Shown here: in pieces, positions 1 through 64,000 of the stretch | How the letters are laid out: the number at the start of each line of letters is the position of its first letter | Numbering within the stretch: position 1 is the stretch's first letter | Source of the DNA: Candidatus Multivoradales bacterium | Lineage (GTDB): Bacteria > Acidobacteriota > Thermoanaerobaculia > Multivoradales > JAHEKO01 | DNA length: 64,000 nt | Assembly (NCBI GenBank): GCA_965212505.1 | Contig: OZ243123.1 | Coordinates: 2,766,796-2,830,795, forward strand | Direction: 5' to 3' | Notes under the pieces: model-generated | What the model saw: the letters and a program-made list of their open reading frames with translations, nothing else | What the model was told of the DNA's origin: nothing | The model's database searches: none | Translations under genes and position numbers: made by a program

Positions 1-146
1 CATCCAGCAACGGCCACGGCTCCGACGCCTTGACCGCTACGGCCGACCGCGGATCAGGCCCTGGAAGCCCCACGGGAAGAGGCTAGATCAGGCGCAGCCC
101 ACGTTGCAGCTTGACAGGTACGGCCGCCTAGTTAACACTGTTAACC

Positions 147-722
147 GTGCCGACCACGAAGGAGCAAATCTCGCAGACTGCCCGCAGCCTCTTTCTGGAG
201 GATGGCGTCGACGGCATTTCGATGCGCAAGATCGCGGACGAGGTCGGCGTTTCGGCGACTGCGATCTACCGCCACTACCGAAACAAAGATGAGCTCCTCG
301 ATGCGATCACCGATGCCGGTTTCGCGATCTTCAACACGTACTTGGAGCGCGCCTCGACTGAGCTCGACCCGGCCGCCCGCTTGCGGGCGATGATCGTGCA
401 CTACCTGGACTTCGCGCTCGAGCACCCCAAGGACTACGACTTCATGTTCATCATCCGGCGCCGCAACGTTCGCCAGTACTCGGACGACCTGGCGCGACGC
501 ACCAGCTCCAGCTTCAATCTCCTCGCCGATGTGGTCGAGGAGCTCATGCACCAGGGCCGCCTGGTGCTGACCAACCCAGCCGACCTGGCCCTGACGATTT
601 GGGCCCATATCCATGGCCTCGTCTCACTCTACCGAGCGGGCCGCTTCGAGCGTGAGTCGGCGGAGTTCAGACGCTTGTACGAAGCGTCGTTCCGTCATCT
701 GCTCGCTGGAATCGAGACATGA
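147..722 (+). CDS. TetR/AcrR family transcriptional regulator
   Basis: 191-aa ORF. N-terminal HTH signature GVDGISMRKIADEVGVSATAIYRHYRNKDELL is typical of TetR. The stop overlaps the start of the downstream esterase by 4 nt. Confidence 0.85.
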   Translation: MPTTKEQISQTARSLFLEDGVDGISMRKIADEVGVSATAIYRHYRNKDELLDAITDAGFAIFNTYLERASTELDPAARLRAMIVHYLDFALEHPKDYDFMFIIRRRNVRQYSDDLARRTSSSFNLLADVVEELMHQGRLVLTNPADLALTIWAHIHGLVSLYRAGRFERESAEFRRLYEASFRHLLAGIET

Positions 723-2269
723 TCCTGGGAGACCCCATGTGTAGATACCCTACCCCTCACTTCGGCATTTGCCTCGCCCTCGCCGTTCTCTTCTTTTCCG
801 TTCAACTCGTCTCCGCGGCACATCCCGCCCAAACCGGCCGCATCGACGTCCGCACAGTCGATGGGGCGTCGCTGACCGGCAACAGCCTGGGCATCGCCAC
901 CGAACGCCGCGTTTCGATCTACCTGCCGCCGAGCTACGAACAAGATTCGGAGCGGTCCTACCCGGTGCTCTACGTCCTGCACGGCATCATGGACTCGGAC
1001 ACGCACTGGACCGAGCCGTGGGCGCCCGATGCCGAGGGGTACGCGACGATCCAGGACCTCATGGACCGCGGCGTCGCCGACGGCCGGATGGCCGAGATGA
1101 TCGTGGTCATTCCGGACTCCGAGAAGACCTGCCACTACACGAACTCTCCTCTCAAAGGGAACTGGGAGGACTTCCTCCGGACCGACCTTGTGCGATTCGT
1201 CGACCGCGAGTACCGCACGCTCACGAGCGCAGCATCTCGCGGCATCGCCGGGCATTCGATGGGCGGGCACGGCGCGATCAAGCTGGGCATGAAGTACCCG
1301 GAGACCTTCAGCACCGTCTACGGGCTCAACCCCTCGCTGCTCGGTTGGGGTGGTGACGTGTCGAAAGACAACCCGACCTTCGCTGGTCTTGCGCAGATCA
1401 AGACTGCCGCGGACCTCCAAACCGCCCACTTCTATATCCAGGCGCTCGCCGGCGTCGGCCAGTGCTTTTCGCCGAATCCAGACAGCCCTTTCCAAACCGA
1501 CTTCCCCTTCGCAGTACGGGAGGGCCAACTCGTCCACTCGAGCCTGGGCTACGAGGCTTGGCAGTCCCAGATGCCGCTCTACATGATCGACAGCTACATC
1601 GAGAACCTCGAGGCCCTCCGCGGCCTGCGCTTCGACACCGCCTTCGAGGACGAGTTCACCCACATCCCGATCACCTCCCGCGCCTTCTCCCAGGCACTCG
1701 CCCGCCACGACATCGAGCATCACTTCGAGATGTACAACGGCGATCACCGCAATCGCATCTGGGGGCGTGGCGGTCGGATGGACAGCGAAGTGCTTCCCTA
1801 CTTCTCCAGGCTCCTAGCCGATGGCATCGGCGCCGGGGGAACGCAGGCCTTGCCGGACGACGCACCCCCCAGCTCTCCCTCCCCCAAGGTCCAGGCGAAG
1901 CTCTGGAAAGCAGCGATCAATGGCGATCTCGAGCTCGCTCGCAAGGCGCTCGATGCGGGCGCGGAGGTCGATGCGCTCGACACCCGGACCAGCCAGAGCG
2001 GTCGAAGGGCACTCAACTGGGCGGCGCTCGGCAATCACGTCGCCGTGATTCGACTGCTCGCCGAGCGGGGCGCCAAGATCAACCTGGCCAACAACACCGG
2101 CTTCACTCCGCTTCACCACGCCGCCGAGGCGGGCGCCTCCGAGGCGGCCCGACTGCTGATCGAGTTCGGAGCGGACCCCACCGCCGAGAACCGCTTCGGA
2201 CACACGCCGGCCGCCACCGCCGAGCACCACGGCCACGGTTCGATCACATCGCTGCTTGCTGACCGTTGA
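719..2269 (+). CDS. secreted esterase (alpha/beta hydrolase, putative-esterase family) fused to four C-terminal ankyrin repeats
   Basis: 516-aa single ORF. N-terminal signal-like hydrophobic segment. Nucleophile elbow GHSMGGHGA. C-terminal ~150 aa carries repeated ankyrin motifs: NWAALGNHVAVIRLLAERGAKIN and TPLHHAAEAGASEAARLLIEFGADP. Confidence 0.75.
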   Translation: MILGDPMCRYPTPHFGICLALAVLFFSVQLVSAAHPAQTGRIDVRTVDGASLTGNSLGIATERRVSIYLPPSYEQDSERSYPVLYVLHGIMDSDTHWTEPWAPDAEGYATIQDLMDRGVADGRMAEMIVVIPDSEKTCHYTNSPLKGNWEDFLRTDLVRFVDREYRTLTSAASRGIAGHSMGGHGAIKLGMKYPETFSTVYGLNPSLLGWGGDVSKDNPTFAGLAQIKTAADLQTAHFYIQALAGVGQCFSPNPDSPFQTDFPFAVREGQLVHSSLGYEAWQSQMPLYMIDSYIENLEALRGLRFDTAFEDEFTHIPITSRAFSQALARHDIEHHFEMYNGDHRNRIWGRGGRMDSEVLPYFSRLLADGIGAGGTQALPDDAPPSSPSPKVQAKLWKAAINGDLELARKALDAGAEVDALDTRTSQSGRRALNWAALGNHVAVIRLLAERGAKINLANNTGFTPLHHAAEAGASEAARLLIEFGADPTAENRFGHTPAATAEHHGHGSITSLLADR

Positions 2270-2756
2270 GAACGACCGCGCTCCTTGTGCGCGACGATGG
2301 CCGAGATGCGGGACGCGGCTTCCAGCTAGTCGAACTGGCCGTCCGCTCGGGCCGAGTCTCTGTGGACGATTTTTGACGCAACTACGGGAGCTCGTCTATT
2401 CGATTCCCTCGAACGGGAGTTCCTCGAATGCCCGGACGACACCACGGTGAGCCTCATCAGCATCTGGAGGCTCCTTTCTAGACTAAGCAAACGAGGGCAC
2501 TTGGGTTGCCAGCTCGTACCAGAGCGCACCCATGAATGTAGACGGAACACCGAGGCAGGAGTCGAGCTGCGCCGCCCTCGAAGCTAGGGTGTACACGCAT
2601 TTCCGGCACGCTATTCGGAAGTCGCCGACAATACAGCTCTACTCGGCATCCCGGGCGCCTAGACTACACCTTGACAGTCGTGCCTTCAGGGCGCTAGAAA
2701 GCGCTCCGGTCGTCGCTACGGTGCGACGCTCTCTCGAATTGCCGACGGAGCTTCTG

Positions 2757-3632
2757 ATGCCTAGATTCCGTTCTCTTGCCGTTCTGATTCTTCTGACCTT
2801 CGGCTGCCCTCCCACCGCGCGAGCGCAAGAGGCGACCGAGCCCACCGCGGAGGCTGTCGCCGAGCCTGAACCGTTCTGGTCCGGAGAGGCCGAGTTTTCG
2901 CTCCTGCTCAGCCGCGGCAACACCGAGGTCGAGACGCTGGCGCTCGGCGGCAAGGCGACCCGCAAGTTCGAACGCGCAAGTCTCACATTCTCGACCGGTG
3001 CGGTTCGTGCCGAAACCACGACGACAACTCGCTCGGCGGCCGGCACGCCCGACGATTTTGTTGTGAGCGAGATCAGCGAATCTACTCGTACCGCCGAGAA
3101 CTACACGCTCCAGGGCCGCTACCAGCGACAGATCTCGAACGCTTCGTTCTGGTTCACGGGCGCCACCTGGGAGCAGGATGAGTTTGCCGGCGTCGACAGC
3201 CGCCTCACCGGGGTGGCCGGCGTGGGGCGTACCTGGCGCGACGACGAAAGGCTCCGCCTCCTGACCGACGTCGGCCTGACCTTTACCGACGAGGAGGAAC
3301 TTTCCGGCCGCTCGGAGAGCTTCGCCGGAGTCCGGCTGGGATACCAGCTCTGGAAGCAGGTCACGCCCACGACCACCTTCCAAAGCGATCTCGTGCTCGA
3401 CGGCAACCTCGACGAGAGCTCGGACTACCGCGCCGACCTCAAGAACTCGCTTACGGTCACCATCAGTACCCGCCTCGCCCTCCGCCTCTCGCTGAGTATG
3501 GCCTTCGACAATCAGCCGGCGCGTGTCGAGGTACCACTCTTCGGCCTAGGCTCGGCCGAAGCGCAGACCGTGGCGGTGCCGCTCGACGACCTCGATTCGA
3601 CACTCACAGCGGCTCTCGTCGTGGGCTTCTAG
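2757..3632 (+). CDS. DUF481-like outer-membrane beta-barrel protein
   Basis: Internal ATG at 2757 gives a signal peptide (MPRFRSLAVLILLTFGCPPTARA). Alternating beta-strand-like composition with a C-terminal aromatic residue (…ALVVGF). The upstream part of the 2532 ORF is a lower-GC, non-coding-looking stretch. Confidence 0.5.
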   Translation: MPRFRSLAVLILLTFGCPPTARAQEATEPTAEAVAEPEPFWSGEAEFSLLLSRGNTEVETLALGGKATRKFERASLTFSTGAVRAETTTTTRSAAGTPDDFVVSEISESTRTAENYTLQGRYQRQISNASFWFTGATWEQDEFAGVDSRLTGVAGVGRTWRDDERLRLLTDVGLTFTDEEELSGRSESFAGVRLGYQLWKQVTPTTTFQSDLVLDGNLDESSDYRADLKNSLTVTISTRLALRLSLSMAFDNQPARVEVPLFGLGSAEAQTVAVPLDDLDSTLTAALVVGF

Positions 3633-3739
3633 GGCCCCCACTTCCTTGACACCCCTAGGGCCTCCCGGTAGCCTGCCGCGGTCATACCGGAGTTATCCAC
3701 CAGCAAAAAGGGGGCGTACGCGATGAGCCCGAGGCGCGC

Positions 3740-5305
3740 ATGAGCGGCGACTATTCCAAGGAGCGCTGGGCGACCAGAATCGGTCTGGTCCTGGCGATGG
3801 CCGGCAACGCCGTCGGCCTCGGCAACTTCCTGAGATTCCCGGTGCAGGCCGCGCAGAACGGCGGCGGCACCTTCATGATCCCCTACTTCATCTCGTTCCT
3901 CCTGCTCGGCATTCCGCTGATGTGGATCGAGTGGGGCATCGGCCGCTACGGCGGTACCAAGGGCCACTCCTCCTCGCCTGGCATGTTCCAGGCGCTGGCC
4001 GGCAAGCGGCGCAAGTGGGCCAAGTACCTCGGCGCGATCGGCCTGGTGATTCCGCTGGTCGTCTTCACCTACTACACCTATGTGGTGTCGTGGATGTTGG
4101 CGATGAGCTTCTTCAGCCTGACGGGTAGCTTCTTCGGGCTGGGCGAGGTCGACGCCATGCGCGACTACCTCGGTTCGTACCAGAACATCGCCGACTCGAG
4201 CTACGTCTCAGGCGGGGTCACGCTTGGCTTCTTCCTGATCACCTTCGCGCTCATCGCCTGGATCCTGTCGCGGGGAATCAGCGGCGGCATCGAGAAACTG
4301 GCGCTCTACGGCATGCCGATTCTGTTCGTCTTCGCCTTCGTCTTGATGGCGCGCGTCTTGACCCTGCCGGCGGCAGAGGCCTCGCCCGCCGACGGCCTGA
4401 ACTTCATCTGGAATCCCGACTGGGCGGCGCTCGGCAATGCGCGTGTCTGGCTGGCGGCCGCCGGCCAGATGTTCTTCACCCTCTCGGTCGGTATGGGCAC
4501 GATCCACTGCTACGCCTCGTACCTCCGGAAGAAGGACGACGTTGCCCTCACCGGCCTCTCGACTGCGGCAACTAACGAGTTTGCCGAAGTTGTGCTCGGC
4601 GGCACGATCGCCATCCCGGCGGCCGTCGTCTTCTTCGGAGTAACGGGCGCCACGGCGATCGCCCAGGGCGGCTCCTACGACCTCGGCATCGTGGCCATGG
4701 GGGTCGTCTTCCAAAAGCTGCCCGGCCCCGTAGTCCTCGGCAAGCTGGCCGCCTTCCTCTGGTTCTTCCTGCTGTTCATCGCCGGCGCGACCTCGAGCGT
4801 CGCCCAGGCGAGTCCAACCATCGCGTTCCTTCAGGACGAGTTCGGCTGGAAGCGCAAGAAGGCCGCGATGGCCACGGCGAGCGTCGGCTTCGGCCTGGCG
4901 CTCTTCCACGTGCTCTTCTACCGCATGGGCGTGCTCGACGAATGGGACTACTGGGCCGGCACCTTCGGCCTGGTGATCTTCGCAGCCGTGGAGATTGTCC
5001 TCTTCTCGTACATCTTCGGAATCAACAAGGGGTGGGACCAGCTTCACGAGGGCGCCGACATCAAGATTCCCGGCATCTTCAAGCCCATCATGAAGTGGGT
5101 GACACCGGCCTTCCTGTTTGTGCTGCTCGGCTGGTGGGCCGTCACGGAAGCCTGGCCGGCACTCCTGATGGAGAACGTCACCGATCCCGAGACGGTGCCC
5201 TACCGCTGGGTCAGTCGCCTGCTGATGGTCGGGCTGACCGTCGGCTTCCTACTGATGATTCGAGCCGCCTGGAGAGGGCGCGACGACGAGGGGGACACCG
5301 CATGA
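3740..5305 (+). CDS. sodium-dependent transporter, neurotransmitter:sodium symporter (NSS/SNF) family
   Basis: 521 aa with ~12 TM segments. Carries the NSS hallmark GNAVGLGNFLRFP near the N-terminus. Confidence 0.85.
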   Translation: MSGDYSKERWATRIGLVLAMAGNAVGLGNFLRFPVQAAQNGGGTFMIPYFISFLLLGIPLMWIEWGIGRYGGTKGHSSSPGMFQALAGKRRKWAKYLGAIGLVIPLVVFTYYTYVVSWMLAMSFFSLTGSFFGLGEVDAMRDYLGSYQNIADSSYVSGGVTLGFFLITFALIAWILSRGISGGIEKLALYGMPILFVFAFVLMARVLTLPAAEASPADGLNFIWNPDWAALGNARVWLAAAGQMFFTLSVGMGTIHCYASYLRKKDDVALTGLSTAATNEFAEVVLGGTIAIPAAVVFFGVTGATAIAQGGSYDLGIVAMGVVFQKLPGPVVLGKLAAFLWFFLLFIAGATSSVAQASPTIAFLQDEFGWKRKKAAMATASVGFGLALFHVLFYRMGVLDEWDYWAGTFGLVIFAAVEIVLFSYIFGINKGWDQLHEGADIKIPGIFKPIMKWVTPAFLFVLLGWWAVTEAWPALLMENVTDPETVPYRWVSRLLMVGLTVGFLLMIRAAWRGRDDEGDTA

Positions 5306-5433
5306 GTGGAGGCCTGACACCGTTTGCCACGGCGTTCATGGGAATCAGCATGACCGCAGTCACCTGCCTCGCCGGCTGGTGCATGTACCGCATCCTCAGC
5401 GGGCCGAAAAGCCCGCAAAGCGAAGACGACTAA
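5302..5433 (+). CDS. small membrane protein (43 aa), translationally coupled to the NSS transporter
   Basis: ATGA start/stop overlap with the transporter gene. Single hydrophobic helix: FATAFMGISMTAVTCLAGWCMY. Small accessory subunits commonly follow sodium:solute symporter genes. Confidence 0.3.
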   Translation: MSGGLTPFATAFMGISMTAVTCLAGWCMYRILSGPKSPQSEDD

Positions 5434-5682
5434 ACGCGTCTGGCCGGCTCGCGGCCGACTAGGCGCGACGGTCGCTGGGGGCGGTGAAATGCCACCAGAG
5501 GGACCAGGCGACCTGGCTGACGTAGGCTCGGAAGCCCCCGATTTCGCTCAGTGGCCGGCGGTCGGTAAACAGACTCATGGGAAGACCTCTACCATCTCCT
5601 AGGGTAGATACGGATTACGGACCCGAAAGGCCCGATCGAACTGCTACCCTCGCAGTCTGAGCCCTTTGCGGAGGAGGCCACA

Positions 5683-7305
5683 ATGACGCGTTTCACTACA
5701 TCCACATGTGTGCATAAGTCGGCAACGATTGCCCTGGCGGCCGTTTTGAGCCTGGCTCTCTCGCTGTCTGCCGCCGAAGTCGGCAACCTCGGACGACTCG
5801 ATTTTCCGAACTCGGGAGCCCCCGAAGCTCAGGACGCGTTCGTGCGTGGCGTCCTCCTCCTCCACAACTTCGAGTACCAGGACGCGCGCGAGGCGTTCCA
5901 GGAGGCGCAGGAGATCGACTCCGACTTCTCTCTCGCCTACTGGGGCGAGGCGATGACCCACAACGCCCCTCTCTGGCGCCGGGTCGACCAGGAAGAAGCG
6001 CGGGCGGCACTCGACAGGCTCGCTCCGACCGTCGAGGAGCGTCTCGCCAAGACTCCGACCGAGCGCGAGCGGCGCTATCTGCGCGCCTTTGAGCAGCTGC
6101 TCGGCGACGGTGAGAAGTCGGATCGTGACGCGGCCTACTCCGAGGCGATGGGCCGGCTCTCGGCGGCTCATCCCGAAGATCAAGAGGCCAAGGCCTTCTA
6201 CGCCCTGTCGATCCTGGGCACCCAGAACGGCAGTCGCGACTTTGCCACCTACATGCGGGCGGGAGCGGTGGCCGAAGAGGTCTTCGCGGCCAACCCGCGC
6301 CACCCCGGCGCCGTCCACTACATGATCCACTCGTACGACGACCCGGTGCACGCCCCACTCGGACTCCGGGCCGCGCGCGTCTACGCGGACATCTCACCCG
6401 CCGCCTCCCACGCGCAGCACATGATCTCGCACATCTTCGTGGCTCTCGGGCAGTGGGAAGAGTCCGTCGACTCGAACTGGAAGTCGTTCGAGGTGTCGCG
6501 CGAGCGCGCCGAGCGCAAAGAACTCGGCGCCGACAGTCTCAACTACCACGCGTTGCAGTGGCTCCAGTACTCGTACCTTCAGCTCGGGCGCAACGACGAC
6601 GCCCGCGGACTCCTCGATCAGATGCAGGGCTACGTCACCGAGAGCGGCTCCGACCGCGCCCGCTGGTACCACGCCTACATGCGCGCCGCCTGGGTCGTCG
6701 AGACCGGCCGCGACGCTCCGGGCGGCTTCGGCGCGGAGAGCCCGGAGTTCCCCGCTCAGGCGCTCGACCACTTCGCCTCCGGCTACGCCGCCCTCGAAGC
6801 GGGCGACCTCGAGACGGCGGCAGCCGCCTACCAGTTGCTCTCCGCCACGGCGGACGAGATCCAACTGGACGACGAGGAGTCCTCGAGGTCAAAGACCGAG
6901 GCGCGGGTGATGGAAAAGAGCCTCCGCGCTCGGATCGAGCTCGCCGAGGGGAACGCCGAAGTGGCTCTGGCGCTCCTCTCCGAAGCCTCCGAGGCGGAGG
7001 CGGCGCTGCCACTCGACTTTGGGCCACCAGGCATCGTCAAACCGTCTCATGAGCTCTACGGTGAGGCGCTACTGGCCCAGCAGCGGCCCGAGGAGGCGCG
7101 TGCTCAGTTCGAGACCGCGCTCGCTCGCGCTCCACGCCGTTCTCAGTCGCTGTCCGGCCGCGCCGCAGCAGCAAGTGCACTCGGCGACGACCAGACGGTC
7201 GAACGGGCCTGCAGCGAACTCGCTTCGATCCGAGCCGGCACGGGCGATGGCCCCCCGAGCGCCTGTGACGGCGTCGGCGACGACCAGAGCATCGGCACAC
7301 CGTAG
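5683..7305 (+). CDS. secreted helical-repeat (TPR-like) protein of unknown function
   Basis: 540 aa. Signal peptide: IALAAVLSLALSLSAAEV. Helical repeat composition (FQEAQEIDSDFSLAYWGEAMTH…), Ala/Glu-rich C-terminus. Confidence 0.5.
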   Translation: MTRFTTSTCVHKSATIALAAVLSLALSLSAAEVGNLGRLDFPNSGAPEAQDAFVRGVLLLHNFEYQDAREAFQEAQEIDSDFSLAYWGEAMTHNAPLWRRVDQEEARAALDRLAPTVEERLAKTPTERERRYLRAFEQLLGDGEKSDRDAAYSEAMGRLSAAHPEDQEAKAFYALSILGTQNGSRDFATYMRAGAVAEEVFAANPRHPGAVHYMIHSYDDPVHAPLGLRAARVYADISPAASHAQHMISHIFVALGQWEESVDSNWKSFEVSRERAERKELGADSLNYHALQWLQYSYLQLGRNDDARGLLDQMQGYVTESGSDRARWYHAYMRAAWVVETGRDAPGGFGAESPEFPAQALDHFASGYAALEAGDLETAAAAYQLLSATADEIQLDDEESSRSKTEARVMEKSLRARIELAEGNAEVALALLSEASEAEAALPLDFGPPGIVKPSHELYGEALLAQQRPEEARAQFETALARAPRRSQSLSGRAAAASALGDDQTVERACSELASIRAGTGDGPPSACDGVGDDQSIGTP

Positions 7306-7501
7306 CGATCGAAAGCGGCTCTCGGCAGCTACATCGCGCCTCACGGGTGGAGGCGTTTCGACGACTCGTCCTTGAGACTTGGGGAGGTCCCGTGGGCAGC
7401 GGAGACGTCGGCGAGGGCCTACCGGAGCGACCGGCCCGGGTCGAGCGATGCGGTACGATCGCTGGAAATCCAAAGTTCAACACCTGCAAGGGAGGTCCGC
7501 G

Positions 7502-8398
7502 ATGCCGCTCTACGCCTTTGACGGGACCTGGAATCGGGACAAACCGGGCACCGATCGAGACACCAACGTAGTCTGGTTCTGCCGCGCCTACCAGGGGCGT
7601 AGCTACTACAAGACGGGCGTCGGCACCCGCTTCGGCAAACTGGGACGGATCGTCGGCGGGCTCACCGGCAAGGGTGGACGCAGTCGCGTCAAAGCGGCCC
7701 GCAAGAACCTCGCGTCGTGCTTCAAGCGGGGCGAGACGACGATCGACATCGTCGGCTTCAGCCGCGGCGCCGCACTGGCCCTCCACTTCGCGAACAAAAT
7801 CGAAGCGAAGGGGGTCGAAACTCCCGACGGCACCGTCTTCCCCAGAATCCGGTTCCTCGGCCTCTGGGACGTCGTCCCCTCCTTCGGCGCACCGAGTATT
7901 CCGCTCAACATCGGCTGGGACCTCGACCTGCCCGACAACGTCGACCGCTGCTGTCACGCCATGTCCCTCGACGAGCGGCGACACATGTTCAAGCTGCGCC
8001 GACTCGAGTCCCGCATCGAAAGTGTGAACGTGAACGACCCGCTCGATGAGGTCTGGTTCCGCGGCGTCCACTCGGACATCGGCGGCGGCAACCGGAACCC
8101 CGGCCTCTCGAGCCTGACCCTCGATTGGATGTTCGCCAATGCCAAGGCCGCCGGATTGCCGATCGACAGCCGGGTGGTGACCGAGAATCGGCAGCGCCGC
8201 AAGCCGACCAGCGGCATTTCGATCCACTCGCACGACCCGGTCAAACAGAAGTTCCGGCGCCTACGATCGACGGACTTCTGTCACGAATCCGTCGACTTTC
8301 GGAAGGACACCAAGAAACGCCAGCACAACAATCCTCCCGAGGGCCTCGCGGTGGTCAGCAACACGGGTCGCCGCCTGCGGGGCTTTCGGCGAGCCTGA
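7502..8398 (+). CDS. DUF2235 alpha/beta hydrolase (T6SS Tle1 phospholipase-like fold)
   Basis: Start placed at ATG 7502, preceded by GGGAGG. Shows the DUF2235 N-terminus pattern (LYAFDGTWNRDKP). GxSxG elbow: GFSRGAALA. Ends with the conserved VWFRGVHSDIGGG motif. Confidence 0.7.
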   Translation: MPLYAFDGTWNRDKPGTDRDTNVVWFCRAYQGRSYYKTGVGTRFGKLGRIVGGLTGKGGRSRVKAARKNLASCFKRGETTIDIVGFSRGAALALHFANKIEAKGVETPDGTVFPRIRFLGLWDVVPSFGAPSIPLNIGWDLDLPDNVDRCCHAMSLDERRHMFKLRRLESRIESVNVNDPLDEVWFRGVHSDIGGGNRNPGLSSLTLDWMFANAKAAGLPIDSRVVTENRQRRKPTSGISIHSHDPVKQKFRRLRSTDFCHESVDFRKDTKKRQHNNPPEGLAVVSNTGRRLRGFRRA

Positions 8399-8489
8399 GC
8401 TCACGACTCCGGCGGTCGCGCTGACCGGCGCGCGCGTCAATCCCGAGAGGGGGGACGGGTCCACCCCGACCTGGGAGTAGCTCCCCGAC

Positions 8490-9149
8490 CTAGAGGCCGT
8501 TCAGGAAGCGCCCGGCGGCCCGATTGAATTCGCCGGTGAACTCGTGCCCGCCTTGGAAGAGGCAGCTCTGCGGCTCGACTCCGGCAGCCTCCAGAAGGTC
8601 CAGGTCGCGCTGGAGTTTGTTGGCGTCGTACCAAGTGTCCTCGTCGCCGCGACCGATCAGGACTCGGGGAAACCCGTCGAGACCTCCCGCGAGAATCTCG
8701 CTCGGCACGTCGCCACCAAGCGCGACCAGACCCGCGAAGTCGTGCCCGGAGCTGGCGGCGGCTCGGTAGGCCATCGCCGTCCCCTGGGAGAACCCGAAGA
8801 GCGCAACGGTCTCGTTGACGTCCAGGTTTCGCTTGGCATCGGCGATCGCAGCGCTGACGTAGCGGATGTTGTCGGCGATCGCCAGATCGCGGTCCTGTCG
8901 AGTCATCCAACTCGCGCCCAACTCTGCTCCCCGTGCGCGGTAGAACGGGTGGAGCCCCTGAATGGCGACCAGGTGCCAGTGGACTAGGCCTGGCAGCTCG
9001 AGCAGCGCGTCGAGGTGCTCTTCCGCGGTCTGCGCGTAGCCGTGGAAGCCGACCAGGAGCGGCGCCGAGCCCTCCGAGTCGGCAGCTCGAATCAGATAGC
9101 GACCGTGAACCTGCGCTTCGAGGTGATGTACTTCGAATGATCCGGCCAT
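8490..9149 (-). CDS. phospholipase/carboxylesterase family alpha/beta hydrolase
   Basis: 219 aa. GFSQG nucleophile motif, the LVGFHGYA pattern, and a late GGHEF histidine, all typical of the PF02230 family. Lies immediately downstream of trpA on the same strand. Confidence 0.75.
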   Translation of the reverse strand: MAGSFEVHHLEAQVHGRYLIRAADSEGSAPLLVGFHGYAQTAEEHLDALLELPGLVHWHLVAIQGLHPFYRARGAELGASWMTRQDRDLAIADNIRYVSAAIADAKRNLDVNETVALFGFSQGTAMAYRAAASSGHDFAGLVALGGDVPSEILAGGLDGFPRVLIGRGDEDTWYDANKLQRDLDLLEAAGVEPQSCLFQGGHEFTGEFNRAAGRFLNGL

Positions 9150-9160
9150 CGTCCTCCTCC

Positions 9161-9955
9161 TCAGCGGAGCGCGGCTGCCAGGCGCCGCACCTCGGTCGCC
9201 ATCTTCTCCGGAAGCGAGGGGTCGTCCGGGTGCTCTTCCACGAGACGCACCAGGGCGCTGCCGACCACCACGCCGTCGGCGACCCGAGCGACCTGGGCGA
9301 CCTGTTCAGGGGTAGAGATCCCGAAGCCGACAGCGAGCGGCAACGAGAGCCTTCGCCGCAACCGCTTCGCCTCCTTGAGCAACTGCTTGGGAAGTTCCTG
9401 TCGCGCACCGGTCACACCGGTCCGCGAAACGTAGTACACGAACCCGCTCGAGGCGCCGGCCACGCTGCGGACCCGCCGTCGATCGCTGGTTGGCGCGAGC
9501 AGGAAGACGGTGTCGATCCCCTTCTCACGCATCGTGGGGAGGAGCTCTCCCGCCTCTTCGGGCGGTAGGTCGACGCAGAGGATCCCATCAACCCCCGACG
9601 CTGCAGCGCGCTCCGCGAAACGGTCGATGCCCGCGGCGAGAATCGGGTTGAAGTAGGTGAACAGGATCATCGGCACTCCGAGCCGGTCCCGATGGCGTGC
9701 GACCAGGTCCAACACGCTCGAAAGGCTCGCTCCGGCGGCCAGGGCTCGCGTCGCCGCGCGCTGATTCACCGGGCCGTCGGCGATCGGATCGCTGAAGGGC
9801 ACTCCGATCTCGATCAGATCCGCCCCGCCGGCAGCGAGCGCTTCGAGCAGCTGGCCGCTGACCTCGGCGTTCGGATCCCCACCGGTCAGGTACGGGATGA
9901 AGGCGGCTCGCTTCTCCTTCCGGCAACGTTCGAAGACCTTTGCGATCGAGCTCAC
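9161..9955 (-). CDS. trpA: tryptophan synthase alpha subunit
   Basis: 264 aa. N-terminus [10 protein letters not shown]…[16 protein letters not shown] matches the TrpA signature. 4-nt overlap with trpB. Confidence 0.9.
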
Positions 9956-11199
9956 TTGAACTCCCGTCCGAGACGTTGAACGGACGGTTTCTCCTCCGGC
10001 CGTTCTCGCTCGGCGTCAAACGCCAGCACCGACTCGACGTCCTTGTCCCCGCGCCCGGACAGATTGACCAGCACGATCGACTTGGGCGCCAGCCCGGGCG
10101 CGCGCTCGATCACCTCGGCGATGGCGTGTGCGCTCTCGAGCGCCGGCAGAATGCCCTCGGTCGAGGCCAGTCGATGGAAGGCGTCGATCGCGCGTTGGTC
10201 CGAAGCCGAGGTGTACTCGATCCGCCCGCGCTCGAACAGGTCGACGTGCTCCGGCCCGACCGCGGGATAGTCGAGCCCCGCCGAAACCGAATGGGTCGGC
10301 GCGATCTGCCCGTTGTCGTCCTGGAGTACGAGAGTGCGGGTGCCGTGGAGCACTCCTACCGACCCTCCCGAGAAACGCGCCGCGTGATCTCCGAGCGCGC
10401 CGCCCGTGCCCCCAGCTTCGACCCCGATCATGCGCACCCGGGGTTCGTCCAGAAAGGCCGAGAAGAGGCCGATCGAATTGCTACCGCCACCGACACAGGC
10501 GATCGCGAGGTCGGGCCACGACCGCCGCGCCTGCCGGCGCAGCTGCCGGCGGGCTTCGTCACCGATCACGCGGTGGAAGTCGCGCACCATCCTCGGATAG
10601 GGGTCCGGACCGAGGACTGACCCGAGCACGTAGTGGGTGTCTCTGACGTGGGTCACCCAGTCGCGGAGCGCCTCGTTGATGGCGTCTTTGAGGGTCCGGC
10701 TGCCGGCGTCGACCGCCACGACCTCGGCACCGAGCAGGCGCATGCGTTCGACGTTCAGGCGCTGCCGTCGCATGTCCTCCTCGCCCATGTAGACCGTGCA
10801 CGAGAGCCCTAGCAGTGCAGCGGCCGTAGCCGTCGCCACGCCGTGCTGACCCGCGCCGGTCTCGGCGATGACCCGCTCCTTCCCCATCTCACTCGCCAAA
10901 AGCGCTTGGCCGATCGCGTTGTTGATCTTGTGCGCCCCGGTGTGAAGCAGATCTTCACGCTTGAGATAGATGCGCGCTCCGCCGAGCTCGCGGGTCAGCC
11001 GCTCGGCGAAATAGAGCGGCGTCGGGCGACCAGCGTAGTCACGGAGCAGCGCCTCCAGACGCCTTCGAAAGGCACGGCGACGAGAGAGTCGATCGTAGGC
11101 GCGCGCCAGCTCCGAGACCGGCGCCATGAGCGTCTCTGGGATGTACCGGCCACCAAAGTTGCCGAAGTAGCCGACCGGTTCTGTTCGTCGATCCGTCAT
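9952..11199 (-). CDS. trpB: tryptophan synthase beta subunit
   Basis: 415 aa. [14 protein letters not shown]-terminus and [14 protein letters not shown]-lysine motif. Confidence 0.95.
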
Positions 11200-11233
11200 C
11201 GCCGCGCTCGCACCCTAAACCCATCCCCCCGCG

Positions 11234-11854
11234 CTAGGCAATCGGGAATTCCTCAAAGAGCTGCCGTAGCAGCTCGGGGTCTTTGATCCCGGGCGCCGAC
11301 TCGACGCCCGAGCAGACGTCGAGCCCGGTGGCCCCAGACTGCTCGAGCGCGGCGCGTGCGGTCGCCGGCCGGATGCCGCCGGCGACGAAGAGCGGGCGCT
11401 CGGTCCGAAGCGCGGCGAGCCGCTCGTAGCTCCACTCCTCGCCGGTTCCTCCATAGAGAGTCGGGTGGTGTCCCTCGACCAGGAACCCCCAGACGTCCCG
11501 ATAGCTCTCGACGTCGGTCGGCGAACCGTCGGCACTGAGGCGAAACACCTTGATCGCCCTTTCGGCAAACGGGGCGATCGCCTCCGCCGACTCGTTACCG
11601 TGGAACTGAAAGAGGTCGAGGCCGACCCGGCGGCCGATCTCCTCGACCTCGGCGGGGGCTCGATCGACGAACACGCCGACGAGTCGAGCCCGGCCTCGCA
11701 CCTCGTCCGCGATACGAGCGGCGGTGTTGATCTCGAGTGCCCGAGGGCTCGGCGGATAGAAGTTGAGACCGAGGTATTCGGCACCGAGCTCGATCGCCAA
11801 GCGCGCGTCCTCAGGCCGCGTCACACCGCAGATCTTGATCTCGGGGCGGCTCAT
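11234..11854 (-). CDS. trpF: phosphoribosylanthranilate isomerase
   Basis: 206 aa. KICGVTRPEDA…GAEYLGLNFYPPSPR motif. Overlaps trpC by 4 nt. Confidence 0.85.
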   Translation of the reverse strand: MSRPEIKICGVTRPEDARLAIELGAEYLGLNFYPPSPRALEINTAARIADEVRGRARLVGVFVDRAPAEVEEIGRRVGLDLFQFHGNESAEAIAPFAERAIKVFRLSADGSPTDVESYRDVWGFLVEGHHPTLYGGTGEEWSYERLAALRTERPLFVAGGIRPATARAALEQSGATGLDVCSGVESAPGIKDPELLRQLFEEFPIA

Positions 11855-12645
11855 TCCGAGTCCTCCAGCAAGCGACCGAGCTCGCCGCCCGGCTCCTCGG
11901 CCAAGAGGAGCGCCTCACCAATCAGGAACGCGTCGAAGCCCGCATCAGCGAGCCGGCGGCGGTCTTCGCCAGAGGCGATCCCGCTTTCGGCGATCGCCAA
12001 AGCGCCCTCCGGAAGGCTGGGGCGTAGTTCAATCGAATGAGCGAGGTCGACTTCGAACGTCCGCAGATCACGGTTGTTGATTCCGACCAGCTCCCACTCA
12101 GCGCCGTCCAGGCGCGCAACGTCGGCCGCGTCATGCGTCTCGACGAGCGGTACGAGGCCGCGAGCTCGTGCGGCGTCGGCCCAACCCCGGAGCTCCTCGG
12201 AGCTGAACAGCGCCGCGATCAGCAGCACGGCGTCGGCGCCGGCTTCAACGGCCCAATCGAGTTGTCGCGCACTCACGAGAAAGTCTTTCGCCAGCGCCGG
12301 CAGGCCGGACGCGGCCTTGCACGCGGCGAGCAACTCATAACTACCGTGGAAGAAGTCCGGTTCGACCACCACCGACAACGCCGCCGCACCCGACTCGGCA
12401 TAGCTCCGGGCCTGGCGCTCGGGCTCGACCTTGCCAACCAACGATCCGAGACGCGGCGAGCCCATCTTCACCTCGGCGATGATCGCCCGCCCCCGTACCG
12501 CCTCGAGGGTGCTCAGAAAGGCGTTGGCCGGCGCAGCCGACGAGGACTCGGGCGCCGGCGGCGAGACCTCGCGCGATGAGATACCGAGCCTCGCTCGGCG
12601 TTGTTCCACGATCCGCGCCAGAATGTCGGGGACTCCCCTCGTCAT
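11851..12645 (-). CDS. trpC: indole-3-glycerol phosphate synthase
   Basis: 264 aa. ILARIVEQRR…IIAEVKMGSP pattern characteristic of IGPS. Confidence 0.85.
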   Translation of the reverse strand: MTRGVPDILARIVEQRRARLGISSREVSPPAPESSSAAPANAFLSTLEAVRGRAIIAEVKMGSPRLGSLVGKVEPERQARSYAESGAAALSVVVEPDFFHGSYELLAACKAASGLPALAKDFLVSARQLDWAVEAGADAVLLIAALFSSEELRGWADAARARGLVPLVETHDAADVARLDGAEWELVGINNRDLRTFEVDLAHSIELRPSLPEGALAIAESGIASGEDRRRLADAGFDAFLIGEALLLAEEPGGELGRLLEDSE

Positions 12646-12646
12646 C

Positions 12647-13663
12647 TCAGCCCCCGCGGCGAAGCGCAGTCAGTTGCTCGGCGGCGCCGCCCGACTCGAC
12701 GGCCTCGCGAGCAAGTCCGACGCCGTGCCGGATCGACTCCGCTCGCCCCCCGACGTAGACGGCCGCGCCGGCGTTGAGCAGGCTGATGTCGAGCAGTGGC
12801 CCCGCCTCACCGGCGAGCACCCGTTCCATGGCTCGAGCGTTGTCCTCCGGCTCCCCACCGGCGAGCTGCTCCGGCGCGACTCGCTCCAGCCCGCATTCTT
12901 CCGGTGTCAGCGTACCGATTCGCACCTCGCCGTCAAGCACCTCCGCGACCCGCGTTGCCCCCGTGGTGGTGATCTCGTCGAGCCCGTCCTCTCCGTGCAC
13001 TACCAAGGCGTGCGTACTGCCGAGCTCGAGAAGCACCTCCGCGAGCAGCTCCACCAGGTGGTCCGAGTAGACCCCGAGGAGCTGCCGGGGCGCGCCCGCC
13101 GGATTGGTGAGCGGCCCGAGCACGTTGAAAAGCGTACGCACACCGAGGGCCCGCCGCACGGGCATGACCGCCTTGACCGCTGGGTGGAGGCGAGGCGCAA
13201 ACAGGAACGCGATGCCGATCTCACCGAGCGCTCGGCCCGCCGCGACCGGATCGGTCTCGATCGGCACCCCGAGCGCTTCGAGAACGTCCGCACTTCCAGA
13301 GCGACTAGAAACCGAGCGGTTGCCGTGCTTCGCGACCGGCACCCCAGCGGCGGCCGCGATCAGGGCGGCTGCCGTGGAGACGTTGAAGGTCCCCTTGCCG
13401 TCGCCGCCAGTGCCGCAGGTATCGACCACGTCTTCGACCGCATGCGGAATCTCGACTACACGACCACGCATGGCGGCAGCGGCTCCCGCAATCTCGCCGA
13501 CGCTCTCACCCTTGACCGCCAGACCGATCAACAGGCCGGCCTGGATCGGCGCCTCGACGTCGCCGTCCATCAGCCGACCGATCAGCGACTCCATCTCGCC
13601 GCGTTCTAGATGGCGGCCGGCGATGACGCGTTGGAGCGCTTCGACCGGCTCGATCATCCGCAC
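12647..13663 (-). CDS. trpD: anthranilate phosphoribosyltransferase
   Basis: 338 aa. GVVDTCGTGGDGKGTFNVSTAAA signature. Confidence 0.9.
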   Translation of the reverse strand: MRMIEPVEALQRVIAGRHLERGEMESLIGRLMDGDVEAPIQAGLLIGLAVKGESVGEIAGAAAAMRGRVVEIPHAVEDVVDTCGTGGDGKGTFNVSTAAALIAAAAGVPVAKHGNRSVSSRSGSADVLEALGVPIETDPVAAGRALGEIGIAFLFAPRLHPAVKAVMPVRRALGVRTLFNVLGPLTNPAGAPRQLLGVYSDHLVELLAEVLLELGSTHALVVHGEDGLDEITTTGATRVAEVLDGEVRIGTLTPEECGLERVAPEQLAGGEPEDNARAMERVLAGEAGPLLDISLLNAGAAVYVGGRAESIRHGVGLAREAVESGGAAEQLTALRRGG

Positions 13664-14220
13664 AACTCCAGGAAGTTCTCAATCAACCGACCCCCCTCGG
13701 CGGTCAGGATCGACTCGGGATGGAACTGGACGCCCCAGTACGGCAACTCACGATGGCGCATCGCCTGAAGCGTATCGTCGTCAGCCCAGGCGATCGGCTC
13801 GAATTCCGCAGGAAGGGACGCCTCGTCGACCGTCAGACTGTGGTAGCGAGTGGCCTCGAGCGGATTGGCCACCCCGGCGAAAAGACCCTGCGAGCGGTGA
13901 CGTACCGCCGAGGTCTTGCCGTGCATCAGCACCGGTGCGGAGTCCACCCGCCCGCCAAACGCCACCGCCATCGCCTGATGCCCGAGGCAGACGCCCAAGA
14001 GCGGTACCGGCCTCCGAGCGGCGACGAGGTCGACGCAGACCCCGGCTCCCTCTGGCCGGCCTGGACCTGGGGACAGCACGACGCCCCGTGGAGTGAGCGC
14101 CCAGAGTTCGTCGAGGGTCAGGGCGTCATTGCGCTCGACCCGCACGTCGGCACCGGCCTCACCGAGTAGCTGCACCAGGTTGTAGGTGAACGAGTCATAG
14201 TTGTCGACGACCAGAATCAT
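13654..14220 (-). CDS. trpG: anthranilate synthase component II (glutamine amidotransferase)
   Basis: 188 aa. MILVVDNYDSFTYNL start, LGVCLGHQ catalytic Cys motif, FHPES histidine. Confidence 0.85.
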   Translation of the reverse strand: MILVVDNYDSFTYNLVQLLGEAGADVRVERNDALTLDELWALTPRGVVLSPGPGRPEGAGVCVDLVAARRPVPLLGVCLGHQAMAVAFGGRVDSAPVLMHGKTSAVRHRSQGLFAGVANPLEATRYHSLTVDEASLPAEFEPIAWADDDTLQAMRHRELPYWGVQFHPESILTAEGGRLIENFLELCG

Positions 14221-15524
14221 CGCAGTCGCCTCGCCAGCTCAACGGCCGCCAGAAGCGCCGCCGCCTTGTTCTCGGTCTCCCGCGCTTCCGCCCTCGGATT
14301 CGAGTCCGCCACAATGCCAGCACCGGCCGTGACCGAGACCTCACCATCACGTACCACCAGCGTCCGGATCGTGATGCAGGTGTCGAGGTCACCGGAGTAC
14401 GAGAGGTAGCCGACAGCGCCGGCGTACGGCCCCCGCCGCTCGGGCTCGAGCTCGTCGATGATCTCCATCGCCCGGATCTTGGGCGCTCCCGAAACGGTGC
14501 CGGCGGGAAAGCAGGAGAGCAGAGCGTCCAGTCCGCTCATATCGGACGCGAGGCGCCCGGTCACCTCCGAGACGATGTGCATGACGTGGCTGTAGTGCTC
14601 GATGTCCATGAACGTCGAGACTTCGACCGAGCCGGCCGCGCTCACGCGCCCGACGTCGTTGCGCCCGAGGTCCACGAGCATGACGTGCTCGGCCCGCTCC
14701 TTCGGATCCGCAAGCAGCTCCTCGGCCAGGCGCCGATCCTCTTCCACCGTCGCTCCGCGCGGCCGGGTACCCGCGATCGGTCGCGTCTCCACCCGCTGTC
14801 CGTTCTTGCGGACCAGCATCTCGGGCGAAGCGCCCACCAGGGAGACGTCATCGTTCTCGAGCAAAACCATGTACGGACTCGGGTTCACCATGCGCAACGC
14901 TCGGTAGAGCGCCAACGGCTCGATCTGCTCTTCGAGCTTCCAGCGTCGAGCGAGCACCGTCTGGAATACGTCGCCCGCCTTGATGTAGCTCTGAATCTGC
15001 TCCACACCGGCCGCGTACTCGGCATCACTGAGGCTCGGCTGGGGCTCGGGGCCGCCGGCCGCCGGAGCCGGCAGCTCGGCGCCACCACCCTCACCGCGCG
15101 CCGTCAGGAGCTCCGACAGCTCGTCGAGATCGCGTTCGGCATCCGCGGCGCTCACCTCCCCCTCGATCTCGTTCGCCACAGCGATGACTCGCTGACGCGC
15201 GTGGTCGAAGACGAGCAGTCGGTCGAATCGAGAGAGATGGGCGATCGGCAGCTCGAACGGGTCCGGCGGCGACGAAGGTAGCCGCTCGATGAGCCGGGCC
15301 AGGTCGAACCCGAAGTAGCCGACGACACCACCGAGAAACGGCAGCTCCCCCGGCGCGGCCTCGATCTCGCCGAGCCGCGCCCGCAGCGCTTCGAGCGGCG
15401 AGCGACGGTCGACTTCGACTTGGCCCTCGCGCCCCACCTCGAGCCGATCGAGCCAGAGCCGATAGACCTCCCGCGGCCCGGCACCGAGAAAGCTGTAGCG
15501 CGAGACCCGCTCACCGCCGGTCAC
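14217..15524 (-). CDS. trpE: anthranilate synthase component I
   Basis: Chorismate-binding domain motifs (GRYSFLG, GAVGYL). The coordinate is the only canonical start (GTG). TrpE-like sequence (TPVGVYRRL…RFLFESVTGGE) continues in-frame upstream to at least 15640 with no ATG/GTG/TTG, so the true start is probably upstream and non-canonical. Confidence 0.8.
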   Translation of the reverse strand: MTGGERVSRYSFLGAGPREVYRLWLDRLEVGREGQVEVDRRSPLEALRARLGEIEAAPGELPFLGGVVGYFGFDLARLIERLPSSPPDPFELPIAHLSRFDRLLVFDHARQRVIAVANEIEGEVSAADAERDLDELSELLTARGEGGGAELPAPAAGGPEPQPSLSDAEYAAGVEQIQSYIKAGDVFQTVLARRWKLEEQIEPLALYRALRMVNPSPYMVLLENDDVSLVGASPEMLVRKNGQRVETRPIAGTRPRGATVEEDRRLAEELLADPKERAEHVMLVDLGRNDVGRVSAAGSVEVSTFMDIEHYSHVMHIVSEVTGRLASDMSGLDALLSCFPAGTVSGAPKIRAMEIIDELEPERRGPYAGAVGYLSYSGDLDTCITIRTLVVRDGEVSVTAGAGIVADSNPRAEARETENKAAALLAAVELARRLR

Positions 15525-15640
15525 GCTCTCGAACAGGAAGCGAGTCGAGGAGACCGCGGCCAGACGGCGGTAGACGCCGACGGGGGTGAGACTGTCGCCG
15601 ACGAACTCGCGTAGATGCGGGATCGCCCTTCGCGCCGCGT

Positions 15641-17125
15641 TCAGGAGTCGTTCTCCGGCTCCTGCAGATCCCGGACCTGCTCGGGCAGGAGCTCCAACCC
15701 CGTCATCGTACGAGCCTGCGGGATCGCCTGCGCGAACAGCACTTCGCGACCGTCGATCGCCTGCGCGCCGACCCTCTCGACAGCCCTCACCAAGCGCGTG
15801 GGAGCTCCGGGGACGTAGGCGAGATCGACCACCGCAGCCGTCGGCGCGAGCCGGGCCGGGTCGAAGGGGAGTGCGTCGTCGTCGCCACGCCCCAGAGGGG
15901 TCGCGTTGACCAGCACGTCGAACTCGCTCGGATCGAAGTCGTCATAGGGGGCGAACTCCACGTCGAGTTCGGCGGCTACGCGACGACCGCGCTCGGCGCT
16001 GCGATTGACGAGCGTCACCCGAGCCCGTCCGTGGGCGAGAGCAAACACCGCAGCGCGACCGGCACCGCCGGCACCCACGACCACCGCCCTCCGATCGGCG
16101 AGATCGACGTTACGGGTCCGAAGCGGTCCGAGAACGCCTTCGGGATCGGTCGATTCGGCCTCCCACACGCCTCGGCGCAGGGTCAACGTGTTCGCCGACC
16201 CCACGTGCTCGGCCAGCGGACTCGTCGCTCCAGAGACGGCGAGCGCGATCTCCTTGAAGGGCGACGTCACACTCAGCCCCTTGAGCGAGAACCCGAGTAC
16301 CTCGAGACTGCCGCTTTCGACCACGTCGAGCCAGAAGTCGCCAAAGGCTTGTACGCAGAACGGGAGGTAGGCCGCAGCGACCCCTCGTTCGCGGAACATG
16401 CGGTTGTAGAGACGTGGCGACAGGCTGTGGCGCACCGGATTGCCGGCGATGCCGTAGAGGTCCCGCACCTGCGGAAGCTGCGGTAGACCGTAGTCCCGGC
16501 GCAGCCGCTCGATCGACAGCTGACCCGGCGCGGCCGGTTCCGCCCCGGCCGATCCATAGATCACAGGAGCCCCGAGGCGAGGAGCGAGGAGCCGAGTCCA
16601 GCCACCAGCAGCGCCCGAGGCAAAGGCGATCAGATCGTCCCTGGCGGCTCCCCTGGCGAAGGCGAGCGGCAACAGACCATCACCCGTGCGCTGGGCCTCG
16701 GTCACCAGCTTGTAGTAGCGCCCTCCCACGGACTCCATGGCCTCGAGACGCTGGCGCAACTCGTCGAGCTCGGCGGCACGCCCGTGCCAAGAGAGGATTC
16801 GACGCTCCGCCGGAATCGCGCGGATCAGCTCTTCGACCTGATCGCGCTCGATCTCCAGGTCGACGAAGTCGAACCCTCGCGACGCCTTGGCGATGCGGGT
16901 CGCCCGATGATCACCGCGCTCCTGCCCTCTCCCAGACTCCGAGGAGCTGCGCAAGGTATAGATCAGGTCGCCACCGAAGTGTCGTCGAAGCGTCTCGGGG
17001 TCGAGATCGCCGATCAGGTCGGCGCGTACTTCGAGCGCACTCACGCGCGACGAAAGAGCCTCGAGCTCCTCGCTCGACGGCGAAGTGGTGAGGGTGGCGA
17101 TCAGGTAGGCCGACTGGGTGCTCAC
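15641..17125 (-). CDS. aroE: bifunctional 3-dehydroquinate dehydratase (type I) / shikimate 5-dehydrogenase
   Basis: 494 aa. N-terminal half is AroD-like. C-terminal half has shikimate dehydrogenase motifs (LYGIAGNPVRHSLSP; VVVGAGGAGRAAVFAL; NATPLG). Confidence 0.7.
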   Translation of the reverse strand: MSTQSAYLIATLTTSPSSEELEALSSRVSALEVRADLIGDLDPETLRRHFGGDLIYTLRSSSESGRGQERGDHRATRIAKASRGFDFVDLEIERDQVEELIRAIPAERRILSWHGRAAELDELRQRLEAMESVGGRYYKLVTEAQRTGDGLLPLAFARGAARDDLIAFASGAAGGWTRLLAPRLGAPVIYGSAGAEPAAPGQLSIERLRRDYGLPQLPQVRDLYGIAGNPVRHSLSPRLYNRMFRERGVAAAYLPFCVQAFGDFWLDVVESGSLEVLGFSLKGLSVTSPFKEIALAVSGATSPLAEHVGSANTLTLRRGVWEAESTDPEGVLGPLRTRNVDLADRRAVVVGAGGAGRAAVFALAHGRARVTLVNRSAERGRRVAAELDVEFAPYDDFDPSEFDVLVNATPLGRGDDDALPFDPARLAPTAAVVDLAYVPGAPTRLVRAVERVGAQAIDGREVLFAQAIPQARTMTGLELLPEQVRDLQEPENDS

Positions 17126-17241
17126 GGGAGGTCTCCGTCCTGGCGAGCAAGAGCGACCGACGCCCCGATCCCGCGCTGGACCACCCCAGTTTACCGTCCC
17201 GGGCGTGGTAGCATCCGCCCGGTTTTGGACCGGATAGCCGC

Positions 17242-19110
17242 TTGAATTTCGCGAACTGGGAGAAGGTAGTCCTCGTCGGCCTCACGGCCGTGTCGGCTGG
17301 AGTCTTCGGCCGCGACCTGCTGCATCAGATCCGCCACGTCACCGCCGGCAAACCCGATCGCCCGCGCACCGACCGGCTCGGCAGGAGGCTCTGGGTCACT
17401 TTCAAAGAGGTGATCTTTCAGACCCGCGTCATCGGCGGCCGCAAGGTCGTGGGAACGCTGCACGCGCTGGTCTTCCTCGGCTTCCTGACCTTTGCGTTCG
17501 AGACCATCGACCACTTTCTCGAACCGTTCCACATCCCGTTCCTGACGCCGCTCTTCGGCAGTTTCCTGCCAGCCTTCCGCGTTGTCCTCATGGTCAGCGC
17601 GATTGCGGTCGCGGTGAGCATTCTCGCCCTGGCATACCGACGGTTCTTCATGAAGAAGAGCTCGCCCGATCCGAAGTCATACAGCTCCGGTGTCGTTGCG
17701 ATCCTCATCTTCCTGTTGATGATCACCTATATCAACGGGGTGGCCGAGGAGCCGCTGCTCGAGAGTGCAAACTGGTGGGTGCACACCCTCATCATCCTCG
17801 TCTTCCCGCACCTCATCCTGCGCTCGAAGCACTTCCATATCCTGATGTCGCCGGCCGACATCTTCTTCCGCACACACCGCCTCGGCGATCTCCTGCCGCT
17901 CAACCTCGACCTCGAAGCGCTCGAGGAGTCCGAGGAAGAGGTGACACTCGGCCTCGAAACGCTCGCGGATGCGCCGTGGAAGATGCGGATGGACTTCCTG
18001 ACCTGTGTCGAGTGCCGACGGTGTACCGAACAGTGCCCGGCTGCCAGCACCGGCCAGGAGCTCAACCCGCGTGGCTTCATCCTCGCCGGGCGCGGCGCGC
18101 TCGGCAACGAAGAAGCGCCCGTTGTCGGCGACATCATCAGTGAGACCGCGCTCGGTCAGTGCACCAGCTGCGGAGCCTGCGAGAGCATCTGCCCCGTCGG
18201 CATCGAGCACCTTCAGCTCCTGACCGGGGCGAAGCGGGCGCAGGCGTTGGCCACCGGCAAGGGAATGGTCGCCACGGAGTTCCTGGAGACCACCGAGCGC
18301 TACGGCAATCCCTTCTCGAAGCCCAAGTCGGCACGCAAGGAGCTCATCCGCGACCTCGCCCTCCCGATCTACCAACCGGGCGAGACCGAGTACCTCGTCT
18401 GGCTCGGCTGCGTGTGGACCTACAACGAAGATGCCCGGTCCAGTCTCGAGGCGATGGCCAAGATTCTCGAGTCGGCCGGTGTCAGCTGGGGCGTCCTCGA
18501 AGACGAGAGCTGCAGCGGACACCACTCTCGCCGTCAGGGTGAGGAGCTCCAGTTCCAGACGCTCGCCGGCGAGAACATCGAGCGCTTCCGTGAGAACAAG
18601 GTCCAGAAGGCGATCTCTCCCTGTCCGCACTGCCTGCACACCATGCGCTGGGAGTACCCGACCCTCGAGGACGACTTCGAGATCGAAGTGCTCCATCACT
18701 CCGAGGTGATCTCGAAACTGCTCGCCGACGGCAAGATCGCGCTGAACGGAAACGGACAGACCGACCGCAAGCTCACGTACCACGACCCCTGCTACCTGGG
18801 CCGTTTCGAGGGCATCTACGACGATCCGCGCGAGGTCATCCGGCAGACGGGCGGCGAGTTGGTCGAGCTCGGGCGCCGGCGTGAGAAGTCGTTCTGCTGC
18901 GGTGGTGGGAGCGCCGGCTTTGTCCGTGAGCAGGAGGTCGCACGCCGCGTCGACGTCGAACGCAAAGAGGAGATCGCAAGCTCGGGCGCCCAGACGCTCG
19001 TCACTTCGTGTCCGGAGTGCAAGATGATGCTGAATGCAGCGGTTGAAGAGACCAAGGATTTGGCCGAACTGGTGGCGGACTCGCTGGCGCCCGGCGGTCC
19101 GGCCTCATGA
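17242..19110 (+). CDS. membrane-bound Fe-S oxidoreductase: NarI-like His-rich TM domain fused to an HdrD/GlpC-type (2x[4Fe-4S] + 2 CCG) domain
   Basis: 622 aa, TTG start. N-terminal ~230 aa has 5-6 TM helices with conserved His residues. Two ferredoxin motifs: CVECRRCTEQCP and CTSCGACESICP. Two cysteine-rich CCG-type regions: CVWTYNED…CSGHH and SFCCGGGSAG. Confidence 0.7.
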   Translation: MNFANWEKVVLVGLTAVSAGVFGRDLLHQIRHVTAGKPDRPRTDRLGRRLWVTFKEVIFQTRVIGGRKVVGTLHALVFLGFLTFAFETIDHFLEPFHIPFLTPLFGSFLPAFRVVLMVSAIAVAVSILALAYRRFFMKKSSPDPKSYSSGVVAILIFLLMITYINGVAEEPLLESANWWVHTLIILVFPHLILRSKHFHILMSPADIFFRTHRLGDLLPLNLDLEALEESEEEVTLGLETLADAPWKMRMDFLTCVECRRCTEQCPAASTGQELNPRGFILAGRGALGNEEAPVVGDIISETALGQCTSCGACESICPVGIEHLQLLTGAKRAQALATGKGMVATEFLETTERYGNPFSKPKSARKELIRDLALPIYQPGETEYLVWLGCVWTYNEDARSSLEAMAKILESAGVSWGVLEDESCSGHHSRRQGEELQFQTLAGENIERFRENKVQKAISPCPHCLHTMRWEYPTLEDDFEIEVLHHSEVISKLLADGKIALNGNGQTDRKLTYHDPCYLGRFEGIYDDPREVIRQTGGELVELGRRREKSFCCGGGSAGFVREQEVARRVDVERKEEIASSGAQTLVTSCPECKMMLNAAVEETKDLAELVADSLAPGGPAS

Positions 19111-21275
19111 GGCGACTCGGGACCCCCCTCACGATCGGCCTGCTCCTCGCGGCGACACATGCCGCGGCCGGCGACCTCACCTTCCACCAGATCTTCGGAC
19201 ACGAGACGCAGACCGCGCCTCGGAGTGTTCGTTGGTCGCCAGACGGCGAACGCGTCGCCTATCGGTGGAAAGACATCGACGGAGTCGACGACCTGTGGGT
19301 CGTCAACGCGCAGACCGGTCTCCGCACACGGCTCTTCTCGGCCGGTTCCGACGGCGGCGACGTGCCCTCGCTGGAGTCGCTCGACGATTATCAGTGGGCT
19401 CCGGACAGCCGAGGCGTGCTGCTCGAGTCGGCGGGCGGGCTTTACCTTCTCGACGGTCTCGGCAACATGCGCCGCCTCGACAACTCGGACGCCGAGGAGC
19501 GCATCCCTCGCTTCTCGCCCGACGGCAAGCAGATCGCCTTCGTGCGCGACTGGAACCTTCACGTCCTCGACGTCGAGAGCGGCGAGGTTCGTCAGCTCAC
19601 ACAAGACGGCGAGGAAAACACGATCCTCAACGGAATCACCGACTGGGTCTACTGGGAGGAGATCTGGGGTCGAACGACGACCGGCTTCTGGTGGAGTCCG
19701 GACGGCCGCAAGATCGCCTACTACCGGTTCGACGAGCGCGAAGTGCCGACCTATCCGATGGTCGACTTCACGCCGCTCTACCCCGAGGTCGTCTGGCAGA
19801 AGTACCCCAAAGCGGGCGAGACCAACCCGGTCGTTCAGGTCGGCGTGCTCGACCTGGAGAGTGGACAGACGACATGGCTCGAAACGGGAGACGAGACCGA
19901 CGTCTACCTGGCGAGAGTCGACTGGCTTCCCGACAACGACCGGGTCGCCGTCCAACGGCTCAATCGTGACCAGGACCAGCTGGACCTTCTGAGCTGTAGC
20001 GCCGAACACGGCGACTGCTCCGCGCTCCACCGCGAGACGGCCGAGACCTGGATCAACCTGACCCAGGATCTGACCTTCTTCGCCGACGGCCGGTTCCTCT
20101 GGACCTCGGAGAAGAGCGGCTGGCGACGACTCGCCCTTCACGACGCCAACGGCCGGGAGTTGCGCCTGATCTCCCCGGAAGGCTGGAACGTTACCGGCGT
20201 CGACCGCCTTGCGGGCGAGACGGTCATCTACACCGCGCACTCGACAGAGCCCCTCGGAGCGTTGCATCGCACGGTCTTCGCTCAAGGCATCAGCGAGGGC
20301 GCTCCACGTCGACTGAGCCCCGAGAAGACCTGGAGCAGCGCACGAGTGTCGCCGGACGGCGCCCACTTCGTCGCAACCTCGAGCGCGGCAACCACCCCGA
20401 CCACTCTCAGCATTCAGTCGATCGCGGGTGGCAAGTCGGTACAACTGCCGACCGAGGCTCCGCCCAGGGTGGACCTCGACTCGCTGCCGCTCCGGAAGTT
20501 CCTCACCATTCCGGGGCCGCAAGGCTCCGAGCTGCCCGCGATGTTGGTGACACCCAGCGACCTCGACCCCGAAGTCAGCTATCCAGCGATCATGTACCAC
20601 TACGGCGGACCGGCCTCCCAGGTGGTCGCCGACCGCTGGAGCTGGCGCGAGCGAGCGCTCTGGCACTCGCTGATGGTGCAACGAGGGTACGTGGTGCTGA
20701 TGGTCGACAATCGGGCGTCGAACTACTTCGGCAAGCACGGCCACGACCGCGCCCACCGTCGATTCGGCCCGGAGAACCTGGCCGCGCAGCGAGCGGGCGT
20801 CGACTTCCTCGGCTCGCTCGGCTACGTCAACACGGAGCGGGTCGGCCTCTGGGGCGGATCGGGAGGCGGCTACCACACGCTCTACGCGCTCACCAACAGC
20901 CCGGGCACCTGGGCTGCGGGGGTGGCGTTCGCGCCGGTGTCGGACTTCCGTCTCTACGACACCATCTGGACCGAGCGCTACTTCGACCATCCGGAAGACA
21001 ACCCCGACGGCTACCGCGACTCCGCTCCCACGACCTATGCGGATCAGCTCGCCGACCCGCTCCTGATGGTGCACGGTACGGCCGATGACAACGTCCACCC
21101 GCAGAACACGCTGGTGATGGCGCAGAAGCTGATCGAGGCCGGCAAGAAGTTCGAGATGTCGATTCACCCGCGCCAGAAGCACGGCTTCCGTGGCAGCGAC
21201 TCCCGGCACTTCTACGAGCGGATGACCGAGTTCTTCGATCGTCACCTTCGCCCCGCCGATTCCGGCGGCGAGTGA
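19107..21275 (+). CDS. S9 family serine peptidase (dipeptidyl-peptidase IV-like)
   Basis: 722 aa. Signal peptide, N-terminal beta-propeller, C-terminal alpha/beta hydrolase with catalytic motif LWGGSGGGYHTLYA and …HGTADDNVHP. ATGA overlap with the upstream gene. Confidence 0.85.
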   Translation: MRRLGTPLTIGLLLAATHAAAGDLTFHQIFGHETQTAPRSVRWSPDGERVAYRWKDIDGVDDLWVVNAQTGLRTRLFSAGSDGGDVPSLESLDDYQWAPDSRGVLLESAGGLYLLDGLGNMRRLDNSDAEERIPRFSPDGKQIAFVRDWNLHVLDVESGEVRQLTQDGEENTILNGITDWVYWEEIWGRTTTGFWWSPDGRKIAYYRFDEREVPTYPMVDFTPLYPEVVWQKYPKAGETNPVVQVGVLDLESGQTTWLETGDETDVYLARVDWLPDNDRVAVQRLNRDQDQLDLLSCSAEHGDCSALHRETAETWINLTQDLTFFADGRFLWTSEKSGWRRLALHDANGRELRLISPEGWNVTGVDRLAGETVIYTAHSTEPLGALHRTVFAQGISEGAPRRLSPEKTWSSARVSPDGAHFVATSSAATTPTTLSIQSIAGGKSVQLPTEAPPRVDLDSLPLRKFLTIPGPQGSELPAMLVTPSDLDPEVSYPAIMYHYGGPASQVVADRWSWRERALWHSLMVQRGYVVLMVDNRASNYFGKHGHDRAHRRFGPENLAAQRAGVDFLGSLGYVNTERVGLWGGSGGGYHTLYALTNSPGTWAAGVAFAPVSDFRLYDTIWTERYFDHPEDNPDGYRDSAPTTYADQLADPLLMVHGTADDNVHPQNTLVMAQKLIEAGKKFEMSIHPRQKHGFRGSDSRHFYERMTEFFDRHLRPADSGGE

Positions 21276-21429
21276 ACCGAACCCGCGGCGGCGGGCACGT
21301 ACGAGATAGCGTCGACGAAGCGAGGGCTTCGCAGGCGTTCCCAGCGAGCGGCGTCATACACGCGCCGCCGACGAGACACTCATCTAGAGAGACACCGCAC
21401 ACGAAGCGACGGAAAGCGAGGGGAGACTC

Positions 21430-22290
21430 ATGCGAAAGAAGATCCGAGGTCTTGGGTTCACGGCAGGTTCTCTGGCCGGTCTTCTGTTCATGGCGTGCGT
21501 GCCGCTCTTCACGGCGGGTCTTTTCCAGACCCTCAGCCTCAGCTTCAAGTTCGACCTGGCGATCGCCGAGGGAGAAGAGAGGATCGTCCACCAGGCCACC
21601 TTCCCAGAGGCCGTGAAGCTCAAGAAGAACTTCGTTCAGGTCTCGGGACGCCTGAGCGGCGACGGGCTCCCAACGAGCGCCACGCTCAAGGGCGAGGTCG
21701 CGAACCCCGACACTGGCAAGGTCGGTCAGCGGATCTCGCTCAAGTTGAACATCGGCGACGACGGTCGTTTCAGCACCAACGCGAAGATCAAGAAGAACGT
21801 CAAAGCCGGCGAGGTGCTCACGGTAACGCTCGAGCCCAAGGGCTCTGCGCTGGCGAAGAACACCGAAATCACCCTCTGCGTCGATCTGGTCAAGAAGAAG
21901 GGCGACCTCTCGGCCGTGCCCGCCTGTGTTGCCGACGATGGCGACGATGGCGACGACGGCGGTGGGGCCGTGACCTTCTCTGCCCTGCAGGACGACTTCT
22001 TCACGCCCACCTGCGCGCGGGCAGGCTGCCATTCGAGCGGCGCGAGCTCTGGCGGCCTGATTCTCTCGGCTGACGTCGCCTACGGCAATCTCGTTGATTC
22101 TCCGTCGCAGCAGCAACCGCAGTTCAACCGGGTGACGCCGAACGAGCCCGACAACAGCTACTTGATCAAGAAGCTCCGCGGCGACCTCGACATCACCGGC
22201 AGCCGCATGCCCGCCGGCGGACCGTTCCTGACCGACGAGCAGATCGAGCGCTTCGTGAGTTGGATCGACGCCGGGGCGCCGAACAACTAG
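21430..22290 (+). CDS. lipoprotein with C-terminal Planctomycete-cytochrome-C-like (PSCyt1) domain, variant C-x4-CH motif
   Basis: 286 aa. Signal/lipobox: LFMACVPLF. C-terminal ~100 aa (TCARAGCH…GGLILSA…NEPDNSYLIKKL…MPAGGPFLTDEQIERFVSWIDAGAP) aligns with the PSCyt1 pattern (CxxCH…GGLRLDS…PGKPEESLLI…MPP…L…EEI..L..WI..GAP). GGGGAG RBS upstream. Confidence 0.55.
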   Translation: MRKKIRGLGFTAGSLAGLLFMACVPLFTAGLFQTLSLSFKFDLAIAEGEERIVHQATFPEAVKLKKNFVQVSGRLSGDGLPTSATLKGEVANPDTGKVGQRISLKLNIGDDGRFSTNAKIKKNVKAGEVLTVTLEPKGSALAKNTEITLCVDLVKKKGDLSAVPACVADDGDDGDDGGGAVTFSALQDDFFTPTCARAGCHSSGASSGGLILSADVAYGNLVDSPSQQQPQFNRVTPNEPDNSYLIKKLRGDLDITGSRMPAGGPFLTDEQIERFVSWIDAGAPNN

Positions 22291-22442
22291 GCCGGGACCA
22301 CCCGGCGGCGCAAATCGAGCCTCCGGCAGTTCCCGGCCAGCGTCTGGTCAGAGACTCCAGCAACGCTGGCCACGCCGTCGCCGGTTAATCGGAGCCTCTC
22401 CTGTGGGCTCCCTCACAGCCGACATGTGGCCTCGCAGCTAGG

Positions 22443-24377
22443 TTGTTCGCAGTGAAGAAGTCTAAGAAACGCCACCTGTTCCTCGCGGTCGCGCTCGTCT
22501 GGACCGCAGGCTCTCTTCCTGCGTCGGCGCAACAAGAGATCGAGGGCTACCTGTCAGTAGCGTGGGGCGACCCTCAGGCAGAGGGGCCAACCGAGCTCGA
22601 CCTCACGATCACCGACGATCTCGGGGAGGTCTTCGCTCTGGCCATCAGCGACGAACTCCTCAGGACGGTCGGGGGTCCCGCCCATCTCTTCGGGCAGCGC
22701 GCCAGGGTCGTGGTGGCTGAGCCTTCTCCGGGCGCTCCCGAGTCGGCCGGCGACCCGTTGCCGATCGCCGCCCTCGAGCTCCTGCCCGAGCCCGGCGCTC
22801 CGCAGAGCGCCGACGTCTCCGGTCCGCAGCCCTGGATCTCGATCCTCTGCAGGTTCGCTGGCGACGCCAGCGAGCCGGAGAATCTCTCGTTCTTCCAGAA
22901 TATGTACGGCTCGTCCGCCGGACAGCTCGACCACTACTGGCGCGAGCAGTCCTACGACACCATCAACGTCGTCGGGAGCCTGGCGGTCGACTGGGTCTCG
23001 CTTCCCCAGGCCCGTTCCTTTTACATCCCAGGCTCCTCCGCCGATCTGACCGCGCTCTTCAACGACTGCACTGCAGCGGCCAACGCGGCGGGCGTCGACT
23101 TCTCGAACGGAGGCACCGGCGGCTACGAGGGGATCAACATGATGTTCAACGACGTACTCGACTGCTGCGCCTGGGGAGGTGGCCGGTGGGCGACGTTGGA
23201 CGGGGTGACCAAGCTCTGGCGCACCACCTGGGAACCGCCGTGGGGCTACGCCGACGAGGGTGTCATCGCGCATGAGATGGGACACGGCTTCGGCCTACCG
23301 CACTCGACCAACTGGGACGACGACGGCTGGCCGTACGACAGCCCTTGGGACGTGATGAGTGCGGCTACCGGCTATGCCGTGAGCGACCCCGTCTACGGGC
23401 GCCTGGGCAAGCACACCATCGCCTACCACAAGGACGACCTGGGTTGGTTCTCGGCCGCCGAACGGCTGGAAGTCACCTCGGAGGGCATCTACGCGGTGAC
23501 ACTCGACCACCTCGCGGCGGCCGCGACGTCCAACCTGCGGATGATCAAGATCCCGCTCGACGGCTCGCGCTCCTACTACGTCGAGGCGCGCGAGCGGGTC
23601 GGTGACTACGACGGCAATCTTCCGGACAGCGCGGTCCTGATCTTCGAGACGCTCCCCTCGCGAACCGAAGAGGCCTGGCTCGTCGACGACGACGTGCCAC
23701 CGGCTGGCTACGCCGACAACGAGGGGTCGATGTGGAAGGTGGGCGAGACGTTCGAAGACATTGCCAACGAGATCCAGATTTCGGTGGTCGGCGCAGCGCC
23801 TGACGGCTTCGACCTGGTCGTCTCTCTCGGCATTCCGCCCGTCGTGACGACCGCGCCGGCCGACCTCGACTTCGGTCTGCTCAGCGTCGGCGAGCGCTCG
23901 TCTTTGAACCTCCAAGTCGTCAACAACTCACCGGGGCCCCAGACCGCGATCCTGACCGACATGGGCCTGAGCGACGCAGCCAACTTCGATCTCGACGTGA
24001 GTGGCGGTGTGTCGCCCTGCGGCAGCACCAGCCCTCAGATTCCGTCAGGCGGCTTTTGTACCGTCGCGATCGACTTCACGCCGACGGTCGAGGCGACGTT
24101 CTCCGAAGAGCTGGCGATCTCGTCGAACGCCTCCGTCGATCCCCGGCTGGTTCCGCTCTCCGGCTCGAGCGTCCCCTGCCTGTTCGGCGACGACGTCACG
24201 CTGCCCGACGGCACGGTCCACGACACGCGGACCGAAGGGGCGTGTGTCACCCTGCGCGCCAACGCCTACGTGGTCGGCGGCAGTGCGGACGTCACTCTCC
24301 GCGCCGGCACACGTGTTGTCCTCGGCAACGGCTTCACGGTCGAGAGCGGCGGCGAGCTCACGCTCGAGCTCTTCTAG
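22443..24377 (+). CDS. secreted zinc metalloprotease (metzincin, HExxHxxGxxH) with C-terminal beta-sandwich domains
   Basis: 644 aa. Signal peptide. HEMGHGFGLPH zinc-binding motif. C-terminal ~250 aa of repeated beta-strand-rich segments. Confidence 0.6.
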   Translation: MFAVKKSKKRHLFLAVALVWTAGSLPASAQQEIEGYLSVAWGDPQAEGPTELDLTITDDLGEVFALAISDELLRTVGGPAHLFGQRARVVVAEPSPGAPESAGDPLPIAALELLPEPGAPQSADVSGPQPWISILCRFAGDASEPENLSFFQNMYGSSAGQLDHYWREQSYDTINVVGSLAVDWVSLPQARSFYIPGSSADLTALFNDCTAAANAAGVDFSNGGTGGYEGINMMFNDVLDCCAWGGGRWATLDGVTKLWRTTWEPPWGYADEGVIAHEMGHGFGLPHSTNWDDDGWPYDSPWDVMSAATGYAVSDPVYGRLGKHTIAYHKDDLGWFSAAERLEVTSEGIYAVTLDHLAAAATSNLRMIKIPLDGSRSYYVEARERVGDYDGNLPDSAVLIFETLPSRTEEAWLVDDDVPPAGYADNEGSMWKVGETFEDIANEIQISVVGAAPDGFDLVVSLGIPPVVTTAPADLDFGLLSVGERSSLNLQVVNNSPGPQTAILTDMGLSDAANFDLDVSGGVSPCGSTSPQIPSGGFCTVAIDFTPTVEATFSEELAISSNASVDPRLVPLSGSSVPCLFGDDVTLPDGTVHDTRTEGACVTLRANAYVVGGSADVTLRAGTRVVLGNGFTVESGGELTLELF

Positions 24378-24436
24378 AGCAGCCCGCTGTCGTAACGCCT
24401 CTGGCGAGCCCGGACATCTGCCGGCCCGGGGATCGC

Positions 24437-25678
24437 TCAGTCGAGCTTCTTGAAGACCAGCGCCCCGTTCGTGCCGCCGAAGCCGAACGAGTTGTTCACC
24501 GCGACGTCGATCTTCGACTCGCGAGGCGTCAGCGGAACAAAATCGAGGTCGCAGTCGTCGCCCGGGTTTTCGAGGTTGATCGTCGCCGGCAGCACCTGGT
24601 CGCGCATTGCCAAGCAGACGAATCCGGTCTCGAGACCGCCGGCGGCGCCCAGCAGGTGGCCGGTAGCCGACTTGGTCGACGACACGGCCAGCTTGTAGGC
24701 GTGATCCCCGAAGAGCTGCTTGATCGCATTGACTTCCGCAAGGTCTCCCAGCGGCGTCGATGTGCCGTGAGCGTTGACGTAGTCGACGCTGTCGATCGGC
24801 AGCTCCGCGTCCTGGAGCGCGAGGCGCATGACCTGCTCCGCTCCGGCCCCCTCGGGGTGGGGAGCCGAGATGTGGTACGCGTCGCCGCTCATGCCGTAGC
24901 CGACGATCTCGCCGTAGATCTCGGCACCGCGATTCCGCGCCTGCTCGAACTCTTCGAGAATCATGATGCCGGAGCCCTCGCCCAGCACAAACCCGTCGCG
25001 GTCGCGATCCCAGGGGCGTGAGGCGCGCTCGGGCTCGTCGTTGCGCGTCGAGAGCGCCTTCATCGCGCAGAAGCCGCCGATACCCAACGGGGTCACGACG
25101 CCTTCGGACCCACCCGCGATCATCGCGTCGGCATAGCCATGCTGGATCAACCGGAAGGCGTCGCCGACGGCGTGAAGCCCGGTCGTGCAGGCCGTGCAGG
25201 GCGCTGTATTCGGACCGCGCGCGCCGTAGCGAATCGAGACGTTACCGGCCGCCAGGTTGACCGCGAGGCTCGGAATGAAGAACGGCGAGATCCGCCCCGG
25301 TCCGCGCGCCAACAGTTTCGCGTGCGTCGTCTCGATGGTGGTCAGACCGCCGATGCCGGAGCCGATGTTGACCCCCACGCGATCGGCGTTCGAGTCTTCG
25401 ATCTCGAAGCCCGAGTCGGCGAGTGCGAAGCTCGTCGCCGCCATCGCGTACTGCGTGTGCAGATCGGTCTTCTTCAGCTCCTTCCGATCGAAGTACTCGT
25501 TCGGATCGAAGTCGTCGATCTGCCCGGCGATCTTGCTCGGATAGTCCGTCGCGTCAAAGCGGGTGAGCGGACCAATCCCGCTCTTCCCCGCCAGAAGCGC
25601 ATTCCAGCTCTCACCGGTGCCCACTCCCAACGGGGAGACGAGCCCGACTCCTGTCACGACGACACGGCGGCGCTGCAT
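24437..25678 (-). CDS. fabF: 3-oxoacyl-ACP synthase II
   Basis: 413 aa. Active-site region with the catalytic Cys (…APCTACTTGLHAV…) and His motifs (…NAHGTSTPLGD…). Directly downstream of acpP. Confidence 0.9.
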   Translation of the reverse strand: MQRRRVVVTGVGLVSPLGVGTGESWNALLAGKSGIGPLTRFDATDYPSKIAGQIDDFDPNEYFDRKELKKTDLHTQYAMAATSFALADSGFEIEDSNADRVGVNIGSGIGGLTTIETTHAKLLARGPGRISPFFIPSLAVNLAAGNVSIRYGARGPNTAPCTACTTGLHAVGDAFRLIQHGYADAMIAGGSEGVVTPLGIGGFCAMKALSTRNDEPERASRPWDRDRDGFVLGEGSGIMILEEFEQARNRGAEIYGEIVGYGMSGDAYHISAPHPEGAGAEQVMRLALQDAELPIDSVDYVNAHGTSTPLGDLAEVNAIKQLFGDHAYKLAVSSTKSATGHLLGAAGGLETGFVCLAMRDQVLPATINLENPGDDCDLDFVPLTPRESKIDVAVNNSFGFGGTNGALVFKKLD

Positions 25679-25711
25679 GGGACCTTCCGAGTTTTGAAAG
25701 AGGGTGAAAGA

Positions 25712-25954
25712 TCAGTCCGAGGACTGTGCGTTCTGCTCGATGTAGGCGACCGCGTCCTGAACCTTGCCGATCTTCTCAGCGTCCTCATCCGGAATCTCGA
25801 TTCCGAACTCCTCTTCGAACGCCATTACGAGCTCGACGATGTCCAGGGAATCGGCGCCGAGATCGTCCGTGAAGCTGGCTTCAGGCTTTACCTGGTCGCC
25901 ATCGACACCCAGCTGATCGACGATAATGCTAACTACCTTCTCGGCCACTGCCAT
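25712..25954 (-). CDS. acpP: acyl carrier protein
   Basis: 80 aa. [20 protein letters not shown] phosphopantetheine-attachment motif. GAGGAGG RBS upstream. Confidence 0.9.
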
Positions 25955-25996
25955 GGTCCGTCCTCCTCAATGAGATAAAGCCCGGCAGATGCTCGT

Positions 25997-26014
25997 CCGA
26001 GGACACTTCCTCGG
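25997..26014 (-). other. perfect 7-bp stem/4-nt loop hairpin (CCGAGGA-CACT-TCCTCGG) ~40 nt upstream of the acpP RBS
   Basis: Seen directly in the sequence. Lies in the 194-nt gap between the alpha/beta-hydrolase gene and acpP. May terminate the upstream operon or mark an mRNA processing/stability element for acpP. Confidence 0.2.
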
Positions 26015-26148
26015 CCCCCTCATCCCAGCCGGGCTTCGGATTTTTAGCACAGATCGGAGCGAAACGCACCCTCTCGGGGACCGGTTTGCGGCGCAGCGTG
26101 CGTCGCCGATCAGCGCTCGAGAGACGGTCCACCGGGTCGTGTCACCCT

Positions 26149-27231
26149 TCAGCGGCCGCCGTCGGACAGAGCCCGCACCTGCTCCACTCGGGCGACGATC
26201 ACCTCGACGACCTCGGGCCAATAGCGGTCGTCTCTGACCATCGTGAGATGGTTGGCGCCTTCCAGCACAATCGGAGTGCCGCCGTCTTCGGAGAGGCTCG
26301 CGAGCCACTCCCAGTGGGCGACCATCGCGCGCTTGAACTCCGTGCGCTCCGCCTCGTTCTCGAAGCTCGTGCCGACTTCGTCGAACTTCGTGGAGTAGAC
26401 CACCGAGACCGGGAGGTCACCGAGGCTCGTACTGGCTCGCGTCTGCTCCGCCGTCACCGCTAGATGCCGCACCGTCGAGGCGAGAGCTCGCGTCGCGCTC
26501 GGCCGAGCCATCCGCGCCCGAGCCGCAGCGACCTCAGCCTCGGGATAGCCCTTGCCTTCGAAGAGATCGCGGTAGAACCAGCGCACTACCCCCAACCTCG
26601 TGAGCGCCGCGGCCAGCGTCTCGACCCAGGCTCCAAACGCAGGCTCGCCGTTCGCCTCCGGGAACATCTCCGCCAGCTGATCCGGCGCGCCCGGCTCGAG
26701 CAGAACGAGCGCCGCGACGTCGTTTGGATAGCGATCGGAGTAGATGCGGTTCAGCATGCCGCCCAGCGAATGACCGACCAGCACCAGCGGTCGATCGACC
26801 TCGGCGGCCACGACCAAACGGCGGAGATCCTCGACCATGTGATGCCCATCTTTGGGGTCGTCACTCGGCTCACTCCAACCGAGTCCTGCTCGATCGTAGG
26901 AACAGACGCGCGTGTGCCGAGCGATTGCGACCTGGGGTCGCTGCCAGCCGGTCGACCAGTCCTGTGCGCCCGCCTCGATCAGAACCGTCGGCGTGCCCTC
27001 ACCCGTGCATACGAGGTGAAGAGTCCGGCCGCCGACATCGACCAGTTCGCCGGGGGCGGGGTGGAGGCGGGCGTCGCGCGCCGAGGCCACCGCCTGCCAG
27101 AGGAGTCCGGCGACGACGGCGAGCATCACCAGCGCCAAGAGGAGGAGAAGCGCCTTGCCGATCCAAACGAAGACTCGCCGCAGCGGCCCGCGTTTCGAGC
27201 TGGGCGGAGATGGGTTCCGAGCCTGAGTCAC
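26149..27231 (-). CDS. membrane-anchored alpha/beta-fold hydrolase
   Basis: 360 aa. N-terminal TM helix. HSLGG nucleophile motif. 4-nt overlap with the upstream TetR gene. Confidence 0.7.
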   Translation of the reverse strand: MTQARNPSPPSSKRGPLRRVFVWIGKALLLLLALVMLAVVAGLLWQAVASARDARLHPAPGELVDVGGRTLHLVCTGEGTPTVLIEAGAQDWSTGWQRPQVAIARHTRVCSYDRAGLGWSEPSDDPKDGHHMVEDLRRLVVAAEVDRPLVLVGHSLGGMLNRIYSDRYPNDVAALVLLEPGAPDQLAEMFPEANGEPAFGAWVETLAAALTRLGVVRWFYRDLFEGKGYPEAEVAAARARMARPSATRALASTVRHLAVTAEQTRASTSLGDLPVSVVYSTKFDEVGTSFENEAERTEFKRAMVAHWEWLASLSEDGGTPIVLEGANHLTMVRDDRYWPEVVEVIVARVEQVRALSDGGR

Positions 27232-27851
27232 CCCTCCTCCTTCGCGTTCGGACCAAATCCGGCCACGATCGTCTTGACCAGGCCGCGGACCAGCTTCGGA
27301 CCGAGTGGCAACCCGCTGTAGAGCCGCCGGAACATGAGAGGCCCGACGAGCAGGTCGTGAATCAAACCCAGGTCGGCCTCGGGCGCGATCTCCCCTCTCA
27401 CCTGCGCTCGCTCGAACAACTCGGCGACCGCGCGTCTCCGCGGCTCGAAAAACGTGCGCCGGATCACCTTCGCCAGATCGGGCTGTCGGTCCATGACGCT
27501 CGCCAGTACCGGCAGAAGCGCGCCGCGGGGCGATCGGTAGGCGCGCACGGCATCCTGCAACAGCGCTTCGAGATCGCCCGACAGCGAGCCCGTGTCATGA
27601 AGACGAATGTCGTCCACGAAGCGCTCCATCGCCGCTGTCACGATCGCCTCCTTGGACGGCCATCGCCGGTAGATGGTCGCCTTGCCGACCGCGGCGCAAG
27701 CGGCGAGCGCCTCCATCGTCAACCCTTCCCACCCGCGCTCGCCCAGTAGATGAACGGCCGCGTCCAGAATCCTGTCGCTCGCGTCGCTGCTCATCGGTCT
27801 CCCCGCACCGCGACTCTCGACCTCGGCTGTGCTCATCCGTCCCTCTCCCAA
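27228..27851 (-). CDS. TetR family transcriptional regulator
   Basis: 207 aa. HTH: LTMEALAACAAVGKATIYRRWPSKEAIV. Confidence 0.8.
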   Translation of the reverse strand: MGEGRMSTAEVESRGAGRPMSSDASDRILDAAVHLLGERGWEGLTMEALAACAAVGKATIYRRWPSKEAIVTAAMERFVDDIRLHDTGSLSGDLEALLQDAVRAYRSPRGALLPVLASVMDRQPDLAKVIRRTFFEPRRRAVAELFERAQVRGEIAPEADLGLIHDLLVGPLMFRRLYSGLPLGPKLVRGLVKTIVAGFGPNAKEEG

Positions 27852-27953
27852 TGGCGCTAGTTATTTACAATACGAGACCGTCTCGTTTCGTAACTATACA
27901 CAACCGCGTGAACCGGAAGGTTCCATCGGCCCGACCAGCCCGGGTTTGCGTCG

Positions 27954-28703
27954 CTAGATGTAGAGGCCGCCGGAGACGTTCAGGACGTGTCCGGTGACGT
28001 AGCCCGCTTCGTCGCTCGCCAGGTAGCCCACCGCCCAGGCGATGTCGTCGCCACCTCCGAGCCGCTTGAGCGGAATCGCACCCGAGAGCTCGGCGCGCGT
28101 CGCCTCGGGGAGGTTCTCGGTCATCGCCGTCTCCACGAAGCCGGGCGCCACCACGTTGACCGTAATGTTGCGTCCCGCCAGCTCCTTGGCCAGGCTCTTC
28201 GAGAAGCCGATCAGCCCCGCCTTGGCGGCGGCGTAGTTTGCCTGCCCAGCATTACCCATGAGACCGACCACAGACGAGACCGAGATGATGCGGCCGTACT
28301 TGCGGCGCATCATGCCGCGCGTCAACGCCTTGGTGATGGCGAACGAACCGGTCAGGTTGGTGCGCAAGACGCGGTCCCAGTCTTCGAGGCTCATGCGAAC
28401 CAACAGATTGTCGGCGGTGATGCCGGCGTTGTTCACCAGGATGTCGATGTCGCCGAAGCCGTCGGGCAGCTCCTTAAGCCGCTCGGCGATGCCCTCGGTG
28501 TCCGCCAGGTCGAGTGCGAGAACCGCTGCGTCTGAACCCGCGTCTCGCAGCGAGTCCGCGAGCGCTTGGAGCTTGTCGACACTCCGCGCGGCGAGCACCA
28601 CCTTCGCCCCCTGCTCGGCCAGTCGCCTGGCGACCGCCTCTCCGATCCCTTGCGAGGCGCCCGTCACCAATGCCGTTTTGCCGTCCAGTCGAAACGCGCT
28701 CAT
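27954..28703 (-). CDS. fabG: 3-oxoacyl-ACP reductase
   Basis: 249 aa. SDR with TGASQGIG Rossmann motif and NAG…S…Y..AK catalytic pattern. Positioned between fabD and acpP. Confidence 0.85.
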   Translation of the reverse strand: MSAFRLDGKTALVTGASQGIGEAVARRLAEQGAKVVLAARSVDKLQALADSLRDAGSDAAVLALDLADTEGIAERLKELPDGFGDIDILVNNAGITADNLLVRMSLEDWDRVLRTNLTGSFAITKALTRGMMRRKYGRIISVSSVVGLMGNAGQANYAAAKAGLIGFSKSLAKELAGRNITVNVVAPGFVETAMTENLPEATRAELSGAIPLKRLGGGDDIAWAVGYLASDEAGYVTGHVLNVSGGLYI

Positions 28704-28707
28704 CGCC

Positions 28708-29652
28708 TCAGTCTCCTTCTTCCGGGTTGGTCCACTCCGCGAGCTTCTCGGGCTCGCTCAGGTTGTGTGTGCTGGTCGACCGGTCGATCCTCCGCACGAG
28801 GCCGGTCAGGACGGCTCCCGGGCCGACCTCGACAAAGCTCGTCGCACCACCCGAGCCGATCATCCACTCGACCGACTCCACCCAGCGCACCGGTCCGTCG
28901 ACCTGCCGAACCAGCGCTTCACGCGCCTCGGCACCGGTCGATACCGGTCGTGCATCGACGTTGGTCACGACCGGCACCACCGGATCGCGAAAGGTCGTCT
29001 CCTCGAGCAACGGTGCCAGACCGAGCCGCGCCGGCTCCATCAGGCTCGAGTGGAACGGCGCGGAGACCGGCAGGATCAGGGCCCGCTTGGCGCCCCGCTC
29101 CTTGGCGAGCGCTGCGGCCCGCTCGACCGCGCCGCGGTGCCCGGCGACCACCGTCTGTTTCGGCTCGTTGTAATTAGCGACCGCGCAGATCTCCGTGTCG
29201 CTAGAGGCTTCGGAGGCGACCTCTTCGACCGCTGCGGCCTCCAGTCCGAGAACCGCCGCCATGCCTCCCTCCCCCACCGGCACCGCCTCCTGCATCAGCT
29301 CTCCCCGCCGCCGGACGAGACGTAGGGCATCGCCGAAGTCGAGCGCACCAGCCGCAACCAACGCCGAGTACTCACCCAGGCTGTGGCCGGCTACGAGATC
29401 AGGCGCCTTGCCCGCAGCCGTCACCGCCCGGTGAATCGCGATCGATGTCGCGAGGATGGCGGGCTGCGTGTTGGCCGTCAGCTGAAGCTCCTCCGCCGGC
29501 CCCTCCCAACACAGGTGTGTCAGGCCCGGCAACGCCTCGTCGGCCTCCTCAAAGGCCTGCCGGCTCATCTCGTGGGCGTCGGCCCAGTTCTTTCCCATCC
29601 CGACCTTCTGTGACCCTTGGCCGGGAAAGACGAACGCTATCGATCCACTCAT
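28708..29652 (-). CDS. fabD: malonyl-CoA:ACP transacylase
   Basis: 314 aa. FVFPGQGSQ start and GHSLGEYSALV active-site motif. Overlaps plsX by 4 nt. Confidence 0.9.
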   Translation of the reverse strand: MSGSIAFVFPGQGSQKVGMGKNWADAHEMSRQAFEEADEALPGLTHLCWEGPAEELQLTANTQPAILATSIAIHRAVTAAGKAPDLVAGHSLGEYSALVAAGALDFGDALRLVRRRGELMQEAVPVGEGGMAAVLGLEAAAVEEVASEASSDTEICAVANYNEPKQTVVAGHRGAVERAAALAKERGAKRALILPVSAPFHSSLMEPARLGLAPLLEETTFRDPVVPVVTNVDARPVSTGAEAREALVRQVDGPVRWVESVEWMIGSGGATSFVEVGPGAVLTGLVRRIDRSTSTHNLSEPEKLAEWTNPEEGD

Positions 29653-30689
29653 GAGATCTCCTCGACGGGCGCCTGCCCCAGGAGACGATCCTCCTGCTCA
29701 TGGAGCTCAGCGACCTCCGCCTCGATATGGGTATGTAGCTCGGCCCGGGCAAACTCTACGGCGCGGCGGATTGCACTCATGATCGCCTTCGGGCTCGAGC
29801 GCCCATGCCCGATAAAGCAGCCGCCCTGGAGCCCGAGGAGCGGCACTGCGCCGTGCTCCCGGTAGTCGGTGCGCTGGCGCAGGTTGTCGAACGCCGACTT
29901 GGCGAACAGATACCCCACGCGCGTCCGCCAGGTGCGCCCCATCTCCTCCCGGAGCATCGACGACATGAGCGATGCCATCGACTCGGCACTTTTGAGCAGG
30001 ACGTTGCCGACGAAGCCGTCGCAGACGATCACGTCGACCGAGCCACGGAAGACGTCCCGCCCCTCGACGTTACCGACGAAGTTGAGACCACTCCCCTTCA
30101 TCTCCTCAAAGACGGCTCGAGTGATGTCGCTGCCCTTGCCCTGCTCTTCGCCGATCGACATCAGCCCCACCCGTGGTGCGGCAGTGCCCAGAAGCCGCTG
30201 CGCGTAGGCGTGCCCCATGACCGCAAACTGTCGCAGGTGCGCCGCTCGGGAACCGACGTTGGCGCCGACGTCGAGCACAACCGTCCGGCCGGTGCGGGTA
30301 GGGAAGACCGCGGCCAGCGCGGGCCGATCGACGCCGGGGATGGCGCCGATGATCAGCTTGGCCGCCACCATCGCAGCGCCGGTGTTGCCGGCCGTAACCC
30401 ACGCCGTGGCGCGCCCATCGCGCACCAGTTCTGCGCAGATTCGAATCGAGGAGCGCCGTTTCTTGCGAATCGGCGTGATCGGTGCCTCGTCCATACCGAT
30501 CGCCTCGTCCGCGTGGACGATCTCGATTCGGTCCCTGGAGCCGCCGAGTCGAGTCAACTCACTCTCCAGCGCAGACTGCTGCCCGACCAGCAGAATCTCG
30601 GTGCCGTCCTCCTGGGACGCGCGCCACGCACCTTCCACCGCTGAGCGCGGCGCAAAATCACCGCCCATGGCGTCGACAGCTATCTTCAT
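29649..30689 (-). CDS. plsX: phosphate acyltransferase
   Basis: 346 aa. MKIAVDAMGGDFAP N-terminus typical of PlsX. Confidence 0.9.
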   Translation of the reverse strand: MKIAVDAMGGDFAPRSAVEGAWRASQEDGTEILLVGQQSALESELTRLGGSRDRIEIVHADEAIGMDEAPITPIRKKRRSSIRICAELVRDGRATAWVTAGNTGAAMVAAKLIIGAIPGVDRPALAAVFPTRTGRTVVLDVGANVGSRAAHLRQFAVMGHAYAQRLLGTAAPRVGLMSIGEEQGKGSDITRAVFEEMKGSGLNFVGNVEGRDVFRGSVDVIVCDGFVGNVLLKSAESMASLMSSMLREEMGRTWRTRVGYLFAKSAFDNLRQRTDYREHGAVPLLGLQGGCFIGHGRSSPKAIMSAIRRAVEFARAELHTHIEAEVAELHEQEDRLLGQAPVEEIS

Positions 30690-30743
30690 CTTCGGGTGAG
30701 CCCGATCTTAGCGCCCGGCGGCGCAAGGGCCCGCAGCGAGAGG

Positions 30744-30757
30744 CATGGAGGTACCGG
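30744..30757 (-). other. perfect 14-nt palindrome (CCGGCGATCGCCGG) in the rpmF-plsX intergenic region; possible attenuator/terminator hairpin
   Basis: Seen directly in the sequence. Located 20 nt downstream of the rpmF stop on the coding strand. No U-tract follows. Confidence 0.2.
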
Positions 30758-30777
30758 CGATCGCCGGCGAACTCGGC

Positions 30778-30957
30778 TCAGTCCTTCGCTTCCACCACTT
30801 CGCGGCCGCGATAGTGACCGCAGTGGGGGCAGGCGCGATGCGGGAGCTTCACCTCGCCGCAGTTGTCGCAGGTCGAGCTCGACTGCTGCGGTAGGGCGTC
30901 GTGGGCGCGGCGCCGGTCGCGGCGTGCCTTCGAATGTCGTCGTTTCGGGTTGGCCAT
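30778..30957 (-). CDS. rpmF: 50S ribosomal protein L32
   Basis: Internal ATG gives [19 protein letters not shown]… with a C-terminal CxxC…CxxC zinc ribbon. 3 nt from the yceD stop. Confidence 0.85.
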
Positions 30958-30959
30958 CT

Positions 30960-31484
30960 TTAGTCCTCCAGTCCGCGCAGCTCGCGCAGTGCCGACCATC
31001 GCGGATCGGTCGCCGGGTCGAGACAGTCACACGTCTCGCGGTTCCGGTCGACTCCACACTCCGGGCAGAGCCCGGCGCAAGCGTCTCGGCAGAGTGGTCT
31101 CATGGGTACGTTCAGTTGTAGCTGCTCGAAGAGGATGGGTTCGGTGTCCAGGGTGCCATCGGTGACGTAGTGAACGTCCAGGTCTTCCGCTTCGAGTTCG
31201 TATTCGCCTTCTATGGGTTCGTCGCTTTCGGGGACCAGAAGCAAGCCCACCTCGACCGCCACGTGCTCCGAGGAGTCCACCAGACAGCGCTGACAGGTCA
31301 ACGTCTGTTGGTATTCGAGCTTGCCTTGGAGAAGATGTCCCGTTCCGGTCTTGGTGATCGTGCCTTCCCAGGTCACGTCGCCGAGTCGTGCAACCTCTCG
31401 ACGTTCCAGGATCGCCGGCGAGATCTGCCGTTTCTCCTGCCACCGGTAGGGCTCGTCGCCGATTCGATCCAACTGGACTCGCAT
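30960..31484 (-). CDS. yceD: YceD/DUF177 family 23S rRNA accumulation protein
   Basis: 174 aa. C-terminal CxxC…CxxC…C cluster ([23 protein letters not shown]). Conserved position upstream of rpmF-plsX. Confidence 0.75.
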
Positions 31485-31573
31485 ACAGCCCCCCTCTGCG
31501 ACTCGAAAAGGCTAAGGGACGGCAGGAGTCGAGTCAAGTCGAGATCCCTCCTTGCCTGCTAATCTCCCCCCGC

Positions 31574-32962
31574 ATGGAGCCCGAGGATCAAGCCGGCCCC
31601 GGCGAAGCCCTGGACGCGCAGCGGCTTCGCCGCGCAATTGCCCGACGATTCCCGCGAACCCGCAGACTCTACAACTGGCTGCGAATTCAGGGCTTTCACT
31701 ACCTCAAGCTCGGCCTCGGCATGTTCAGACCGCGGCGTGCCATCGCCACCGCGCGCTGGCTCGCCGCAGTGGTCGGCACGATACGCGAGCGACAGAACAA
31801 CCGCCGGCTGACGGTCGGTGTCGACGTGACCGCCTTGTGGGAACCGCTCACCGGCGTCGGCTGGTACCTCTACCGGCTTCTCGAAGTGCTGGCAGACGAG
31901 CCGCGAATCCACCTGAGGCTCTACGGCCCGACGGTCGTCGACAGCCCTGATCGTGTCGACCCCTACATGCCGCTCCCGATCGGCTCGTCACTCGAGTGGA
32001 TTCTGCATGACATCCCCGACGGGCTGCTGCTCCCGCGCGGCCTGATCATTCGCCTTCTGCGTCGATTCGAGCCGTTGCTCATCGCCGCCGACGGCAACGA
32101 GGTGATGTTCGGCCCGAACTACTTCCTCCCTCGTCGGTTCCTGTTCGCTGGCGACGCGCGGGTGGTCACCGTGCACGATCTCGGGTTCCGCACGGTTCCC
32201 TGGACCTTGCAGGAGGAGACGCTGAGGGAGTTGACGAAAAAGCTCGAGCGGTCCATCACCGAAGCGAACCGCGTCATTACGGTCAGCCAGGCGATCAAGG
32301 ACGAACTGGTGGAGTATGGCTACGCGACAGCCGACCGAGTCCAGGTCGTACACCACGGGCCGGGACATCTCAGCGACGTCGATCCGGGGGCGCTCCCAAG
32401 CGAAGTTCCCGAGCGGTTCGCCCTTCACATCGGCACCCTCGAACCGAGAAAGAACATCCCGATGTTGCTCGCCGCCTGGCGGCACCTCCGGCAGGCCGGG
32501 CGAGTTCCCGACCTGGTCTTCTGCGGGCGCTACGGTTGGAAGACCGACGCGCTCAAGGCCGACATGGAAAGCGCCGCCGCCGAGGGCTGGGTCCACCACC
32601 TCGGCTACGTGAGTGAGGAGGAGCTGGCGGCCCTCTACAAGCGAGCGGCCCTGGTCGTCTTCCCGTCGCTCTACGAGGGCTTTGGACTGCCCGCCGTCGA
32701 GGCGTTCTGGGCGGGTACTCCTCTCGTCTGTAGCGACATCGCAGCACTGCGCGAGGTCGCAGGCGGTGCGGCCCTCTATGCGCCACCCGATCGACCCGAC
32801 CTGTTCGCAGAGCGGGTCGCCGAAGTGCTCGCTTCTACCGAGACGCGAAACCGGATGGCCCAGGCGGGCGCCGAGCGAGCCTCGAGCCTGAGTTGGCGGC
32901 GCTCCGGCGAGATCACGGTCGACGTCTGGCGTCGGGCGGCGGGTCGCAAGGGGGACGCCTGA
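31574..32962 (+). CDS. glycosyltransferase family 4 (GT1-type) with N-terminal Arg-rich extension
   Basis: GT4 C-terminal signature (…LHIGTLEPRKN…VFPSLYEGFGLPAVEA…). Start taken at ATG 31574. ATG 31721 is an alternative start. Confidence 0.7.
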   Translation: MEPEDQAGPGEALDAQRLRRAIARRFPRTRRLYNWLRIQGFHYLKLGLGMFRPRRAIATARWLAAVVGTIRERQNNRRLTVGVDVTALWEPLTGVGWYLYRLLEVLADEPRIHLRLYGPTVVDSPDRVDPYMPLPIGSSLEWILHDIPDGLLLPRGLIIRLLRRFEPLLIAADGNEVMFGPNYFLPRRFLFAGDARVVTVHDLGFRTVPWTLQEETLRELTKKLERSITEANRVITVSQAIKDELVEYGYATADRVQVVHHGPGHLSDVDPGALPSEVPERFALHIGTLEPRKNIPMLLAAWRHLRQAGRVPDLVFCGRYGWKTDALKADMESAAAEGWVHHLGYVSEEELAALYKRAALVVFPSLYEGFGLPAVEAFWAGTPLVCSDIAALREVAGGAALYAPPDRPDLFAERVAEVLASTETRNRMAQAGAERASSLSWRRSGEITVDVWRRAAGRKGDA

Positions 32963-32979
32963 GCGGCCCCCCACCGACG

Positions 32980-34077
32980 GTGGCAGTGGATCTGCGAGCC
33001 CTCGCCGGACCGACGGACGGAATCGGCTCCTACACCCTGGAGATGATGCGCGCACTCGCCAAGCGCGGCGGCGCTCGCTACCTCGGACTCGCGCATCGGG
33101 AGCTCGGCCGCGCCGATGAACTGCGCGCCGCGGGCGTCGAGGTGGAAACACAGCCCTCACGACTGGGCCTCTGGTGGCAGCAGTGGAAGCTCCCCCGGAG
33201 ACTCGCGCAGCCCGACGTCGACCTCTTTTGGTCGCCACTCAACACGCTCCCCACTCAGCTACCCAAGCCGGCGGTGGTCACCGTCCACGATCTGACTCCA
33301 GTGCTCTTTCCGGAGTCGCACACGCTCAAGCTCAAGGCCTCGGTGCTGCCGTTCCTGCGACGCAGCCTCGATACCGCGAGAGTTGTCGTCGCCGACTCGG
33401 AGTCCACCGCAAACGACCTGCGTCGCTATCGCCCGGCCTGCGCCGATCGACTGCGCGTGGTCTACCCCGGAGTCAGTTCGGTCTACGCCCCAGCCTCCGA
33501 ATCCGAGATCGAGGCCACGCGAGAGGAGCTCGGCTGTTCGAACGGCTACATCCTTTTCGTCGGCACCCTCGAGCCCAGAAAGAACGTCGAGCTGGTCATC
33601 GAGGCATGGGAGGACATGCGCAACTCATCGACTGGCGCGCCGCCGTTGGTTCTGGCGGGCGGCCCGGGGTGGCGTTCCGAGCAACTCCTACGCCGCATCG
33701 AGGAACTTTCAGGGGCCGGCCTCCACTATCTCGGTCACGTGGAGTCACAGCGCCTCGTGCGCGTCTACCAGGCTGCGAGCGTATTCGCCTACCCGTCCTT
33801 CTACGAGGGCTTCGGATTGCCGCCGCTCGAAGCAATGGCGTGCGGCGTGCCGACGGTGGTGTCGAACCGATCGAGCCTGCCCGAGGTCGCTGGCGAAGCG
33901 GCGCTGCAGGTCGACCCGACCGACAGCGAGGAACTCGCCGTCGTCATCCAGAGAATCCTCGCCGACGCCGCGCTCGCCCGCGACCTGGGGGTTCGGGGGG
34001 TGGAGCGAGCCGCCGAGCTGACTTGGGAGCGTGCGGCCACAGCGATGGAAAGCCTGTTCCTCGACTCTCTACAATAG
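32980..34077 (+). CDS. glycosyltransferase family 4
   Basis: GT4 motifs (LFVGTLEPRKN; YPSFYEGFGLPPLEAMACG). GTG start chosen just after the upstream stop. The upstream Arg-rich part of ORF 32893 overlaps the preceding gene. Confidence 0.7.
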   Translation: MAVDLRALAGPTDGIGSYTLEMMRALAKRGGARYLGLAHRELGRADELRAAGVEVETQPSRLGLWWQQWKLPRRLAQPDVDLFWSPLNTLPTQLPKPAVVTVHDLTPVLFPESHTLKLKASVLPFLRRSLDTARVVVADSESTANDLRRYRPACADRLRVVYPGVSSVYAPASESEIEATREELGCSNGYILFVGTLEPRKNVELVIEAWEDMRNSSTGAPPLVLAGGPGWRSEQLLRRIEELSGAGLHYLGHVESQRLVRVYQAASVFAYPSFYEGFGLPPLEAMACGVPTVVSNRSSLPEVAGEAALQVDPTDSEELAVVIQRILADAALARDLGVRGVERAAELTWERAATAMESLFLDSLQ

Positions 34078-34092
34078 GCGCGGAGATCGGTC

Positions 34093-35220
34093 TTGGGCCA
34101 CCACATCGGCATCGACGCTCGCAAGCTGACCGACTTCGGCATCGGCACGTACATCCAGAACCTGATCCGGGCTCTGGCCGCGCGCGACGACGACAACCGC
34201 TACGTCCTGTTCGTGGGCGATTCTCACGAAGGCCTCCTCACCGACCTGCCCGAGAAGTTCGAGCTCGTCGTCGAGCGCTCGCCGGTCTATTCGGTGCGTG
34301 AGCTGGTAGCCCTCTCGTGGCGCCTCTTCCGCATGCGCCTCGACCTCTACCATGCGACCCACTACGTGCTGCCGGCCTATGTGCCGTGCAAGGCGGTCGT
34401 CACCATCCACGACATCATCCACCTCCTCTACCCGCAGTTCCTGCCCGGTCGCCTGGCCCATCTCTACGCCCGACGGATGATCCGCAGGAGCCTCCTGCGA
34501 GGGGATCGCATCATCGCCGGCTCACAGAACACCAAGACCGACCTGATGGACTACTTCCAGGTCAGCGGCGACAAGATCCACGTCGTCTACTATGGGGTCT
34601 CGAAGAGGTTCTCGGAGCGGTTCGACGAGCACGAGCTGACGGAGCGGCTCTCGGCCTTTTCGCTCGAACCCGGCTACGCCCTGTTCGTCGGCAACCCGAA
34701 ACCGCACAAGAATCGCGAGAACGTCGTCAAGGCGTTCGCACGTGCAAGCGAGCTCGGGCCGGCCGACACGCAGCTGGTCTGCGTCGGCGACCGGAAGAAG
34801 CGCGACTTCACGATCCAGGCGCGAGCGGATCAGTTAGGAATCGGCGACCGGCTTCACCTCGTGGGCCACGTCTCCAGCGCCGACCTCCGCGCGCTCTACC
34901 AGGGCGCCTCACTCTTCCTCTACCCGACCCTCTACGAGGGTTTCGGCCTGCCGGTGATCGAAGCGATGGCCAGCGGCGTACCGGTCATCACCTCGAACAG
35001 CTCAGCGCTCAAAGAGGTCGCCGAGGGTTACGCGCAGCTGGTCGACCCCCTCGACATCGAACAGATGGCGCGAGCGATCGCGCAGTGTCTGAGCGACCCG
35101 AACCACTCGGCCGCTCTCGCCAAGCTCGGCCTACGGCGTGCCGAAGACTTCCGCTGGGAACGAACGGCTCAGCGCACCCTCGAGATCTACGACAAGGCGC
35201 TGGCGACCGACGTCGCCTAG
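34093..35220 (+). CDS. glycosyltransferase family 4
   Basis: 375 aa. TTG start. GT4 motifs (LFVGNPKPHKN; YPTLYEGFGLPVIEAMASG). Confidence 0.75.
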   Translation: MGHHIGIDARKLTDFGIGTYIQNLIRALAARDDDNRYVLFVGDSHEGLLTDLPEKFELVVERSPVYSVRELVALSWRLFRMRLDLYHATHYVLPAYVPCKAVVTIHDIIHLLYPQFLPGRLAHLYARRMIRRSLLRGDRIIAGSQNTKTDLMDYFQVSGDKIHVVYYGVSKRFSERFDEHELTERLSAFSLEPGYALFVGNPKPHKNRENVVKAFARASELGPADTQLVCVGDRKKRDFTIQARADQLGIGDRLHLVGHVSSADLRALYQGASLFLYPTLYEGFGLPVIEAMASGVPVITSNSSALKEVAEGYAQLVDPLDIEQMARAIAQCLSDPNHSAALAKLGLRRAEDFRWERTAQRTLEIYDKALATDVA

Positions 35221-35237
35221 GCCGAGGCCCCCGAACC

Positions 35238-36326
35238 GTGAAAGTCGCCCTCGTTCACGATTGGCTAACCGGCATGCGCGGTGGCGAGTTCGTTCTCGAG
35301 GAGATCGCCGCCCTCTTCCCCACGGCGCCGATCTACACGCTCTTCCACTTCCCGGGAACGGTCAGCAAGACGCTCGAGAGTCACCCGATCGTGACCAGCG
35401 GGCTGCAGCACGCTCCCGGTATCGAAAGCCGCTACCGCCACTACCTGCCGTTCTTCCCGACCGCCATCGAGGAGTTCGACCTGACCGACTACGACCTCGT
35501 CGTGAGTGTGAGCCACGCGGTCGCCAAGTCGGTGATCTCAGGTCAGAAGACGTTCCACCTCTGCTACTGCAATACGCCCATGCGCTGGGCCTGGGACATG
35601 GAGCACGTCTACTTCCCGAAACGCACCGGCCCGGTGGCGCGCCTGCGAGCGATGATCCTCTCGCACCTACGGCAGTGGGACGTCCGCACGGCCGAGCGCG
35701 TCAGCCACTTTGTCGGCAACTCGAGTTTCGTGGCCGAGCGCATCGAACGCTACTACCAAAGACCGGCCGACGTGCTGCACCCGCCGGTCGATACCGACTA
35801 CTACACCCCCACCGAGAAGCCCAAGGGCGACTACTGCCTGATGGTCGCCGCCCTCGCGCCCTACAAGCGAGCGGATCTGGCGATCGCCGCCTGCGCGCGC
35901 CTGGGAATCGAGCTCCGGGTTGTCGGCACCGGCCCGGAGCAGGCACGCCTCGAACAGCTGAGCGACGGCACGACAAAGCTCCTCGGTCGCGTGTCGCGCG
36001 AGGAGCTGCGCGAGCTCTACCGCGGTGCACGCTGCGTCATTCAACCTGGCGTCGAGGACTTCGGCATCTCGAGCGTCGAGGCGCTCGCCTGCGGTACGCC
36101 GATGGTCGCCGCCGGCCGCGGTGGAATCTTGGACATCGTAAATGACGGCATTCACGGTACTCTCTACCCGCAGGAGGAGAGCGTCGAAGCGCTCGCTCAG
36201 GCGATTGACAAAACGCTCAACCTGCGTTTCAATTCTCTGGATCTCAGGAAACGCGCGGAGGCCTTCTCCACCCGTCGCTTTGTGGAAGGCCTGCGTGGTC
36301 TGGTCGACGAGAGGATAGAAAACTGA
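35238..36326 (+). CDS. glycosyltransferase family 4
   Basis: GTG start (VKVALVHDW…). GT4 motif LMVAALAPYKR…IQPGVEDFGISSVEALACGTP. The 669-aa ORF from 34317 is an out-of-frame read-through artefact over the previous gene. Confidence 0.7.
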   Translation: MKVALVHDWLTGMRGGEFVLEEIAALFPTAPIYTLFHFPGTVSKTLESHPIVTSGLQHAPGIESRYRHYLPFFPTAIEEFDLTDYDLVVSVSHAVAKSVISGQKTFHLCYCNTPMRWAWDMEHVYFPKRTGPVARLRAMILSHLRQWDVRTAERVSHFVGNSSFVAERIERYYQRPADVLHPPVDTDYYTPTEKPKGDYCLMVAALAPYKRADLAIAACARLGIELRVVGTGPEQARLEQLSDGTTKLLGRVSREELRELYRGARCVIQPGVEDFGISSVEALACGTPMVAAGRGGILDIVNDGIHGTLYPQEESVEALAQAIDKTLNLRFNSLDLRKRAEAFSTRRFVEGLRGLVDERIEN

Positions 36327-36385
36327 TCCACCGCCGCAATCGTCTGACCCAGGCGACCTACTTCGGTAGCGATCTCGTCTGGACA

Positions 36386-37765
36386 TTGGTCGCCTTCTTC
36401 GCCGCCTGGTATCTGCGGTTCGAAGTGGCGGTGTTGCCGATGTCGCTCGTCAATCCGCATCTGCCGGAGTTCGGGCGGTACCTGGCACTCCTACCCTTCG
36501 TGGTGCTTTTGTGGCCAGTGGTCTTCTACTTCCACGGCCTCTACCAGGTGCGCCGCGGGCGCTCTCGCGTGGACGAAGCGCTGAGCGTTCTGGTCGCAAT
36601 CCTGCTCGCCACCGTGCTGCTCTCGGTAGTCATCACCTGGTGGCGGCCCGAGTACCTGCGGGCTGACGGAACCACCGGGCCGTTCACCTACAGTCGATCG
36701 TTCCTGGCACTCTTCGCCGGGCTCGACCTGGTGGTCGTCGTCACCGGCCGCGCCCTCATCCGACGAGCGCTGGCACGACTCCGTCGCAGCGGCCACAACC
36801 TCCGCCGCATTCTGGTCGTCGGCGCCGGCGCCCTCGGCAAAGAGGTGACGCGCAAGATTCGGCACCACGAGGAGCTGGGCTTCGAAGTGGTCGGATTTGT
36901 GGACGACGATCCCGGTAAGGCGCGCGCGTCGTTTGTCGACGTACCCGTACTCGGCACGCTCGCCGACCTCGCTGGCATCCTCTCCGAACAGCGCATAGAC
37001 CAGGTGTTGATCACGCTGCCGCTCGACGCCTACAAGAAGACGCTCCGTGTCCTCGAGACCGTCGCGCGCGAGTGCGTCGAGGTGAAACTGGTCCCGGACA
37101 TTCTCCAGTTCGCCACCCTCCGCGCGACCATGGAGGATCTCGACGGCACACCGGTCATCAATCTGTCGCAGGTGCCGCTTCAGGGTTGGCACAGCATGGT
37201 CAAGCGCGGCATGGACATGTGCATCGCGCTCGCTGCGCTGCTGCTCCTCTTGCCCTTCCTGCCGTTCGTCGCCCTGCTGATCTGGCTCGAAGACCGCGGA
37301 CCCATCTTTTACCAGCAGGAGCGCATGGGCCTCGACGGCCGGCCGTTCATGATCTGGAAGCTCCGCTCGATGCGTGTCAACGCGGAGGCCAGTAGCGGGC
37401 CGGTGTGGGCGGTCGAGGACGACCCGCGCCGCACCGCCTTTGGCAGCTTCCTCCGCCGTTGGTCGCTCGACGAGTTGCCCCAGCTCTGGAACGTGCTCAA
37501 GGGCGAGATGTCGATCGTCGGCCCACGCCCCGAGCGCCCGGCCTTTGTCGACGAGTTCAAGAACCGCATGCCGCAGTACATGCACCGCCACCGCGTCAAG
37601 GCCGGCATCACCGGCTGGGCCCAGGTCCACGGCTGGCGGGGCAACACGTCGATCAAGAAGCGCCTTCAGTATGACCTCTACTACATCGAGAACTGGTCGC
37701 TGAAGCTCGACGTCAAGATCCTCTTCATGACCCTGCGGCACGGTCTGAAGTACAACGCCTACTAG
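36386..37765 (+). CDS. undecaprenyl-phosphate sugar phosphotransferase (exopolysaccharide priming glycosyltransferase, WcaJ/WbaP-like)
   Basis: C-terminal bacterial sugar transferase domain (PQLWNVLKGEMSIVGPRPERP…KAGITGWAQV). N-terminal TM helices. The in-frame upstream sequence LIHRRNRLTQATYFGSDLVW looks like the conserved N-terminus, so the true start may be near 36323. Confidence 0.8.
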   Translation: MVAFFAAWYLRFEVAVLPMSLVNPHLPEFGRYLALLPFVVLLWPVVFYFHGLYQVRRGRSRVDEALSVLVAILLATVLLSVVITWWRPEYLRADGTTGPFTYSRSFLALFAGLDLVVVVTGRALIRRALARLRRSGHNLRRILVVGAGALGKEVTRKIRHHEELGFEVVGFVDDDPGKARASFVDVPVLGTLADLAGILSEQRIDQVLITLPLDAYKKTLRVLETVARECVEVKLVPDILQFATLRATMEDLDGTPVINLSQVPLQGWHSMVKRGMDMCIALAALLLLLPFLPFVALLIWLEDRGPIFYQQERMGLDGRPFMIWKLRSMRVNAEASSGPVWAVEDDPRRTAFGSFLRRWSLDELPQLWNVLKGEMSIVGPRPERPAFVDEFKNRMPQYMHRHRVKAGITGWAQVHGWRGNTSIKKRLQYDLYYIENWSLKLDVKILFMTLRHGLKYNAY

Positions 37766-37858
37766 GTACCCCGATTCGGCAGGAAGCGCACCCGGCCAAC
37801 GAGACGGTCGATCCGTCGTAACTTGTGAGGGCCGGGCGGCGTAACTTGCCGCGGAATC

Positions 37859-39052
37859 ATGCGACATCGCCACTCCATCGCCCCACTTCTCGCCACGATC
37901 GTCCTGGGCTGCGCCCAGGCGCCACAGGCCAGCAATTCCCAACACCCCCGCGAGGCTCGCTACCAGGCGGTCCTCGACGCAGCCGGCGAGCTCGGCTTCC
38001 CCGGCTTCGCCCTCGTCGTCGACCGGGCCGACGAACCGCTCTGGGCGAGGGCACTCGGACACGCCGACCTCCTCGGCAACCGACCACTCGAGCTCGACGA
38101 CCCGTTCCATCTCGCGAGCGTCACGAAGGCGGTCACCGCGATGACAACGCTCCGGCTCGTCGACCGTGGCGTCATCGGACTCGACGATCTCGCCTTCGAG
38201 AGTCTCGACCGTGAAGCGGTTCGTGGCGTGCCGGCGATCGAGTCCATCACGGTTCGCCAGCTGCTCGAGCACACGAGTGGACTCGGCTCGTTCAACAACA
38301 ACCTCGACTACTGGCAGCTGCTGCTCGGCTCGGACGCCTACTCCGGACGCGACTGGTCGACGGCGGAGCTGATCGACTTCATTCGCGCGACCGAACCCGC
38401 AGGCGTTCCAGGAGAGGCCTACCACTACGCCGACTCGAACTACGTACTTCTGGGTGAGCTGATCGCCGCACGAACCGACACCACCTTTCGTGATGTCGTC
38501 CGCCGCGAGGTCTTCGAGCCACTCGCCATGCAGTCGGCCGGCTTCTACTCCGAGCTCCGCTCCGGAGTCGTGCCCTCTGCGCGACCGATGGTGGAGGGCT
38601 ATCTGCTGATGTCCGACGTCATCCGGACGTTCTCGCCCCATCCCGACCTCCCGGTTGTGAGGGAAGACCTCGTCCAGGCGACCATCGCCTACGAGCGCAG
38701 CGACACTGCCGCCGGCGTCGTCGCCAGCCCACTCGACATGCGCACGTTCGGCCGAGCGCTCTTTGCCGGAGACTTCTTGTCGGCAGAGGCTCATACTCTG
38801 CTGCGAGAGCCGATCGCTATCGCCCTCGCCGGCGGCGAGGAGGGCGCCGAAGCGGCCACGATTCTGCGCGCCTATGCCAAGCCCTACGGCGTCGTCGCCA
38901 CCGCCGAGGGTGATGGCCCAGGCGGCGTCCACACACTCCTCGCCTACCACCCCGACTCGGACACGGTGGTGGTGGCGTTCGGCAATCTCTTCGGACGCTT
39001 CGACGAGTGGGAGTTCCTGCTGGAACGGGTCCTGGACGGCGTTCTCGGGTAG
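37859..39052 (+). CDS. beta-lactamase-family serine hydrolase (lipoprotein)
   Basis: 397 aa. Signal/lipobox (LLATIVLGCAQA). SxxK motif (ASVTKAVTA) and a YxN-like motif (YADSNYVLLG). Confidence 0.7.
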   Translation: MRHRHSIAPLLATIVLGCAQAPQASNSQHPREARYQAVLDAAGELGFPGFALVVDRADEPLWARALGHADLLGNRPLELDDPFHLASVTKAVTAMTTLRLVDRGVIGLDDLAFESLDREAVRGVPAIESITVRQLLEHTSGLGSFNNNLDYWQLLLGSDAYSGRDWSTAELIDFIRATEPAGVPGEAYHYADSNYVLLGELIAARTDTTFRDVVRREVFEPLAMQSAGFYSELRSGVVPSARPMVEGYLLMSDVIRTFSPHPDLPVVREDLVQATIAYERSDTAAGVVASPLDMRTFGRALFAGDFLSAEAHTLLREPIAIALAGGEEGAEAATILRAYAKPYGVVATAEGDGPGGVHTLLAYHPDSDTVVVAFGNLFGRFDEWEFLLERVLDGVLG

Positions 39053-39123
39053 CGGCTCCACCGCCAGCGTGGTGTTACCCTTACTCCTAAGTTCTCCCTA
39101 CGGACGACCGAGGAGGGGTAGGC

Positions 39124-42100
39124 ATGACGACGCTTCGAGCGCCGGGCAGGCGTGACGAGTCGCTGAAGGTTCTGCGATCCGAGGTGGCAGAGGCGCTCGG
39201 CGGCGCCAAAGTACATGACGCAGTGCGTGTCGAGTCGACCCGAGCGGACGAGCCTCCGCACGAGGTTCGGAACGTCAGCGACGCACAGATTGTCGAGATC
39301 GAACTCGAGGGTGGGCTCCGTCAGTTCCTGCGCCTCGACCAGTTCCGTGAGGACTACGGTATCGACGCGTCCCGGGACGACAGCGGTGCCCTCGAGATCC
39401 CGCCCCGGATCGGGCGGCAAGAGCGCAGTCGAGGCATCGCCTCCGACATCGCTCTCAAGGCATTCCGGCTGATCGACGTCCCGCTCGAAGAGGGCGCGGC
39501 CAGAGCGGTCGCCGCACATTTCGAGAGCAAGCTCTCACAGGGCCTCCGCCGCTGGCACGCGGACGGCGCCCTCGACGAGGAGCCGATCACGTCTCCCGGC
39601 GACCTACCTGCTGACGAGCCGCTCCTGATCTTCCTCCACGGCACCGCCTCGACGACACTAGGCAGCTTTGACGCCCTCCGGAGTGAGAGCACCGACATCT
39701 GGAGGCAACTACGTGACGAGTACGACGATCGGATACTCGGCTTCGAACACCCGACCCTGACCTCGAGCCCGATCGACAACGTCATCAAACTACTCGAGGC
39801 ACTCCCCTCCCAGGCGAGACTGCACCTGGTCTCTCACTCACGTGGCGGACTCGTGGGAGAACTGCTCTGCCGGTCGAGAGTCTTGCGTTCGGGTTCGTCT
39901 TCGAACCGGCCGTTCGACAAGGCGGACTTCGCACAGTTCGGGGAACCGAAGTACCAAGAGCAGGAGAAGGCGCTCAAGCGCCTCGACGCACTCCTGCGCG
40001 AGAAACAGCCTCGTGTGGAGCGATTCGTCCGTGTCGCCTGCCCCACGCAAGGAACCGTCCTCCTCGCGAAGCGATTGGACCGTGCGTTCTCGCTCCTGGT
40101 GAATGCGCTCACCAAGACGACGGGCCTCGACAAGGTCTTCCTGGTGGACTTCGCGACGTCTCTCGCCATGGCGACAGCCAAGGAGCGCACCAATCCCGAG
40201 ACTCTGCCGGGGATCGAGGCGATGGTGCCGGACTCCGCTCTGGTCAAGGTCCTGAATCGCGCCGACATCGAGGTCGAAGCCGACCTGTCGGTGATCGCCG
40301 GCGACATCGAGGGCGAAGGCGTCTGGCAGCGATTGAAGGTGTTCGCGACGGACCTCTTCTACTGGCAGGATCACGACCTCGTCGTCCACACGCAGTCGAT
40401 GTACGGCGGCGGCCCGCGGAGCTCAGGCGCCAGGAAAGCCTTCGAGCAGGGCAGTCATGTCGATCACTTCAGCTACTTCCGCAACAAGTCAAGCGCCGAC
40501 AAGATCCATTGGGGTCTCCGCCACGACCAGGGGGACGACGGCGATTTCAGTCCGTTGGTAGGTCCGGCTCCGGAGCCGATCCACCTCTCCGCCCTGCGGT
40601 CGGGAGAGGCACGTCAAACCGTCTTTCTCGTCCCCGGCATCATGGGTTCTCACCTATCGGTCGGCGACGAGCGGATCTGGATCGACATCAAGGAGATCGC
40701 CAAGGGGCGCCTCTCCCGGCTGAAGGCGAGCGCGCTCGGCGTCAAGCCCGACGGCCTCGTCGAGCGTTCGTACAAAGCCCTGGCGGAGCATCTGGCGAAG
40801 CGCTACGACGTCGTCCTCTTTCCCTACGACTGGCGACGTTCGCTCCTCGAGGAGGGGCGACGCCTCGCCACAGAGGTCGACGACCGTCTGCGCGGGAGCG
40901 CTCTACCGGTCTCGATCGTCGCGCACTCGATGGGCGGTCTGCTGAGTCGCGCGATGATCGCCGAAAGAGAGGACGTCTGGGGACATCTTGTCGAGCGCGG
41001 AGGTCGCCTCGTCATGCTCGGCACCCCGAACGGCGGCTCGCACACCATCAGCAGCGTCCTCCTCGGACGAGACCGCATGGTGCGCAACCTAGCGCGGCTC
41101 GACTTCAAGAACGATCGCATGGAGGTGCTCGACATCGTTCGGAGGTTCAGGGGCCTGCTCGAACTGCTCCCCTCGGAGACCGAGCCGCACGACTACCTCT
41201 CCATCGACAGATGGCGCGAGCTCCACCAGACCTGGGACCAAAAGTGGCTCCCGCCCGATGCTCCCGACCTGGAGAGCGCCGCCCGATTGCGGGAGGCCCT
41301 GAGCAACCCGGCTACGATCGCCCCGGAGAACATGTCCTACATCGCCGGCAAGGCGCCCGCGACGCCGATCTCGGTCGAGATCGATGCCGAGGCCAAGGGC
41401 AAGAAGCGCATCCGGCTCATGGCCACCGAGGAGGGCGACGGCCGAGTCCCCTGGTCGACCGGCCGGCTTCCCGGAGTGGGCACCTGGTACATGGACGTGA
41501 AGCATGGCGCCCTCGCCAGCGACAGTGAAGGTTTCGACGCGATTGTCGACCTGGTCGAGACCGGCAACACCGACAGGCTCTCGACGACGCCGGCCGTCGT
41601 CCGGGGATCGACAGAACCGTTCGAGATGCTCGAGGAGGAGGCACCGGCCTACCCGGACGAGGCCGAACTCGAGGGCTCTGCGCTCGGCTTCGACCCGAGA
41701 GCCGCCAGCAAGCGGACGGTCCATCGCATCAAAGTCACCGTCACCCACGGCGACGTTCGCTTCTCGAAACACCCGGTGCTCGTCGGCCACTACGAGGACG
41801 ACTCGATCGTCGGGGCCGAGTGGGCCTTGAACGGAGCCCTCGACGGCCGACTTCAACGACGCCGAGACTTCGGCCTCTACCCGGGCCGAATCGGCTCGAC
41901 CGAGCTGTTCTTGAAGCCTGGCGGAGAACCGCCCGGCGCAATCGTCGTTGGCCTCGGCCCGGTAGGCGAGCTGTCCCCGGGCGAGCTTCGCGGAACTCTG
42001 GCGAGCGGCCTGACGCACTTTGCGATCGAGTCCGCGGAACTGCGACCGGACATCAGCTTCCACGCACTCACCGCGACCTCGATCCTGGTGGGCTCCGGCC

Positions 42101-44427
42101 AAGGCGGTATCCCACCGGTGGCGGCGCTTCGAGCGCTCCTGGAGGCAGCGGCCGATGCCAACGACGCCCTCCGCGGCAGCGACCTCGCCGACCGGGTGAG
42201 GTTCGACAGGATCGAACTGATCGAGATCCACCAGGATCGCGCCGTACGCACCGCGAAGCAGCTGCACGACCTGGCACGGCAGAAGAGTCTCAGAGAACGC
42301 TTCGACCTCTCGACCTGGCACGTTCAGCCGGGTCGCGGCGGCTTCCACCGCATCGCGCCCCGCGACGATGCGGCCTGGTGGGACCGCCTCCAGATCAGCG
42401 AGCGCGAACGGGACGGCGTTCTGGAGTTCGTCTCGCTCACCGGAGGCACCGCCGGCGCACGGGCCTACGATCTGCCCACCCAGCGAACGAGCATCGATGC
42501 CTTCCTGAGCCGCGCCGTCCGCACGATCCACTCCGACGAGCGACTCGCGAAGACCCTGTTCCAACTCCTCGTCCCCAATCAGATCAAGGTTGCCGCGCCC
42601 GAGGAGCGCGACCTCGTGCTCGTCGTCGACGAAGCTGCAGCTCGCTATCCGTGGGAACTCCTTCAGGACGCCTCAGACAAGGCCAAGCCCTTGAGCGTTC
42701 AGGCCGGCATGATCCGCCAGATGAAGAAGTCGAGCTTCCGCGAGAACCCGCGCTTCTCGGCCGACCTCAGCGCCTTCGTCGTTGGCGACCCGCCGACAGA
42801 CGACTTCGCCAAGCTTCCCGGAGCCGCGGCCGAAGCCGAAGCCGCTGCGGCCGCACTCGAGGGCTCCGGATTTCAAGTCGAAAAGCACGTCCAGCAAGGC
42901 TTCCAGAACGTCTTGACCGGGCTGTTTGCGCATCCCTACCGAGTGCTGCACCTCGCCGGACACGGCGTCTTCGAACACGTGAGGAAGGACCCCGCACCCG
43001 GTTCCGCCGAACAGAAGGTCACCGGCATGGTGCTGAGCGACGACGTGTTTCTCACCCCGGCGGAGATCAACCAGATGCTGATCGTCCCGGAGCTGGTCTT
43101 CATCAACTGTTGCTACCTTGGGCAGGCCGGTTCACCAGGCCGTCATGGAGATCGTGATCGGTACCACCACCTGGCCGCCAACCTCGGTACGCAGCTCATC
43201 CAGATGGGCGCTCGCGCGGTGATCGCCGCCGGCTGGGCGGTCGAGGACAACGCCGCCTCGGACTTCGCCGGCACCTTCTATCGAGAGATGCTCGCCGGAG
43301 CCCGTTTCGGCCAGGCCGTGAAGACCGCACGCGAGGAGACCTACGACGCACATCGCGCCACCAACACCTGGGGCGCCTACCAATGTTACGGCGACCCGGA
43401 CTACGCCCTTCTTCCCAATCGCCGCTCGGGCAGAGCGCGAGATCCCAACCTTCGTGCGGTCGTCGAGGAAGCGGTGCTCGAACTCGGCAACCTGGCGACG
43501 AAAGCTAGCAAGAGCACGGACGAGGAGCTGGACCATCTCAAGCGACGCATCGACGAACTGTCTGACAGCCTGCCGGCAAGCTGGCTAAAGGACGCTCGAC
43601 TCTTGGAGGCGCTCGGAAAGGCGTACGGCGAGGTCAGGATGTTCAAGCGAGCGGTGGACTACTACGAGCAAGCTCGCACTCGGGAAACGGCGACACTCTC
43701 GGTCAAGTCGCTCGAGCAGCTAGCAAACCTCCGCGGCAGATGGTCAGTCGACATTTGGAAGCAAGCGTCGCGAGGCGTCGAGTCCCGCGATGCGAGCCCA
43801 CGCAGGGTGATCCAGCAGGCGCACCAGGAGATCGAGACCCTGCTCAGTTTCGGAGAGACTCGAGAGCGCTACTCACTCCTGGGTTCCGCCAGGAAGCGTC
43901 TGGCCTGGATCGAGACTGGAGCAGCTCGAGACCGGGCTCTCGAAGGGATGCGCGAAGCCTACGAAAAGGCCGAGAGCCTGGGCCGAGACAAAGAGGGCTT
44001 TCTCTACCTCTACCCGGCACTGAACGCCCTCGCAGCGCGAGTCCTGATCCATGCTCGGGGAACGGGCAGGCGCCTGCCCGACCTCGACCAGAAGCTCGAC
44101 GAGATCGAGAAGTCGATCGGAGTCACTCCGAGCGAGGCGCCGTTCTTCGACGAGATTGGGCGCGTCGACGTCCAGTTGATGCGGGCGATCGGTCACAACA
44201 ACCTGGGCCCGGACGAACGGGAGCGCCTCGCGCTCGCGTACCAGGAAGCCCAGCAGAAAGGTAAGGGCACGCCGAAGCAGTGCAGCTCGGTCCGGGAGCA
44301 CCTCGAGTTCCTCTACGAGGTGCTCGGTGAGGAAACCGGACGCATGCGCAAGACGCGTCGGCGTGAGCTGCAGCGAGGTCTGTCGGTGCTCTTGCGAGCG
44401 CTCCAGGCGAGTCCAGCCGGCTCATGA
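39124..44427 (+). CDS. giant multidomain protein (1767 aa): two lipase-like alpha/beta-hydrolase domains, a central unknown domain, a CHAT (caspase-like) protease domain and a C-terminal helical repeat region
   Basis: Strong GAGGAGGGG RBS. Domain 1: LLIFLHGTAST…LVSHSRGGLV. Domain 2: VFLVPGIMGS…YDWRRS…IVAHSMGGLLS…LGTPNGGS (PGAP1/LCAT-like). CHAT domain: VLHLAGHG…FINCCYLGQ…GARAVIAAGWAVEDNAA…YREM. No signal peptide. Confidence 0.75.
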   Translation: MTTLRAPGRRDESLKVLRSEVAEALGGAKVHDAVRVESTRADEPPHEVRNVSDAQIVEIELEGGLRQFLRLDQFREDYGIDASRDDSGALEIPPRIGRQERSRGIASDIALKAFRLIDVPLEEGAARAVAAHFESKLSQGLRRWHADGALDEEPITSPGDLPADEPLLIFLHGTASTTLGSFDALRSESTDIWRQLRDEYDDRILGFEHPTLTSSPIDNVIKLLEALPSQARLHLVSHSRGGLVGELLCRSRVLRSGSSSNRPFDKADFAQFGEPKYQEQEKALKRLDALLREKQPRVERFVRVACPTQGTVLLAKRLDRAFSLLVNALTKTTGLDKVFLVDFATSLAMATAKERTNPETLPGIEAMVPDSALVKVLNRADIEVEADLSVIAGDIEGEGVWQRLKVFATDLFYWQDHDLVVHTQSMYGGGPRSSGARKAFEQGSHVDHFSYFRNKSSADKIHWGLRHDQGDDGDFSPLVGPAPEPIHLSALRSGEARQTVFLVPGIMGSHLSVGDERIWIDIKEIAKGRLSRLKASALGVKPDGLVERSYKALAEHLAKRYDVVLFPYDWRRSLLEEGRRLATEVDDRLRGSALPVSIVAHSMGGLLSRAMIAEREDVWGHLVERGGRLVMLGTPNGGSHTISSVLLGRDRMVRNLARLDFKNDRMEVLDIVRRFRGLLELLPSETEPHDYLSIDRWRELHQTWDQKWLPPDAPDLESAARLREALSNPATIAPENMSYIAGKAPATPISVEIDAEAKGKKRIRLMATEEGDGRVPWSTGRLPGVGTWYMDVKHGALASDSEGFDAIVDLVETGNTDRLSTTPAVVRGSTEPFEMLEEEAPAYPDEAELEGSALGFDPRAASKRTVHRIKVTVTHGDVRFSKHPVLVGHYEDDSIVGAEWALNGALDGRLQRRRDFGLYPGRIGSTELFLKPGGEPPGAIVVGLGPVGELSPGELRGTLASGLTHFAIESAELRPDISFHALTATSILVGSGQGGIPPVAALRALLEAAADANDALRGSDLADRVRFDRIELIEIHQDRAVRTAKQLHDLARQKSLRERFDLSTWHVQPGRGGFHRIAPRDDAAWWDRLQISERERDGVLEFVSLTGGTAGARAYDLPTQRTSIDAFLSRAVRTIHSDERLAKTLFQLLVPNQIKVAAPEERDLVLVVDEAAARYPWELLQDASDKAKPLSVQAGMIRQMKKSSFRENPRFSADLSAFVVGDPPTDDFAKLPGAAAEAEAAAAALEGSGFQVEKHVQQGFQNVLTGLFAHPYRVLHLAGHGVFEHVRKDPAPGSAEQKVTGMVLSDDVFLTPAEINQMLIVPELVFINCCYLGQAGSPGRHGDRDRYHHLAANLGTQLIQMGARAVIAAGWAVEDNAASDFAGTFYREMLAGARFGQAVKTAREETYDAHRATNTWGAYQCYGDPDYALLPNRRSGRARDPNLRAVVEEAVLELGNLATKASKSTDEELDHLKRRIDELSDSLPASWLKDARLLEALGKAYGEVRMFKRAVDYYEQARTRETATLSVKSLEQLANLRGRWSVDIWKQASRGVESRDASPRRVIQQAHQEIETLLSFGETRERYSLLGSARKRLAWIETGAARDRALEGMREAYEKAESLGRDKEGFLYLYPALNALAARVLIHARGTGRRLPDLDQKLDEIEKSIGVTPSEAPFFDEIGRVDVQLMRAIGHNNLGPDERERLALAYQEAQQKGKGTPKQCSSVREHLEFLYEVLGEETGRMRKTRRRELQRGLSVLLRALQASPAGS

Positions 44428-44466
44428 GGCTGCGCTAGGCACGGCCGGGCGCGCTGGTTCAGCTGC

Positions 44467-46560
44467 CTACGCCGCCTTGCGTAGCGCGTCTCGCACGACG
44501 TCGAGAACGTCTCTGAGTTCAGCGAGTTCTGCGTCGGAGAGCCGGCGCTCGGCGAAGCTCTCCTCGATGTAGAGGCGGACGACGCGGCGAGTCTCCTCGG
44601 CGGCGTCGGGGCACGAGGCGAGTACCCGGCGCTCGACGTCGACCGGGCCGAGTGTTTCGGGCTGTCGCTCGAGTTCGGTGCTCCGCCGTACCAGTTCGCT
44701 GCGCAGCATGCGATAGGCGGCGGTTGCCGTCCAAGGGGTACGGGCCCGCCAGAGCCACCAGAGACCAAGGAGAGCAACCAATGCCGTCACCAACCACCGC
44801 CACGTCTCCGGCGGGGCGTTCTCGAGCGCGCCAGTCTCGGCCGCATCGGCGGCGACGGCGGCGTCCGCCTCAGACACCAACTCGTCCTCCCCGTCGAACC
44901 ACCCACGAATGCCCGAGAGGAAATCGCGCGCCCGCACGAGGAAATCGAGCTGATCGAAGAAGCCGAAGGTCAGCACATATCGATCCCAGCGGAAGAGCAC
45001 GTAGTCGTACGCCTGACTGAAGAACTGGAGCATGCCGCCGTCACCCACCTGGGGACGACCGACCGGAGGCGTCGGGTCGAAGACGCTCCACTCCTGACCG
45101 TCGACCATCGCTTCGACCCAGGCGTGAGCGTTGGTCTGGCGCACGATGTAGTAGCCCTCGAGCGGGTTGAACTCGGCTCCCAGATAGCCGCTCACCATCC
45201 TTGCGGGAATCCCCTGAGACCGGAGGAGCAGCACCATCGCGGTGGCGAAGTACTCGCAATGGCCCGACTTCTCTTCGAAGAGGAACTCCTCGATCGGGTT
45301 CTGCTGATCGCGCACTCCGAGCTCGAGCGTGTAGCTGTGCTCGCTCATCAGGTACCGCTCGAGACGCTCGGCGCGCACCCGAATCTCACCATCGCCCATG
45401 ACGTTGCCGGCCAGGGTGCGCATGCGTTCCGAGACCGCGGAGTCGTCGAGGTCCAGCTGCGAGGCGGGCGTCTCGAGCCGGACGGTCGGCCGATCGTCCC
45501 GCGCCAGGCCCACCTTGAAGTCGAAGGTTGTCGTCGGCGGCACCGGCAGGAAGACAACGCCGCTGTCGTCGAGCTGAACCGACGGGACCCAGAGGTCGAA
45601 CGCCAGGGCATTGGTGGGCAGCAGAAGCTCCCGCCCACCCTTGCTCTGCCAGACCTCGAGCCAACTTCCCGCCGAGCCCTCCCCCAGCCGGAAGAAGCCG
45701 TCCGGGCCCCGATCGAGTGGGGTCGAACTCCGTTGGCCGCGCAGCCACGCATTGCGCTGGAAGCGCCCGTAGGTCGCCGCCTTGAAGCGCATCTCGTCGG
45801 CCGCGATCTCGGGGCCCTGCTGAGAGAACCGAAGGACAACCGATCGCCCCGTCCGTACCGAGCCGATGGTGTCGAGGGTCAGCCCTCCCGCAAAGCCGCC
45901 TCCGGCACCACCCGAGGCGCTGCCCACTCCGGGGCCAAACAGGTATGGCTGCCGCAGTCGGGGCAAGAACGCGAACAGTGGGATCGAAGAGAGCAGAACC
46001 AGCAGACCCACGGCACCGATGAAGCGCTTGAGCTTCAGCTCCTGTCGCGACCTCACCATGCCGTGTTCCGCGAGCACCGCGAAACCGGTGAAGCGGATGA
46101 GAACCGTCAAGGCGCCAAAAAGGAAGACCAGCAGATAGATCGCCACCGCCGGGTTGACACTGGTGCCCATGGCGGCCAGGAACAGGAAGAAGATGGCCAG
46201 GAGCGACTGCCAGTAGTCCCGCTCCTGCTTGAGCGAAAAGAGTTTGACCACCAAGGCGAAAAGGATCAGGTGGGTCAACGAGCGCATCAACTGCTGGTGC
46301 ATCCACCAGGTCGACATCTCGTACGCCAGAACCGGTAGGTAGAGGAGACCGAGAACGTTCATGACCCAGGGCCGCAGCGGGCTGTAGGTCGCGCTCAAGA
46401 CACGCACCAGGAAGAGCGCCGTCACCAGCGTGAACGCACTTACCGAAAGCCAGCCGATGACCCCGTTGAAGGGCAACGGTAGCGGCGCCAGAAGCGCCAA
46501 CACGCCCAGCATCAGACGCTTCTCGCTCGTGAAGGCGACCGACGACGTCGATGCGCTCAT
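44467..46560 (-). CDS. transglutaminase-like membrane protein (TgpA family; DUF3488 TM domain + transglutaminase core)
   Basis: 697 aa. N-terminal ~6 TM helices. Transglutaminase core with catalytic Cys: EEKSGHCEYFATAMVLLLRSQGIPARMVSGY. Confidence 0.75.
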   Translation of the reverse strand: MSASTSSVAFTSEKRLMLGVLALLAPLPLPFNGVIGWLSVSAFTLVTALFLVRVLSATYSPLRPWVMNVLGLLYLPVLAYEMSTWWMHQQLMRSLTHLILFALVVKLFSLKQERDYWQSLLAIFFLFLAAMGTSVNPAVAIYLLVFLFGALTVLIRFTGFAVLAEHGMVRSRQELKLKRFIGAVGLLVLLSSIPLFAFLPRLRQPYLFGPGVGSASGGAGGGFAGGLTLDTIGSVRTGRSVVLRFSQQGPEIAADEMRFKAATYGRFQRNAWLRGQRSSTPLDRGPDGFFRLGEGSAGSWLEVWQSKGGRELLLPTNALAFDLWVPSVQLDDSGVVFLPVPPTTTFDFKVGLARDDRPTVRLETPASQLDLDDSAVSERMRTLAGNVMGDGEIRVRAERLERYLMSEHSYTLELGVRDQQNPIEEFLFEEKSGHCEYFATAMVLLLRSQGIPARMVSGYLGAEFNPLEGYYIVRQTNAHAWVEAMVDGQEWSVFDPTPPVGRPQVGDGGMLQFFSQAYDYVLFRWDRYVLTFGFFDQLDFLVRARDFLSGIRGWFDGEDELVSEADAAVAADAAETGALENAPPETWRWLVTALVALLGLWWLWRARTPWTATAAYRMLRSELVRRSTELERQPETLGPVDVERRVLASCPDAAEETRRVVRLYIEESFAERRLSDAELAELRDVLDVVRDALRKAA

Positions 46561-47555
46561 CGCTGCCCCCCGGTCATCGCAGCGCGGAACTCGAGCGGCG
46601 AGGGTTCGGGGCTCTCGAGCGGCCGGCGCTCCGACGGGCGCGCCTGGATCAGGGCCAGCTCCTCCAGGATTCGGAGTCGCTGCGCTTGTCCGCGCCCGAA
46701 CGGAACGATGCCCTCTCGAGTCACCAGCTGTACCTCGTGCCCGCGCTCCAGATGCTGTTCCGCTGCGCTCGCCGCCTCGCTCACCAACCGCTCGAACCGC
46801 AGTTCGGCGGAACGCTCGGAGAGCTCACCGACGGCATTGTCGAACACGATCGAGAGGCGCTCACCATGCTCCGCCTCGCGCTCCATGTAGACCATGCGCC
46901 CGGTGCGCGCGCTCTGCTTCCAGTGAATCCCGCGCGGATCGTCGCCGGGGCGGAACTCTCGCAGAGTCAAGAGCTCATGACCCCACCCCGCCTTCTGTGA
47001 CGGCTGTTCTCCGGCGCGTCCGGTCGAGGTCGGGCGCGCGTCGGCCGGTTGAATCTCGGGGAAGACCAACACCTCGAGGTCGACCGGCAGCCGCATCGAC
47101 TTGAAGATCAAGCCGAGCGGAAAGATCGAGGCCAGACGCACGCTCGAAACGGTGTGCCGGCCGCGCTCCTTGAAGAGCGTCGCCATTTGCAGCTGCCGGG
47201 TGCCACGCCGTTCGAGGCGTGGTACCAGGCGCTCCTCGCCTTCGCCGGCGGTGCTCAGGACGAGCAGACGCTTCGCCCACCAGCGGTCGGTGCTCGTCAA
47301 CTCGACCGAGAGGGAAAACGGCTGGCGGGCGTAGATCTCGTCCGGTCCGCGCACCTCGGCGCTCACATACTGCAGATTCCGGCGCGAGATCACCCCCGAG
47401 ACCGCCAACAGGCCCAGCAGCATGGCCTCGACTAGATAGAGAGCATTGTTACCGGTGTTGGCGGCCGCCAGCCCCACTACGAGAGTGAGAAAGGCGTACC
47501 AGAACCCCACCTTGGTGATGCGGATCCGGTCGAAGGCAGCGCGTCGGGAAGCCAT
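46557..47555 (-). CDS. DUF58 domain protein (vWA-like), MoxR partner
   Basis: 332 aa. Two N-terminal TM helices, then the DUF58 signature (…REFRPGDDPRGIHWKQSARTGRMVYMERE…). 4-nt overlap with tgpA. Confidence 0.75.
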   Translation of the reverse strand: MASRRAAFDRIRITKVGFWYAFLTLVVGLAAANTGNNALYLVEAMLLGLLAVSGVISRRNLQYVSAEVRGPDEIYARQPFSLSVELTSTDRWWAKRLLVLSTAGEGEERLVPRLERRGTRQLQMATLFKERGRHTVSSVRLASIFPLGLIFKSMRLPVDLEVLVFPEIQPADARPTSTGRAGEQPSQKAGWGHELLTLREFRPGDDPRGIHWKQSARTGRMVYMEREAEHGERLSIVFDNAVGELSERSAELRFERLVSEAASAAEQHLERGHEVQLVTREGIVPFGRGQAQRLRILEELALIQARPSERRPLESPEPSPLEFRAAMTGGQR

Positions 47556-47588
47556 GATTCGAGCAGGGTCGCGCCCGGCGGGCGCGTT

Positions 47589-48578
<990 letters not shown>

Positions 48579-48611
48579 CCACCTTTCTATACGCAGCTCA
48601 GCTCTTGAGCG

Positions 48612-49169
48612 TCACCCGTCGAGCCCGTCGAACTCGCGGTAGTCGCCCCGGTCCGCCTCCGCGATCGGCTGCCGGACCTCGACGAAGAAGCCGTCACCGT
48701 CCACGTAGTCGACGTCCTCGATCACGTGGCTGTACTGCGTCGGATTGGCCCGCGGCACGTTTGCCGTGTCCACCCAGAGGCGCCAGTGCCCCTTCTCGTT
48801 TTCGTTGCTGTCCACCTGGACGATGTCGACCGTCACACCTGCCAGCTGTTCGAAGCTGTCGTGCTTGACGATCAGGTCCAGGTGCACGTTCTGCACAACC
48901 TCGACCGCCGGCGGTTCGGCGTCCATCTCGTCCGTCCCGTCTCCAGCCTCTTCCTCCGCCTCCGTGGCCTCACCGTCGCCTTCAGCCATCGGATCGACCT
49001 CAGCGACCACCGGAGTCTCCTGTACGAAGAAGCCGTTCACCTCGGCGCTGTAACGGGACCGATTCTCCTCGAGCTGCTCGAGCGGGCTCTTCGACGCGCA
49101 CCCGCCGAGAATGATCAGCGCTACCGCCACCAGGGCCACAACCCTCCCAATCGTCTGCATTCGCTGCAC
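48612..49169 (-). CDS. acidic lipoprotein of unknown function
   Basis: Lipobox: ALIILGGCAS. GTG start 5 nt after an AAGGAGG SD. ATG 49160 or 49226 are possible alternatives. D/E-rich N-terminal region. Confidence 0.4.
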   Translation of the reverse strand: MQRMQTIGRVVALVAVALIILGGCASKSPLEQLEENRSRYSAEVNGFFVQETPVVAEVDPMAEGDGEATEAEEEAGDGTDEMDAEPPAVEVVQNVHLDLIVKHDSFEQLAGVTVDIVQVDSNENEKGHWRLWVDTANVPRANPTQYSHVIEDVDYVDGDGFFVEVRQPIAEADRGDYREFDGLDG

Positions 49170-49347
49170 TGCCACCTCCTTGTTGGGTTTCTGGTGACGC
49201 GGATCGGATTCGTGGGTGTGGGTCAACCTGCGGTTTCCACGGGTGAATCGGTCACTGTCACCTTTCGCAGAATGATAACGAAAGGCCCGATGGAACCTAG
49301 CAAAGGCCCCCTCAGCCGGCAGCGGCCTATCTCACAGGCAGAGCCGG

Positions 49348-50331
49348 CTAGCGAGATCCAGCTCGCCAGCGAGCGCGGAGGTCGCCCGTCAGTACCACCT
49401 CGGGCTCGAGCCGGACGCCAAAGCGCCCCTCGACCTCCGCCCGCGCCCGCATCATCAGCTCGAGGACGTCAGCCGCCGAGGCGCCGTCGAAGTTGACGAT
49501 CACGTTGCCGTGCTTTTCGCTGATCCGGGCGCCCCCGACCTCGAGCCCCTTGAGACCGCACTCGTCGATCAGACGGCCGGCGTAGTCCCCCTCGGGGTTC
49601 CTGAAGATCGAGCCGACGTTGGGATAGCCGGAGGGCAGGGTGCTCTTGCGCTTGCTGTTGAGCTCTCGAATTCGCCCGAGCGCCGTCTCCGAGTCGCCGC
49701 GTCGCGTGCGGAAGAGCGCGTCGGCGACGATCTCGTCACGACCCTGGAGGCGGGTGCTCCGGTAGCCCGGCTGAAGGTCCTCGATCGTCCAGGTAGACAG
49801 CTCACCGCTTGCGCCGACGACCGTTGTTTCGACCAGCAGATCCTTGATCTCAGTGCCGTAGCAGCCGGCGTTCATCACCACGGCGCCACCCACCGTCGAG
49901 GGGAAGCCCGAGAGCGCCTCGAGACCGGTGAGCCCCTGAGCGGCGGTGGACCGCGCCAGCTGGCCCAATGAGACCGCGGCACCGGCCCACACCAGCTCCT
50001 CGCGAAACTCGACCCGATCGAAGTCGCCCTCGAACTTGAGCACCACCCCGGAGAGACCGTGGTCGGGGATCAGGACGTTCGACCCCAGGCCCAGGACCTG
50101 TGTCGCCACGGCATCGGCCGCTTCGGCGATCACCGCTCGCGCCTTCCTCAGCCCGTCGACCGTCGAAACACGAAGCAGCAGCTCCGCCGGCCCGCCGATG
50201 CGAAAGGTGTTGTGTCGAGAGAGAGCCTCGCCTGCGCTCGCCTCGACTCCGTCGATCGACTCGAGCGCAGCCAGCAGGTCGTGGGCGACTGTCGGGGAGG
50301 CTTGCAAGGAGGACGATTCCGATCCCGTCAT
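49348..50331 (-). CDS. murB: UDP-N-acetylenolpyruvoylglucosamine reductase
   Basis: FAD-binding (HNTFRIGGPAELLL…VLGLGSNVLI) and C-terminal MurB motifs (GYPNVGSIFRNP…GGARISEKHGNVIVN). Start placed at the internal ATG; the 46 upstream codons are Arg/Gly-rich. Confidence 0.8.
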   Translation of the reverse strand: MTGSESSSLQASPTVAHDLLAALESIDGVEASAGEALSRHNTFRIGGPAELLLRVSTVDGLRKARAVIAEAADAVATQVLGLGSNVLIPDHGLSGVVLKFEGDFDRVEFREELVWAGAAVSLGQLARSTAAQGLTGLEALSGFPSTVGGAVVMNAGCYGTEIKDLLVETTVVGASGELSTWTIEDLQPGYRSTRLQGRDEIVADALFRTRRGDSETALGRIRELNSKRKSTLPSGYPNVGSIFRNPEGDYAGRLIDECGLKGLEVGGARISEKHGNVIVNFDGASAADVLELMMRARAEVEGRFGVRLEPEVVLTGDLRARWRAGSR

Positions 50332-50542
50332 GGGAGGCAACGGCGGGGGAGCGTTCGCCACGGTTCGATCGCTTCCCGCTTCGCACGACACCCACTCCCT
50401 GCCCCGCTCACCATCCCAGCGGCGGCATTCAGGGCGACCCTCAGGTGCCGCTTCCCCGCCGTTTCTCAAATCGACGGCGAGCGATTAGTATACCGCCGAG
50501 GTCTGCGCCGCCCGGCCTCGATTCCCTACAGGAGCAAGGCCC

Positions 50543-51595
<1,053 letters not shown>

Positions 51596-51764
51596 CCGCC
51601 TCGGCACGCTGATCTGGTGCGCGGCGATCCTCGTCGCCGCGGCCGGCATCTCGCCGGTCACGGCGGAGGGCCTCGAGATCAGCGGTCAGACCGAGGGCGC
51701 TCAACTCGGGGGCGATCCTCTTCGGATTTCGATCGCACTCTCGGGTGTTGCGCCGACGGAAGAG

Positions 51765-53519
51765 GTGCCGGTCACGGTCCGCGTCGACGGGTCGGTGTCG
51801 GACGAGCTCTCGCTCGCTCCCGGGAGCCATTCGGTCGAACTGGCTGCAACGGCCCGAGGAGAGCAACGCATTCGGATCGAGGCGACCGAAGCGTCCGCTG
51901 AGTTCTCGAGCAAGGCGATCCCCGGTTGGCTGTCGGTTCTGCCGCCCCTGGTGGCGATCGGGCTGGCTCTGATCTTCAAAGACGTCATCCTTTCGCTCTT
52001 GCTGGGCGTCTTCTCTGGAGCCCTTTTCATTTACCACTGGCAGCCCGCGACGGCTCTGGCCCGCACGGTCGACACGTTTGTCGTGCCGTCGATCACGGAC
52101 CCGAGTCAGGCGAGCATCCTGGTCTTCACCACCATGCTCGGCGGCATGGTCGGACTGATCTCGAAGAGCGGCGGAACGCAGGGCATCGTCAACCGGCTGA
52201 CGCCCTACGCCACCAGCCGCCTGCGAGGCCAGGCCGCCACCTGGGCACTGGGCGTGGTCATCTTCTTCGACGACTACGCCAACACTCTGATTGTCGGCCC
52301 GACGATGCGGCCGATCACCGATCGGCTCAAGATCAGTCGCGAGAAGCTCGCCTACATCGTCGACTCGACGGCGGCACCTGTCGTGAGCCTCTTCCCGATC
52401 TCCACCTGGGTCGGCTTCGAGGTCGGCTTGATCGGCGCCGCGCTCACCTCGATCGGCCTCACCACCAACGCCTACGCTGCGTTTGTGAGCTCAATCCCCT
52501 ACCGCTTCTACCCCATCCTGGCACTGGTGATGGTGCTCACGATCGCGCTCAGTCGCCGCGACGCCGGGCCGATGCTCAAGGCCGAGCGCCGCGCCGTCGA
52601 GACCGGGAAGGTCCTGGGCGACGCCGACGTGCCGCTCGCCGACTACTCCGAGGGCGCGCTCGCGCCGCCCGAGGACAAGCCGCACCGAGCCTTCAACGCT
52701 CTCTTGCCCATTCTGACGGTCGCCTCCATGACCGTCGTCGGCCTCTACGTCACCGGCTCGGTCGGCGTCGAGCGAGGCGACTACTCTTCGACTTTCACCT
52801 GGATCCGCGACGTGTTCGGCAATGCCGACAGCTACCGAGCCCTCCTCTGGGCGAGCCTCTCCGGCATGCTCGTCGCGATGATCCTGCCACTGGCTCAGCG
52901 CATTCTGACCGTTCGCGAGGCAACCGGAGCCATGGTCGAAGGCTTCCGTTCCATGCTGATGGCGTTCGTCACCCTGATCCTCGCCTGGTCGATCGGGAGC
53001 GTCTGCTCGGAGCTTCACACCGCCGACTACTTGGTCGGCCTCACCTCGGGGCTGCTGTCCCCTTATTGGGTGCCGGTCCTGACGTTTGTCCTCGCCGCCG
53101 GCATCTCGTTCGCGACGGGAACCGCCTGGGGAACCATGGCGATCCTGACCCCGCTGGTCATTCCAATTGTCCACGGACTCAGCCTCGAAGCCGGTTTCGG
53201 CCTCGAAAGCGCCGAGTTCTCGCGCCTCCTGCCAGCCACCATCGCGTCGGTTCTATCGGGCGCCGTCTGGGGTGACCACTGCTCCCCCATCTCGGACACG
53301 ACCATCCTCTCGAGCATGGCTTCCGGCTGTGACCACATCGCCCACGTCCGTACCCAGGCGCCCTACGCCCTGGCGATCGGCGCTCTCGGCATCGGCATCG
53401 GCAGCATCCCGAGCGCCTACGGCCTGAGCCCGCTCCTGTCGCTCCTGCTCGGCATTGGAGTGATTGTCGGTGGCGTTCTCTGGCTCGGCAAGACGGCCGA
53501 ACCGGCGCCCAGCGACTGA
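51765..53519 (+). CDS. NhaC-family Na+/H+ antiporter
   Basis: Polytopic membrane protein with NhaC-like N-terminus (LPPLVAIGLALIFKDVILSLLLGVFSGAL) and C-terminal repeats. GTG 51765 is the first canonical start after recA. An in-frame signal-peptide-like stretch (LIWCAAILVAAAGISPVTAEG, 51597-51700) lies upstream with no canonical start. Confidence 0.6.
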   Translation: MPVTVRVDGSVSDELSLAPGSHSVELAATARGEQRIRIEATEASAEFSSKAIPGWLSVLPPLVAIGLALIFKDVILSLLLGVFSGALFIYHWQPATALARTVDTFVVPSITDPSQASILVFTTMLGGMVGLISKSGGTQGIVNRLTPYATSRLRGQAATWALGVVIFFDDYANTLIVGPTMRPITDRLKISREKLAYIVDSTAAPVVSLFPISTWVGFEVGLIGAALTSIGLTTNAYAAFVSSIPYRFYPILALVMVLTIALSRRDAGPMLKAERRAVETGKVLGDADVPLADYSEGALAPPEDKPHRAFNALLPILTVASMTVVGLYVTGSVGVERGDYSSTFTWIRDVFGNADSYRALLWASLSGMLVAMILPLAQRILTVREATGAMVEGFRSMLMAFVTLILAWSIGSVCSELHTADYLVGLTSGLLSPYWVPVLTFVLAAGISFATGTAWGTMAILTPLVIPIVHGLSLEAGFGLESAEFSRLLPATIASVLSGAVWGDHCSPISDTTILSSMASGCDHIAHVRTQAPYALAIGALGIGIGSIPSAYGLSPLLSLLLGIGVIVGGVLWLGKTAEPAPSD

Positions 53520-53660
53520 CGGGGCCGGGCGCCTCGAGTGATACCGTAGGCGGACGTACCTCAGTTCTTCAATCGGGTTCGCGCAGGAAGCGCGTTTCTA
53601 GTTCGATACCGCGGCCATTTCGGGCGGCGGGAGTCTGATGCGTCGGAAAGGGAGGGTGTC

Positions 53661-55169
53661 GTGGTTCGAACTCTGAGAGCGATTCTGGTGTTGGCTGTGG
53701 CGATGGGGTTGCTGGCTTGTCCTTCTTCTGAGCGCGTGGATGAGCGCCCGAATGAGCTCGCTCTCGAAGAGCTCCAGATCAGCGAGGCGTTGCGAGCGCA
53801 CATCAAGCGACGCGAGCCCCTCACCTACGTGCTCTACACATTCAGTGGCGAGGAGCCCTACAAAGAGCCCCATCGGCAATATTGGCAGGGGATTCTCGTC
53901 CTGGACGAGATGGATCGTGAGAAATCCGAACGAGACACCGCCGACGCCCATGGCAGCGTCGACTACGGCTGGCAGCCCATGCCGCCCCGGAAGAGCACCT
54001 TCGCGGACACGGTGAGCAAGGCCGGCCTCGTGGTCAAGCGACAGAGTATGAATCCCGACGGTTCGTCTCAGATCGCGGTAGACCTGACGCAGGATGGCGT
54101 CGTCGACTACCTCGACGTACTCCTACCGGACGGTCAGAACTCGATTCTCGCCAGCGACCCTCACGGCCTGGCGTTTCTGGACGAGCTCTTGGGCGGCAAG
54201 AACCCCTACTGCCAGTTCAGTGAGATTTTCCAAGCTACGCCCGAGGCGCTATACGGGTGCGAAGAGGAATCAGGCGAGGACGACAGCGACGGTCAAGGTT
54301 CCGACTCGGACGGCACCGCGTCGGAGAATCCCCTGGATGACCTGATGGAGGATCTCTGCGCCGGCTTCGGTTCGAACAACACGTCCGGCCCCCGGGTGGG
54401 AACGCACACCTATGAGGGGTTCCGCGACCTGCCCAATGGCGATTGGCAGATCATTTCCGCCCGGCAGTACGATCGGGATGGCCAAAACGTCAAAGTCATC
54501 CGAACCACGACGTTCACTTCGGACAATGAGCTCCTCGGAACCGAGATCGAAACCATCGTGACGGACGCGGAAGGCAACGTCACCGAAACGCATGTCCAGC
54601 AGCTTGGACCGGACGGCGCCGTCGTCCTCAATACCCACACGACCTACAACGACGACGGCACGATTACCCGGACGACACAGTTCGACGACGGTTCCTCCAC
54701 CTGGTCTACCGAAGACGCGGAGGGGAACGTCATCAACGAGGGGTTCTCGCCTGCCGACACCCACCCCGGCTGGGACCCGATGTTCGATGGCGGAATGGCA
54801 GAGTTTTGCGCCATCTGGGACGCTTCTCAGAACGATCGTCCGAACGACGTCGATCAGCTCAACGAGCGAGCCAACGAAGAGCGTTGCAGCGTCGCCCCCA
54901 ACGAGTCGGACGACGACGGCGAAGACGACGACAGCTCGCTGGCGAAGACCTGTTTCCTCGACGTCGACGGCAGGATCGAAGTCGACCGCATCCTCGCCGC
55001 CGGAGTCTGCGTGTCGAGGGTCGGTGGGACGCACTTTGACTACCAGACTGCCGAGCAGTGTGAGTCGAACTACGCGCGGGTCCTGGACGAGGGCATCCTC
55101 AACTTCGGCGGCGCCGGTGTCACCGGGTTCGAGTGCGACCAACTGGTCTGCAGGGGCCCGGAGGACTGA
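53661..55169 (+). CDS. acidic, Cys-containing lipoprotein of unknown function
   Basis: 502 aa. Lipobox: LAVAMGLLACPSS. D/E/S-rich low-complexity linker (EEESGEDDSDGQGSDSDGTASENP). Multiple Cys pairs and repeated T/D-rich beta segments. Confidence 0.4.
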   Translation: MVRTLRAILVLAVAMGLLACPSSERVDERPNELALEELQISEALRAHIKRREPLTYVLYTFSGEEPYKEPHRQYWQGILVLDEMDREKSERDTADAHGSVDYGWQPMPPRKSTFADTVSKAGLVVKRQSMNPDGSSQIAVDLTQDGVVDYLDVLLPDGQNSILASDPHGLAFLDELLGGKNPYCQFSEIFQATPEALYGCEEESGEDDSDGQGSDSDGTASENPLDDLMEDLCAGFGSNNTSGPRVGTHTYEGFRDLPNGDWQIISARQYDRDGQNVKVIRTTTFTSDNELLGTEIETIVTDAEGNVTETHVQQLGPDGAVVLNTHTTYNDDGTITRTTQFDDGSSTWSTEDAEGNVINEGFSPADTHPGWDPMFDGGMAEFCAIWDASQNDRPNDVDQLNERANEERCSVAPNESDDDGEDDDSSLAKTCFLDVDGRIEVDRILAAGVCVSRVGGTHFDYQTAEQCESNYARVLDEGILNFGGAGVTGFECDQLVCRGPED

Positions 55170-55186
55170 GTGTCTCTCGGGAGGCG

Positions 55187-55528
55187 ATGACGGTGACGGA
55201 AGAGACGGATCGGGAAGAGCCGGCGGCACCCGGCGGCGACGACACCGAAGTTCTCGACAGCGAACTCCAGTCAACCGAGCTCGAAATCACCGACGTCTTC
55301 GACCTCCACAGCTTCCCGCCGCGCGAGGTGGCGGACGTCGTCCGCTCGTACCTCGACGCGGCACACGAGAAGGGCCTGCGAGAGGTCCGCATCATCCACG
55401 GACGCGGTGTCGGCGTGCAGCGGCAGACGGTTCGCAAGCTTCTGGAGCGCGATCCACGGGTGATCGAGTTTGGTGATGCGCCGATGGAGGCGGGCGGGTG
55501 GGGGGCGACTCTGGTTCGACTCGAGTAG
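55187..55528 (+). CDS. Smr (small MutS-related) domain protein
   Basis: GGGAGG RBS 6 nt upstream. Smr motif: LDLHSF…REVRIIHGRGVGVQRQTV. Acidic N-terminal tail. Confidence 0.6.
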   Translation: MTVTEETDREEPAAPGGDDTEVLDSELQSTELEITDVFDLHSFPPREVADVVRSYLDAAHEKGLREVRIIHGRGVGVQRQTVRKLLERDPRVIEFGDAPMEAGGWGATLVRLE

Positions 55529-55576
55529 CGTCTCCGCCTCGCGTGCTATCATTTGCTAGCATCCAGGAGGCTAGAG

Positions 55577-55795
55577 ATGGCAACCGTACAGATCAACGCC
55601 AGAGTCGACCCGGCCCTGAAGAAGGCCGTCGACGAGTACTGCCGCTCCCGCGGCATCGTTCTGAACCACTTCGTGCAGGAGGCGCTCATCGATCGCCTCG
55701 AGGAGCTCGAGGACGTAGAGGATCTGAAGGCGATAAGGCACGAGCCGACGCGCCCGCTTTCCGAGCTGCTCGCCGAGCTCGAGCTCGATGCCTAG
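55577..55795 (+). CDS. type II antitoxin (ribbon-helix-helix/RelB-DinJ-like)
   Basis: 72 aa. AGGAGG RBS. N-terminal RHH-like beta strand (ATVQINARVDPALKKAVDEY), acidic C-terminus. Overlaps the toxin gene by 8 nt. Confidence 0.55.
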   Translation: MATVQINARVDPALKKAVDEYCRSRGIVLNHFVQEALIDRLEELEDVEDLKAIRHEPTRPLSELLAELELDA

Positions 55796-56063
55796 CACGA
55801 GTGACCGCAAGTACGAGATCGAGATCTCCAGAAGCGCTGAGAAGCAGCTAGGCAAGCTGCCCAGGGGCGACCTGGAGCGCATCGTCCGGGCCATCCGGGC
55901 TCTCGCTCACGAACCGCGACCAAAGGGCTCGCGCAAACTGTCCGGCTACGACGACGTTTTTCGGATTCGGGTCGGGCGTTTTCGGGTTCTGTACAGCGTC
56001 GAGAGCGGCAGGCTCATCATCATTGTCCTCAAGGTCGGCCATCGCCGCGAGGTCTATCGTTGA
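55788..56063 (+). CDS. RelE/ParE-family type II toxin (mRNA interferase)
   Basis: 91 aa. RelE/StbE pattern (YEIEISRSAEKQLGKLPRGDLERIVRAIRALAHEPRP…RIRVGRFRVLYSVESGRLIIIVLKVGHRREVY). Confidence 0.7.
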   Translation: MPSTSDRKYEIEISRSAEKQLGKLPRGDLERIVRAIRALAHEPRPKGSRKLSGYDDVFRIRVGRFRVLYSVESGRLIIIVLKVGHRREVYR

Positions 56064-56079
56064 CTACTCCTGCACGCCC

Positions 56080-56520
56080 ATGACCGTGCAGATCAAACGG
56101 CGGGCGCGGGCTCTCTGCGCGCTTGCGCTGTCGACCGTAATGGGCTGCGGCTACAGCCAAAGCGGTACCTGGGAAGACGATCCGAACAACTATCGACGAG
56201 CCTGGGGCACCGATCCACCAGAGAGTCTGACGGTTGTCCACTCCTGGTATCAGCGAATGCCGCACTTCACGCGGGAGGAGATCTACTTCTTCCACATCGC
56301 CAACTCACCAGGATTCGCCGAGACGTTTGCCCAAACGAACGAGATGCAGCGGGCAAAGGCCGAGCTTCTGGAGGACTTCTGGTTCTGCGCGGCGCGGCCC
56401 GGTTGGTTCGCGCCCGGAGATCCGAGGCAATACCGAGCCTGGGTCGAGCGCAGTGGATCAGTCCTAGCCATGGAGGACAAACTCGCGGGCGACAGCTTTG
56501 TCTACGTTTGTTGGCTCTAG
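56080..56520 (+). CDS. lipoprotein of unknown function
   Basis: Internal ATG gives MTVQIKRRARALCALALSTVMGCGYS (lipobox). Trp/aromatic-rich 146-aa product. Confidence 0.4.
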   Translation: MTVQIKRRARALCALALSTVMGCGYSQSGTWEDDPNNYRRAWGTDPPESLTVVHSWYQRMPHFTREEIYFFHIANSPGFAETFAQTNEMQRAKAELLEDFWFCAARPGWFAPGDPRQYRAWVERSGSVLAMEDKLAGDSFVYVCWL

Positions 56521-56529
56521 AAGACCGGC

Positions 56530-58320
56530 CTACCGACCAAGCATCTCGAGCAGCCCGATCGTGAACCAGGGCACGTAGGTGATCAGCAGTACACCGATAC
56601 CCAGAATGATCAGCATCGGCACCGCCGCCCGCCAGATCGCCAGCAACGGACGTTCGAACCGGTAGGCCGCGAGGAACAGATTCAACCCGACCGGCGGCGT
56701 CAAATACCCGAGCTCGAGGTTGGCGACGAAGATGATCCCGAGGTGCACCGGGTGGATGTCGAAGGCCATGCCGAGCGGCACGATCAGCGGCACGACCACT
56801 ACGATTGCCGAGAAGACATCCATCATGCAGCCGACGAGGAGCAGGAGGATGTTGAGCGCCAGCAGGAAGACCCACTTCGACTCGACGTTCTCCTGGGCCC
56901 ACTCGACCAGCTTCGCCGGGACCTGGGCGTCGACCAGGTAGCTCGTGAGCCCCTGGGCGACCCCGAGGATGATCAGAACGCCGCCGACGAGAACGACGCA
57001 CTCGGTGAAGACCTTCCGCAGCTCTCCCTTGAAAGGAATGTCGCGGTGGATCAGGACCTGGCTCACGAGGGCGTAGAGCGCGGTCAGCGCGGCGGCCTCG
57101 ACCAGGGTGGCGAGGCCGCTGAAGATCGCGCCGAGCGCCAGAAACGGCAGGAAGAGCTCGAACTTGGCGGTCCAAACAGCACGAAGCGCCTCGCGCACGG
57201 CGAAGGTCTGGCGCTCCACGTCCCCACGCATCGCCTCGCGCACTCCCCACCCGGCAACGAGTGCGATCATCAGAATGCCGGGCACCAGACCGCCGATGAA
57301 CAGGTCTTCGATCGGGATCGAGGCGACGATGCCGTACAAAATCAGCGGCAGCGCCGGCGGGAAGAGTAGTCCGAGCGAACCCGAAGCCGTGAGCAGGCCC
57401 AGCGAGAAGCGGTCCGAGTAGCGGTCAGCTCGGAGCGCCTGGTAGAGCAGGCCACCAAGCGCCAGGATGGTGACGCCTGAGCCGCCGGTGAAGACGGTGA
57501 AGAACGCGCACAGCACCGCGGTAACGACCGCGGTGCCGCCGGGCATCCAACCGAACCAGGCCCGGAACACCCGCAGCAGGCGGTTCGACGCCTCTCCCTG
57601 GGCGAGAGCGAAGCCGGCCAGGGTGAAGAGCGGGATGGCGGCCAGGAACGGCGAGACCGCCAGCCGGTAGGTCTCGGCCGGCACGGCGGCGGCGGGAACA
57701 CCATCGGACAAGAAGAGAAAGAGGGCGAAGCCGCCAAGGGCCACGAAGATCGGCCCTCCGAGGAGCGTCGCAATCACGATCAGCACGAGCCAGGGCCAGG
57801 CCGACTTGAACTCGAGCCAGGTCTGGTACTGGCCCAGCACAACGCCAACAACGAGGCCGAGCCCCGCGACGGCGCGGCCGAGCCAACCCTCCGAGGCGCG
57901 CCAGACCAGGCGGAGTGCGATCAGAGCAAAGGCCACAGGAATCGCCAACTGCCCCACCCAGACCGGGATGCCGCCGGCGATCACCGTCTCCGCCTGCCGC
58001 TCGATGACAATCAGATCGATCGCCGCCCGACAGAGAAGCATCGAGACGCCGGCGCCGACCGCCGCCGAGACCACCTTCGAGCGATCACGCAACTTGCCTT
58101 CCGGCATCAGCTCACCGGTAGCGAGTACGAGGAGCTTGCCCTCGCGCGCAGCCAGCGCGGCGCCGAGGAAACCGACCCAGAGGGTCAGATGCTGAACGTA
58201 GGCCAGCGAACCGGGGATACCGATTCCGAAGAACTTCCGAGCGACCACCTCGCCGAGGGGAAGGATGATCATCGCGGCCAGAACGGCGGCCGCAAACCCC
58301 TCTTCGAAGCGGCGCAGCAA
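56530..58320 (-). CDS. TRAP transporter fused DctQ-DctM permease
   Basis: 596 aa. N-terminal small-permease-like segment (~160 aa, 4 TM) fused to the DctM-type large permease. Confidence 0.8.
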   Translation of the reverse strand: MLRRFEEGFAAAVLAAMIILPLGEVVARKFFGIGIPGSLAYVQHLTLWVGFLGAALAAREGKLLVLATGELMPEGKLRDRSKVVSAAVGAGVSMLLCRAAIDLIVIERQAETVIAGGIPVWVGQLAIPVAFALIALRLVWRASEGWLGRAVAGLGLVVGVVLGQYQTWLEFKSAWPWLVLIVIATLLGGPIFVALGGFALFLFLSDGVPAAAVPAETYRLAVSPFLAAIPLFTLAGFALAQGEASNRLLRVFRAWFGWMPGGTAVVTAVLCAFFTVFTGGSGVTILALGGLLYQALRADRYSDRFSLGLLTASGSLGLLFPPALPLILYGIVASIPIEDLFIGGLVPGILMIALVAGWGVREAMRGDVERQTFAVREALRAVWTAKFELFLPFLALGAIFSGLATLVEAAALTALYALVSQVLIHRDIPFKGELRKVFTECVVLVGGVLIILGVAQGLTSYLVDAQVPAKLVEWAQENVESKWVFLLALNILLLLVGCMMDVFSAIVVVVPLIVPLGMAFDIHPVHLGIIFVANLELGYLTPPVGLNLFLAAYRFERPLLAIWRAAVPMLIILGIGVLLITYVPWFTIGLLEMLGR

Positions 58321-58322
58321 AC

Positions 58323-59339
58323 TCAGCGAGCGTCTCCGGCGGCGCTCTCTCGCCGATAGGCTTCGCGCGCGGCGAGCACCAGGTCGAACGCTTCAGCTGG
58401 AATGCGAACACCGCGCAGCGAGGTCTCGAACTCCTTCGCCAACTCCTCCCAATTCGCCACGTTGGCCGCGGTGTGCACCGTGAGCCCACGCTTGGACATC
58501 TCGGCAATGGCCGTCGCGTCCTGCTTGGGAATCTCACGCTCGAGCTGACGCTCCATCTCGACGGCCGCGGCCAGCATCGCCTTCTTGTCGGTGTCGGAGA
58601 TCCGGTTCCAGATGCGGCTCGAGACCACCGTGGCACCGACCAAAGGCGCGAGGCCGAGCTCCATCATGTGCGGCGTCTGACGAAACCACTGCAGCGAGAG
58701 CGCTGCGAGGGGCGTTGTCGGGATGACGTCGATCATGCCGGTCTGGAGCCCGGTCATGATGTCGGTCATCGAAAGCGCCACCGGCTGGAAGCCTTCGCGC
58801 TTCCACCACTGAAGCATCTGGCCGTCGCCGGCCGAGACGAAGAGCTTGAGCCGGCGTAGGTCTTCGACCGTCTCGATCGCCTCGGTCGAAAACACCTGAG
58901 CCCATCCTGCGTGGCCCCACTGAATCAGCTCGTAGCCCTTGGCGCGCGCCCGACGTTTCATCTCGGGCTCGACCGCTCGCAGAACGTGGAAGAATTCCTC
59001 GTAGGAGTCGTAGAAGAAGGGAATCGCGAGCGCCTCGAAGGCCGGGTCGATGTCGATGAGACCGCTGACGGTGATCGTGCCGGCATGCAGCTGACCGATC
59101 CGCATCTTCCGCAGCACGTCCGGTTCGTCGCCGGCGACGCCTCCCGGGTAGATCCGCAGCTCGACGCGTCCCTGGCTCTCGCGCTTCCAGGTGGAGCCCA
59201 TGCTCTTGAGCGCCTTGTCCCAAACAGAGCCGTCAGGAACGAGCGTGGCGAGTTTGATGGTGACGTCTGCTGCAGCGACGGGAGCGGCGGTGCTCACGCA
59301 GAGCACCCCTACGAGACAGGTACTAATCAGGAATCGCAT
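58323..59339 (-). CDS. TRAP transporter substrate-binding protein (DctP family)
   Basis: 338 aa. Signal peptide. DctP-like pattern (IKLATLVPDGSVW…RVELRIYPGGVAGDE…). Confidence 0.8.
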   Translation of the reverse strand: MRFLISTCLVGVLCVSTAAPVAAADVTIKLATLVPDGSVWDKALKSMGSTWKRESQGRVELRIYPGGVAGDEPDVLRKMRIGQLHAGTITVSGLIDIDPAFEALAIPFFYDSYEEFFHVLRAVEPEMKRRARAKGYELIQWGHAGWAQVFSTEAIETVEDLRRLKLFVSAGDGQMLQWWKREGFQPVALSMTDIMTGLQTGMIDVIPTTPLAALSLQWFRQTPHMMELGLAPLVGATVVSSRIWNRISDTDKKAMLAAAVEMERQLEREIPKQDATAIAEMSKRGLTVHTAANVANWEELAKEFETSLRGVRIPAEAFDLVLAAREAYRRESAAGDAR

Positions 59340-59383
59340 CTACCGCTTCCAACAAGCACGCCCGGCCCTCGAATTCCGATAGG

Positions 59384-60307
59384 TCATTCGATGAACAGGT
59401 CGTCGACCCGGTCGAGCAGCCGCTGCGCGCGGCGCTGCGTGATCAGGTTGGCGAGCCGCGACGACGGTTCGTCGTCGGGATCGATCGCCAGAGCTCGCTC
59501 CAACATGTTTTGAAACTCGGCACGGTCCTGCTGCGCGACGGCGACCCCTTCGGCCCAGCTCACGAACGGGCCTGCCTTCTTTCCGTCCGACAGCTCGACC
59601 GCACGGTCGAAGTGCTCCCGGGCCCGCTCCACTGAGCCACCCATCGCCGCCGGCAGCGATTCGAGCGCCATCATCACCTCGTGCACGCTCCCCTTGTCGT
59701 AGCTCTCGTCGAGCTCGAGTGTGCGGCGAACGAGGAAGCGCACCGCCTCGAGGTCGATGGTGATCTCGGGCCGATCCGAGCCGACCGAGATGGCGCTCCC
59801 CCACGCCGCCCCGGTCCAGAAGAGGAGCGGCACGTCTTCGACCTCGAAATCAGCAAGCGCCGCCTGCGGCTCGACCTCCAGGCGTCGCCGAACGCCGGGT
59901 GAGCGGAGCTCGAGGGCGCGGAGACAGTAGTCGCGGGCACGAAGGAACATCTTGAGCGCCCGGTCGTAGCCGGCCAGCGCCGCCTCATAGTCCTCGTCTT
60001 CGAGCGCCTCGGCCTCGACCCGAACAAACGCCGCCGCGTATTGCGTGAATCCCTGGCAGGTACTCAACAGGAGACCGGCGTGTTCTGGCTGATCGGCCAA
60101 GAGTGTCTCCATCGTCTTGAGCGCAAACGGCAGAGCGTCGCGCACCAACTCGGGATCTTCGTCTGAGGCGAAGACGTCGCCGCTCGACGCGAGCGAGTTG
60201 GCGAGCGCGTTGACCGCGAGACTCCGAATCGAGCAGGCACTCGACCAAACGGCAAGCACGCCTACCAGGAGCAGGCGGACCAGGGTCGTTCGCGAGCGGC
60301 TTGTCAT
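59384..60307 (-). CDS. TatT-like TPR lipoprotein associated with TRAP transporter (TPAT system)
   Basis: Internal ATG gives a lipoprotein signal (LLLVGVLAVWSSACS). All-helical TPR-like composition. Located immediately upstream of the dctP-dctQM genes on the same strand. Confidence 0.55.
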   Translation of the reverse strand: MTSRSRTTLVRLLLVGVLAVWSSACSIRSLAVNALANSLASSGDVFASDEDPELVRDALPFALKTMETLLADQPEHAGLLLSTCQGFTQYAAAFVRVEAEALEDEDYEAALAGYDRALKMFLRARDYCLRALELRSPGVRRRLEVEPQAALADFEVEDVPLLFWTGAAWGSAISVGSDRPEITIDLEAVRFLVRRTLELDESYDKGSVHEVMMALESLPAAMGGSVERAREHFDRAVELSDGKKAGPFVSWAEGVAVAQQDRAEFQNMLERALAIDPDDEPSSRLANLITQRRAQRLLDRVDDLFIE

Positions 60308-60429
60308 GGGTCGACGGAGGTCAATGTAGCGACCGGAGGTGAGCCGGTCAAGTTCTCGACCGTTCTTCCTCGCCATCCGAGTCGCGAGTCGCCCTCGTCT
60401 GCGATACCGTCACGCCAGGTCTTCAAAGC

Positions 60430-61143
60430 ATGTCCAAGAAAAAGGGTACGCAGTCGTGTCTGCTGATCGGCGTTGGGTGCCTGATCGCCGTGGCGATCTT
60501 GGCAATCGTGGTCGGGAGCCTGATGTTCTACGGCTTCAGAAAGGCTCGTCAGCTCGAAGAGACCATGAAAGACCCCGAAACCCGCACCAGCGAGGCGCTC
60601 GAGCTGCTCCCGACCGAGTCGCTTCCCGAGGGCTATTACGCCGTGGCGGCGTTCTCCGTGCCGTTCCTGATGGACACGATTGTCCTCGCGGATCAGGAGC
60701 CGACGGACGACATCGAGTCGTCTCTTCATGCCGGCACGCACCGGTTTGTCTTCACGCGCACTCGCCTCTTCGGCGACCAGGAGGAACAGCTGAAGCTCCT
60801 GCTCGAGGGTGAGATCCACCGCGGAGAGTGGGAGAACCGGGCCCCGGTGCGCTTCGAGAACGATCGCTTCCTGGTCGCCGGGTCGGCCGTCGAGGAAGGA
60901 CGCACCCTACGCTGGGCAGCACACCTGGGCCGCTCCAGCGGCCCGGTCGACGAAGCGATCGGCCTCCGATCGACGATCGTCGTCGACTGTCCCGAGCCCC
61001 GCGGCCGAACGCGTATCGGCTTCTGGATGGGCCCTGCGCCGGACGGCGTCGAGTCCGAAACCGACATCGATCTGACCGGCACCGTCGGCGACGGTGAGCG
61101 CATCCAGGAGTTCATGCGCTACCTCGACGTCTGCGCCCGCTGA
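60430..61143 (+). CDS. membrane-anchored protein of unknown function
   Basis: 237 aa. Single N-terminal TM helix: SCLLIGVGCLIAVAILAIVVGSLMFYGF. First gene of a three-gene plus-strand cluster. Confidence 0.4.
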   Translation: MSKKKGTQSCLLIGVGCLIAVAILAIVVGSLMFYGFRKARQLEETMKDPETRTSEALELLPTESLPEGYYAVAAFSVPFLMDTIVLADQEPTDDIESSLHAGTHRFVFTRTRLFGDQEEQLKLLLEGEIHRGEWENRAPVRFENDRFLVAGSAVEEGRTLRWAAHLGRSSGPVDEAIGLRSTIVVDCPEPRGRTRIGFWMGPAPDGVESETDIDLTGTVGDGERIQEFMRYLDVCAR

Positions 61144-61178
61144 CACCTCCTAGGCTACAATTCCTTCAGATATCCACC

Positions 61179-62006
61179 GTGGCCAGAATCTACCTGTCGT
61201 CGACGTACCGGGACTTGAGGGAGCACCGCGAGGCGGTCTATCGCGCGCTCCGTCAGATGCGTCATGACGTCATCTCGATGGAGGACTACACCGCCGCCAG
61301 CCGGCCACCGCTCGAGAAGTGTCTCGAGGACGTGGCCGAATGCGATGTCTACGTCGGCATCTTCGCCTGGCGCTCCGGGTACAAACCGCCGGGCGAGGAG
61401 AGGTCGATCACCGAGCTCGAATTCCGTCAGGCGGTGTCGACCGGCAAAGAGTGTCTGATCTTCCTGCTCGAATCGGACGCCCCCTGGCCACCCAAGATGA
61501 TGGACGAGGATCGCTCCGAGATCGAGGCGCTTCGCAACGAGCTCTCGCGCGACTACCTGATCGACTTCTTCACTTCGCCTGAGGAGCTGGCGACCAATGT
61601 CAGCGTCGCCGTCGCAAACACCGCCGGCACTGGCGCGATCCCGGTCCAGGAGGAAGAAGCCGACCCGGAAACCCTGCGCTTCTTCGTCCGAAGCCTCAAA
61701 CGCATGACTGACGAGCTCGGCTCTCAGATCAAGCTCTATTCGGCCTCGAGTGTCGCTCTCGTGGCCGTCGGAGGCGGCATCCTCGCCGTCGGCCTGGCGA
61801 TGCAGGCGACAACCTTCGGCGTCGGCGGCGCCTTGATCGGCAGCGCGACGATCTTCCCCATCAACACCATGCTGCACGCCCGCAGAAAGAAGGCCGTTCT
61901 CGACGGCTACCACCACGAGCTGCAGCAGGAGCCACCCGCTGACGAGGCGGTGAGCGCGATCCGGCGCTTCCTGGGCACGCAACTGAAGGGAGGGGCGTTC
62001 GCGTGA
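61179..62006 (+). CDS. DUF4062 domain protein with C-terminal transmembrane hairpin
   Basis: N-terminal ~100 aa (ARIYLSSTYRDLREHREAV…CDVYVGIFAWRSGY…SITELEFRQAVSTGKECLIFLL) fits the DUF4062 pattern. Two predicted C-terminal TM helices (VALVAVGGGILAVGLA; GVGGALIGSATIFPI). Confidence 0.65.
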   Translation: MARIYLSSTYRDLREHREAVYRALRQMRHDVISMEDYTAASRPPLEKCLEDVAECDVYVGIFAWRSGYKPPGEERSITELEFRQAVSTGKECLIFLLESDAPWPPKMMDEDRSEIEALRNELSRDYLIDFFTSPEELATNVSVAVANTAGTGAIPVQEEEADPETLRFFVRSLKRMTDELGSQIKLYSASSVALVAVGGGILAVGLAMQATTFGVGGALIGSATIFPINTMLHARRKKAVLDGYHHELQQEPPADEAVSAIRRFLGTQLKGGAFA

Positions 62007-62989
62007 GCGAAGACGAACGGCTGGACAAGATCTCCGCGATGTTCGCCGACGAGTCGGCGGCGATGCGACGCCGAACGCTCTGGCTGTCGCTCATTCCGAT
62101 CGCGATCGGAGCGATCGTCGTCGTCACCGCGTACCTCGGGGTACAAGACGCACGCGAGCGACGCGACGCTCTCCTCACCGAGCTCGACGAGCTCTTCGCG
62201 CGCCGGGATCAACTCCAAGAAGAGCTCCAGCAGCAGAAGGCGGTCGTCGAGCACGTTCGAGAGAAGCTCCCCGAGACCGAACGCAAGGCGGTCGAACTCG
62301 TGCAGACGGGGCTCGACGCCTACAACAGCAAGGACTACGACACCGCGGTGACCCGGCTCGAGAGCGCGGTCGCCGAGAATCCGAATATGGCAGAAGCGCA
62401 CTTCCGACTCGGGCTTTCGCTCTGGCGCACCGGTCAACAGAAGGAGGCGCTCAAAGAGGTACAGGCCGCGTTCAAGATCGATCCGAGCTACGAGGAGCGG
62501 GCGCGGAAGGACCGGCGGTTCAAAGAACTTTGGGACTACAGCTACGTGGTCGAGGGCGAGAAGAGCGCCGCGACCGCACCCGAGGCGACCGCGATCAAGG
62601 AGGCGCTCGGCAACGCCCGGACGGGAGACTTCGGGAAGGCCGTCGAGTCCTACGACAAGGCGCTCGAGACCAACCCCGAGAACGCTCGCGTCCACGGTTG
62701 GAAGGGCTATTCGCTCTACCGGAAGGGCGACTACAAAGCGGCGATCTCCAGCTACGAAGAGTGCCTCGCCGCCGACCCCTCCCTCGCCGAGTGCCACTAC
62801 AACATGGGGCTCGCGCTCTGGGCGGTCGGCGACAAGCGCGGCGCACAAGCGTCCTTCGAGAAGACCTGGAGTCTCGACCCGTCGTTCCTCGGCAAGGCGC
62901 GACAGGACCCCGCCTTCCGCAAGATCGCCATCGAGCTCGACCCGCGGACACTCCTACGCAAGGAAGGCGGCCGGTCCGGCGGCGGCTAG
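62003..62989 (+). CDS. membrane-anchored TPR repeat protein
   Basis: GTG start overlapping the upstream stop (GTGA). One TM helix (LWLSLIPIAIGAIVVVTAYLG). Coiled-coil segment, then at least 4 TPR units (…AEAHFRLGLSLWRTGQQKEALK…, …AECHYNMGLALWAVGDKRGAQ…). Confidence 0.65.
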   Translation: MSEDERLDKISAMFADESAAMRRRTLWLSLIPIAIGAIVVVTAYLGVQDARERRDALLTELDELFARRDQLQEELQQQKAVVEHVREKLPETERKAVELVQTGLDAYNSKDYDTAVTRLESAVAENPNMAEAHFRLGLSLWRTGQQKEALKEVQAAFKIDPSYEERARKDRRFKELWDYSYVVEGEKSAATAPEATAIKEALGNARTGDFGKAVESYDKALETNPENARVHGWKGYSLYRKGDYKAAISSYEECLAADPSLAECHYNMGLALWAVGDKRGAQASFEKTWSLDPSFLGKARQDPAFRKIAIELDPRTLLRKEGGRSGGG

Positions 62990-64000
62990 CGTGCCGCCTG
63001 CAGCAGGTCGGTTGCGATCGCGCCGGTATCGATCGACGTCGACGCGGTCCCGAACTGGGGGCCGACAAACAGATCCAGCGAGTTTCGGCAGACCACCGCC
63101 GTCACACCGTTTCCGCCGTTGCTGCCCTCGAGCGAGTGCAGCGTGTTGCAGTTGGTCCCGACCGTCGTTCCGCCCTTGGAGAGAAGGGTGCCGAGGGTTC
63201 CTGAAACACGGAACAGAGCAAACCCGTGCTCGAAGAGCGTGCCCTGCACCGGCAAGAACCCGGCCTCGAGGAGCGCCTGGGCCTCAGCGCTCAGCAGGCT
63301 GCCCGTCACCAGCGAATGGAAGAACCGAGCGTAGCTCTCCGGCGTAGCGGTCAACGCGCCGGCGGCACCACCACCGTTGGAGAACAGAATCGGACCGGCG
63401 TCGAAGGTGTCGAGCGCCGGATGACCGTTGATGTCGACCAGTGGGTAGGCCCCGAGGAGGTTCTCGTCAATGCCGTCGGTGGCCCCGGTCGCGATGGCGT
63501 ACTGACTGGCGAGCTTGCCGAGTCGCCGCGGCACCGACAGAGCCAGCTCCATGGGCGCCAACCCCAGCGGCTCGACAATGCGCTCCTCTACCAGCTCATC
63601 AAATGACTTCCCAGAAGCACGCTCGAGAATCAGTCCGACCAACTGGTAGCCGGAGTTCCCGAAGCTCGCCTCGAAGTCTCGCTGTCTCGTCCCGCCGCGC
63701 CGGGCGCCGTTCGCCTTGAGCAGGCCGAGTGCGCTCAAGACCTCGAACGGCTCGTCGACATCGGGCACCGGTAGCCGCTCGAGTCCCAGCGCGTCGAGAA
63801 GATCGCCGAGCAGGTAGTCCACAACGTCCGTGAAGCCGTTGCCGTTCCGATCGACCTCGTTGACGAAGTCCCACAGGCCGTGGTTGCCGTTGAGCAGCTG
63901 GCGAATGGTGATCTTCTTGAGTTTGGGGCACTTGGCGCGCACCTGGACAAACTCGTCGAGCTCGCGGTCGAGTACCAGCACCGTCGCGGGACACAGAGCC
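62986..64000 (-). CDS. beta-lactamase-family serine hydrolase (5' end beyond the window)
   Basis: The ORF is open to the window edge. This is the C-terminal two-thirds of a beta-lactamase/transpeptidase-fold protein (…GNSGYQLVGLILERASG…FSNGGGAAG…). Its stop overlaps the convergent TPR gene by 4 nt. Confidence 0.5.
   Translation of the reverse strand, partial: ALCPATVLVLDRELDEFVQVRAKCPKLKKITIRQLLNGNHGLWDFVNEVDRNGNGFTDVVDYLLGDLLDALGLERLPVPDVDEPFEVLSALGLLKANGARRGGTRQRDFEASFGNSGYQLVGLILERASGKSFDELVEERIVEPLGLAPMELALSVPRRLGKLASQYAIATGATDGIDENLLGAYPLVDINGHPALDTFDAGPILFSNGGGAAGALTATPESYARFFHSLVTGSLLSAEAQALLEAGFLPVQGTLFEHGFALFRVSGTLGTLLSKGGTTVGTNCNTLHSLEGSNGGNGVTAVVCRNSLDLFVGPQFGTASTSIDTGAIATDLLQAAR

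What the first reader, a model, noticed from the sequence alone, without database searches (positions are those of the whole stretch)
39124..44427. Giant 1767-aa protein combining two lipase-like alpha/beta-hydrolase domains with a CHAT caspase-like protease
One continuous ORF with a strong RBS encodes, in order:
(i) an alpha/beta hydrolase with the HSxGG nucleophile motif (VSHSRGG);
(ii) a second PGAP1/LCAT-like hydrolase (VAHSMGG, YDWRRS);
(iii) a ~350-aa region with no family I recognise;
(iv) a textbook CHAT domain with the His/Cys dyad context (LHLAGHG … FINCCYLGQ … GARAVIAAGW);
(v) a ~300-aa helical tail.

CHAT proteases are normally fused to TPR/NB-ARC sensors or partnered with CRISPR type III-E or gasdermin systems. 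I do not know a described architecture where a CHAT sits behind tandem lipase modules.

By analogy with self-processing toxins, the protease could release or activate the lipase domains. Alternatively the lipase domains could be lipid sensors gating the protease.

No signal peptide is present. Genomic context: a beta-lactamase-family lipoprotein 70 nt upstream on the same strand, and a MoxR-DUF58-TgpA triad convergent downstream.
Basis: partly seen in the sequence, partly recalled or inferred. Interest (0 to 1): 0.8.

Follow-up and report, generated by a model that had tools for sequence, protein, structure and literature searches.

The report
Giant lipase-Macro-CHAT-TPR sensor protease protein
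This is a real 1767-residue bacterial protein that joins two lipase-type enzymes to a caspase-like protease flanked by two likely small-molecule sensor domains; it belongs to a widespread, untested family whose relatives sit beside immune-type (TIR, caspase) genes, so it is most likely a self-contained cell-suicide or anti-phage device.

Summary

Both Ser-Asp-His triads and the His/Cys dyad are kept in 119-120 of 120 homologs that are only about 40% identical overall.

The architecture is not rare. More than 1500 proteins and at least 590 species carry it, across many phyla and on plasmids. They are annotated only as "CHAT/DUF7379 domain-containing protein", and I found no functional study.

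The beta-lactamase and MoxR-DUF58-TgpA neighbours are incidental (1 of 80 loci each). Recurrent partners in relatives are:
- a small C14 caspase immediately upstream (31 of 69 loci);
- TIR proteins, or a fused C-terminal TIR;
- TPR-S/TIR-like proteins, patatin and peptidoglycan hydrolases.

A Rhizobium plasmid encodes the Macro-CHAT-TPR-S core alone, between two TIR-STAND genes.

Best reading: a ligand-gated CHAT protease with fused phospholipase warheads, related in logic to Thoeris and SAVED-CHAT systems. The window copy is an orphan with no TIR nearby. It is a new variant of a known kind, of moderate to high interest.

The parts
39110..39116 (+). Shine-Dalgarno GAGGAGG, 7 nt before the ATG
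   Evidence: Read directly from the sequence.
39124..44427 (+). Complete ORF, 1767 aa plus stop codon. The product is cytoplasmic, with no signal peptide and no TM segment.
   Evidence: An identical protein, P0001, is on record from a 5.12-Mb contig.
39124..39618 (+). N-terminal region, aa 1-165. It is conserved (R40, R103-G104, G140-L141) but has no family assignment. It may be an extension of hydrolase 1.
   Evidence: Conservation. No Pfam or PDB match. Not modelled.
39619..40533 (+). Alpha/beta-hydrolase 1 (Pfam DUF7379), aa ~166-470. The nucleophile is Ser239 in the motif SHSRGG. Asp418 and His448 are the likely other triad members.
   Evidence: Pfam E 1e-34, 120.6 bits. S239, D418 and H448 are each kept in 120/120 homologs. 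The Asp and His assignments rest on motif position and are inferred.
40615..41658 (+). Alpha/beta-hydrolase 2, LCAT/LPLA2-like, aa ~498-845. Key motifs are PYDWRR, AHS602MGG, GD772GRV and H794.
   Evidence: Pfam LCAT 28.8 bits against a cut-off of 21. PDB matches to LPLA2 4x90: E 0.005 with the single sequence and E 8e-6 with the profile. LCAT matches at E ~1e-3. S602 is kept in 119/120, D772 and H794 in 120/120.
41659..41730 (+). Linker between hydrolase 2 and the Macro domain, aa 846-869. A conserved [DE]L.AAALG motif is followed by a variable stretch of 12-17 aa that is rich in K and R. This is a candidate protease-accessible cleavage site.
   Evidence: K+R content is 33% here against 12% over the whole protein. 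Cleavage at this site is inference only.
41731..42303 (+). Macro-fold domain, aa ~870-1060. In sequence it is closest to the N-domain of M17 aminopeptidases. Invariant residues include H875-G876, G888-H889-Y890, D893, E899, GLGxxG (943-948), the G-rich loop 990-995 and D1038.
42304..42540 (+). Beta-rich connector followed by helices, preceding the CHAT core, aa 1061-1139.
   Evidence: Secondary structure of model m56e2dd576470, where this stretch has lower confidence.
42541..43395 (+). CHAT caspase-like protease domain, aa 1140-1424. His1280 lies in the motif AGHG. Cys1329 and Cys1330 lie in the motif NCCYLG, and C1330 fits the CxxG pattern.
43462..44424 (+). C-terminal all-helical TPR-S ("TPR-sensor") domain, aa ~1447-1767. 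The Pfam core covers 1507-1637. Conserved charged residues are E1531, R1539, E1581-R1582 and K1591.

Best explanation
The gene encodes a self-contained, cytoplasmic conflict (abortive-infection type) effector. It has a sensor-protease core, Macro-fold domain then CHAT protease then TPR-S domain, fused to two lipase/phospholipase-type alpha/beta-hydrolase "warheads".

Proposed sequence of events:
1. The 195-kDa protein is held inactive.
2. A small-molecule or protein trigger binds the Macro-fold and/or the TPR-S domain. The most likely trigger is an NAD-derived, ADP-ribose-type signal made by a TIR enzyme.
3. Binding switches on the CHAT protease, probably through oligomerisation, as in SAVED-CHAT.
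4. The protease cuts itself and/or partner proteins. The candidate self-cleavage site is the K/R-rich linker at aa 856-869. Partner proteins, where present, are the adjacent C14 caspase or cell-wall hydrolases.
5. The two lipases are thereby freed or unmasked and attack membrane phospholipids, killing or arresting the cell.

What is shown: the domain identities, the strict conservation of all three catalytic centres and of the Macro pocket residues, the separability of the Macro-CHAT-TPR-S core, and its genomic linkage to TIR, caspase and patatin genes in relatives.

What is inferred: the ligand, the activation mode, the cleavage targets, lipid hydrolysis, and a defence role. In this window no TIR or caspase gene is nearby, so the trigger for this copy is unknown.
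For: Domain identities:
- Pfam assignments.
- TPR-S domain resembling the ASK1 and SAMD9 helical domains.
- LCAT/LPLA2 match including the PYDWRR, AHSMGG and GDGRV motifs.

Conservation:
- Catalytic Ser/Asp/His (two sets) and the His/Cys dyad are kept in 119-120 of 120 homologs at about 40% identity.
- The conserved Macro residues lie at the C-terminal ends of the strands and in the loops that follow. That is the face where macro domains bind ADP-ribose.

Link to TIR signalling:
- 17 relatives carry a C-terminal TIR whose catalytic Glu motif (WVxWE) is kept.
- A Rhizobium plasmid encodes a Macro-CHAT-TPR-S protein without lipases, flanked by two TIR-nSTAND1-WD40 genes.
- The 48%-identical homolog has a DUF4062 (TIR-like) gene 270 nt downstream and a TIR-nSTAND1-WD40 gene nearby.
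- TIR, patatin and TPR-S/TIR-like neighbours recur, and they match PADLOC defence models.

Protease cascade: a C14 caspase gene lies immediately upstream in 31 of 69 loci.

Precedents in the literature:
- SAVED-CHAT is activated by a nucleotide and cleaves PCaspase (10.1101/2023.06.23.546230).
- TIR-made N7-cADPR activates a caspase-like protease (10.1101/2024.10.24.620036).
- Macro and TPR domains act as sensors in type II and type VIII Thoeris (10.64898/2025.12.03.692087).
- Caspase autoproteolysis was predicted to release fused effectors (PMC7159879).
Against: - No TIR, caspase, patatin or TPR-S partner lies anywhere in the 64-kb window. The gene sits among housekeeping genes, and its GC3 matches theirs.
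- PADLOC and NCBIfam do not recognise the protein.
- The Macro-fold domain lacks the canonical macro loop-1 GGG and NAAN motifs. In sequence it is closer to the LAP N-domain, which is not known to bind ADP-ribose.
- No experiment exists on any family member. TIR genes lie near only a minority of homologs (about 12 of 80 loci).
- The inter-domain geometry of the models is unreliable (pTM 0.52). The N-terminal half was not modelled.
Confidence: 0.5

Rival explanations
1. Protease-output model. The real output is proteolysis: the CHAT protease acts directly or through the adjacent C14 caspase, in a cascade like SAVED-CHAT to PCaspase. The two hydrolases are not membrane toxins. They would be obligate partners of the protease, for example processing or de-acylating a substrate or signal, or serving as a scaffold. 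This echoes the "alpha/beta-hydrolase always accompanies the caspase" rule reported for VMAP systems.
For: - A C14 caspase lies upstream in 31 of 69 loci.
- Kaur et al. report that caspase domains are always accompanied by an alpha/beta-hydrolase gene.
- An LCAT-like hydrolase also occurs in a trypsin-like peptidase protein (hit H11).
- SAVED-CHAT and type IV Thoeris kill by proteolysis.
Against: - The LCAT/LPLA2 relationship and lipase-type [GA]HSxGG motifs point to lipid substrates.
- The Macro-CHAT-TPR-S core exists without the hydrolases. So the hydrolases are dispensable add-ons, as effectors typically are.
- This window has no C14 partner.
Confidence: 0.2
2. Non-defence physiological role. 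The protein would be a regulated protease-lipase used for the cell's own programme, such as membrane or envelope remodelling, stress signalling or developmental cell death. This would be comparable to the CHAT-containing anti-sigma factor DdvA or to eukaryotic separase.
For: - In the window the gene lies among housekeeping and envelope genes (EPS glycosyltransferases, a beta-lactamase-family lipoprotein, MurB), and its GC3 equals that of its neighbours.
- The four closest homologs have unrelated, mostly metabolic neighbours.
Against: - The family is patchily distributed across many phyla and occurs on plasmids.
- The neighbours that recur are immune-type genes: TIR, caspase, patatin and STAND.
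- No housekeeping partner is conserved.
Confidence: 0.12
3. Plant-EDS1-like receptor model. The tandem lipase-like pair is itself the sensing module, binding a lipid or a TIR-derived nucleotide. It would gate the CHAT protease without needing catalysis.
For:
- In plants, the TIR-signal receptors (EDS1-PAD4) are pairs of lipase-like proteins. This rests on my own knowledge and on reference 45 listed.
- There is a TIR linkage in relatives.
Against: - Both triads are invariant in 119-120 of 120 homologs, which argues for catalysis.
- Dedicated sensor-type domains (Macro, TPR-S) are present.
- The core works without the lipases in Rhizobium.
Confidence: 0.08
4. Functional unit with the neighbouring MoxR-DUF58(vWA)-TgpA triad, as a MoxR-vWA ternary conflict system, or with the upstream beta-lactamase-like lipoprotein.
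For: - The genes are physically close.
- MoxR-vWA ternary systems with caspase plus hydrolase effectors are described in the literature.
- The MoxR here has a weak hit to the bpMoxR model.
Against: - The triad is convergent, on the opposite strand.
- MoxR appears in 1 of 80 homolog loci, and the beta-lactamase family also in 1 of 80.
- The closest homologs lack both.
- MoxR-DUF58-TgpA is a common stand-alone operon (my own knowledge).
Confidence: 0.03

Closest known systems
SAVED-CHAT / PCaspase cascade of a type III-B CRISPR-CBASS hybrid (Steens et al., bioRxiv 10.1101/2023.06.23.546230; PDB 8tl0)
   Same: - A nucleotide-sensor domain sits directly N-terminal to a CHAT protease.
- A separate C14 caspase gene is adjacent in 31 of 69 relatives, mirroring the CHAT-to-PCaspase arrangement.
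   Different: - The sensor here is a Macro-fold domain plus TPR-S, not SAVED.
- There is no CRISPR or CD-NTase context.
- Two lipase domains are fused.
- The window copy has no caspase partner.
Thoeris systems: type II (Macro-domain effector), type IV (TIR to N7-cADPR to caspase-like ThsE), type VIII (ThsI with the Aravind TPR, which senses cADPR)
   Same: - The parts list overlaps: a Macro-type and a TPR-S-type putative sensor, a caspase-superfamily protease, and TIR proteins fused or adjacent in relatives.
   Different: - All the parts are combined in a single polypeptide, with added lipases.
- The protease is of the CHAT type, not a ThsE-type caspase.
- The window has no adjacent TIR gene.
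- No signal molecule is known.
Craspase TPR-CHAT (Csx29) and eukaryotic separase
   Different: In Csx29 the TPR is N-terminal and activation is by Cas7-11 with its RNA. Neither has a Macro domain or lipases. There is no Cas gene or CRISPR array here.
Alpha/beta-hydrolase-caspase pairs of MoxR-vWA (VMAP) and GAP1 conflict systems (Kaur et al. 2020, PMC7159879)
   Same: A caspase-superfamily peptidase is coupled to an alpha/beta-hydrolase. The same paper predicts that proteolysis releases effectors.
   Different: There the two are usually separate genes inside NTPase-regulated ternary systems. Here they are fused, and no cognate MoxR-vWA-VMAP operon is present.
LCAT / lysosomal phospholipase A2 (LPLA2) family
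   Same: Hydrolase 2 shares the PYDWRR motif, the AHSMGG nucleophile elbow and the GDGxV Asp motif.
   Different: Only about 90 residues align significantly. The protein is bacterial and cytoplasmic, and the domain is embedded in a multidomain protein. Its substrate is unknown.
Patatin/CapV-type phospholipase effectors of CBASS
   Same: The concept is the same: a signal-activated phospholipase acts as a membrane-destroying abortive-infection effector. Patatin genes occur in some homolog loci and match CBASS phospholipase models.
   Different: The fold is different (alpha/beta-hydrolase versus patatin). Activation here would go through a protease rather than by direct nucleotide binding.

Membership tests
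CHAT (Pfam PF12770, caspase-like clan CD proteases) | Profile match above the curated threshold over the whole domain | tested here: met
   113.5 bits against a cut-off of 24, covering profile positions 2-289 of 289.
CHAT (Pfam PF12770, caspase-like clan CD proteases) | Catalytic His and Cys dyad present and conserved | tested here: met
   H1280 is kept in 120/120 homologs, C1330 in 120/120 and C1329 in 119/120.
CHAT (Pfam PF12770, caspase-like clan CD proteases) | Caspase/hemoglobinase fold resembling separase and Csx29 | tested here: met
CHAT (Pfam PF12770, caspase-like clan CD proteases) | Proteolytic activity | not testable with these tools
   Needs biochemistry.
LCAT/LPLA2-like alpha/beta-hydrolase (PF02450) | Profile match above the threshold | tested here: met
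   28.8 bits against a cut-off of 21, but only profile positions 87-173 of 392 are covered. The family profile matches LPLA2 at E 8e-6.
LCAT/LPLA2-like alpha/beta-hydrolase (PF02450) | Ser-Asp-His triad in the family's motifs (xHSxG, GDGxV, H) | tested here: met
   S602 is kept in 119/120 homologs, D772 in 120/120 and H794 in 120/120. The Asp and His assignments are by motif analogy.
LCAT/LPLA2-like alpha/beta-hydrolase (PF02450) | Phospholipase or acyltransferase activity; membrane-binding and cap domains | not tested
DUF7379 (PF24096) alpha/beta-hydrolase | Profile match above the threshold, with a conserved nucleophile | tested here: met
   120.6 bits against a cut-off of 33. S239, D418 and H448 are kept in 120/120 homologs.
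Macro domain superfamily | Three-layer alpha/beta/alpha macro fold | tested here: met
Macro domain superfamily | Sequence-profile membership (Pfam Macro) and the canonical ADP-ribose-binding motifs (NAAN, GGG loop 1) | tested here: not met
   No Pfam Macro hit. There is only Peptidase_M17_N at E 0.014, below its cut-off. Loop 1 reads GHYxGD instead. A G-rich loop 2 (GTGAGG-like) is present.
Macro domain superfamily | Binding or hydrolysis of ADP-ribose derivatives | not testable with these tools
   Needs ligand-binding assays.
TPR-S (PF20308; sensor TPR of TIR-linked conflict systems) | Profile match above the threshold | tested here: met
   40.5 bits against a cut-off of 27.6. The fold resembles the ASK1 central regulatory region and SAMD9.
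Thoeris-type TIR signalling system | A TIR (ThsB-like) gene in the same locus as the effector | tested here: not met
   There is no TIR in the window by tblastn or by Pfam on the neighbours. In relatives the feature is met in part: fused TIR and flanking TIR genes.
Thoeris-type TIR signalling system | Effector activated by a TIR-made nucleotide; anti-phage protection | not testable with these tools
   Needs experiments.
MoxR-vWA (VMAP) ternary conflict system | A co-oriented MoxR + vWA + effector operon that is conserved across homologs | tested here: not met
   The triad is on the opposite strand and convergent. MoxR lies near 1 of 80 homologs.
Type III-E Craspase / gasdermin-protease systems | An adjacent Cas7-11 gene with a CRISPR array, or an adjacent gasdermin gene | tested here: not met
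   No tandem arrays in the window. The neighbours are a beta-lactamase-family gene, a sugar transferase and TgpA. No such gene cluster recurs among the 80 loci.

The most novel reading that the evidence does not exclude
The family is a "one-protein immune pathway". A Macro-fold and/or TPR-S domain reads a TIR-derived ADP-ribose-type messenger, possibly a new one. This switches on a separase-like CHAT protease, which cuts the K/R-rich linker and releases two phospholipases. Where partner genes are present it also activates a C14 caspase and cell-wall hydrolases. That would make it a bacterial pathway joining TIR signalling, a caspase cascade and lipase executioners, the three ingredients that plants (TIR with the EDS1/PAD4 lipase-like proteins) and animals (caspases) use separately. 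The orphan copy in this window would then respond to a TIR enzyme encoded elsewhere in the genome, or to a different cue.
Probability: 0.2. Interest if true: 0.8.

Novelty: new variant of a known kind. Interest (0 to 1): 0.6.

Why it matters
If the model holds, this family would be an uncharacterised and very widespread immune or cell-death module. It is present in at least 590 species across more than 10 phyla, including cultured strains such as Geobacter metallireducens, Azotobacter chroococcum, Thauera, Rhizobium and Paracoccus.

It would couple small-molecule sensing to a protease and then to membrane-destroying lipases within one polypeptide. That adds a new effector logic (protease-released lipases) and a new sensor (an M17_N-like Macro fold) to TIR/Thoeris-type signalling. 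It would also give a tractable bacterial model for caspase cascades.

Practically, the work here:
- assigns a fold to a ~290-aa unannotated region in about 1900 protein clusters;
- shows which genomic partners (C14 caspase, TIR-STAND, peptidoglycan hydrolases) should be cloned with the protein for testing.

Tried and rejected
- NCBIfam and PADLOC gave no hit for the protein.
- An exact-sequence look-up of P0001 contigs returned nothing. The source taxon was instead inferred from PlsX as Thermoanaerobaculia-like Acidobacteriota.
- "DUF7379" occurs in no held paper. The paper that defines TPR-S (Burroughs & Aravind 2020, J Bacteriol) is not held. I therefore could not check whether this exact architecture is drawn there.
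- Single-sequence PDB search of the C-terminal half gave only spurious LRP4 hits.
- hhalign of the TPR-S region against a neighbouring TPR-S protein was not significant. The assignment rests on Pfam.
- The shorter "variants" in the representative library mostly start in the middle of a domain and are 5'-truncated fragments. I did not use them as evidence of modularity. The annotated Rhizobium plasmid protein was used instead.
- The promoter and terminator scan found nothing useful.
- The afdb50 fold library was unavailable.
- A functional link to MoxR-DUF58-TgpA or to the beta-lactamase gene was rejected because it is not conserved.
- The ORF upstream of the homolog in L084 is low-complexity junk.
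- A weak caspase-like tblastn hit at window 18654-18800 falls inside an Fe-S/CCG-domain gene and is chance.
Full report
**1. The observation**

The ORF at 39124-44427 (+) is real. It is 1767 aa long with an ATG start, and a GAGGAGG Shine-Dalgarno lies 7 nt upstream.

Pfam supports four domains above their curated cut-offs:
- DUF7379, an alpha/beta-hydrolase: E 1e-34.
- LCAT-like hydrolase: E 1e-6. PGAP1 and DUF676 score just below threshold.
- CHAT: E 1.6e-32, full length of the profile.
- TPR-S in the C-terminal "helical tail": E 4e-10.

NCBIfam and PADLOC give nothing. The protein has no signal peptide and no TM segment. Its GC3 (0.81) matches that of its neighbours. PlsX from the same window is 67-70% identical to PlsX of Thermoanaerobaculia/Acidobacteriota MAGs. 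The window therefore probably comes from an acidobacterial chromosome.

**2. The unassigned middle region is a Macro-fold domain**

I aligned aa 850-1140 with 24 homolog segments. The resulting AlphaFold2 model has mean pLDDT 84.8 and pTM 0.79, with pLDDT above 90 for aa ~870-1060.

The sequence profile weakly matches a LAP N-domain (E 0.001). This explains the sub-threshold Peptidase_M17_N hit in Pfam.

The canonical macro loop-1 motif is replaced by an invariant GHYxGD...E. A glycine-rich loop 2 (GTGAGG-like) is retained. The invariant residues (H875-G876, H889, Y890, D893, E899, GLGxxG, D1038) all sit at strand ends or in the loops that follow, which is the usual ligand cleft of macro domains. 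The fold is therefore established. ADP-ribose-type binding is an inference.

**3. The protease and the tail**

A model of aa 1060-1767 has pLDDT 82.4 but pTM only 0.52, so the domain orientations are unreliable.

Hydrolase 2 aligns with LPLA2 and LCAT around PYDWRR and AHSMGG. The single-sequence match has E 0.005 and the family profile E 8e-6.

**4. Conservation**

I compared 120 full-length homologs at 37-54% identity.

| Element | Residues and counts out of 120 |
|---|---|
| Hydrolase 1 triad | S239 120, D418 120, H448 120 |
| Hydrolase 2 triad | S602 119, D772 120, H794 120 |
| CHAT dyad | H1280 120, C1330 120 |
| Macro-fold domain | H889 120, D893 120, E899 120 |

All three enzymes therefore appear to be catalytically active.

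**5. How common the family is**

The architecture is a large family:
- More than 1500 hits in the protein collection. The top 120 all have the same domain order, and 15 of them carry an extra TIR.
- At least 590 GTDB species encode a relative. The phyla include Desulfobacterota, Nitrospirota, Acidobacteriota, Verrucomicrobiota, Gemmatimonadota, Bacteroidota, Pseudomonadota, Actinomycetota, Chloroflexota and Bacillota.
- The Macro-like profile finds 1901 cluster representatives, essentially all of this family.
- Copies lie on plasmids of Paracoccus, Azotobacter, Ensifer and Burkholderia.

Database names are only "CHAT domain-containing" or "DUF7379 domain-containing protein". I found no functional study.

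**6. Genomic context**

The window's own neighbours are EPS glycosyltransferases, a sugar transferase and a beta-lactamase-family lipoprotein upstream. Downstream lie convergent TgpA, DUF58 and MoxR, then MurB.

None of these is conserved. MoxR and the beta-lactamase family each occur near 1 of 80 homologs. The four closest homologs sit in four different contexts. The window holds no TIR, caspase, patatin or TPR-S gene.

What recurs in relatives:
- A small Peptidase_C14 caspase immediately upstream on the same strand in 31 of 69 loci. Counting only the nearest neighbours at a stricter threshold gives 21 of 132.
- TPR-S proteins with a TIR-like N-domain in 19 of 80 loci.
- TIR_2 proteins in about 12 of 80 loci, and patatin in 6 of 80.
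- Peptidoglycan hydrolases downstream: Peptidase_M15_3 in 15 of 80, and GH108 in Rhizobium.

These neighbours match PADLOC caspase, ThsB/TIR and CBASS-phospholipase models.

In 17 proteins, including the G. metallireducens homolog, a TIR with its catalytic Glu motif follows the TPR-S domain.

A Rhizobium leguminosarum plasmid encodes a 936-aa Macro-CHAT-TPR-S protein without any lipase. It lies between two TIR-nSTAND1-WD40 genes. The same kind of TIR-STAND gene, plus a DUF4062 gene, lies near the 48%-identical homolog.

So the Macro-CHAT-TPR-S core is a separable unit linked to TIR proteins, and the lipases behave as add-on effectors.

**7. Mechanism**

By analogy with experimentally studied systems:
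- SAVED-CHAT is switched on by cA3 and cleaves PCaspase.
- TIR-made N7-cADPR activates a caspase-like protease.
- Macro and TPR domains serve as signal receptors in type II and type VIII Thoeris.
- Caspase autoproteolysis was predicted to free fused effectors.

I propose the following. A ligand binds the Macro-fold and/or TPR-S domain and activates the CHAT protease. The protease then releases or unmasks the two phospholipase-type domains and, where partner genes are present, processes a C14 caspase or cell-wall hydrolases.

A conserved AAALG motif followed by a K/R-rich variable linker lies between hydrolase 2 and the Macro domain. Its K+R content is 33% against 12% overall. It is a candidate cleavage site.

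The domain identities, conservation and associations are shown. The ligand, the activation mode, the targets and the defence role are inferred.

**8. Rivals**

- Proteolysis is the output and the hydrolases are protease partners (0.2).
- A non-defence physiological role (0.12).
- The lipase pair acts as a receptor, as EDS1-PAD4 does in plants (0.08).
- A functional unit with the MoxR triad (0.03).

**9. Verdict**

It is a new variant of a known kind, namely TIR/TPR-S/caspase conflict systems. It is uncharacterised experimentally, and this analysis adds a newly recognised Macro-fold sensor candidate.

Interest 0.6.

Noticed in passing
L049:9023-9817 (+) and 30 other homolog loci, for example L042-L075: A small (~264-aa) Peptidase_C14 caspase gene with intact SGHG and DSCHSG motifs lies immediately upstream of the giant gene on the same strand in 31 of 69 loci. 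It is absent from this window. The arrangement suggests a CHAT-to-caspase cascade.
   Followed up: partly
L085 (Rhizobium leguminosarum plasmid CP050083.1) 1999-15889: A stand-alone 936-aa Macro-CHAT-TPR-S protein (6983-9793) lies between two TIR-nSTAND1-WD40 proteins. It is followed by a GH108 + PG_binding_3 muramidase, and all the genes are on one strand.
   Followed up: partly
L058:6806-20261 (Ferribacterium MAG): A seven-gene, same-strand island. In order: a TPR-S/TIR-like protein, a C14 caspase, the giant protein, Peptidase_M15_3, a 522-aa multi-TM protein with no Pfam hit, patatin, and a second TPR-S protein.
   Followed up: partly
P0121 (G. metallireducens, 2159 aa) and 16 other proteins longer than 2100 aa: These proteins carry a C-terminal extension after TPR-S. 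It consists of a linker, a beta-rich domain of ~130 aa with no assignment, and a TIR_2 domain with a conserved WVxWE catalytic Glu motif.
   Followed up: partly
L046:15337-16071 and 14 other beta-proteobacterial loci; L001:2050-3069: Cell-wall hydrolase or binding genes (Peptidase_M15_3, PG_binding_1) recur right next to the giant gene. They are possible protease-activated lysis effectors.
   Followed up: no
L082:15613-16158 and 23901-25343: The 48%-identical homolog has a DUF4062 gene 270 nt downstream and a TIR-nSTAND1-WD40 gene nearby. A 2026 preprint abstract describes DUF4062 as a TIR-like NADase family.
   Followed up: no
window 41659-41730 (aa 846-869): A conserved [DE]L.AAALG motif is followed by a K/R-rich variable linker (33% K+R) between hydrolase 2 and the Macro domain.
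   Followed up: partly
window 44467-48578 (-): A TgpA (transglutaminase), DUF58, MoxR (AAA_3) operon lies convergent to the giant gene, with only 39 nt between the two stop codons. It is not conserved with the family.
   Followed up: yes
window 31388-37765 (+): An exopolysaccharide-type cluster: two GT4 glycosyltransferases, which also hit the "GT4-conflict" Pfam model weakly, and a Bac_transf/CoA_binding_3 priming sugar transferase.
   Followed up: no
window 48612-49226 (-), 50441-51661 (-), 53661-55169 (+): Three ORFs of 203, 405 and 502 aa have no Pfam match. The 856-aa antisense ORF at 36491-39061 (-) also has none and is probably a high-GC shadow ORF.
   Followed up: no
plasmid hits H10 (NZ_CP071627.1) and H11 (NZ_CP042263.1): The LCAT-like hydrolase module alone (aa ~500-820) also occurs in another "CHAT domain-containing protein" and in a "trypsin-like peptidase domain-containing protein". 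This hints at a general lipase-peptidase pairing.
   Followed up: no

Follow-up and report, generated by a model that had tools for sequence, protein, structure and literature searches.

A membrane-anchored DUF4062/NIR protein and its bitopic TPR partner: a conserved gene pair and candidate abortive-infection module

In 2026 preprints, the DUF4062/NIR domain was recognised as a TIR-like NADase in several bacterial defence systems and in human TEP1. The domain hydrolyses NAD+ and underlies glutamate-dependent abortive-infection defence in Swarozyc, NIR-Avs2, Vulcan and Vesta (10.64898/2026.05.01.722283, 10.64898/2026.09.04.749371), and defence by Evangelion is likewise tied to NAD+ depletion (10.64898/2026.06.25.731849). 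The known catalytic glutamates are KpSwz E97, PsAvs2 E108, Vulcan E98, VstA E103 and, in Eva01, E87-Y88. Swarozyc (KpSwz; Osinski et al., 10.64898/2026.05.01.722283; PDB 10wc) is a single soluble protein with an N-terminal DUF4062 domain, a helical stalk and its own C-terminal AUX domain, which binds the phage portal. Its stalk is proposed to transmit the activating signal, and pulling on the stalks was proposed to activate the enzyme. NIR-Avs2/STAND-TPR and Vulcan (NIR-HEAT) combine the same effector domain with a helical-repeat sensor, and Vesta, consisting of the NIR protein VstA (with a C-terminal ligand-binding domain) and the phosphatase VstB, shows that NIR can work in a two-gene operon (Le Mouellic et al., 10.64898/2026.09.04.749371). 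Evangelion (Eva01; Ibarra-Chavez et al., 10.64898/2026.06.25.731849) is a small, single-gene, plasmid-borne and soluble system, in which a short divergent auxiliary region is needed for function. All of the described bacterial DUF4062 forms are soluble and sense cytoplasmic phage proteins or metabolites. No membrane-anchored or TPR-partnered form is mentioned in the three 2026 preprints on DUF4062/NIR, and the text of Le Mouellic et al. (10.64898/2026.09.04.749371) does not describe a membrane-anchored NIR form.

The locus studied here lies in a window of 64,000 nucleotides, by which we mean the whole stretch of DNA that was analysed. An ORF check of the window found all three genes, A, B and C. 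Gene A (60430..61143, + strand; 237 aa) ends 35 nt upstream of gene B (61179..62006, +; 275 aa, GTG start), which is followed by gene C (62003..62989, +; 328 aa, GTG start). Genes B and C overlap in the GTGA at 62003..62006 (+), as had been read earlier; it holds both the stop codon of B and the start codon of C and couples their translation. The three genes have GC1/GC2/GC3 values of about 0.66/0.45/0.85 (coding GC3 of gene B, 0.85), a coding signature that is similar to that of the flanking TRAP genes and is absent from the antisense ORFs. Gene A has an N-terminal TM anchor (Kyte-Doolittle 3.14), and no match to it was found in Pfam, NCBIfam, PADLOC, PHROG or PDB. Gene A also gave 0 tblastn matches across 83 related loci, and in the closest syntenic relative (L001) a different gene on the opposite strand stands in its place. 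The earlier note had placed this membrane-anchored gene upstream of the pair; the gene is real and the 35 nt spacing is correct, but a role as part of the module was rejected because related loci carry no homologue and L001 has a replacement. Gene A is an orphan outside the conserved module.

When protein B was compared with Pfam, residues 3-85 matched PF13271 (DUF4062) over the full profile (positions 1-82 of 82), with E = 9.8e-23 and a score of 80.6 bits where the gathering cut-off is 24.7 bits. The AlphaFold2 model of B (mean pLDDT 84) contains beta-alpha repeats over residues 3-150 (E3-8 to H134-150). Its best Foldseek match was nucleoside 2'-deoxyribosyltransferase 8pqt (E = 3e-4), and the other matches included the RPS4/RRS1 TIR domain heterodimer (4c6t), TIR-STING, SARM1 TIR, BcmB and DNPH1. 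As modelled, the N-terminal domain has a TIR/nucleoside-deoxyribosyltransferase-like alpha/beta fold, and residues 1-150 (61179..61628, +) were annotated as a TIR-like NADase domain from the model, Foldseek and phmmer. In the phmmer comparison with KpSwz (PDB 10wc; E = 4.2e-5), the match spans residues 3-185 of B, stalk included, and stops at residue 185, which corresponds to chain residue 193 of 326.

The predicted catalytic glutamate is Glu81 (codon GAA, checked at 61419..61421, +) in the motif SITELEF. It is invariant in 24/24 full-length B homologues (alignment A1), aligns with the mutated residue (E97A) of the KpSwz chain in PDB 10wc, and its motif fits the catalytic pattern of a glutamate followed by an aromatic residue in Eva01 (E87-Y88). 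The motifs SSTYxDL and MEDY are also invariant or nearly so in the 24 homologues. In the former, an aromatic motif near the N-terminus (SSTY10xDL) whose counterpart in Eva01 is F11, residues S7, S8, T9, D12 and L13 are at least 90 % conserved. The invariant glutamate and the other DUF4062 motifs in 24 full-length members argue for an active enzyme under selection, and judged by its sequence, gene B most likely encodes a NAD+ glycohydrolase of the TIR-like DUF4062/NIR type.

The domain is followed by a stalk helix, predicted to be cytoplasmic (residues 163-189; 61665..61745, +), which runs straight into the first TM helix. Its motif, FYR..L.R...EL.SQIRFY, is conserved among B homologues and aligns with the stalk region of KpSwz. 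Hydropathy, model and conservation define a glycine-rich two-helix TM hairpin at residues 189-232 (61743..61874, +), with TM1 at about 189-209, an uncharged turn and TM2 at about 212-232; in the AlphaFold2 model, continuous helices H163-208 and H211-248 form a helix-turn-helix over this region. The hairpin contains conserved G216 and P227 and two glycine-zipper-like motifs (GGGILAVG and GVGGALIG). Its loop is acidic or neutral and its flanks are rich in K/R (RSLKR before, RRKK after), so both ends are predicted to be cytoplasmic. A conserved helical tail of 43 residues (233-275; 61875..62003, +; alignments A1 and A4) completes the protein, with the motif RRKKxLLDGY..EL...PA.EAV.AVRRFL..QL and modelled helices to residue 248 and at 255-270. 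Among 1.84 billion representatives, no more than 17 clusters carry the module of stalk, hairpin and tail.

Protein C has one TM segment (residues 25-47, Kyte-Doolittle 2.24), preceded by an amphipathic N-tail (1-24) that ends in RRR. Within this region (residues 1-47; 62003..62143, +), I10, E17, R22 and P32 are at least 90 % conserved (alignment A3), and we predict that it forms the interface with B. The RRR-ended tail would place the N-terminus in the cytoplasm. Flank net charge favours the N-in orientation of the partner in 12/15 loci and the reverse in none; for C of the window, the flanking K/R counts are tied (3 vs 3) and net charge alone favours N-in. By the positive-inside rule, the one basis used here, an N-in/C-out topology is fairly probable. 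The TM helix is followed by a charged helical, coiled-coil-like spacer (residues 48-95; 62144..62287, +). Its length varies among homologues (A3), L016 and L020 carrying long insertions rich in Q, and in the L010 partner it was modelled, with low confidence, as a single long helix. Two TPR blocks occupy residues 96-310 (62288..62932, +) with about 2 + 3 repeats according to Pfam (TPR_2, E = 2.1e-27 over 4 stretches; TPR_11, TPR_16 and TPR_1) and NCBIfam (TPR_END_plus, 50.3 bits against a cut-off of 32). About five TPRs were counted in total, and each block is closed by an end-of-group cap ("DPS..A..D..F"). The TPR domain is the least conserved and fastest-evolving part of the pair (39 % mean identity) and is predicted to be the sensor domain. 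No match to NTPase families was found in B or C with Pfam and NCBIfam. The earlier note's picture of a DUF4062 protein ending in a two-helix TM hairpin, next to a single-pass protein with a coiled coil and at least four TPRs, with no NTPase in either, was borne out in each part.

In other genomes the two genes are also neighbours, as the earlier note had asked to be checked. Wherever sequence beyond the B homologue is available, a partner gene with the same N-tail/TM signature comes next; this holds throughout the collection of about 27 contig sets from at least six phyla, so the adjacency is not a matter of chance. The 4-nt overlap is usual among the loci (also in L003-L007, L009, L011, L012, L084, L086 and L087). 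The hosts include Acidobacteriota/Thermoanaerobaculia, Rhodothermales, Longimicrobiales, Burkholderiales, Anaerolineales and Binatia, and the distribution is patchy: the pair is carried by about 13/185,579 species genomes, with 45-76 % identity between phyla. The N-tail and TM helix are the best conserved part of the partner, and their type follows the subtype of B (long or short). The outer domain is modular, an alpha/beta domain replacing the TPRs in five loci. On the side of B, a short-form subfamily keeps the NADase but has a different hairpin and no tail. There are also NADase-less versions (P0122, P0125, P0128, P0131, P0134; L090-L092), proteins of about 117 aa with stalk, hairpin and tail only; the next gene encodes a TM/coiled-coil/TPR partner, and upstream of them no DUF4062 ORF was found. 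Since the hairpin protein and TPR partner are kept in these versions, the NADase is not indispensable to the role of the core pair. DUF4062 domains with the closest sequences (57-66 % identity) occur in fusions with several kinds of C-terminal module, namely iSTAND, STAND-type ATPase, TPR-S, beta-helix and lectin-like ones. The idea that the pair is a split DUF4062-STAND-TPR protein is not supported; the varied fusions and the interchangeable outer domain of the partner look like modular shuffling rather than a simple split.

The neighbourhoods differ at every locus and are mostly housekeeping, with a TRAP transporter, a sulfate permease, a TonB receptor and DAHP synthase among the neighbours in the window and most loci. 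GGDEF/HD-GYP/STAS genes are found near the pair in L102 and L103, and an amidase is fused to the operon in L086. Defence-like neighbours were seen only in L003 (patatin, TIR_2/TPR-S), L010 (kinase-TIR) and L090 (type I restriction HsdR, antitoxin). PADLOC matched few of 128 neighbour ORFs and 0/10 of the immediately flanking large genes, a sample too small for statistics, and the enrichment in defence islands for which the earlier note had proposed to look was not found. For comparison, NIR genes lie near known defence genes in about 20 % of cases vs 3.9 % expected (10.64898/2026.09.04.749371). The B family is absent from IMG/VR viral contigs and phage records, and matches in plasmid records extend over at most 49 % of B, to the domain only. 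In two related Acidobacteriota the pair occupies the same chromosomal position and is therefore stably inherited there.

Compared with the described NIR systems, B resembles Swarozyc in its N-terminal DUF4062 domain, aligned glutamate and helical stalk, but it has a hairpin and tail instead of the AUX domain and leaves sensing to a separate bitopic partner. We did not assign it to Swarozyc, as the KpSwz match ends at residue 185 and the partner gene is obligate. The pair shares with NIR-Avs2 and Vulcan the effector domain and a helical-repeat sensor, yet it has no STAND NTPase, HEAT fusion or phosphatase partner, and its predicted sensor and effector are separate membrane proteins. It is neither an Avs/STAND-NLR with a NIR effector, given that the central STAND NTPase is absent from B and C (Pfam, NCBIfam), nor Vesta, given a TM/coiled-coil/TPR partner without a phosphatase match in Pfam. 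Eva01 is like B in its small size, DUF4062 core, aromatic N-terminal motif and glutamate with aromatic residue; however, B carries a TM hairpin and comes with an obligate partner, and no full-length plasmid, phage or IMG/VR match was found for it, whereas Evangelion is enriched on plasmids and other mobile elements. In PADLOC-DB v2 no match was found for A or B, and the two for C were at chance level (E = 0.013 and 0.021). The earlier statement that the arrangement is not among described defence systems is accordingly upheld for the architecture and superseded for the DUF4062 effector domain, which has now been described.

Among membrane systems, Kiwa (KwaA/KwaB), Zorya (ZorAB + ZorCD) and SNIPE share with the mechanism proposed below the logic of a periplasm-facing inner-membrane part that detects events at the envelope and activates a cytoplasmic effector (PMC13434031). 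Their effectors act on DNA, by binding or cutting it, and none is a NADase; these systems have no sequence relationship with the pair (PADLOC), and the tetrameric KwaA and stator-like ZorAB are unlike it in architecture. The 2TM effectors of CBASS, Pycsar and Panoptes (Cap14 Saf-2TM, OptE/2TMbeta) are like B in having a two-helix membrane module with a cytoplasmic domain, in an abortive-infection setting such as is proposed for B, but cyclic nucleotides made by a partner cyclase switch them on and they kill by disrupting the membrane; the pair has no cyclase and its cytoplasmic domain is itself the predicted enzyme. By analogy only, animal Toll-like receptors also place a solenoid-repeat sensor outside, a membrane span and a TIR-type domain inside. 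Each such receptor is one chain, with LRRs and a TIR domain that serves as a scaffold, whereas B and C are two chains with TPRs, predicted to lie outside, and a predicted catalytic TIR-like domain; no homology is meant beyond the TIR-like fold.

We propose that B and C form an inner-membrane two-protein conflict module, most likely an anti-phage one acting by abortive infection. B would be the effector, with its NADase facing the cytoplasm and its stalk continuing into the hairpin and the short helical tail. C would be the sensor or regulator, its N-tail and TM helix packing against the hairpin, stalk and tail of B, and its coiled coil holding out an exchangeable ligand-binding domain, here the TPRs, most likely on the periplasmic side. 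At rest the NADase would be kept inactive. When a trigger binds the TPR domain, or the envelope is disturbed, the TM helix of C would shift, and helix-helix contacts would re-align the stalks of B so that the NADase domains form an active oligomer, the route proposed for KpSwz. NAD+ would then be hydrolysed and growth would stop before the phage multiplies. We put the chance at about even that a signal, probably periplasmic, is sensed by the partner and, relayed by the membrane helices, turns on the cytoplasmic NADase for abortive infection. More tentatively, and with some doubt, the pair may be a trans-envelope immune receptor whose periplasmic repeat domain or, in some lineages, small alpha/beta domain detects phage components or cell-wall damage and activates the cytoplasmic NADase by contacts between membrane helices. 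The reading as a sensor/effector pair suggested by the earlier note has gained ground, as the effector role of DUF4062 is experimentally known elsewhere and B keeps the glutamate. The rarity of the pair, its varied neighbourhoods and the diverse fusions of related DUF4062 domains, which suggest accessory and mobile genes, also speak for the proposal. Against it stand the lack of defence-island enrichment, the absence from viral, phage and (at full length) plasmid sequences, the shared chromosomal position in two Acidobacteriota and the versions that do without the NADase.

Other explanations were weighed against this proposal. The same-signature partner after B in every locus, in at least six phyla and in unrelated neighbourhoods, refutes a fortuitous overlap of unrelated membrane protein genes, for which nothing speaks except that TPR proteins are common; its probability is negligible. 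It is quite unlikely that the hairpin itself is the killer, with B hairpins oligomerising on the partner's trigger to permeabilise the inner membrane and DUF4062 as an accessory second effector or regulator. The NADase-less proteins still paired with a TM/coiled-coil/TPR partner (one pair near a type I restriction gene) and the glycine-zipper-like motifs with conserved G216 and P227 would suit such a role, and membrane-disrupting 2TM effectors are established in other systems (PMC13434031). However, the catalytic glutamate and other DUF4062 motifs are invariant in 24/24 full-length members, the short-form subfamily keeps its NADase despite a different hairpin and no tail, and none of the known 2TM effector families in PADLOC matches the B hairpin in sequence.

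A toxin/antitoxin-like arrangement, in which C is a membrane inhibitor or anchor that silences the NADase and activation follows from its loss or degradation and not from TPR sensing, is very unlikely. Tight translational coupling, which would fix the stoichiometry, and the better conservation of the partner's N-tail and TM helix than of its outer domain agree with it, as does the precedent of VstB, which is dispensable for Vesta defence and was likened to MisB (Metis) in preventing toxicity in uninfected cells (10.64898/2026.09.04.749371); but large exchangeable outer domains are hard to explain for a pure inhibitor, and the effector comes first where an antitoxin usually would. We also consider it unlikely, though worth weighing, that the pair is a non-immune envelope-to-cytoplasm signalling or stress module in which an extracytoplasmic cue at the partner modulates NAD+ or nucleotides and leads to dormancy or a signalling product. 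The mostly housekeeping or signalling neighbours (TRAP; GGDEF/HD-GYP/STAS in L102 and L103; amidase in L086), the lack of mobile-element association in IMG/VR, phage and plasmid searches and the synteny kept in related genomes point that way. On the other side, extreme rarity and patchiness across phyla, combined with high identity, are what conflict genes that move horizontally typically show, in contrast to core physiology. Every bacterial DUF4062 system tested to date (Swarozyc, NIR-Avs2, Vulcan, Vesta and Evangelion) is anti-phage, and the pair encodes no downstream receptor for a signalling product.

The layout of the B-C pair is an undescribed one, built on an immune effector whose domain has itself only recently been described. 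The family is rare and all its hosts belong to uncultured environmental lineages, which keeps its practical impact small until one of the members has been tested. With 275 + 328 residues, it is a small and tractable system for the transmembrane activation of a TIR-type enzyme, and its NADase-less and swapped-sensor variants are useful natural material. The family would add a membrane-embedded form to NIR, with sensing by a separate, exchangeable and probably periplasm-facing domain. If the proposed mechanism is true, NAD+ depletion could be triggered from the envelope, joining the membrane-sensor defences (Kiwa, Zorya, SNIPE) with NADase effectors. If the pair is indeed a trans-envelope receptor, it would give bacteria a two-chain equivalent of the Toll-like-receptor layout and be the first NAD+-depleting defence triggered from the periplasm.

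Three open reading frames lie in a row on the forward strand, as the earlier note had described: gene A (60430-61143, 237 aa), gene B (61179-62006, 275 aa) and gene C (62003-62989, 328 aa). Their GC contents at codon positions 1, 2 and 3 (about 0.66, 0.45 and 0.85) follow the pattern typical of genuine genes in this genome (65 % GC) and resemble those of the flanking TRAP transporter genes; the antisense ORFs overlapping A, B and C lack it. B and C overlap by GTGA, which holds the stop codon of the former and the start codon of the latter, and the gap between the end of A and B is 35 nt. The flank on the left is occupied by a divergent TRAP transporter operon (TAtT, DctP and DctQM; 56530-60376, reverse strand) and that on the right by a convergent beta-lactamase-family gene (62986-63981). 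When the region 60200-63200 was scanned for promoters and terminators, no convincing signals were found on the forward strand, and no obvious Shine-Dalgarno sequence was seen upstream of B. The A-B gap contains a near-consensus -10 hexamer (TACAAT, 61156-61161, forward strand) 17 nt upstream of the GTG of B. It might serve as a separate promoter for B and C with a very short leader; a full promoter was not called by the consensus scan.

The DUF4062 domain which the earlier note had recognised in B was recovered with Pfam (residues 3-85; E = 9.8e-23). This domain is a TIR-like NADase, described in the single-protein Swarozyc system that is switched on by a phage portal (Osinski et al., 10.64898/2026.05.01.722283), and was renamed NIR by Le Mouellic et al. 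(10.64898/2026.09.04.749371). In an AlphaFold2 model of B built on 24 full-length homologues (mean pLDDT 84), an alpha/beta domain (residues 1-150) and then a disordered linker precede a long helix (163-208), a turn, a second helix (211-248) and a last helix (255-270). When this model was compared with the PDB using Foldseek, the matches were nucleoside 2'-deoxyribosyltransferase, plant and animal TIR domains, TIR-STING, BcmB and DNPH1, which is the structural neighbourhood reported for DUF4062 in the literature. In sequence, residues 3-185 match the Swarozyc NADase KpSwz (PDB 10wc; E = 4.2e-5). That PDB entry contains the E97A mutant, whose alanine aligns exactly with Glu81 of B (motif SITELEF). 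The conserved glutamate is needed for defence in the systems where this was tested, namely KpSwz, PsAvs2, Vulcan and Vesta (10.64898/2026.05.01.722283; 10.64898/2026.09.04.749371). The catalytic equipment of B is intact, as Glu81 occupies the E97 position and, together with the MEDY motif, is invariant in 24/24 full-length homologues, with the SSTYxDL motif at least 90 % conserved among them. By all criteria of sequence and modelled fold, B belongs to the DUF4062/NIR domain family, and it is predicted to have NADase activity.

Residues 189-232 of B are hydrophobic and Gly-rich, with G216 and P227 conserved. The flanks are rich in K/R (RSLKR before, RRKK after) and the turn is uncharged or acidic, a composition consistent with a hairpin of two helices whose ends are both cytoplasmic. 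The positive-inside rule clearly assigns the NADase domain, stalk and tail of B to the cytoplasm.

Gene C encodes a 24-residue N-terminal tail ending in RRR, a single TM helix (25-47), a charged helical spacer (48-95) and two TPR blocks, each closed by a "TPR end-of-group" cap. About five repeats were counted, in agreement with the at least four proposed previously. An invariant R/K cluster directly precedes the TM helix in C and its homologues, and net charge favours an N-in/C-out orientation in 12 of the 15 loci (three tied, none reversed). In this orientation, the coiled coil and TPR domain would be periplasmic, and from the flank charge the outer domain of C is probably located there.

Full-length relatives of B (39-76 % identity in the protein search) are present in about 13 of 185,579 species-representative genomes. 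The hosts are Thermoanaerobaculia and other Acidobacteriota, Rhodothermales, Longimicrobiales, Burkholderiales (Rubrivivax, Piscinibacter and others), Anaerolineales and Binatia, and further relatives were found on metagenome contigs in a scan with an eight-sequence alignment of the TM module. In every locus with downstream sequence, a partner gene begins at -4 to +58 nt after B, mostly with the same 4-nt overlap as in the window, so that conservation of the two genes as neighbours is strict. What the partners share is a conserved N-terminal tail with the consensus D.ITARL..E.ARLRRR, together with a single TM helix and a coiled coil. Chance adjacency of B and C was excluded. Divergences of B and C correlate moderately in a mirror-tree style comparison (Spearman 0.4-0.6), a value that is compatible with co-inheritance and is not discriminating. 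The neighbourhoods of the related loci have nothing in common, with one exception: in an Acidobacteriota MAG that is the closest relative (76 % identity), the TRAP and beta-lactamase synteny of the window is preserved. From this synteny, the window most likely stems from a genome of the Acidobacteriota.

Gene A was rejected as a third component of the module, as it has no homologue in any related locus; in the syntenic relative L001, another gene, which runs on the opposite strand, stands in its place. Gene A is an orphan beside the module, without a family or structure match in the family libraries, PDB or PHROG. The 237-aa product is membrane-anchored and its gene has a clear coding signature, with no homologue detected in any library or related locus searched.

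The stalk, hairpin and tail module of B is very rare, with 17 clusters in 1.84 billion representative proteins, and almost all of these have the architecture of B. Some clusters consist of free-standing proteins of about 117 aa without DUF4062. In three such minimal pairs (L090:242-1302, L091:145-1205 and L092:162-1021), the gene for the stalk, TM hairpin and tail protein (about 117 aa) precedes that for a TM/coiled-coil/TPR partner (about 229 aa), and no DUF4062 ORF was found upstream of them. Among the genes near the L090 pair are those for an antitoxin and for HsdR of a type I restriction system. A "short" subfamily of B (about 245 aa) has DUF4062 and two TM helices, with a more hydrophobic hairpin and no tail. 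Its partners (pairs at L017:10001-11379, L102:6001-7456 and L103:5206-6641) carry an alpha/beta outer domain of about 100 residues instead of TPRs, and the same domain also occurs with "long" B proteins (L008:2308-2982 and L010:10818-11507). It is marked by the motif RVYLHI...ELR[FY]...[FY]E[IFL]W[FL] and, in three members, by two conserved Cys, a weak further hint of a periplasmic location. Pfam gave only LytR_C and SPOR at chance level (E about 0.2), a homology search returned only the query itself, and a single-sequence AlphaFold2 model of such a partner was unreliable (pLDDT 47). A profile of the N-terminal 110 residues of the partners (alignment A3) had no match among 5.8 billion proteins at E <= 0.001.

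The N-tail of the partner tracks the long or short subtype of B, and the outer domain is exchanged independently and is the least conserved part (mean identity 39 % versus 61 % for the NADase domain). Such a pattern would be expected of a partner that touches B with its tail and TM helix and carries a replaceable sensor as its outer domain. Outside the family, the nearest DUF4062 domains (57-66 % identical) occur in fusions with iSTAND, STAND-type ATPase, TPR-S, beta-helix or lectin-like modules, and these varied fusions show the domain shuffling usual in conflict systems. The earlier note had regarded the pair as a split DUF4062-STAND-TPR gene; a simple split is not supported because the closest DUF4062 domains carry so many different C-terminal modules.

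Enrichment in defence islands, also raised in the earlier note, was not found among the neighbourhoods sampled. When PADLOC was applied to 128 neighbour ORFs, and Pfam and PADLOC to 10 flanking genes, the signal was weak or absent, with few PADLOC matches among the neighbours of the pairs and mostly metabolic or transport genes in the flanks. The few defence-like neighbourhoods include L090, with its HsdR and antitoxin, as well as L003 and L010. In a MAG labelled "bacterium" (L003:12131-14620), patatin-like phospholipase and TIR_2/TPR-S genes lie 3-5 kb downstream of the pair. On a Longimicrobiales chromosome, a gene 1.4 kb downstream of the pair (L010:12901-14385) encodes 494 aa, with a Ser/Thr kinase-like region at the N-terminus and a TIR-like region at the C-terminus, and two very large ORFs (1155 and 1537 aa) without a Pfam match lie upstream. 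The TPR partner gene in L086 shares its last 38 nt with a gene for a 170-aa Amidase_3 protein (N-acetylmuramoyl-L-alanine amidase; L086:8768-9280), a single case linking the module to a cell-wall enzyme. The B family was absent from IMG/VR and phage genomes, and plasmids gave matches to the DUF4062 domain only, with no full-length protein.

Within the window, an overlapping pair of small genes (55553-56063, forward strand) separates the Smr gene from the TRAP operon, 5 kb from B and C. The downstream gene encodes a 91-aa ParE-family toxin (E = 1.9e-12); the upstream 80-aa product, with weak HicB and DUF6290 profile matches below cutoff, may be an antitoxin. At this site, L001 has a histone-deacetylase-family gene instead. 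About 17 kb upstream of B and C, a giant 1767-aa protein (39124-44427, forward strand) combines DUF7379 repeats, a lipase/esterase-like region, a CHAT protease domain and a TPR-S sensor domain, an architecture of conflict-system type. This protein and the ParE pair are the nearest conflict-type genes in the window. The row of MoxR-type AAA_3 ATPase, DUF58 and transglutaminase-like TgpA membrane protein genes (44467-48578, reverse strand) is a common conserved cluster that seems unrelated to B and C.

Among NIR systems, depletion of NAD+ was shown for an Avs2 protein, for Vulcan (NIR-HEAT) and for Vesta (NIR protein and phosphatase) (10.64898/2026.09.04.749371), and a plasmid-borne family, Evangelion, was described by Ibarra-Chavez et al. 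(10.64898/2026.06.25.731849). The B-C pair lacks the accessory parts that define Swarozyc, Vesta, Vulcan, Evangelion and the NIR-Avs class and belongs to none of them, and it gave no match to the profiles of PADLOC systems. The word "transmembrane" is absent from the main texts of the three reports (10.64898/2026.05.01.722283, 10.64898/2026.09.04.749371 and 10.64898/2026.06.25.731849), and "membrane" and "TPR" are absent from all but one, in which "membrane" occurs once as a general effector target and "TPR" solely in figure-legend abbreviations for STAND-type proteins. The suggestion that the pair is not among described defence systems stands for its architecture and not for its effector class, which is already known. 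Kiwa, Zorya and SNIPE have membrane-embedded sensors (reviewed in PMC13434031) and a working logic like that of B-C, where the output would instead be an NADase.

In the mechanism that we propose, B would be an NADase that faces the cytoplasm and is tethered to the inner membrane through its hairpin, and C would act as its sensor and regulator. A signal received by the outer domain of C would pass through TM-helix contacts to the stalk of B, resulting in NAD+ depletion and growth arrest. The stalk is continuous with TM1 in the AlphaFold2 model, and helical stalks beneath the TIR-like domain are the proposed activation route of KpSwz (10.64898/2026.05.01.722283). We give this course of events roughly an even chance. 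The housekeeping contexts of the loci would also suit a non-immune envelope signalling module, which we consider rather unlikely. The existence of NADase-less variants speaks for a pore formed by the hairpin of B, a decidedly improbable role in our judgement, and it is very doubtful that C is an inhibitor-type partner of B.

The B-C architecture is clearly real, conserved and undescribed. We regard the pair as a two-gene version of the NIR NADase effector that is tethered to the membrane and has an exchangeable sensor, and a role in defence is a candidate function. Its effector class is known and the family is rare; the architecture suggests signalling across the membrane to a TIR-type enzyme.
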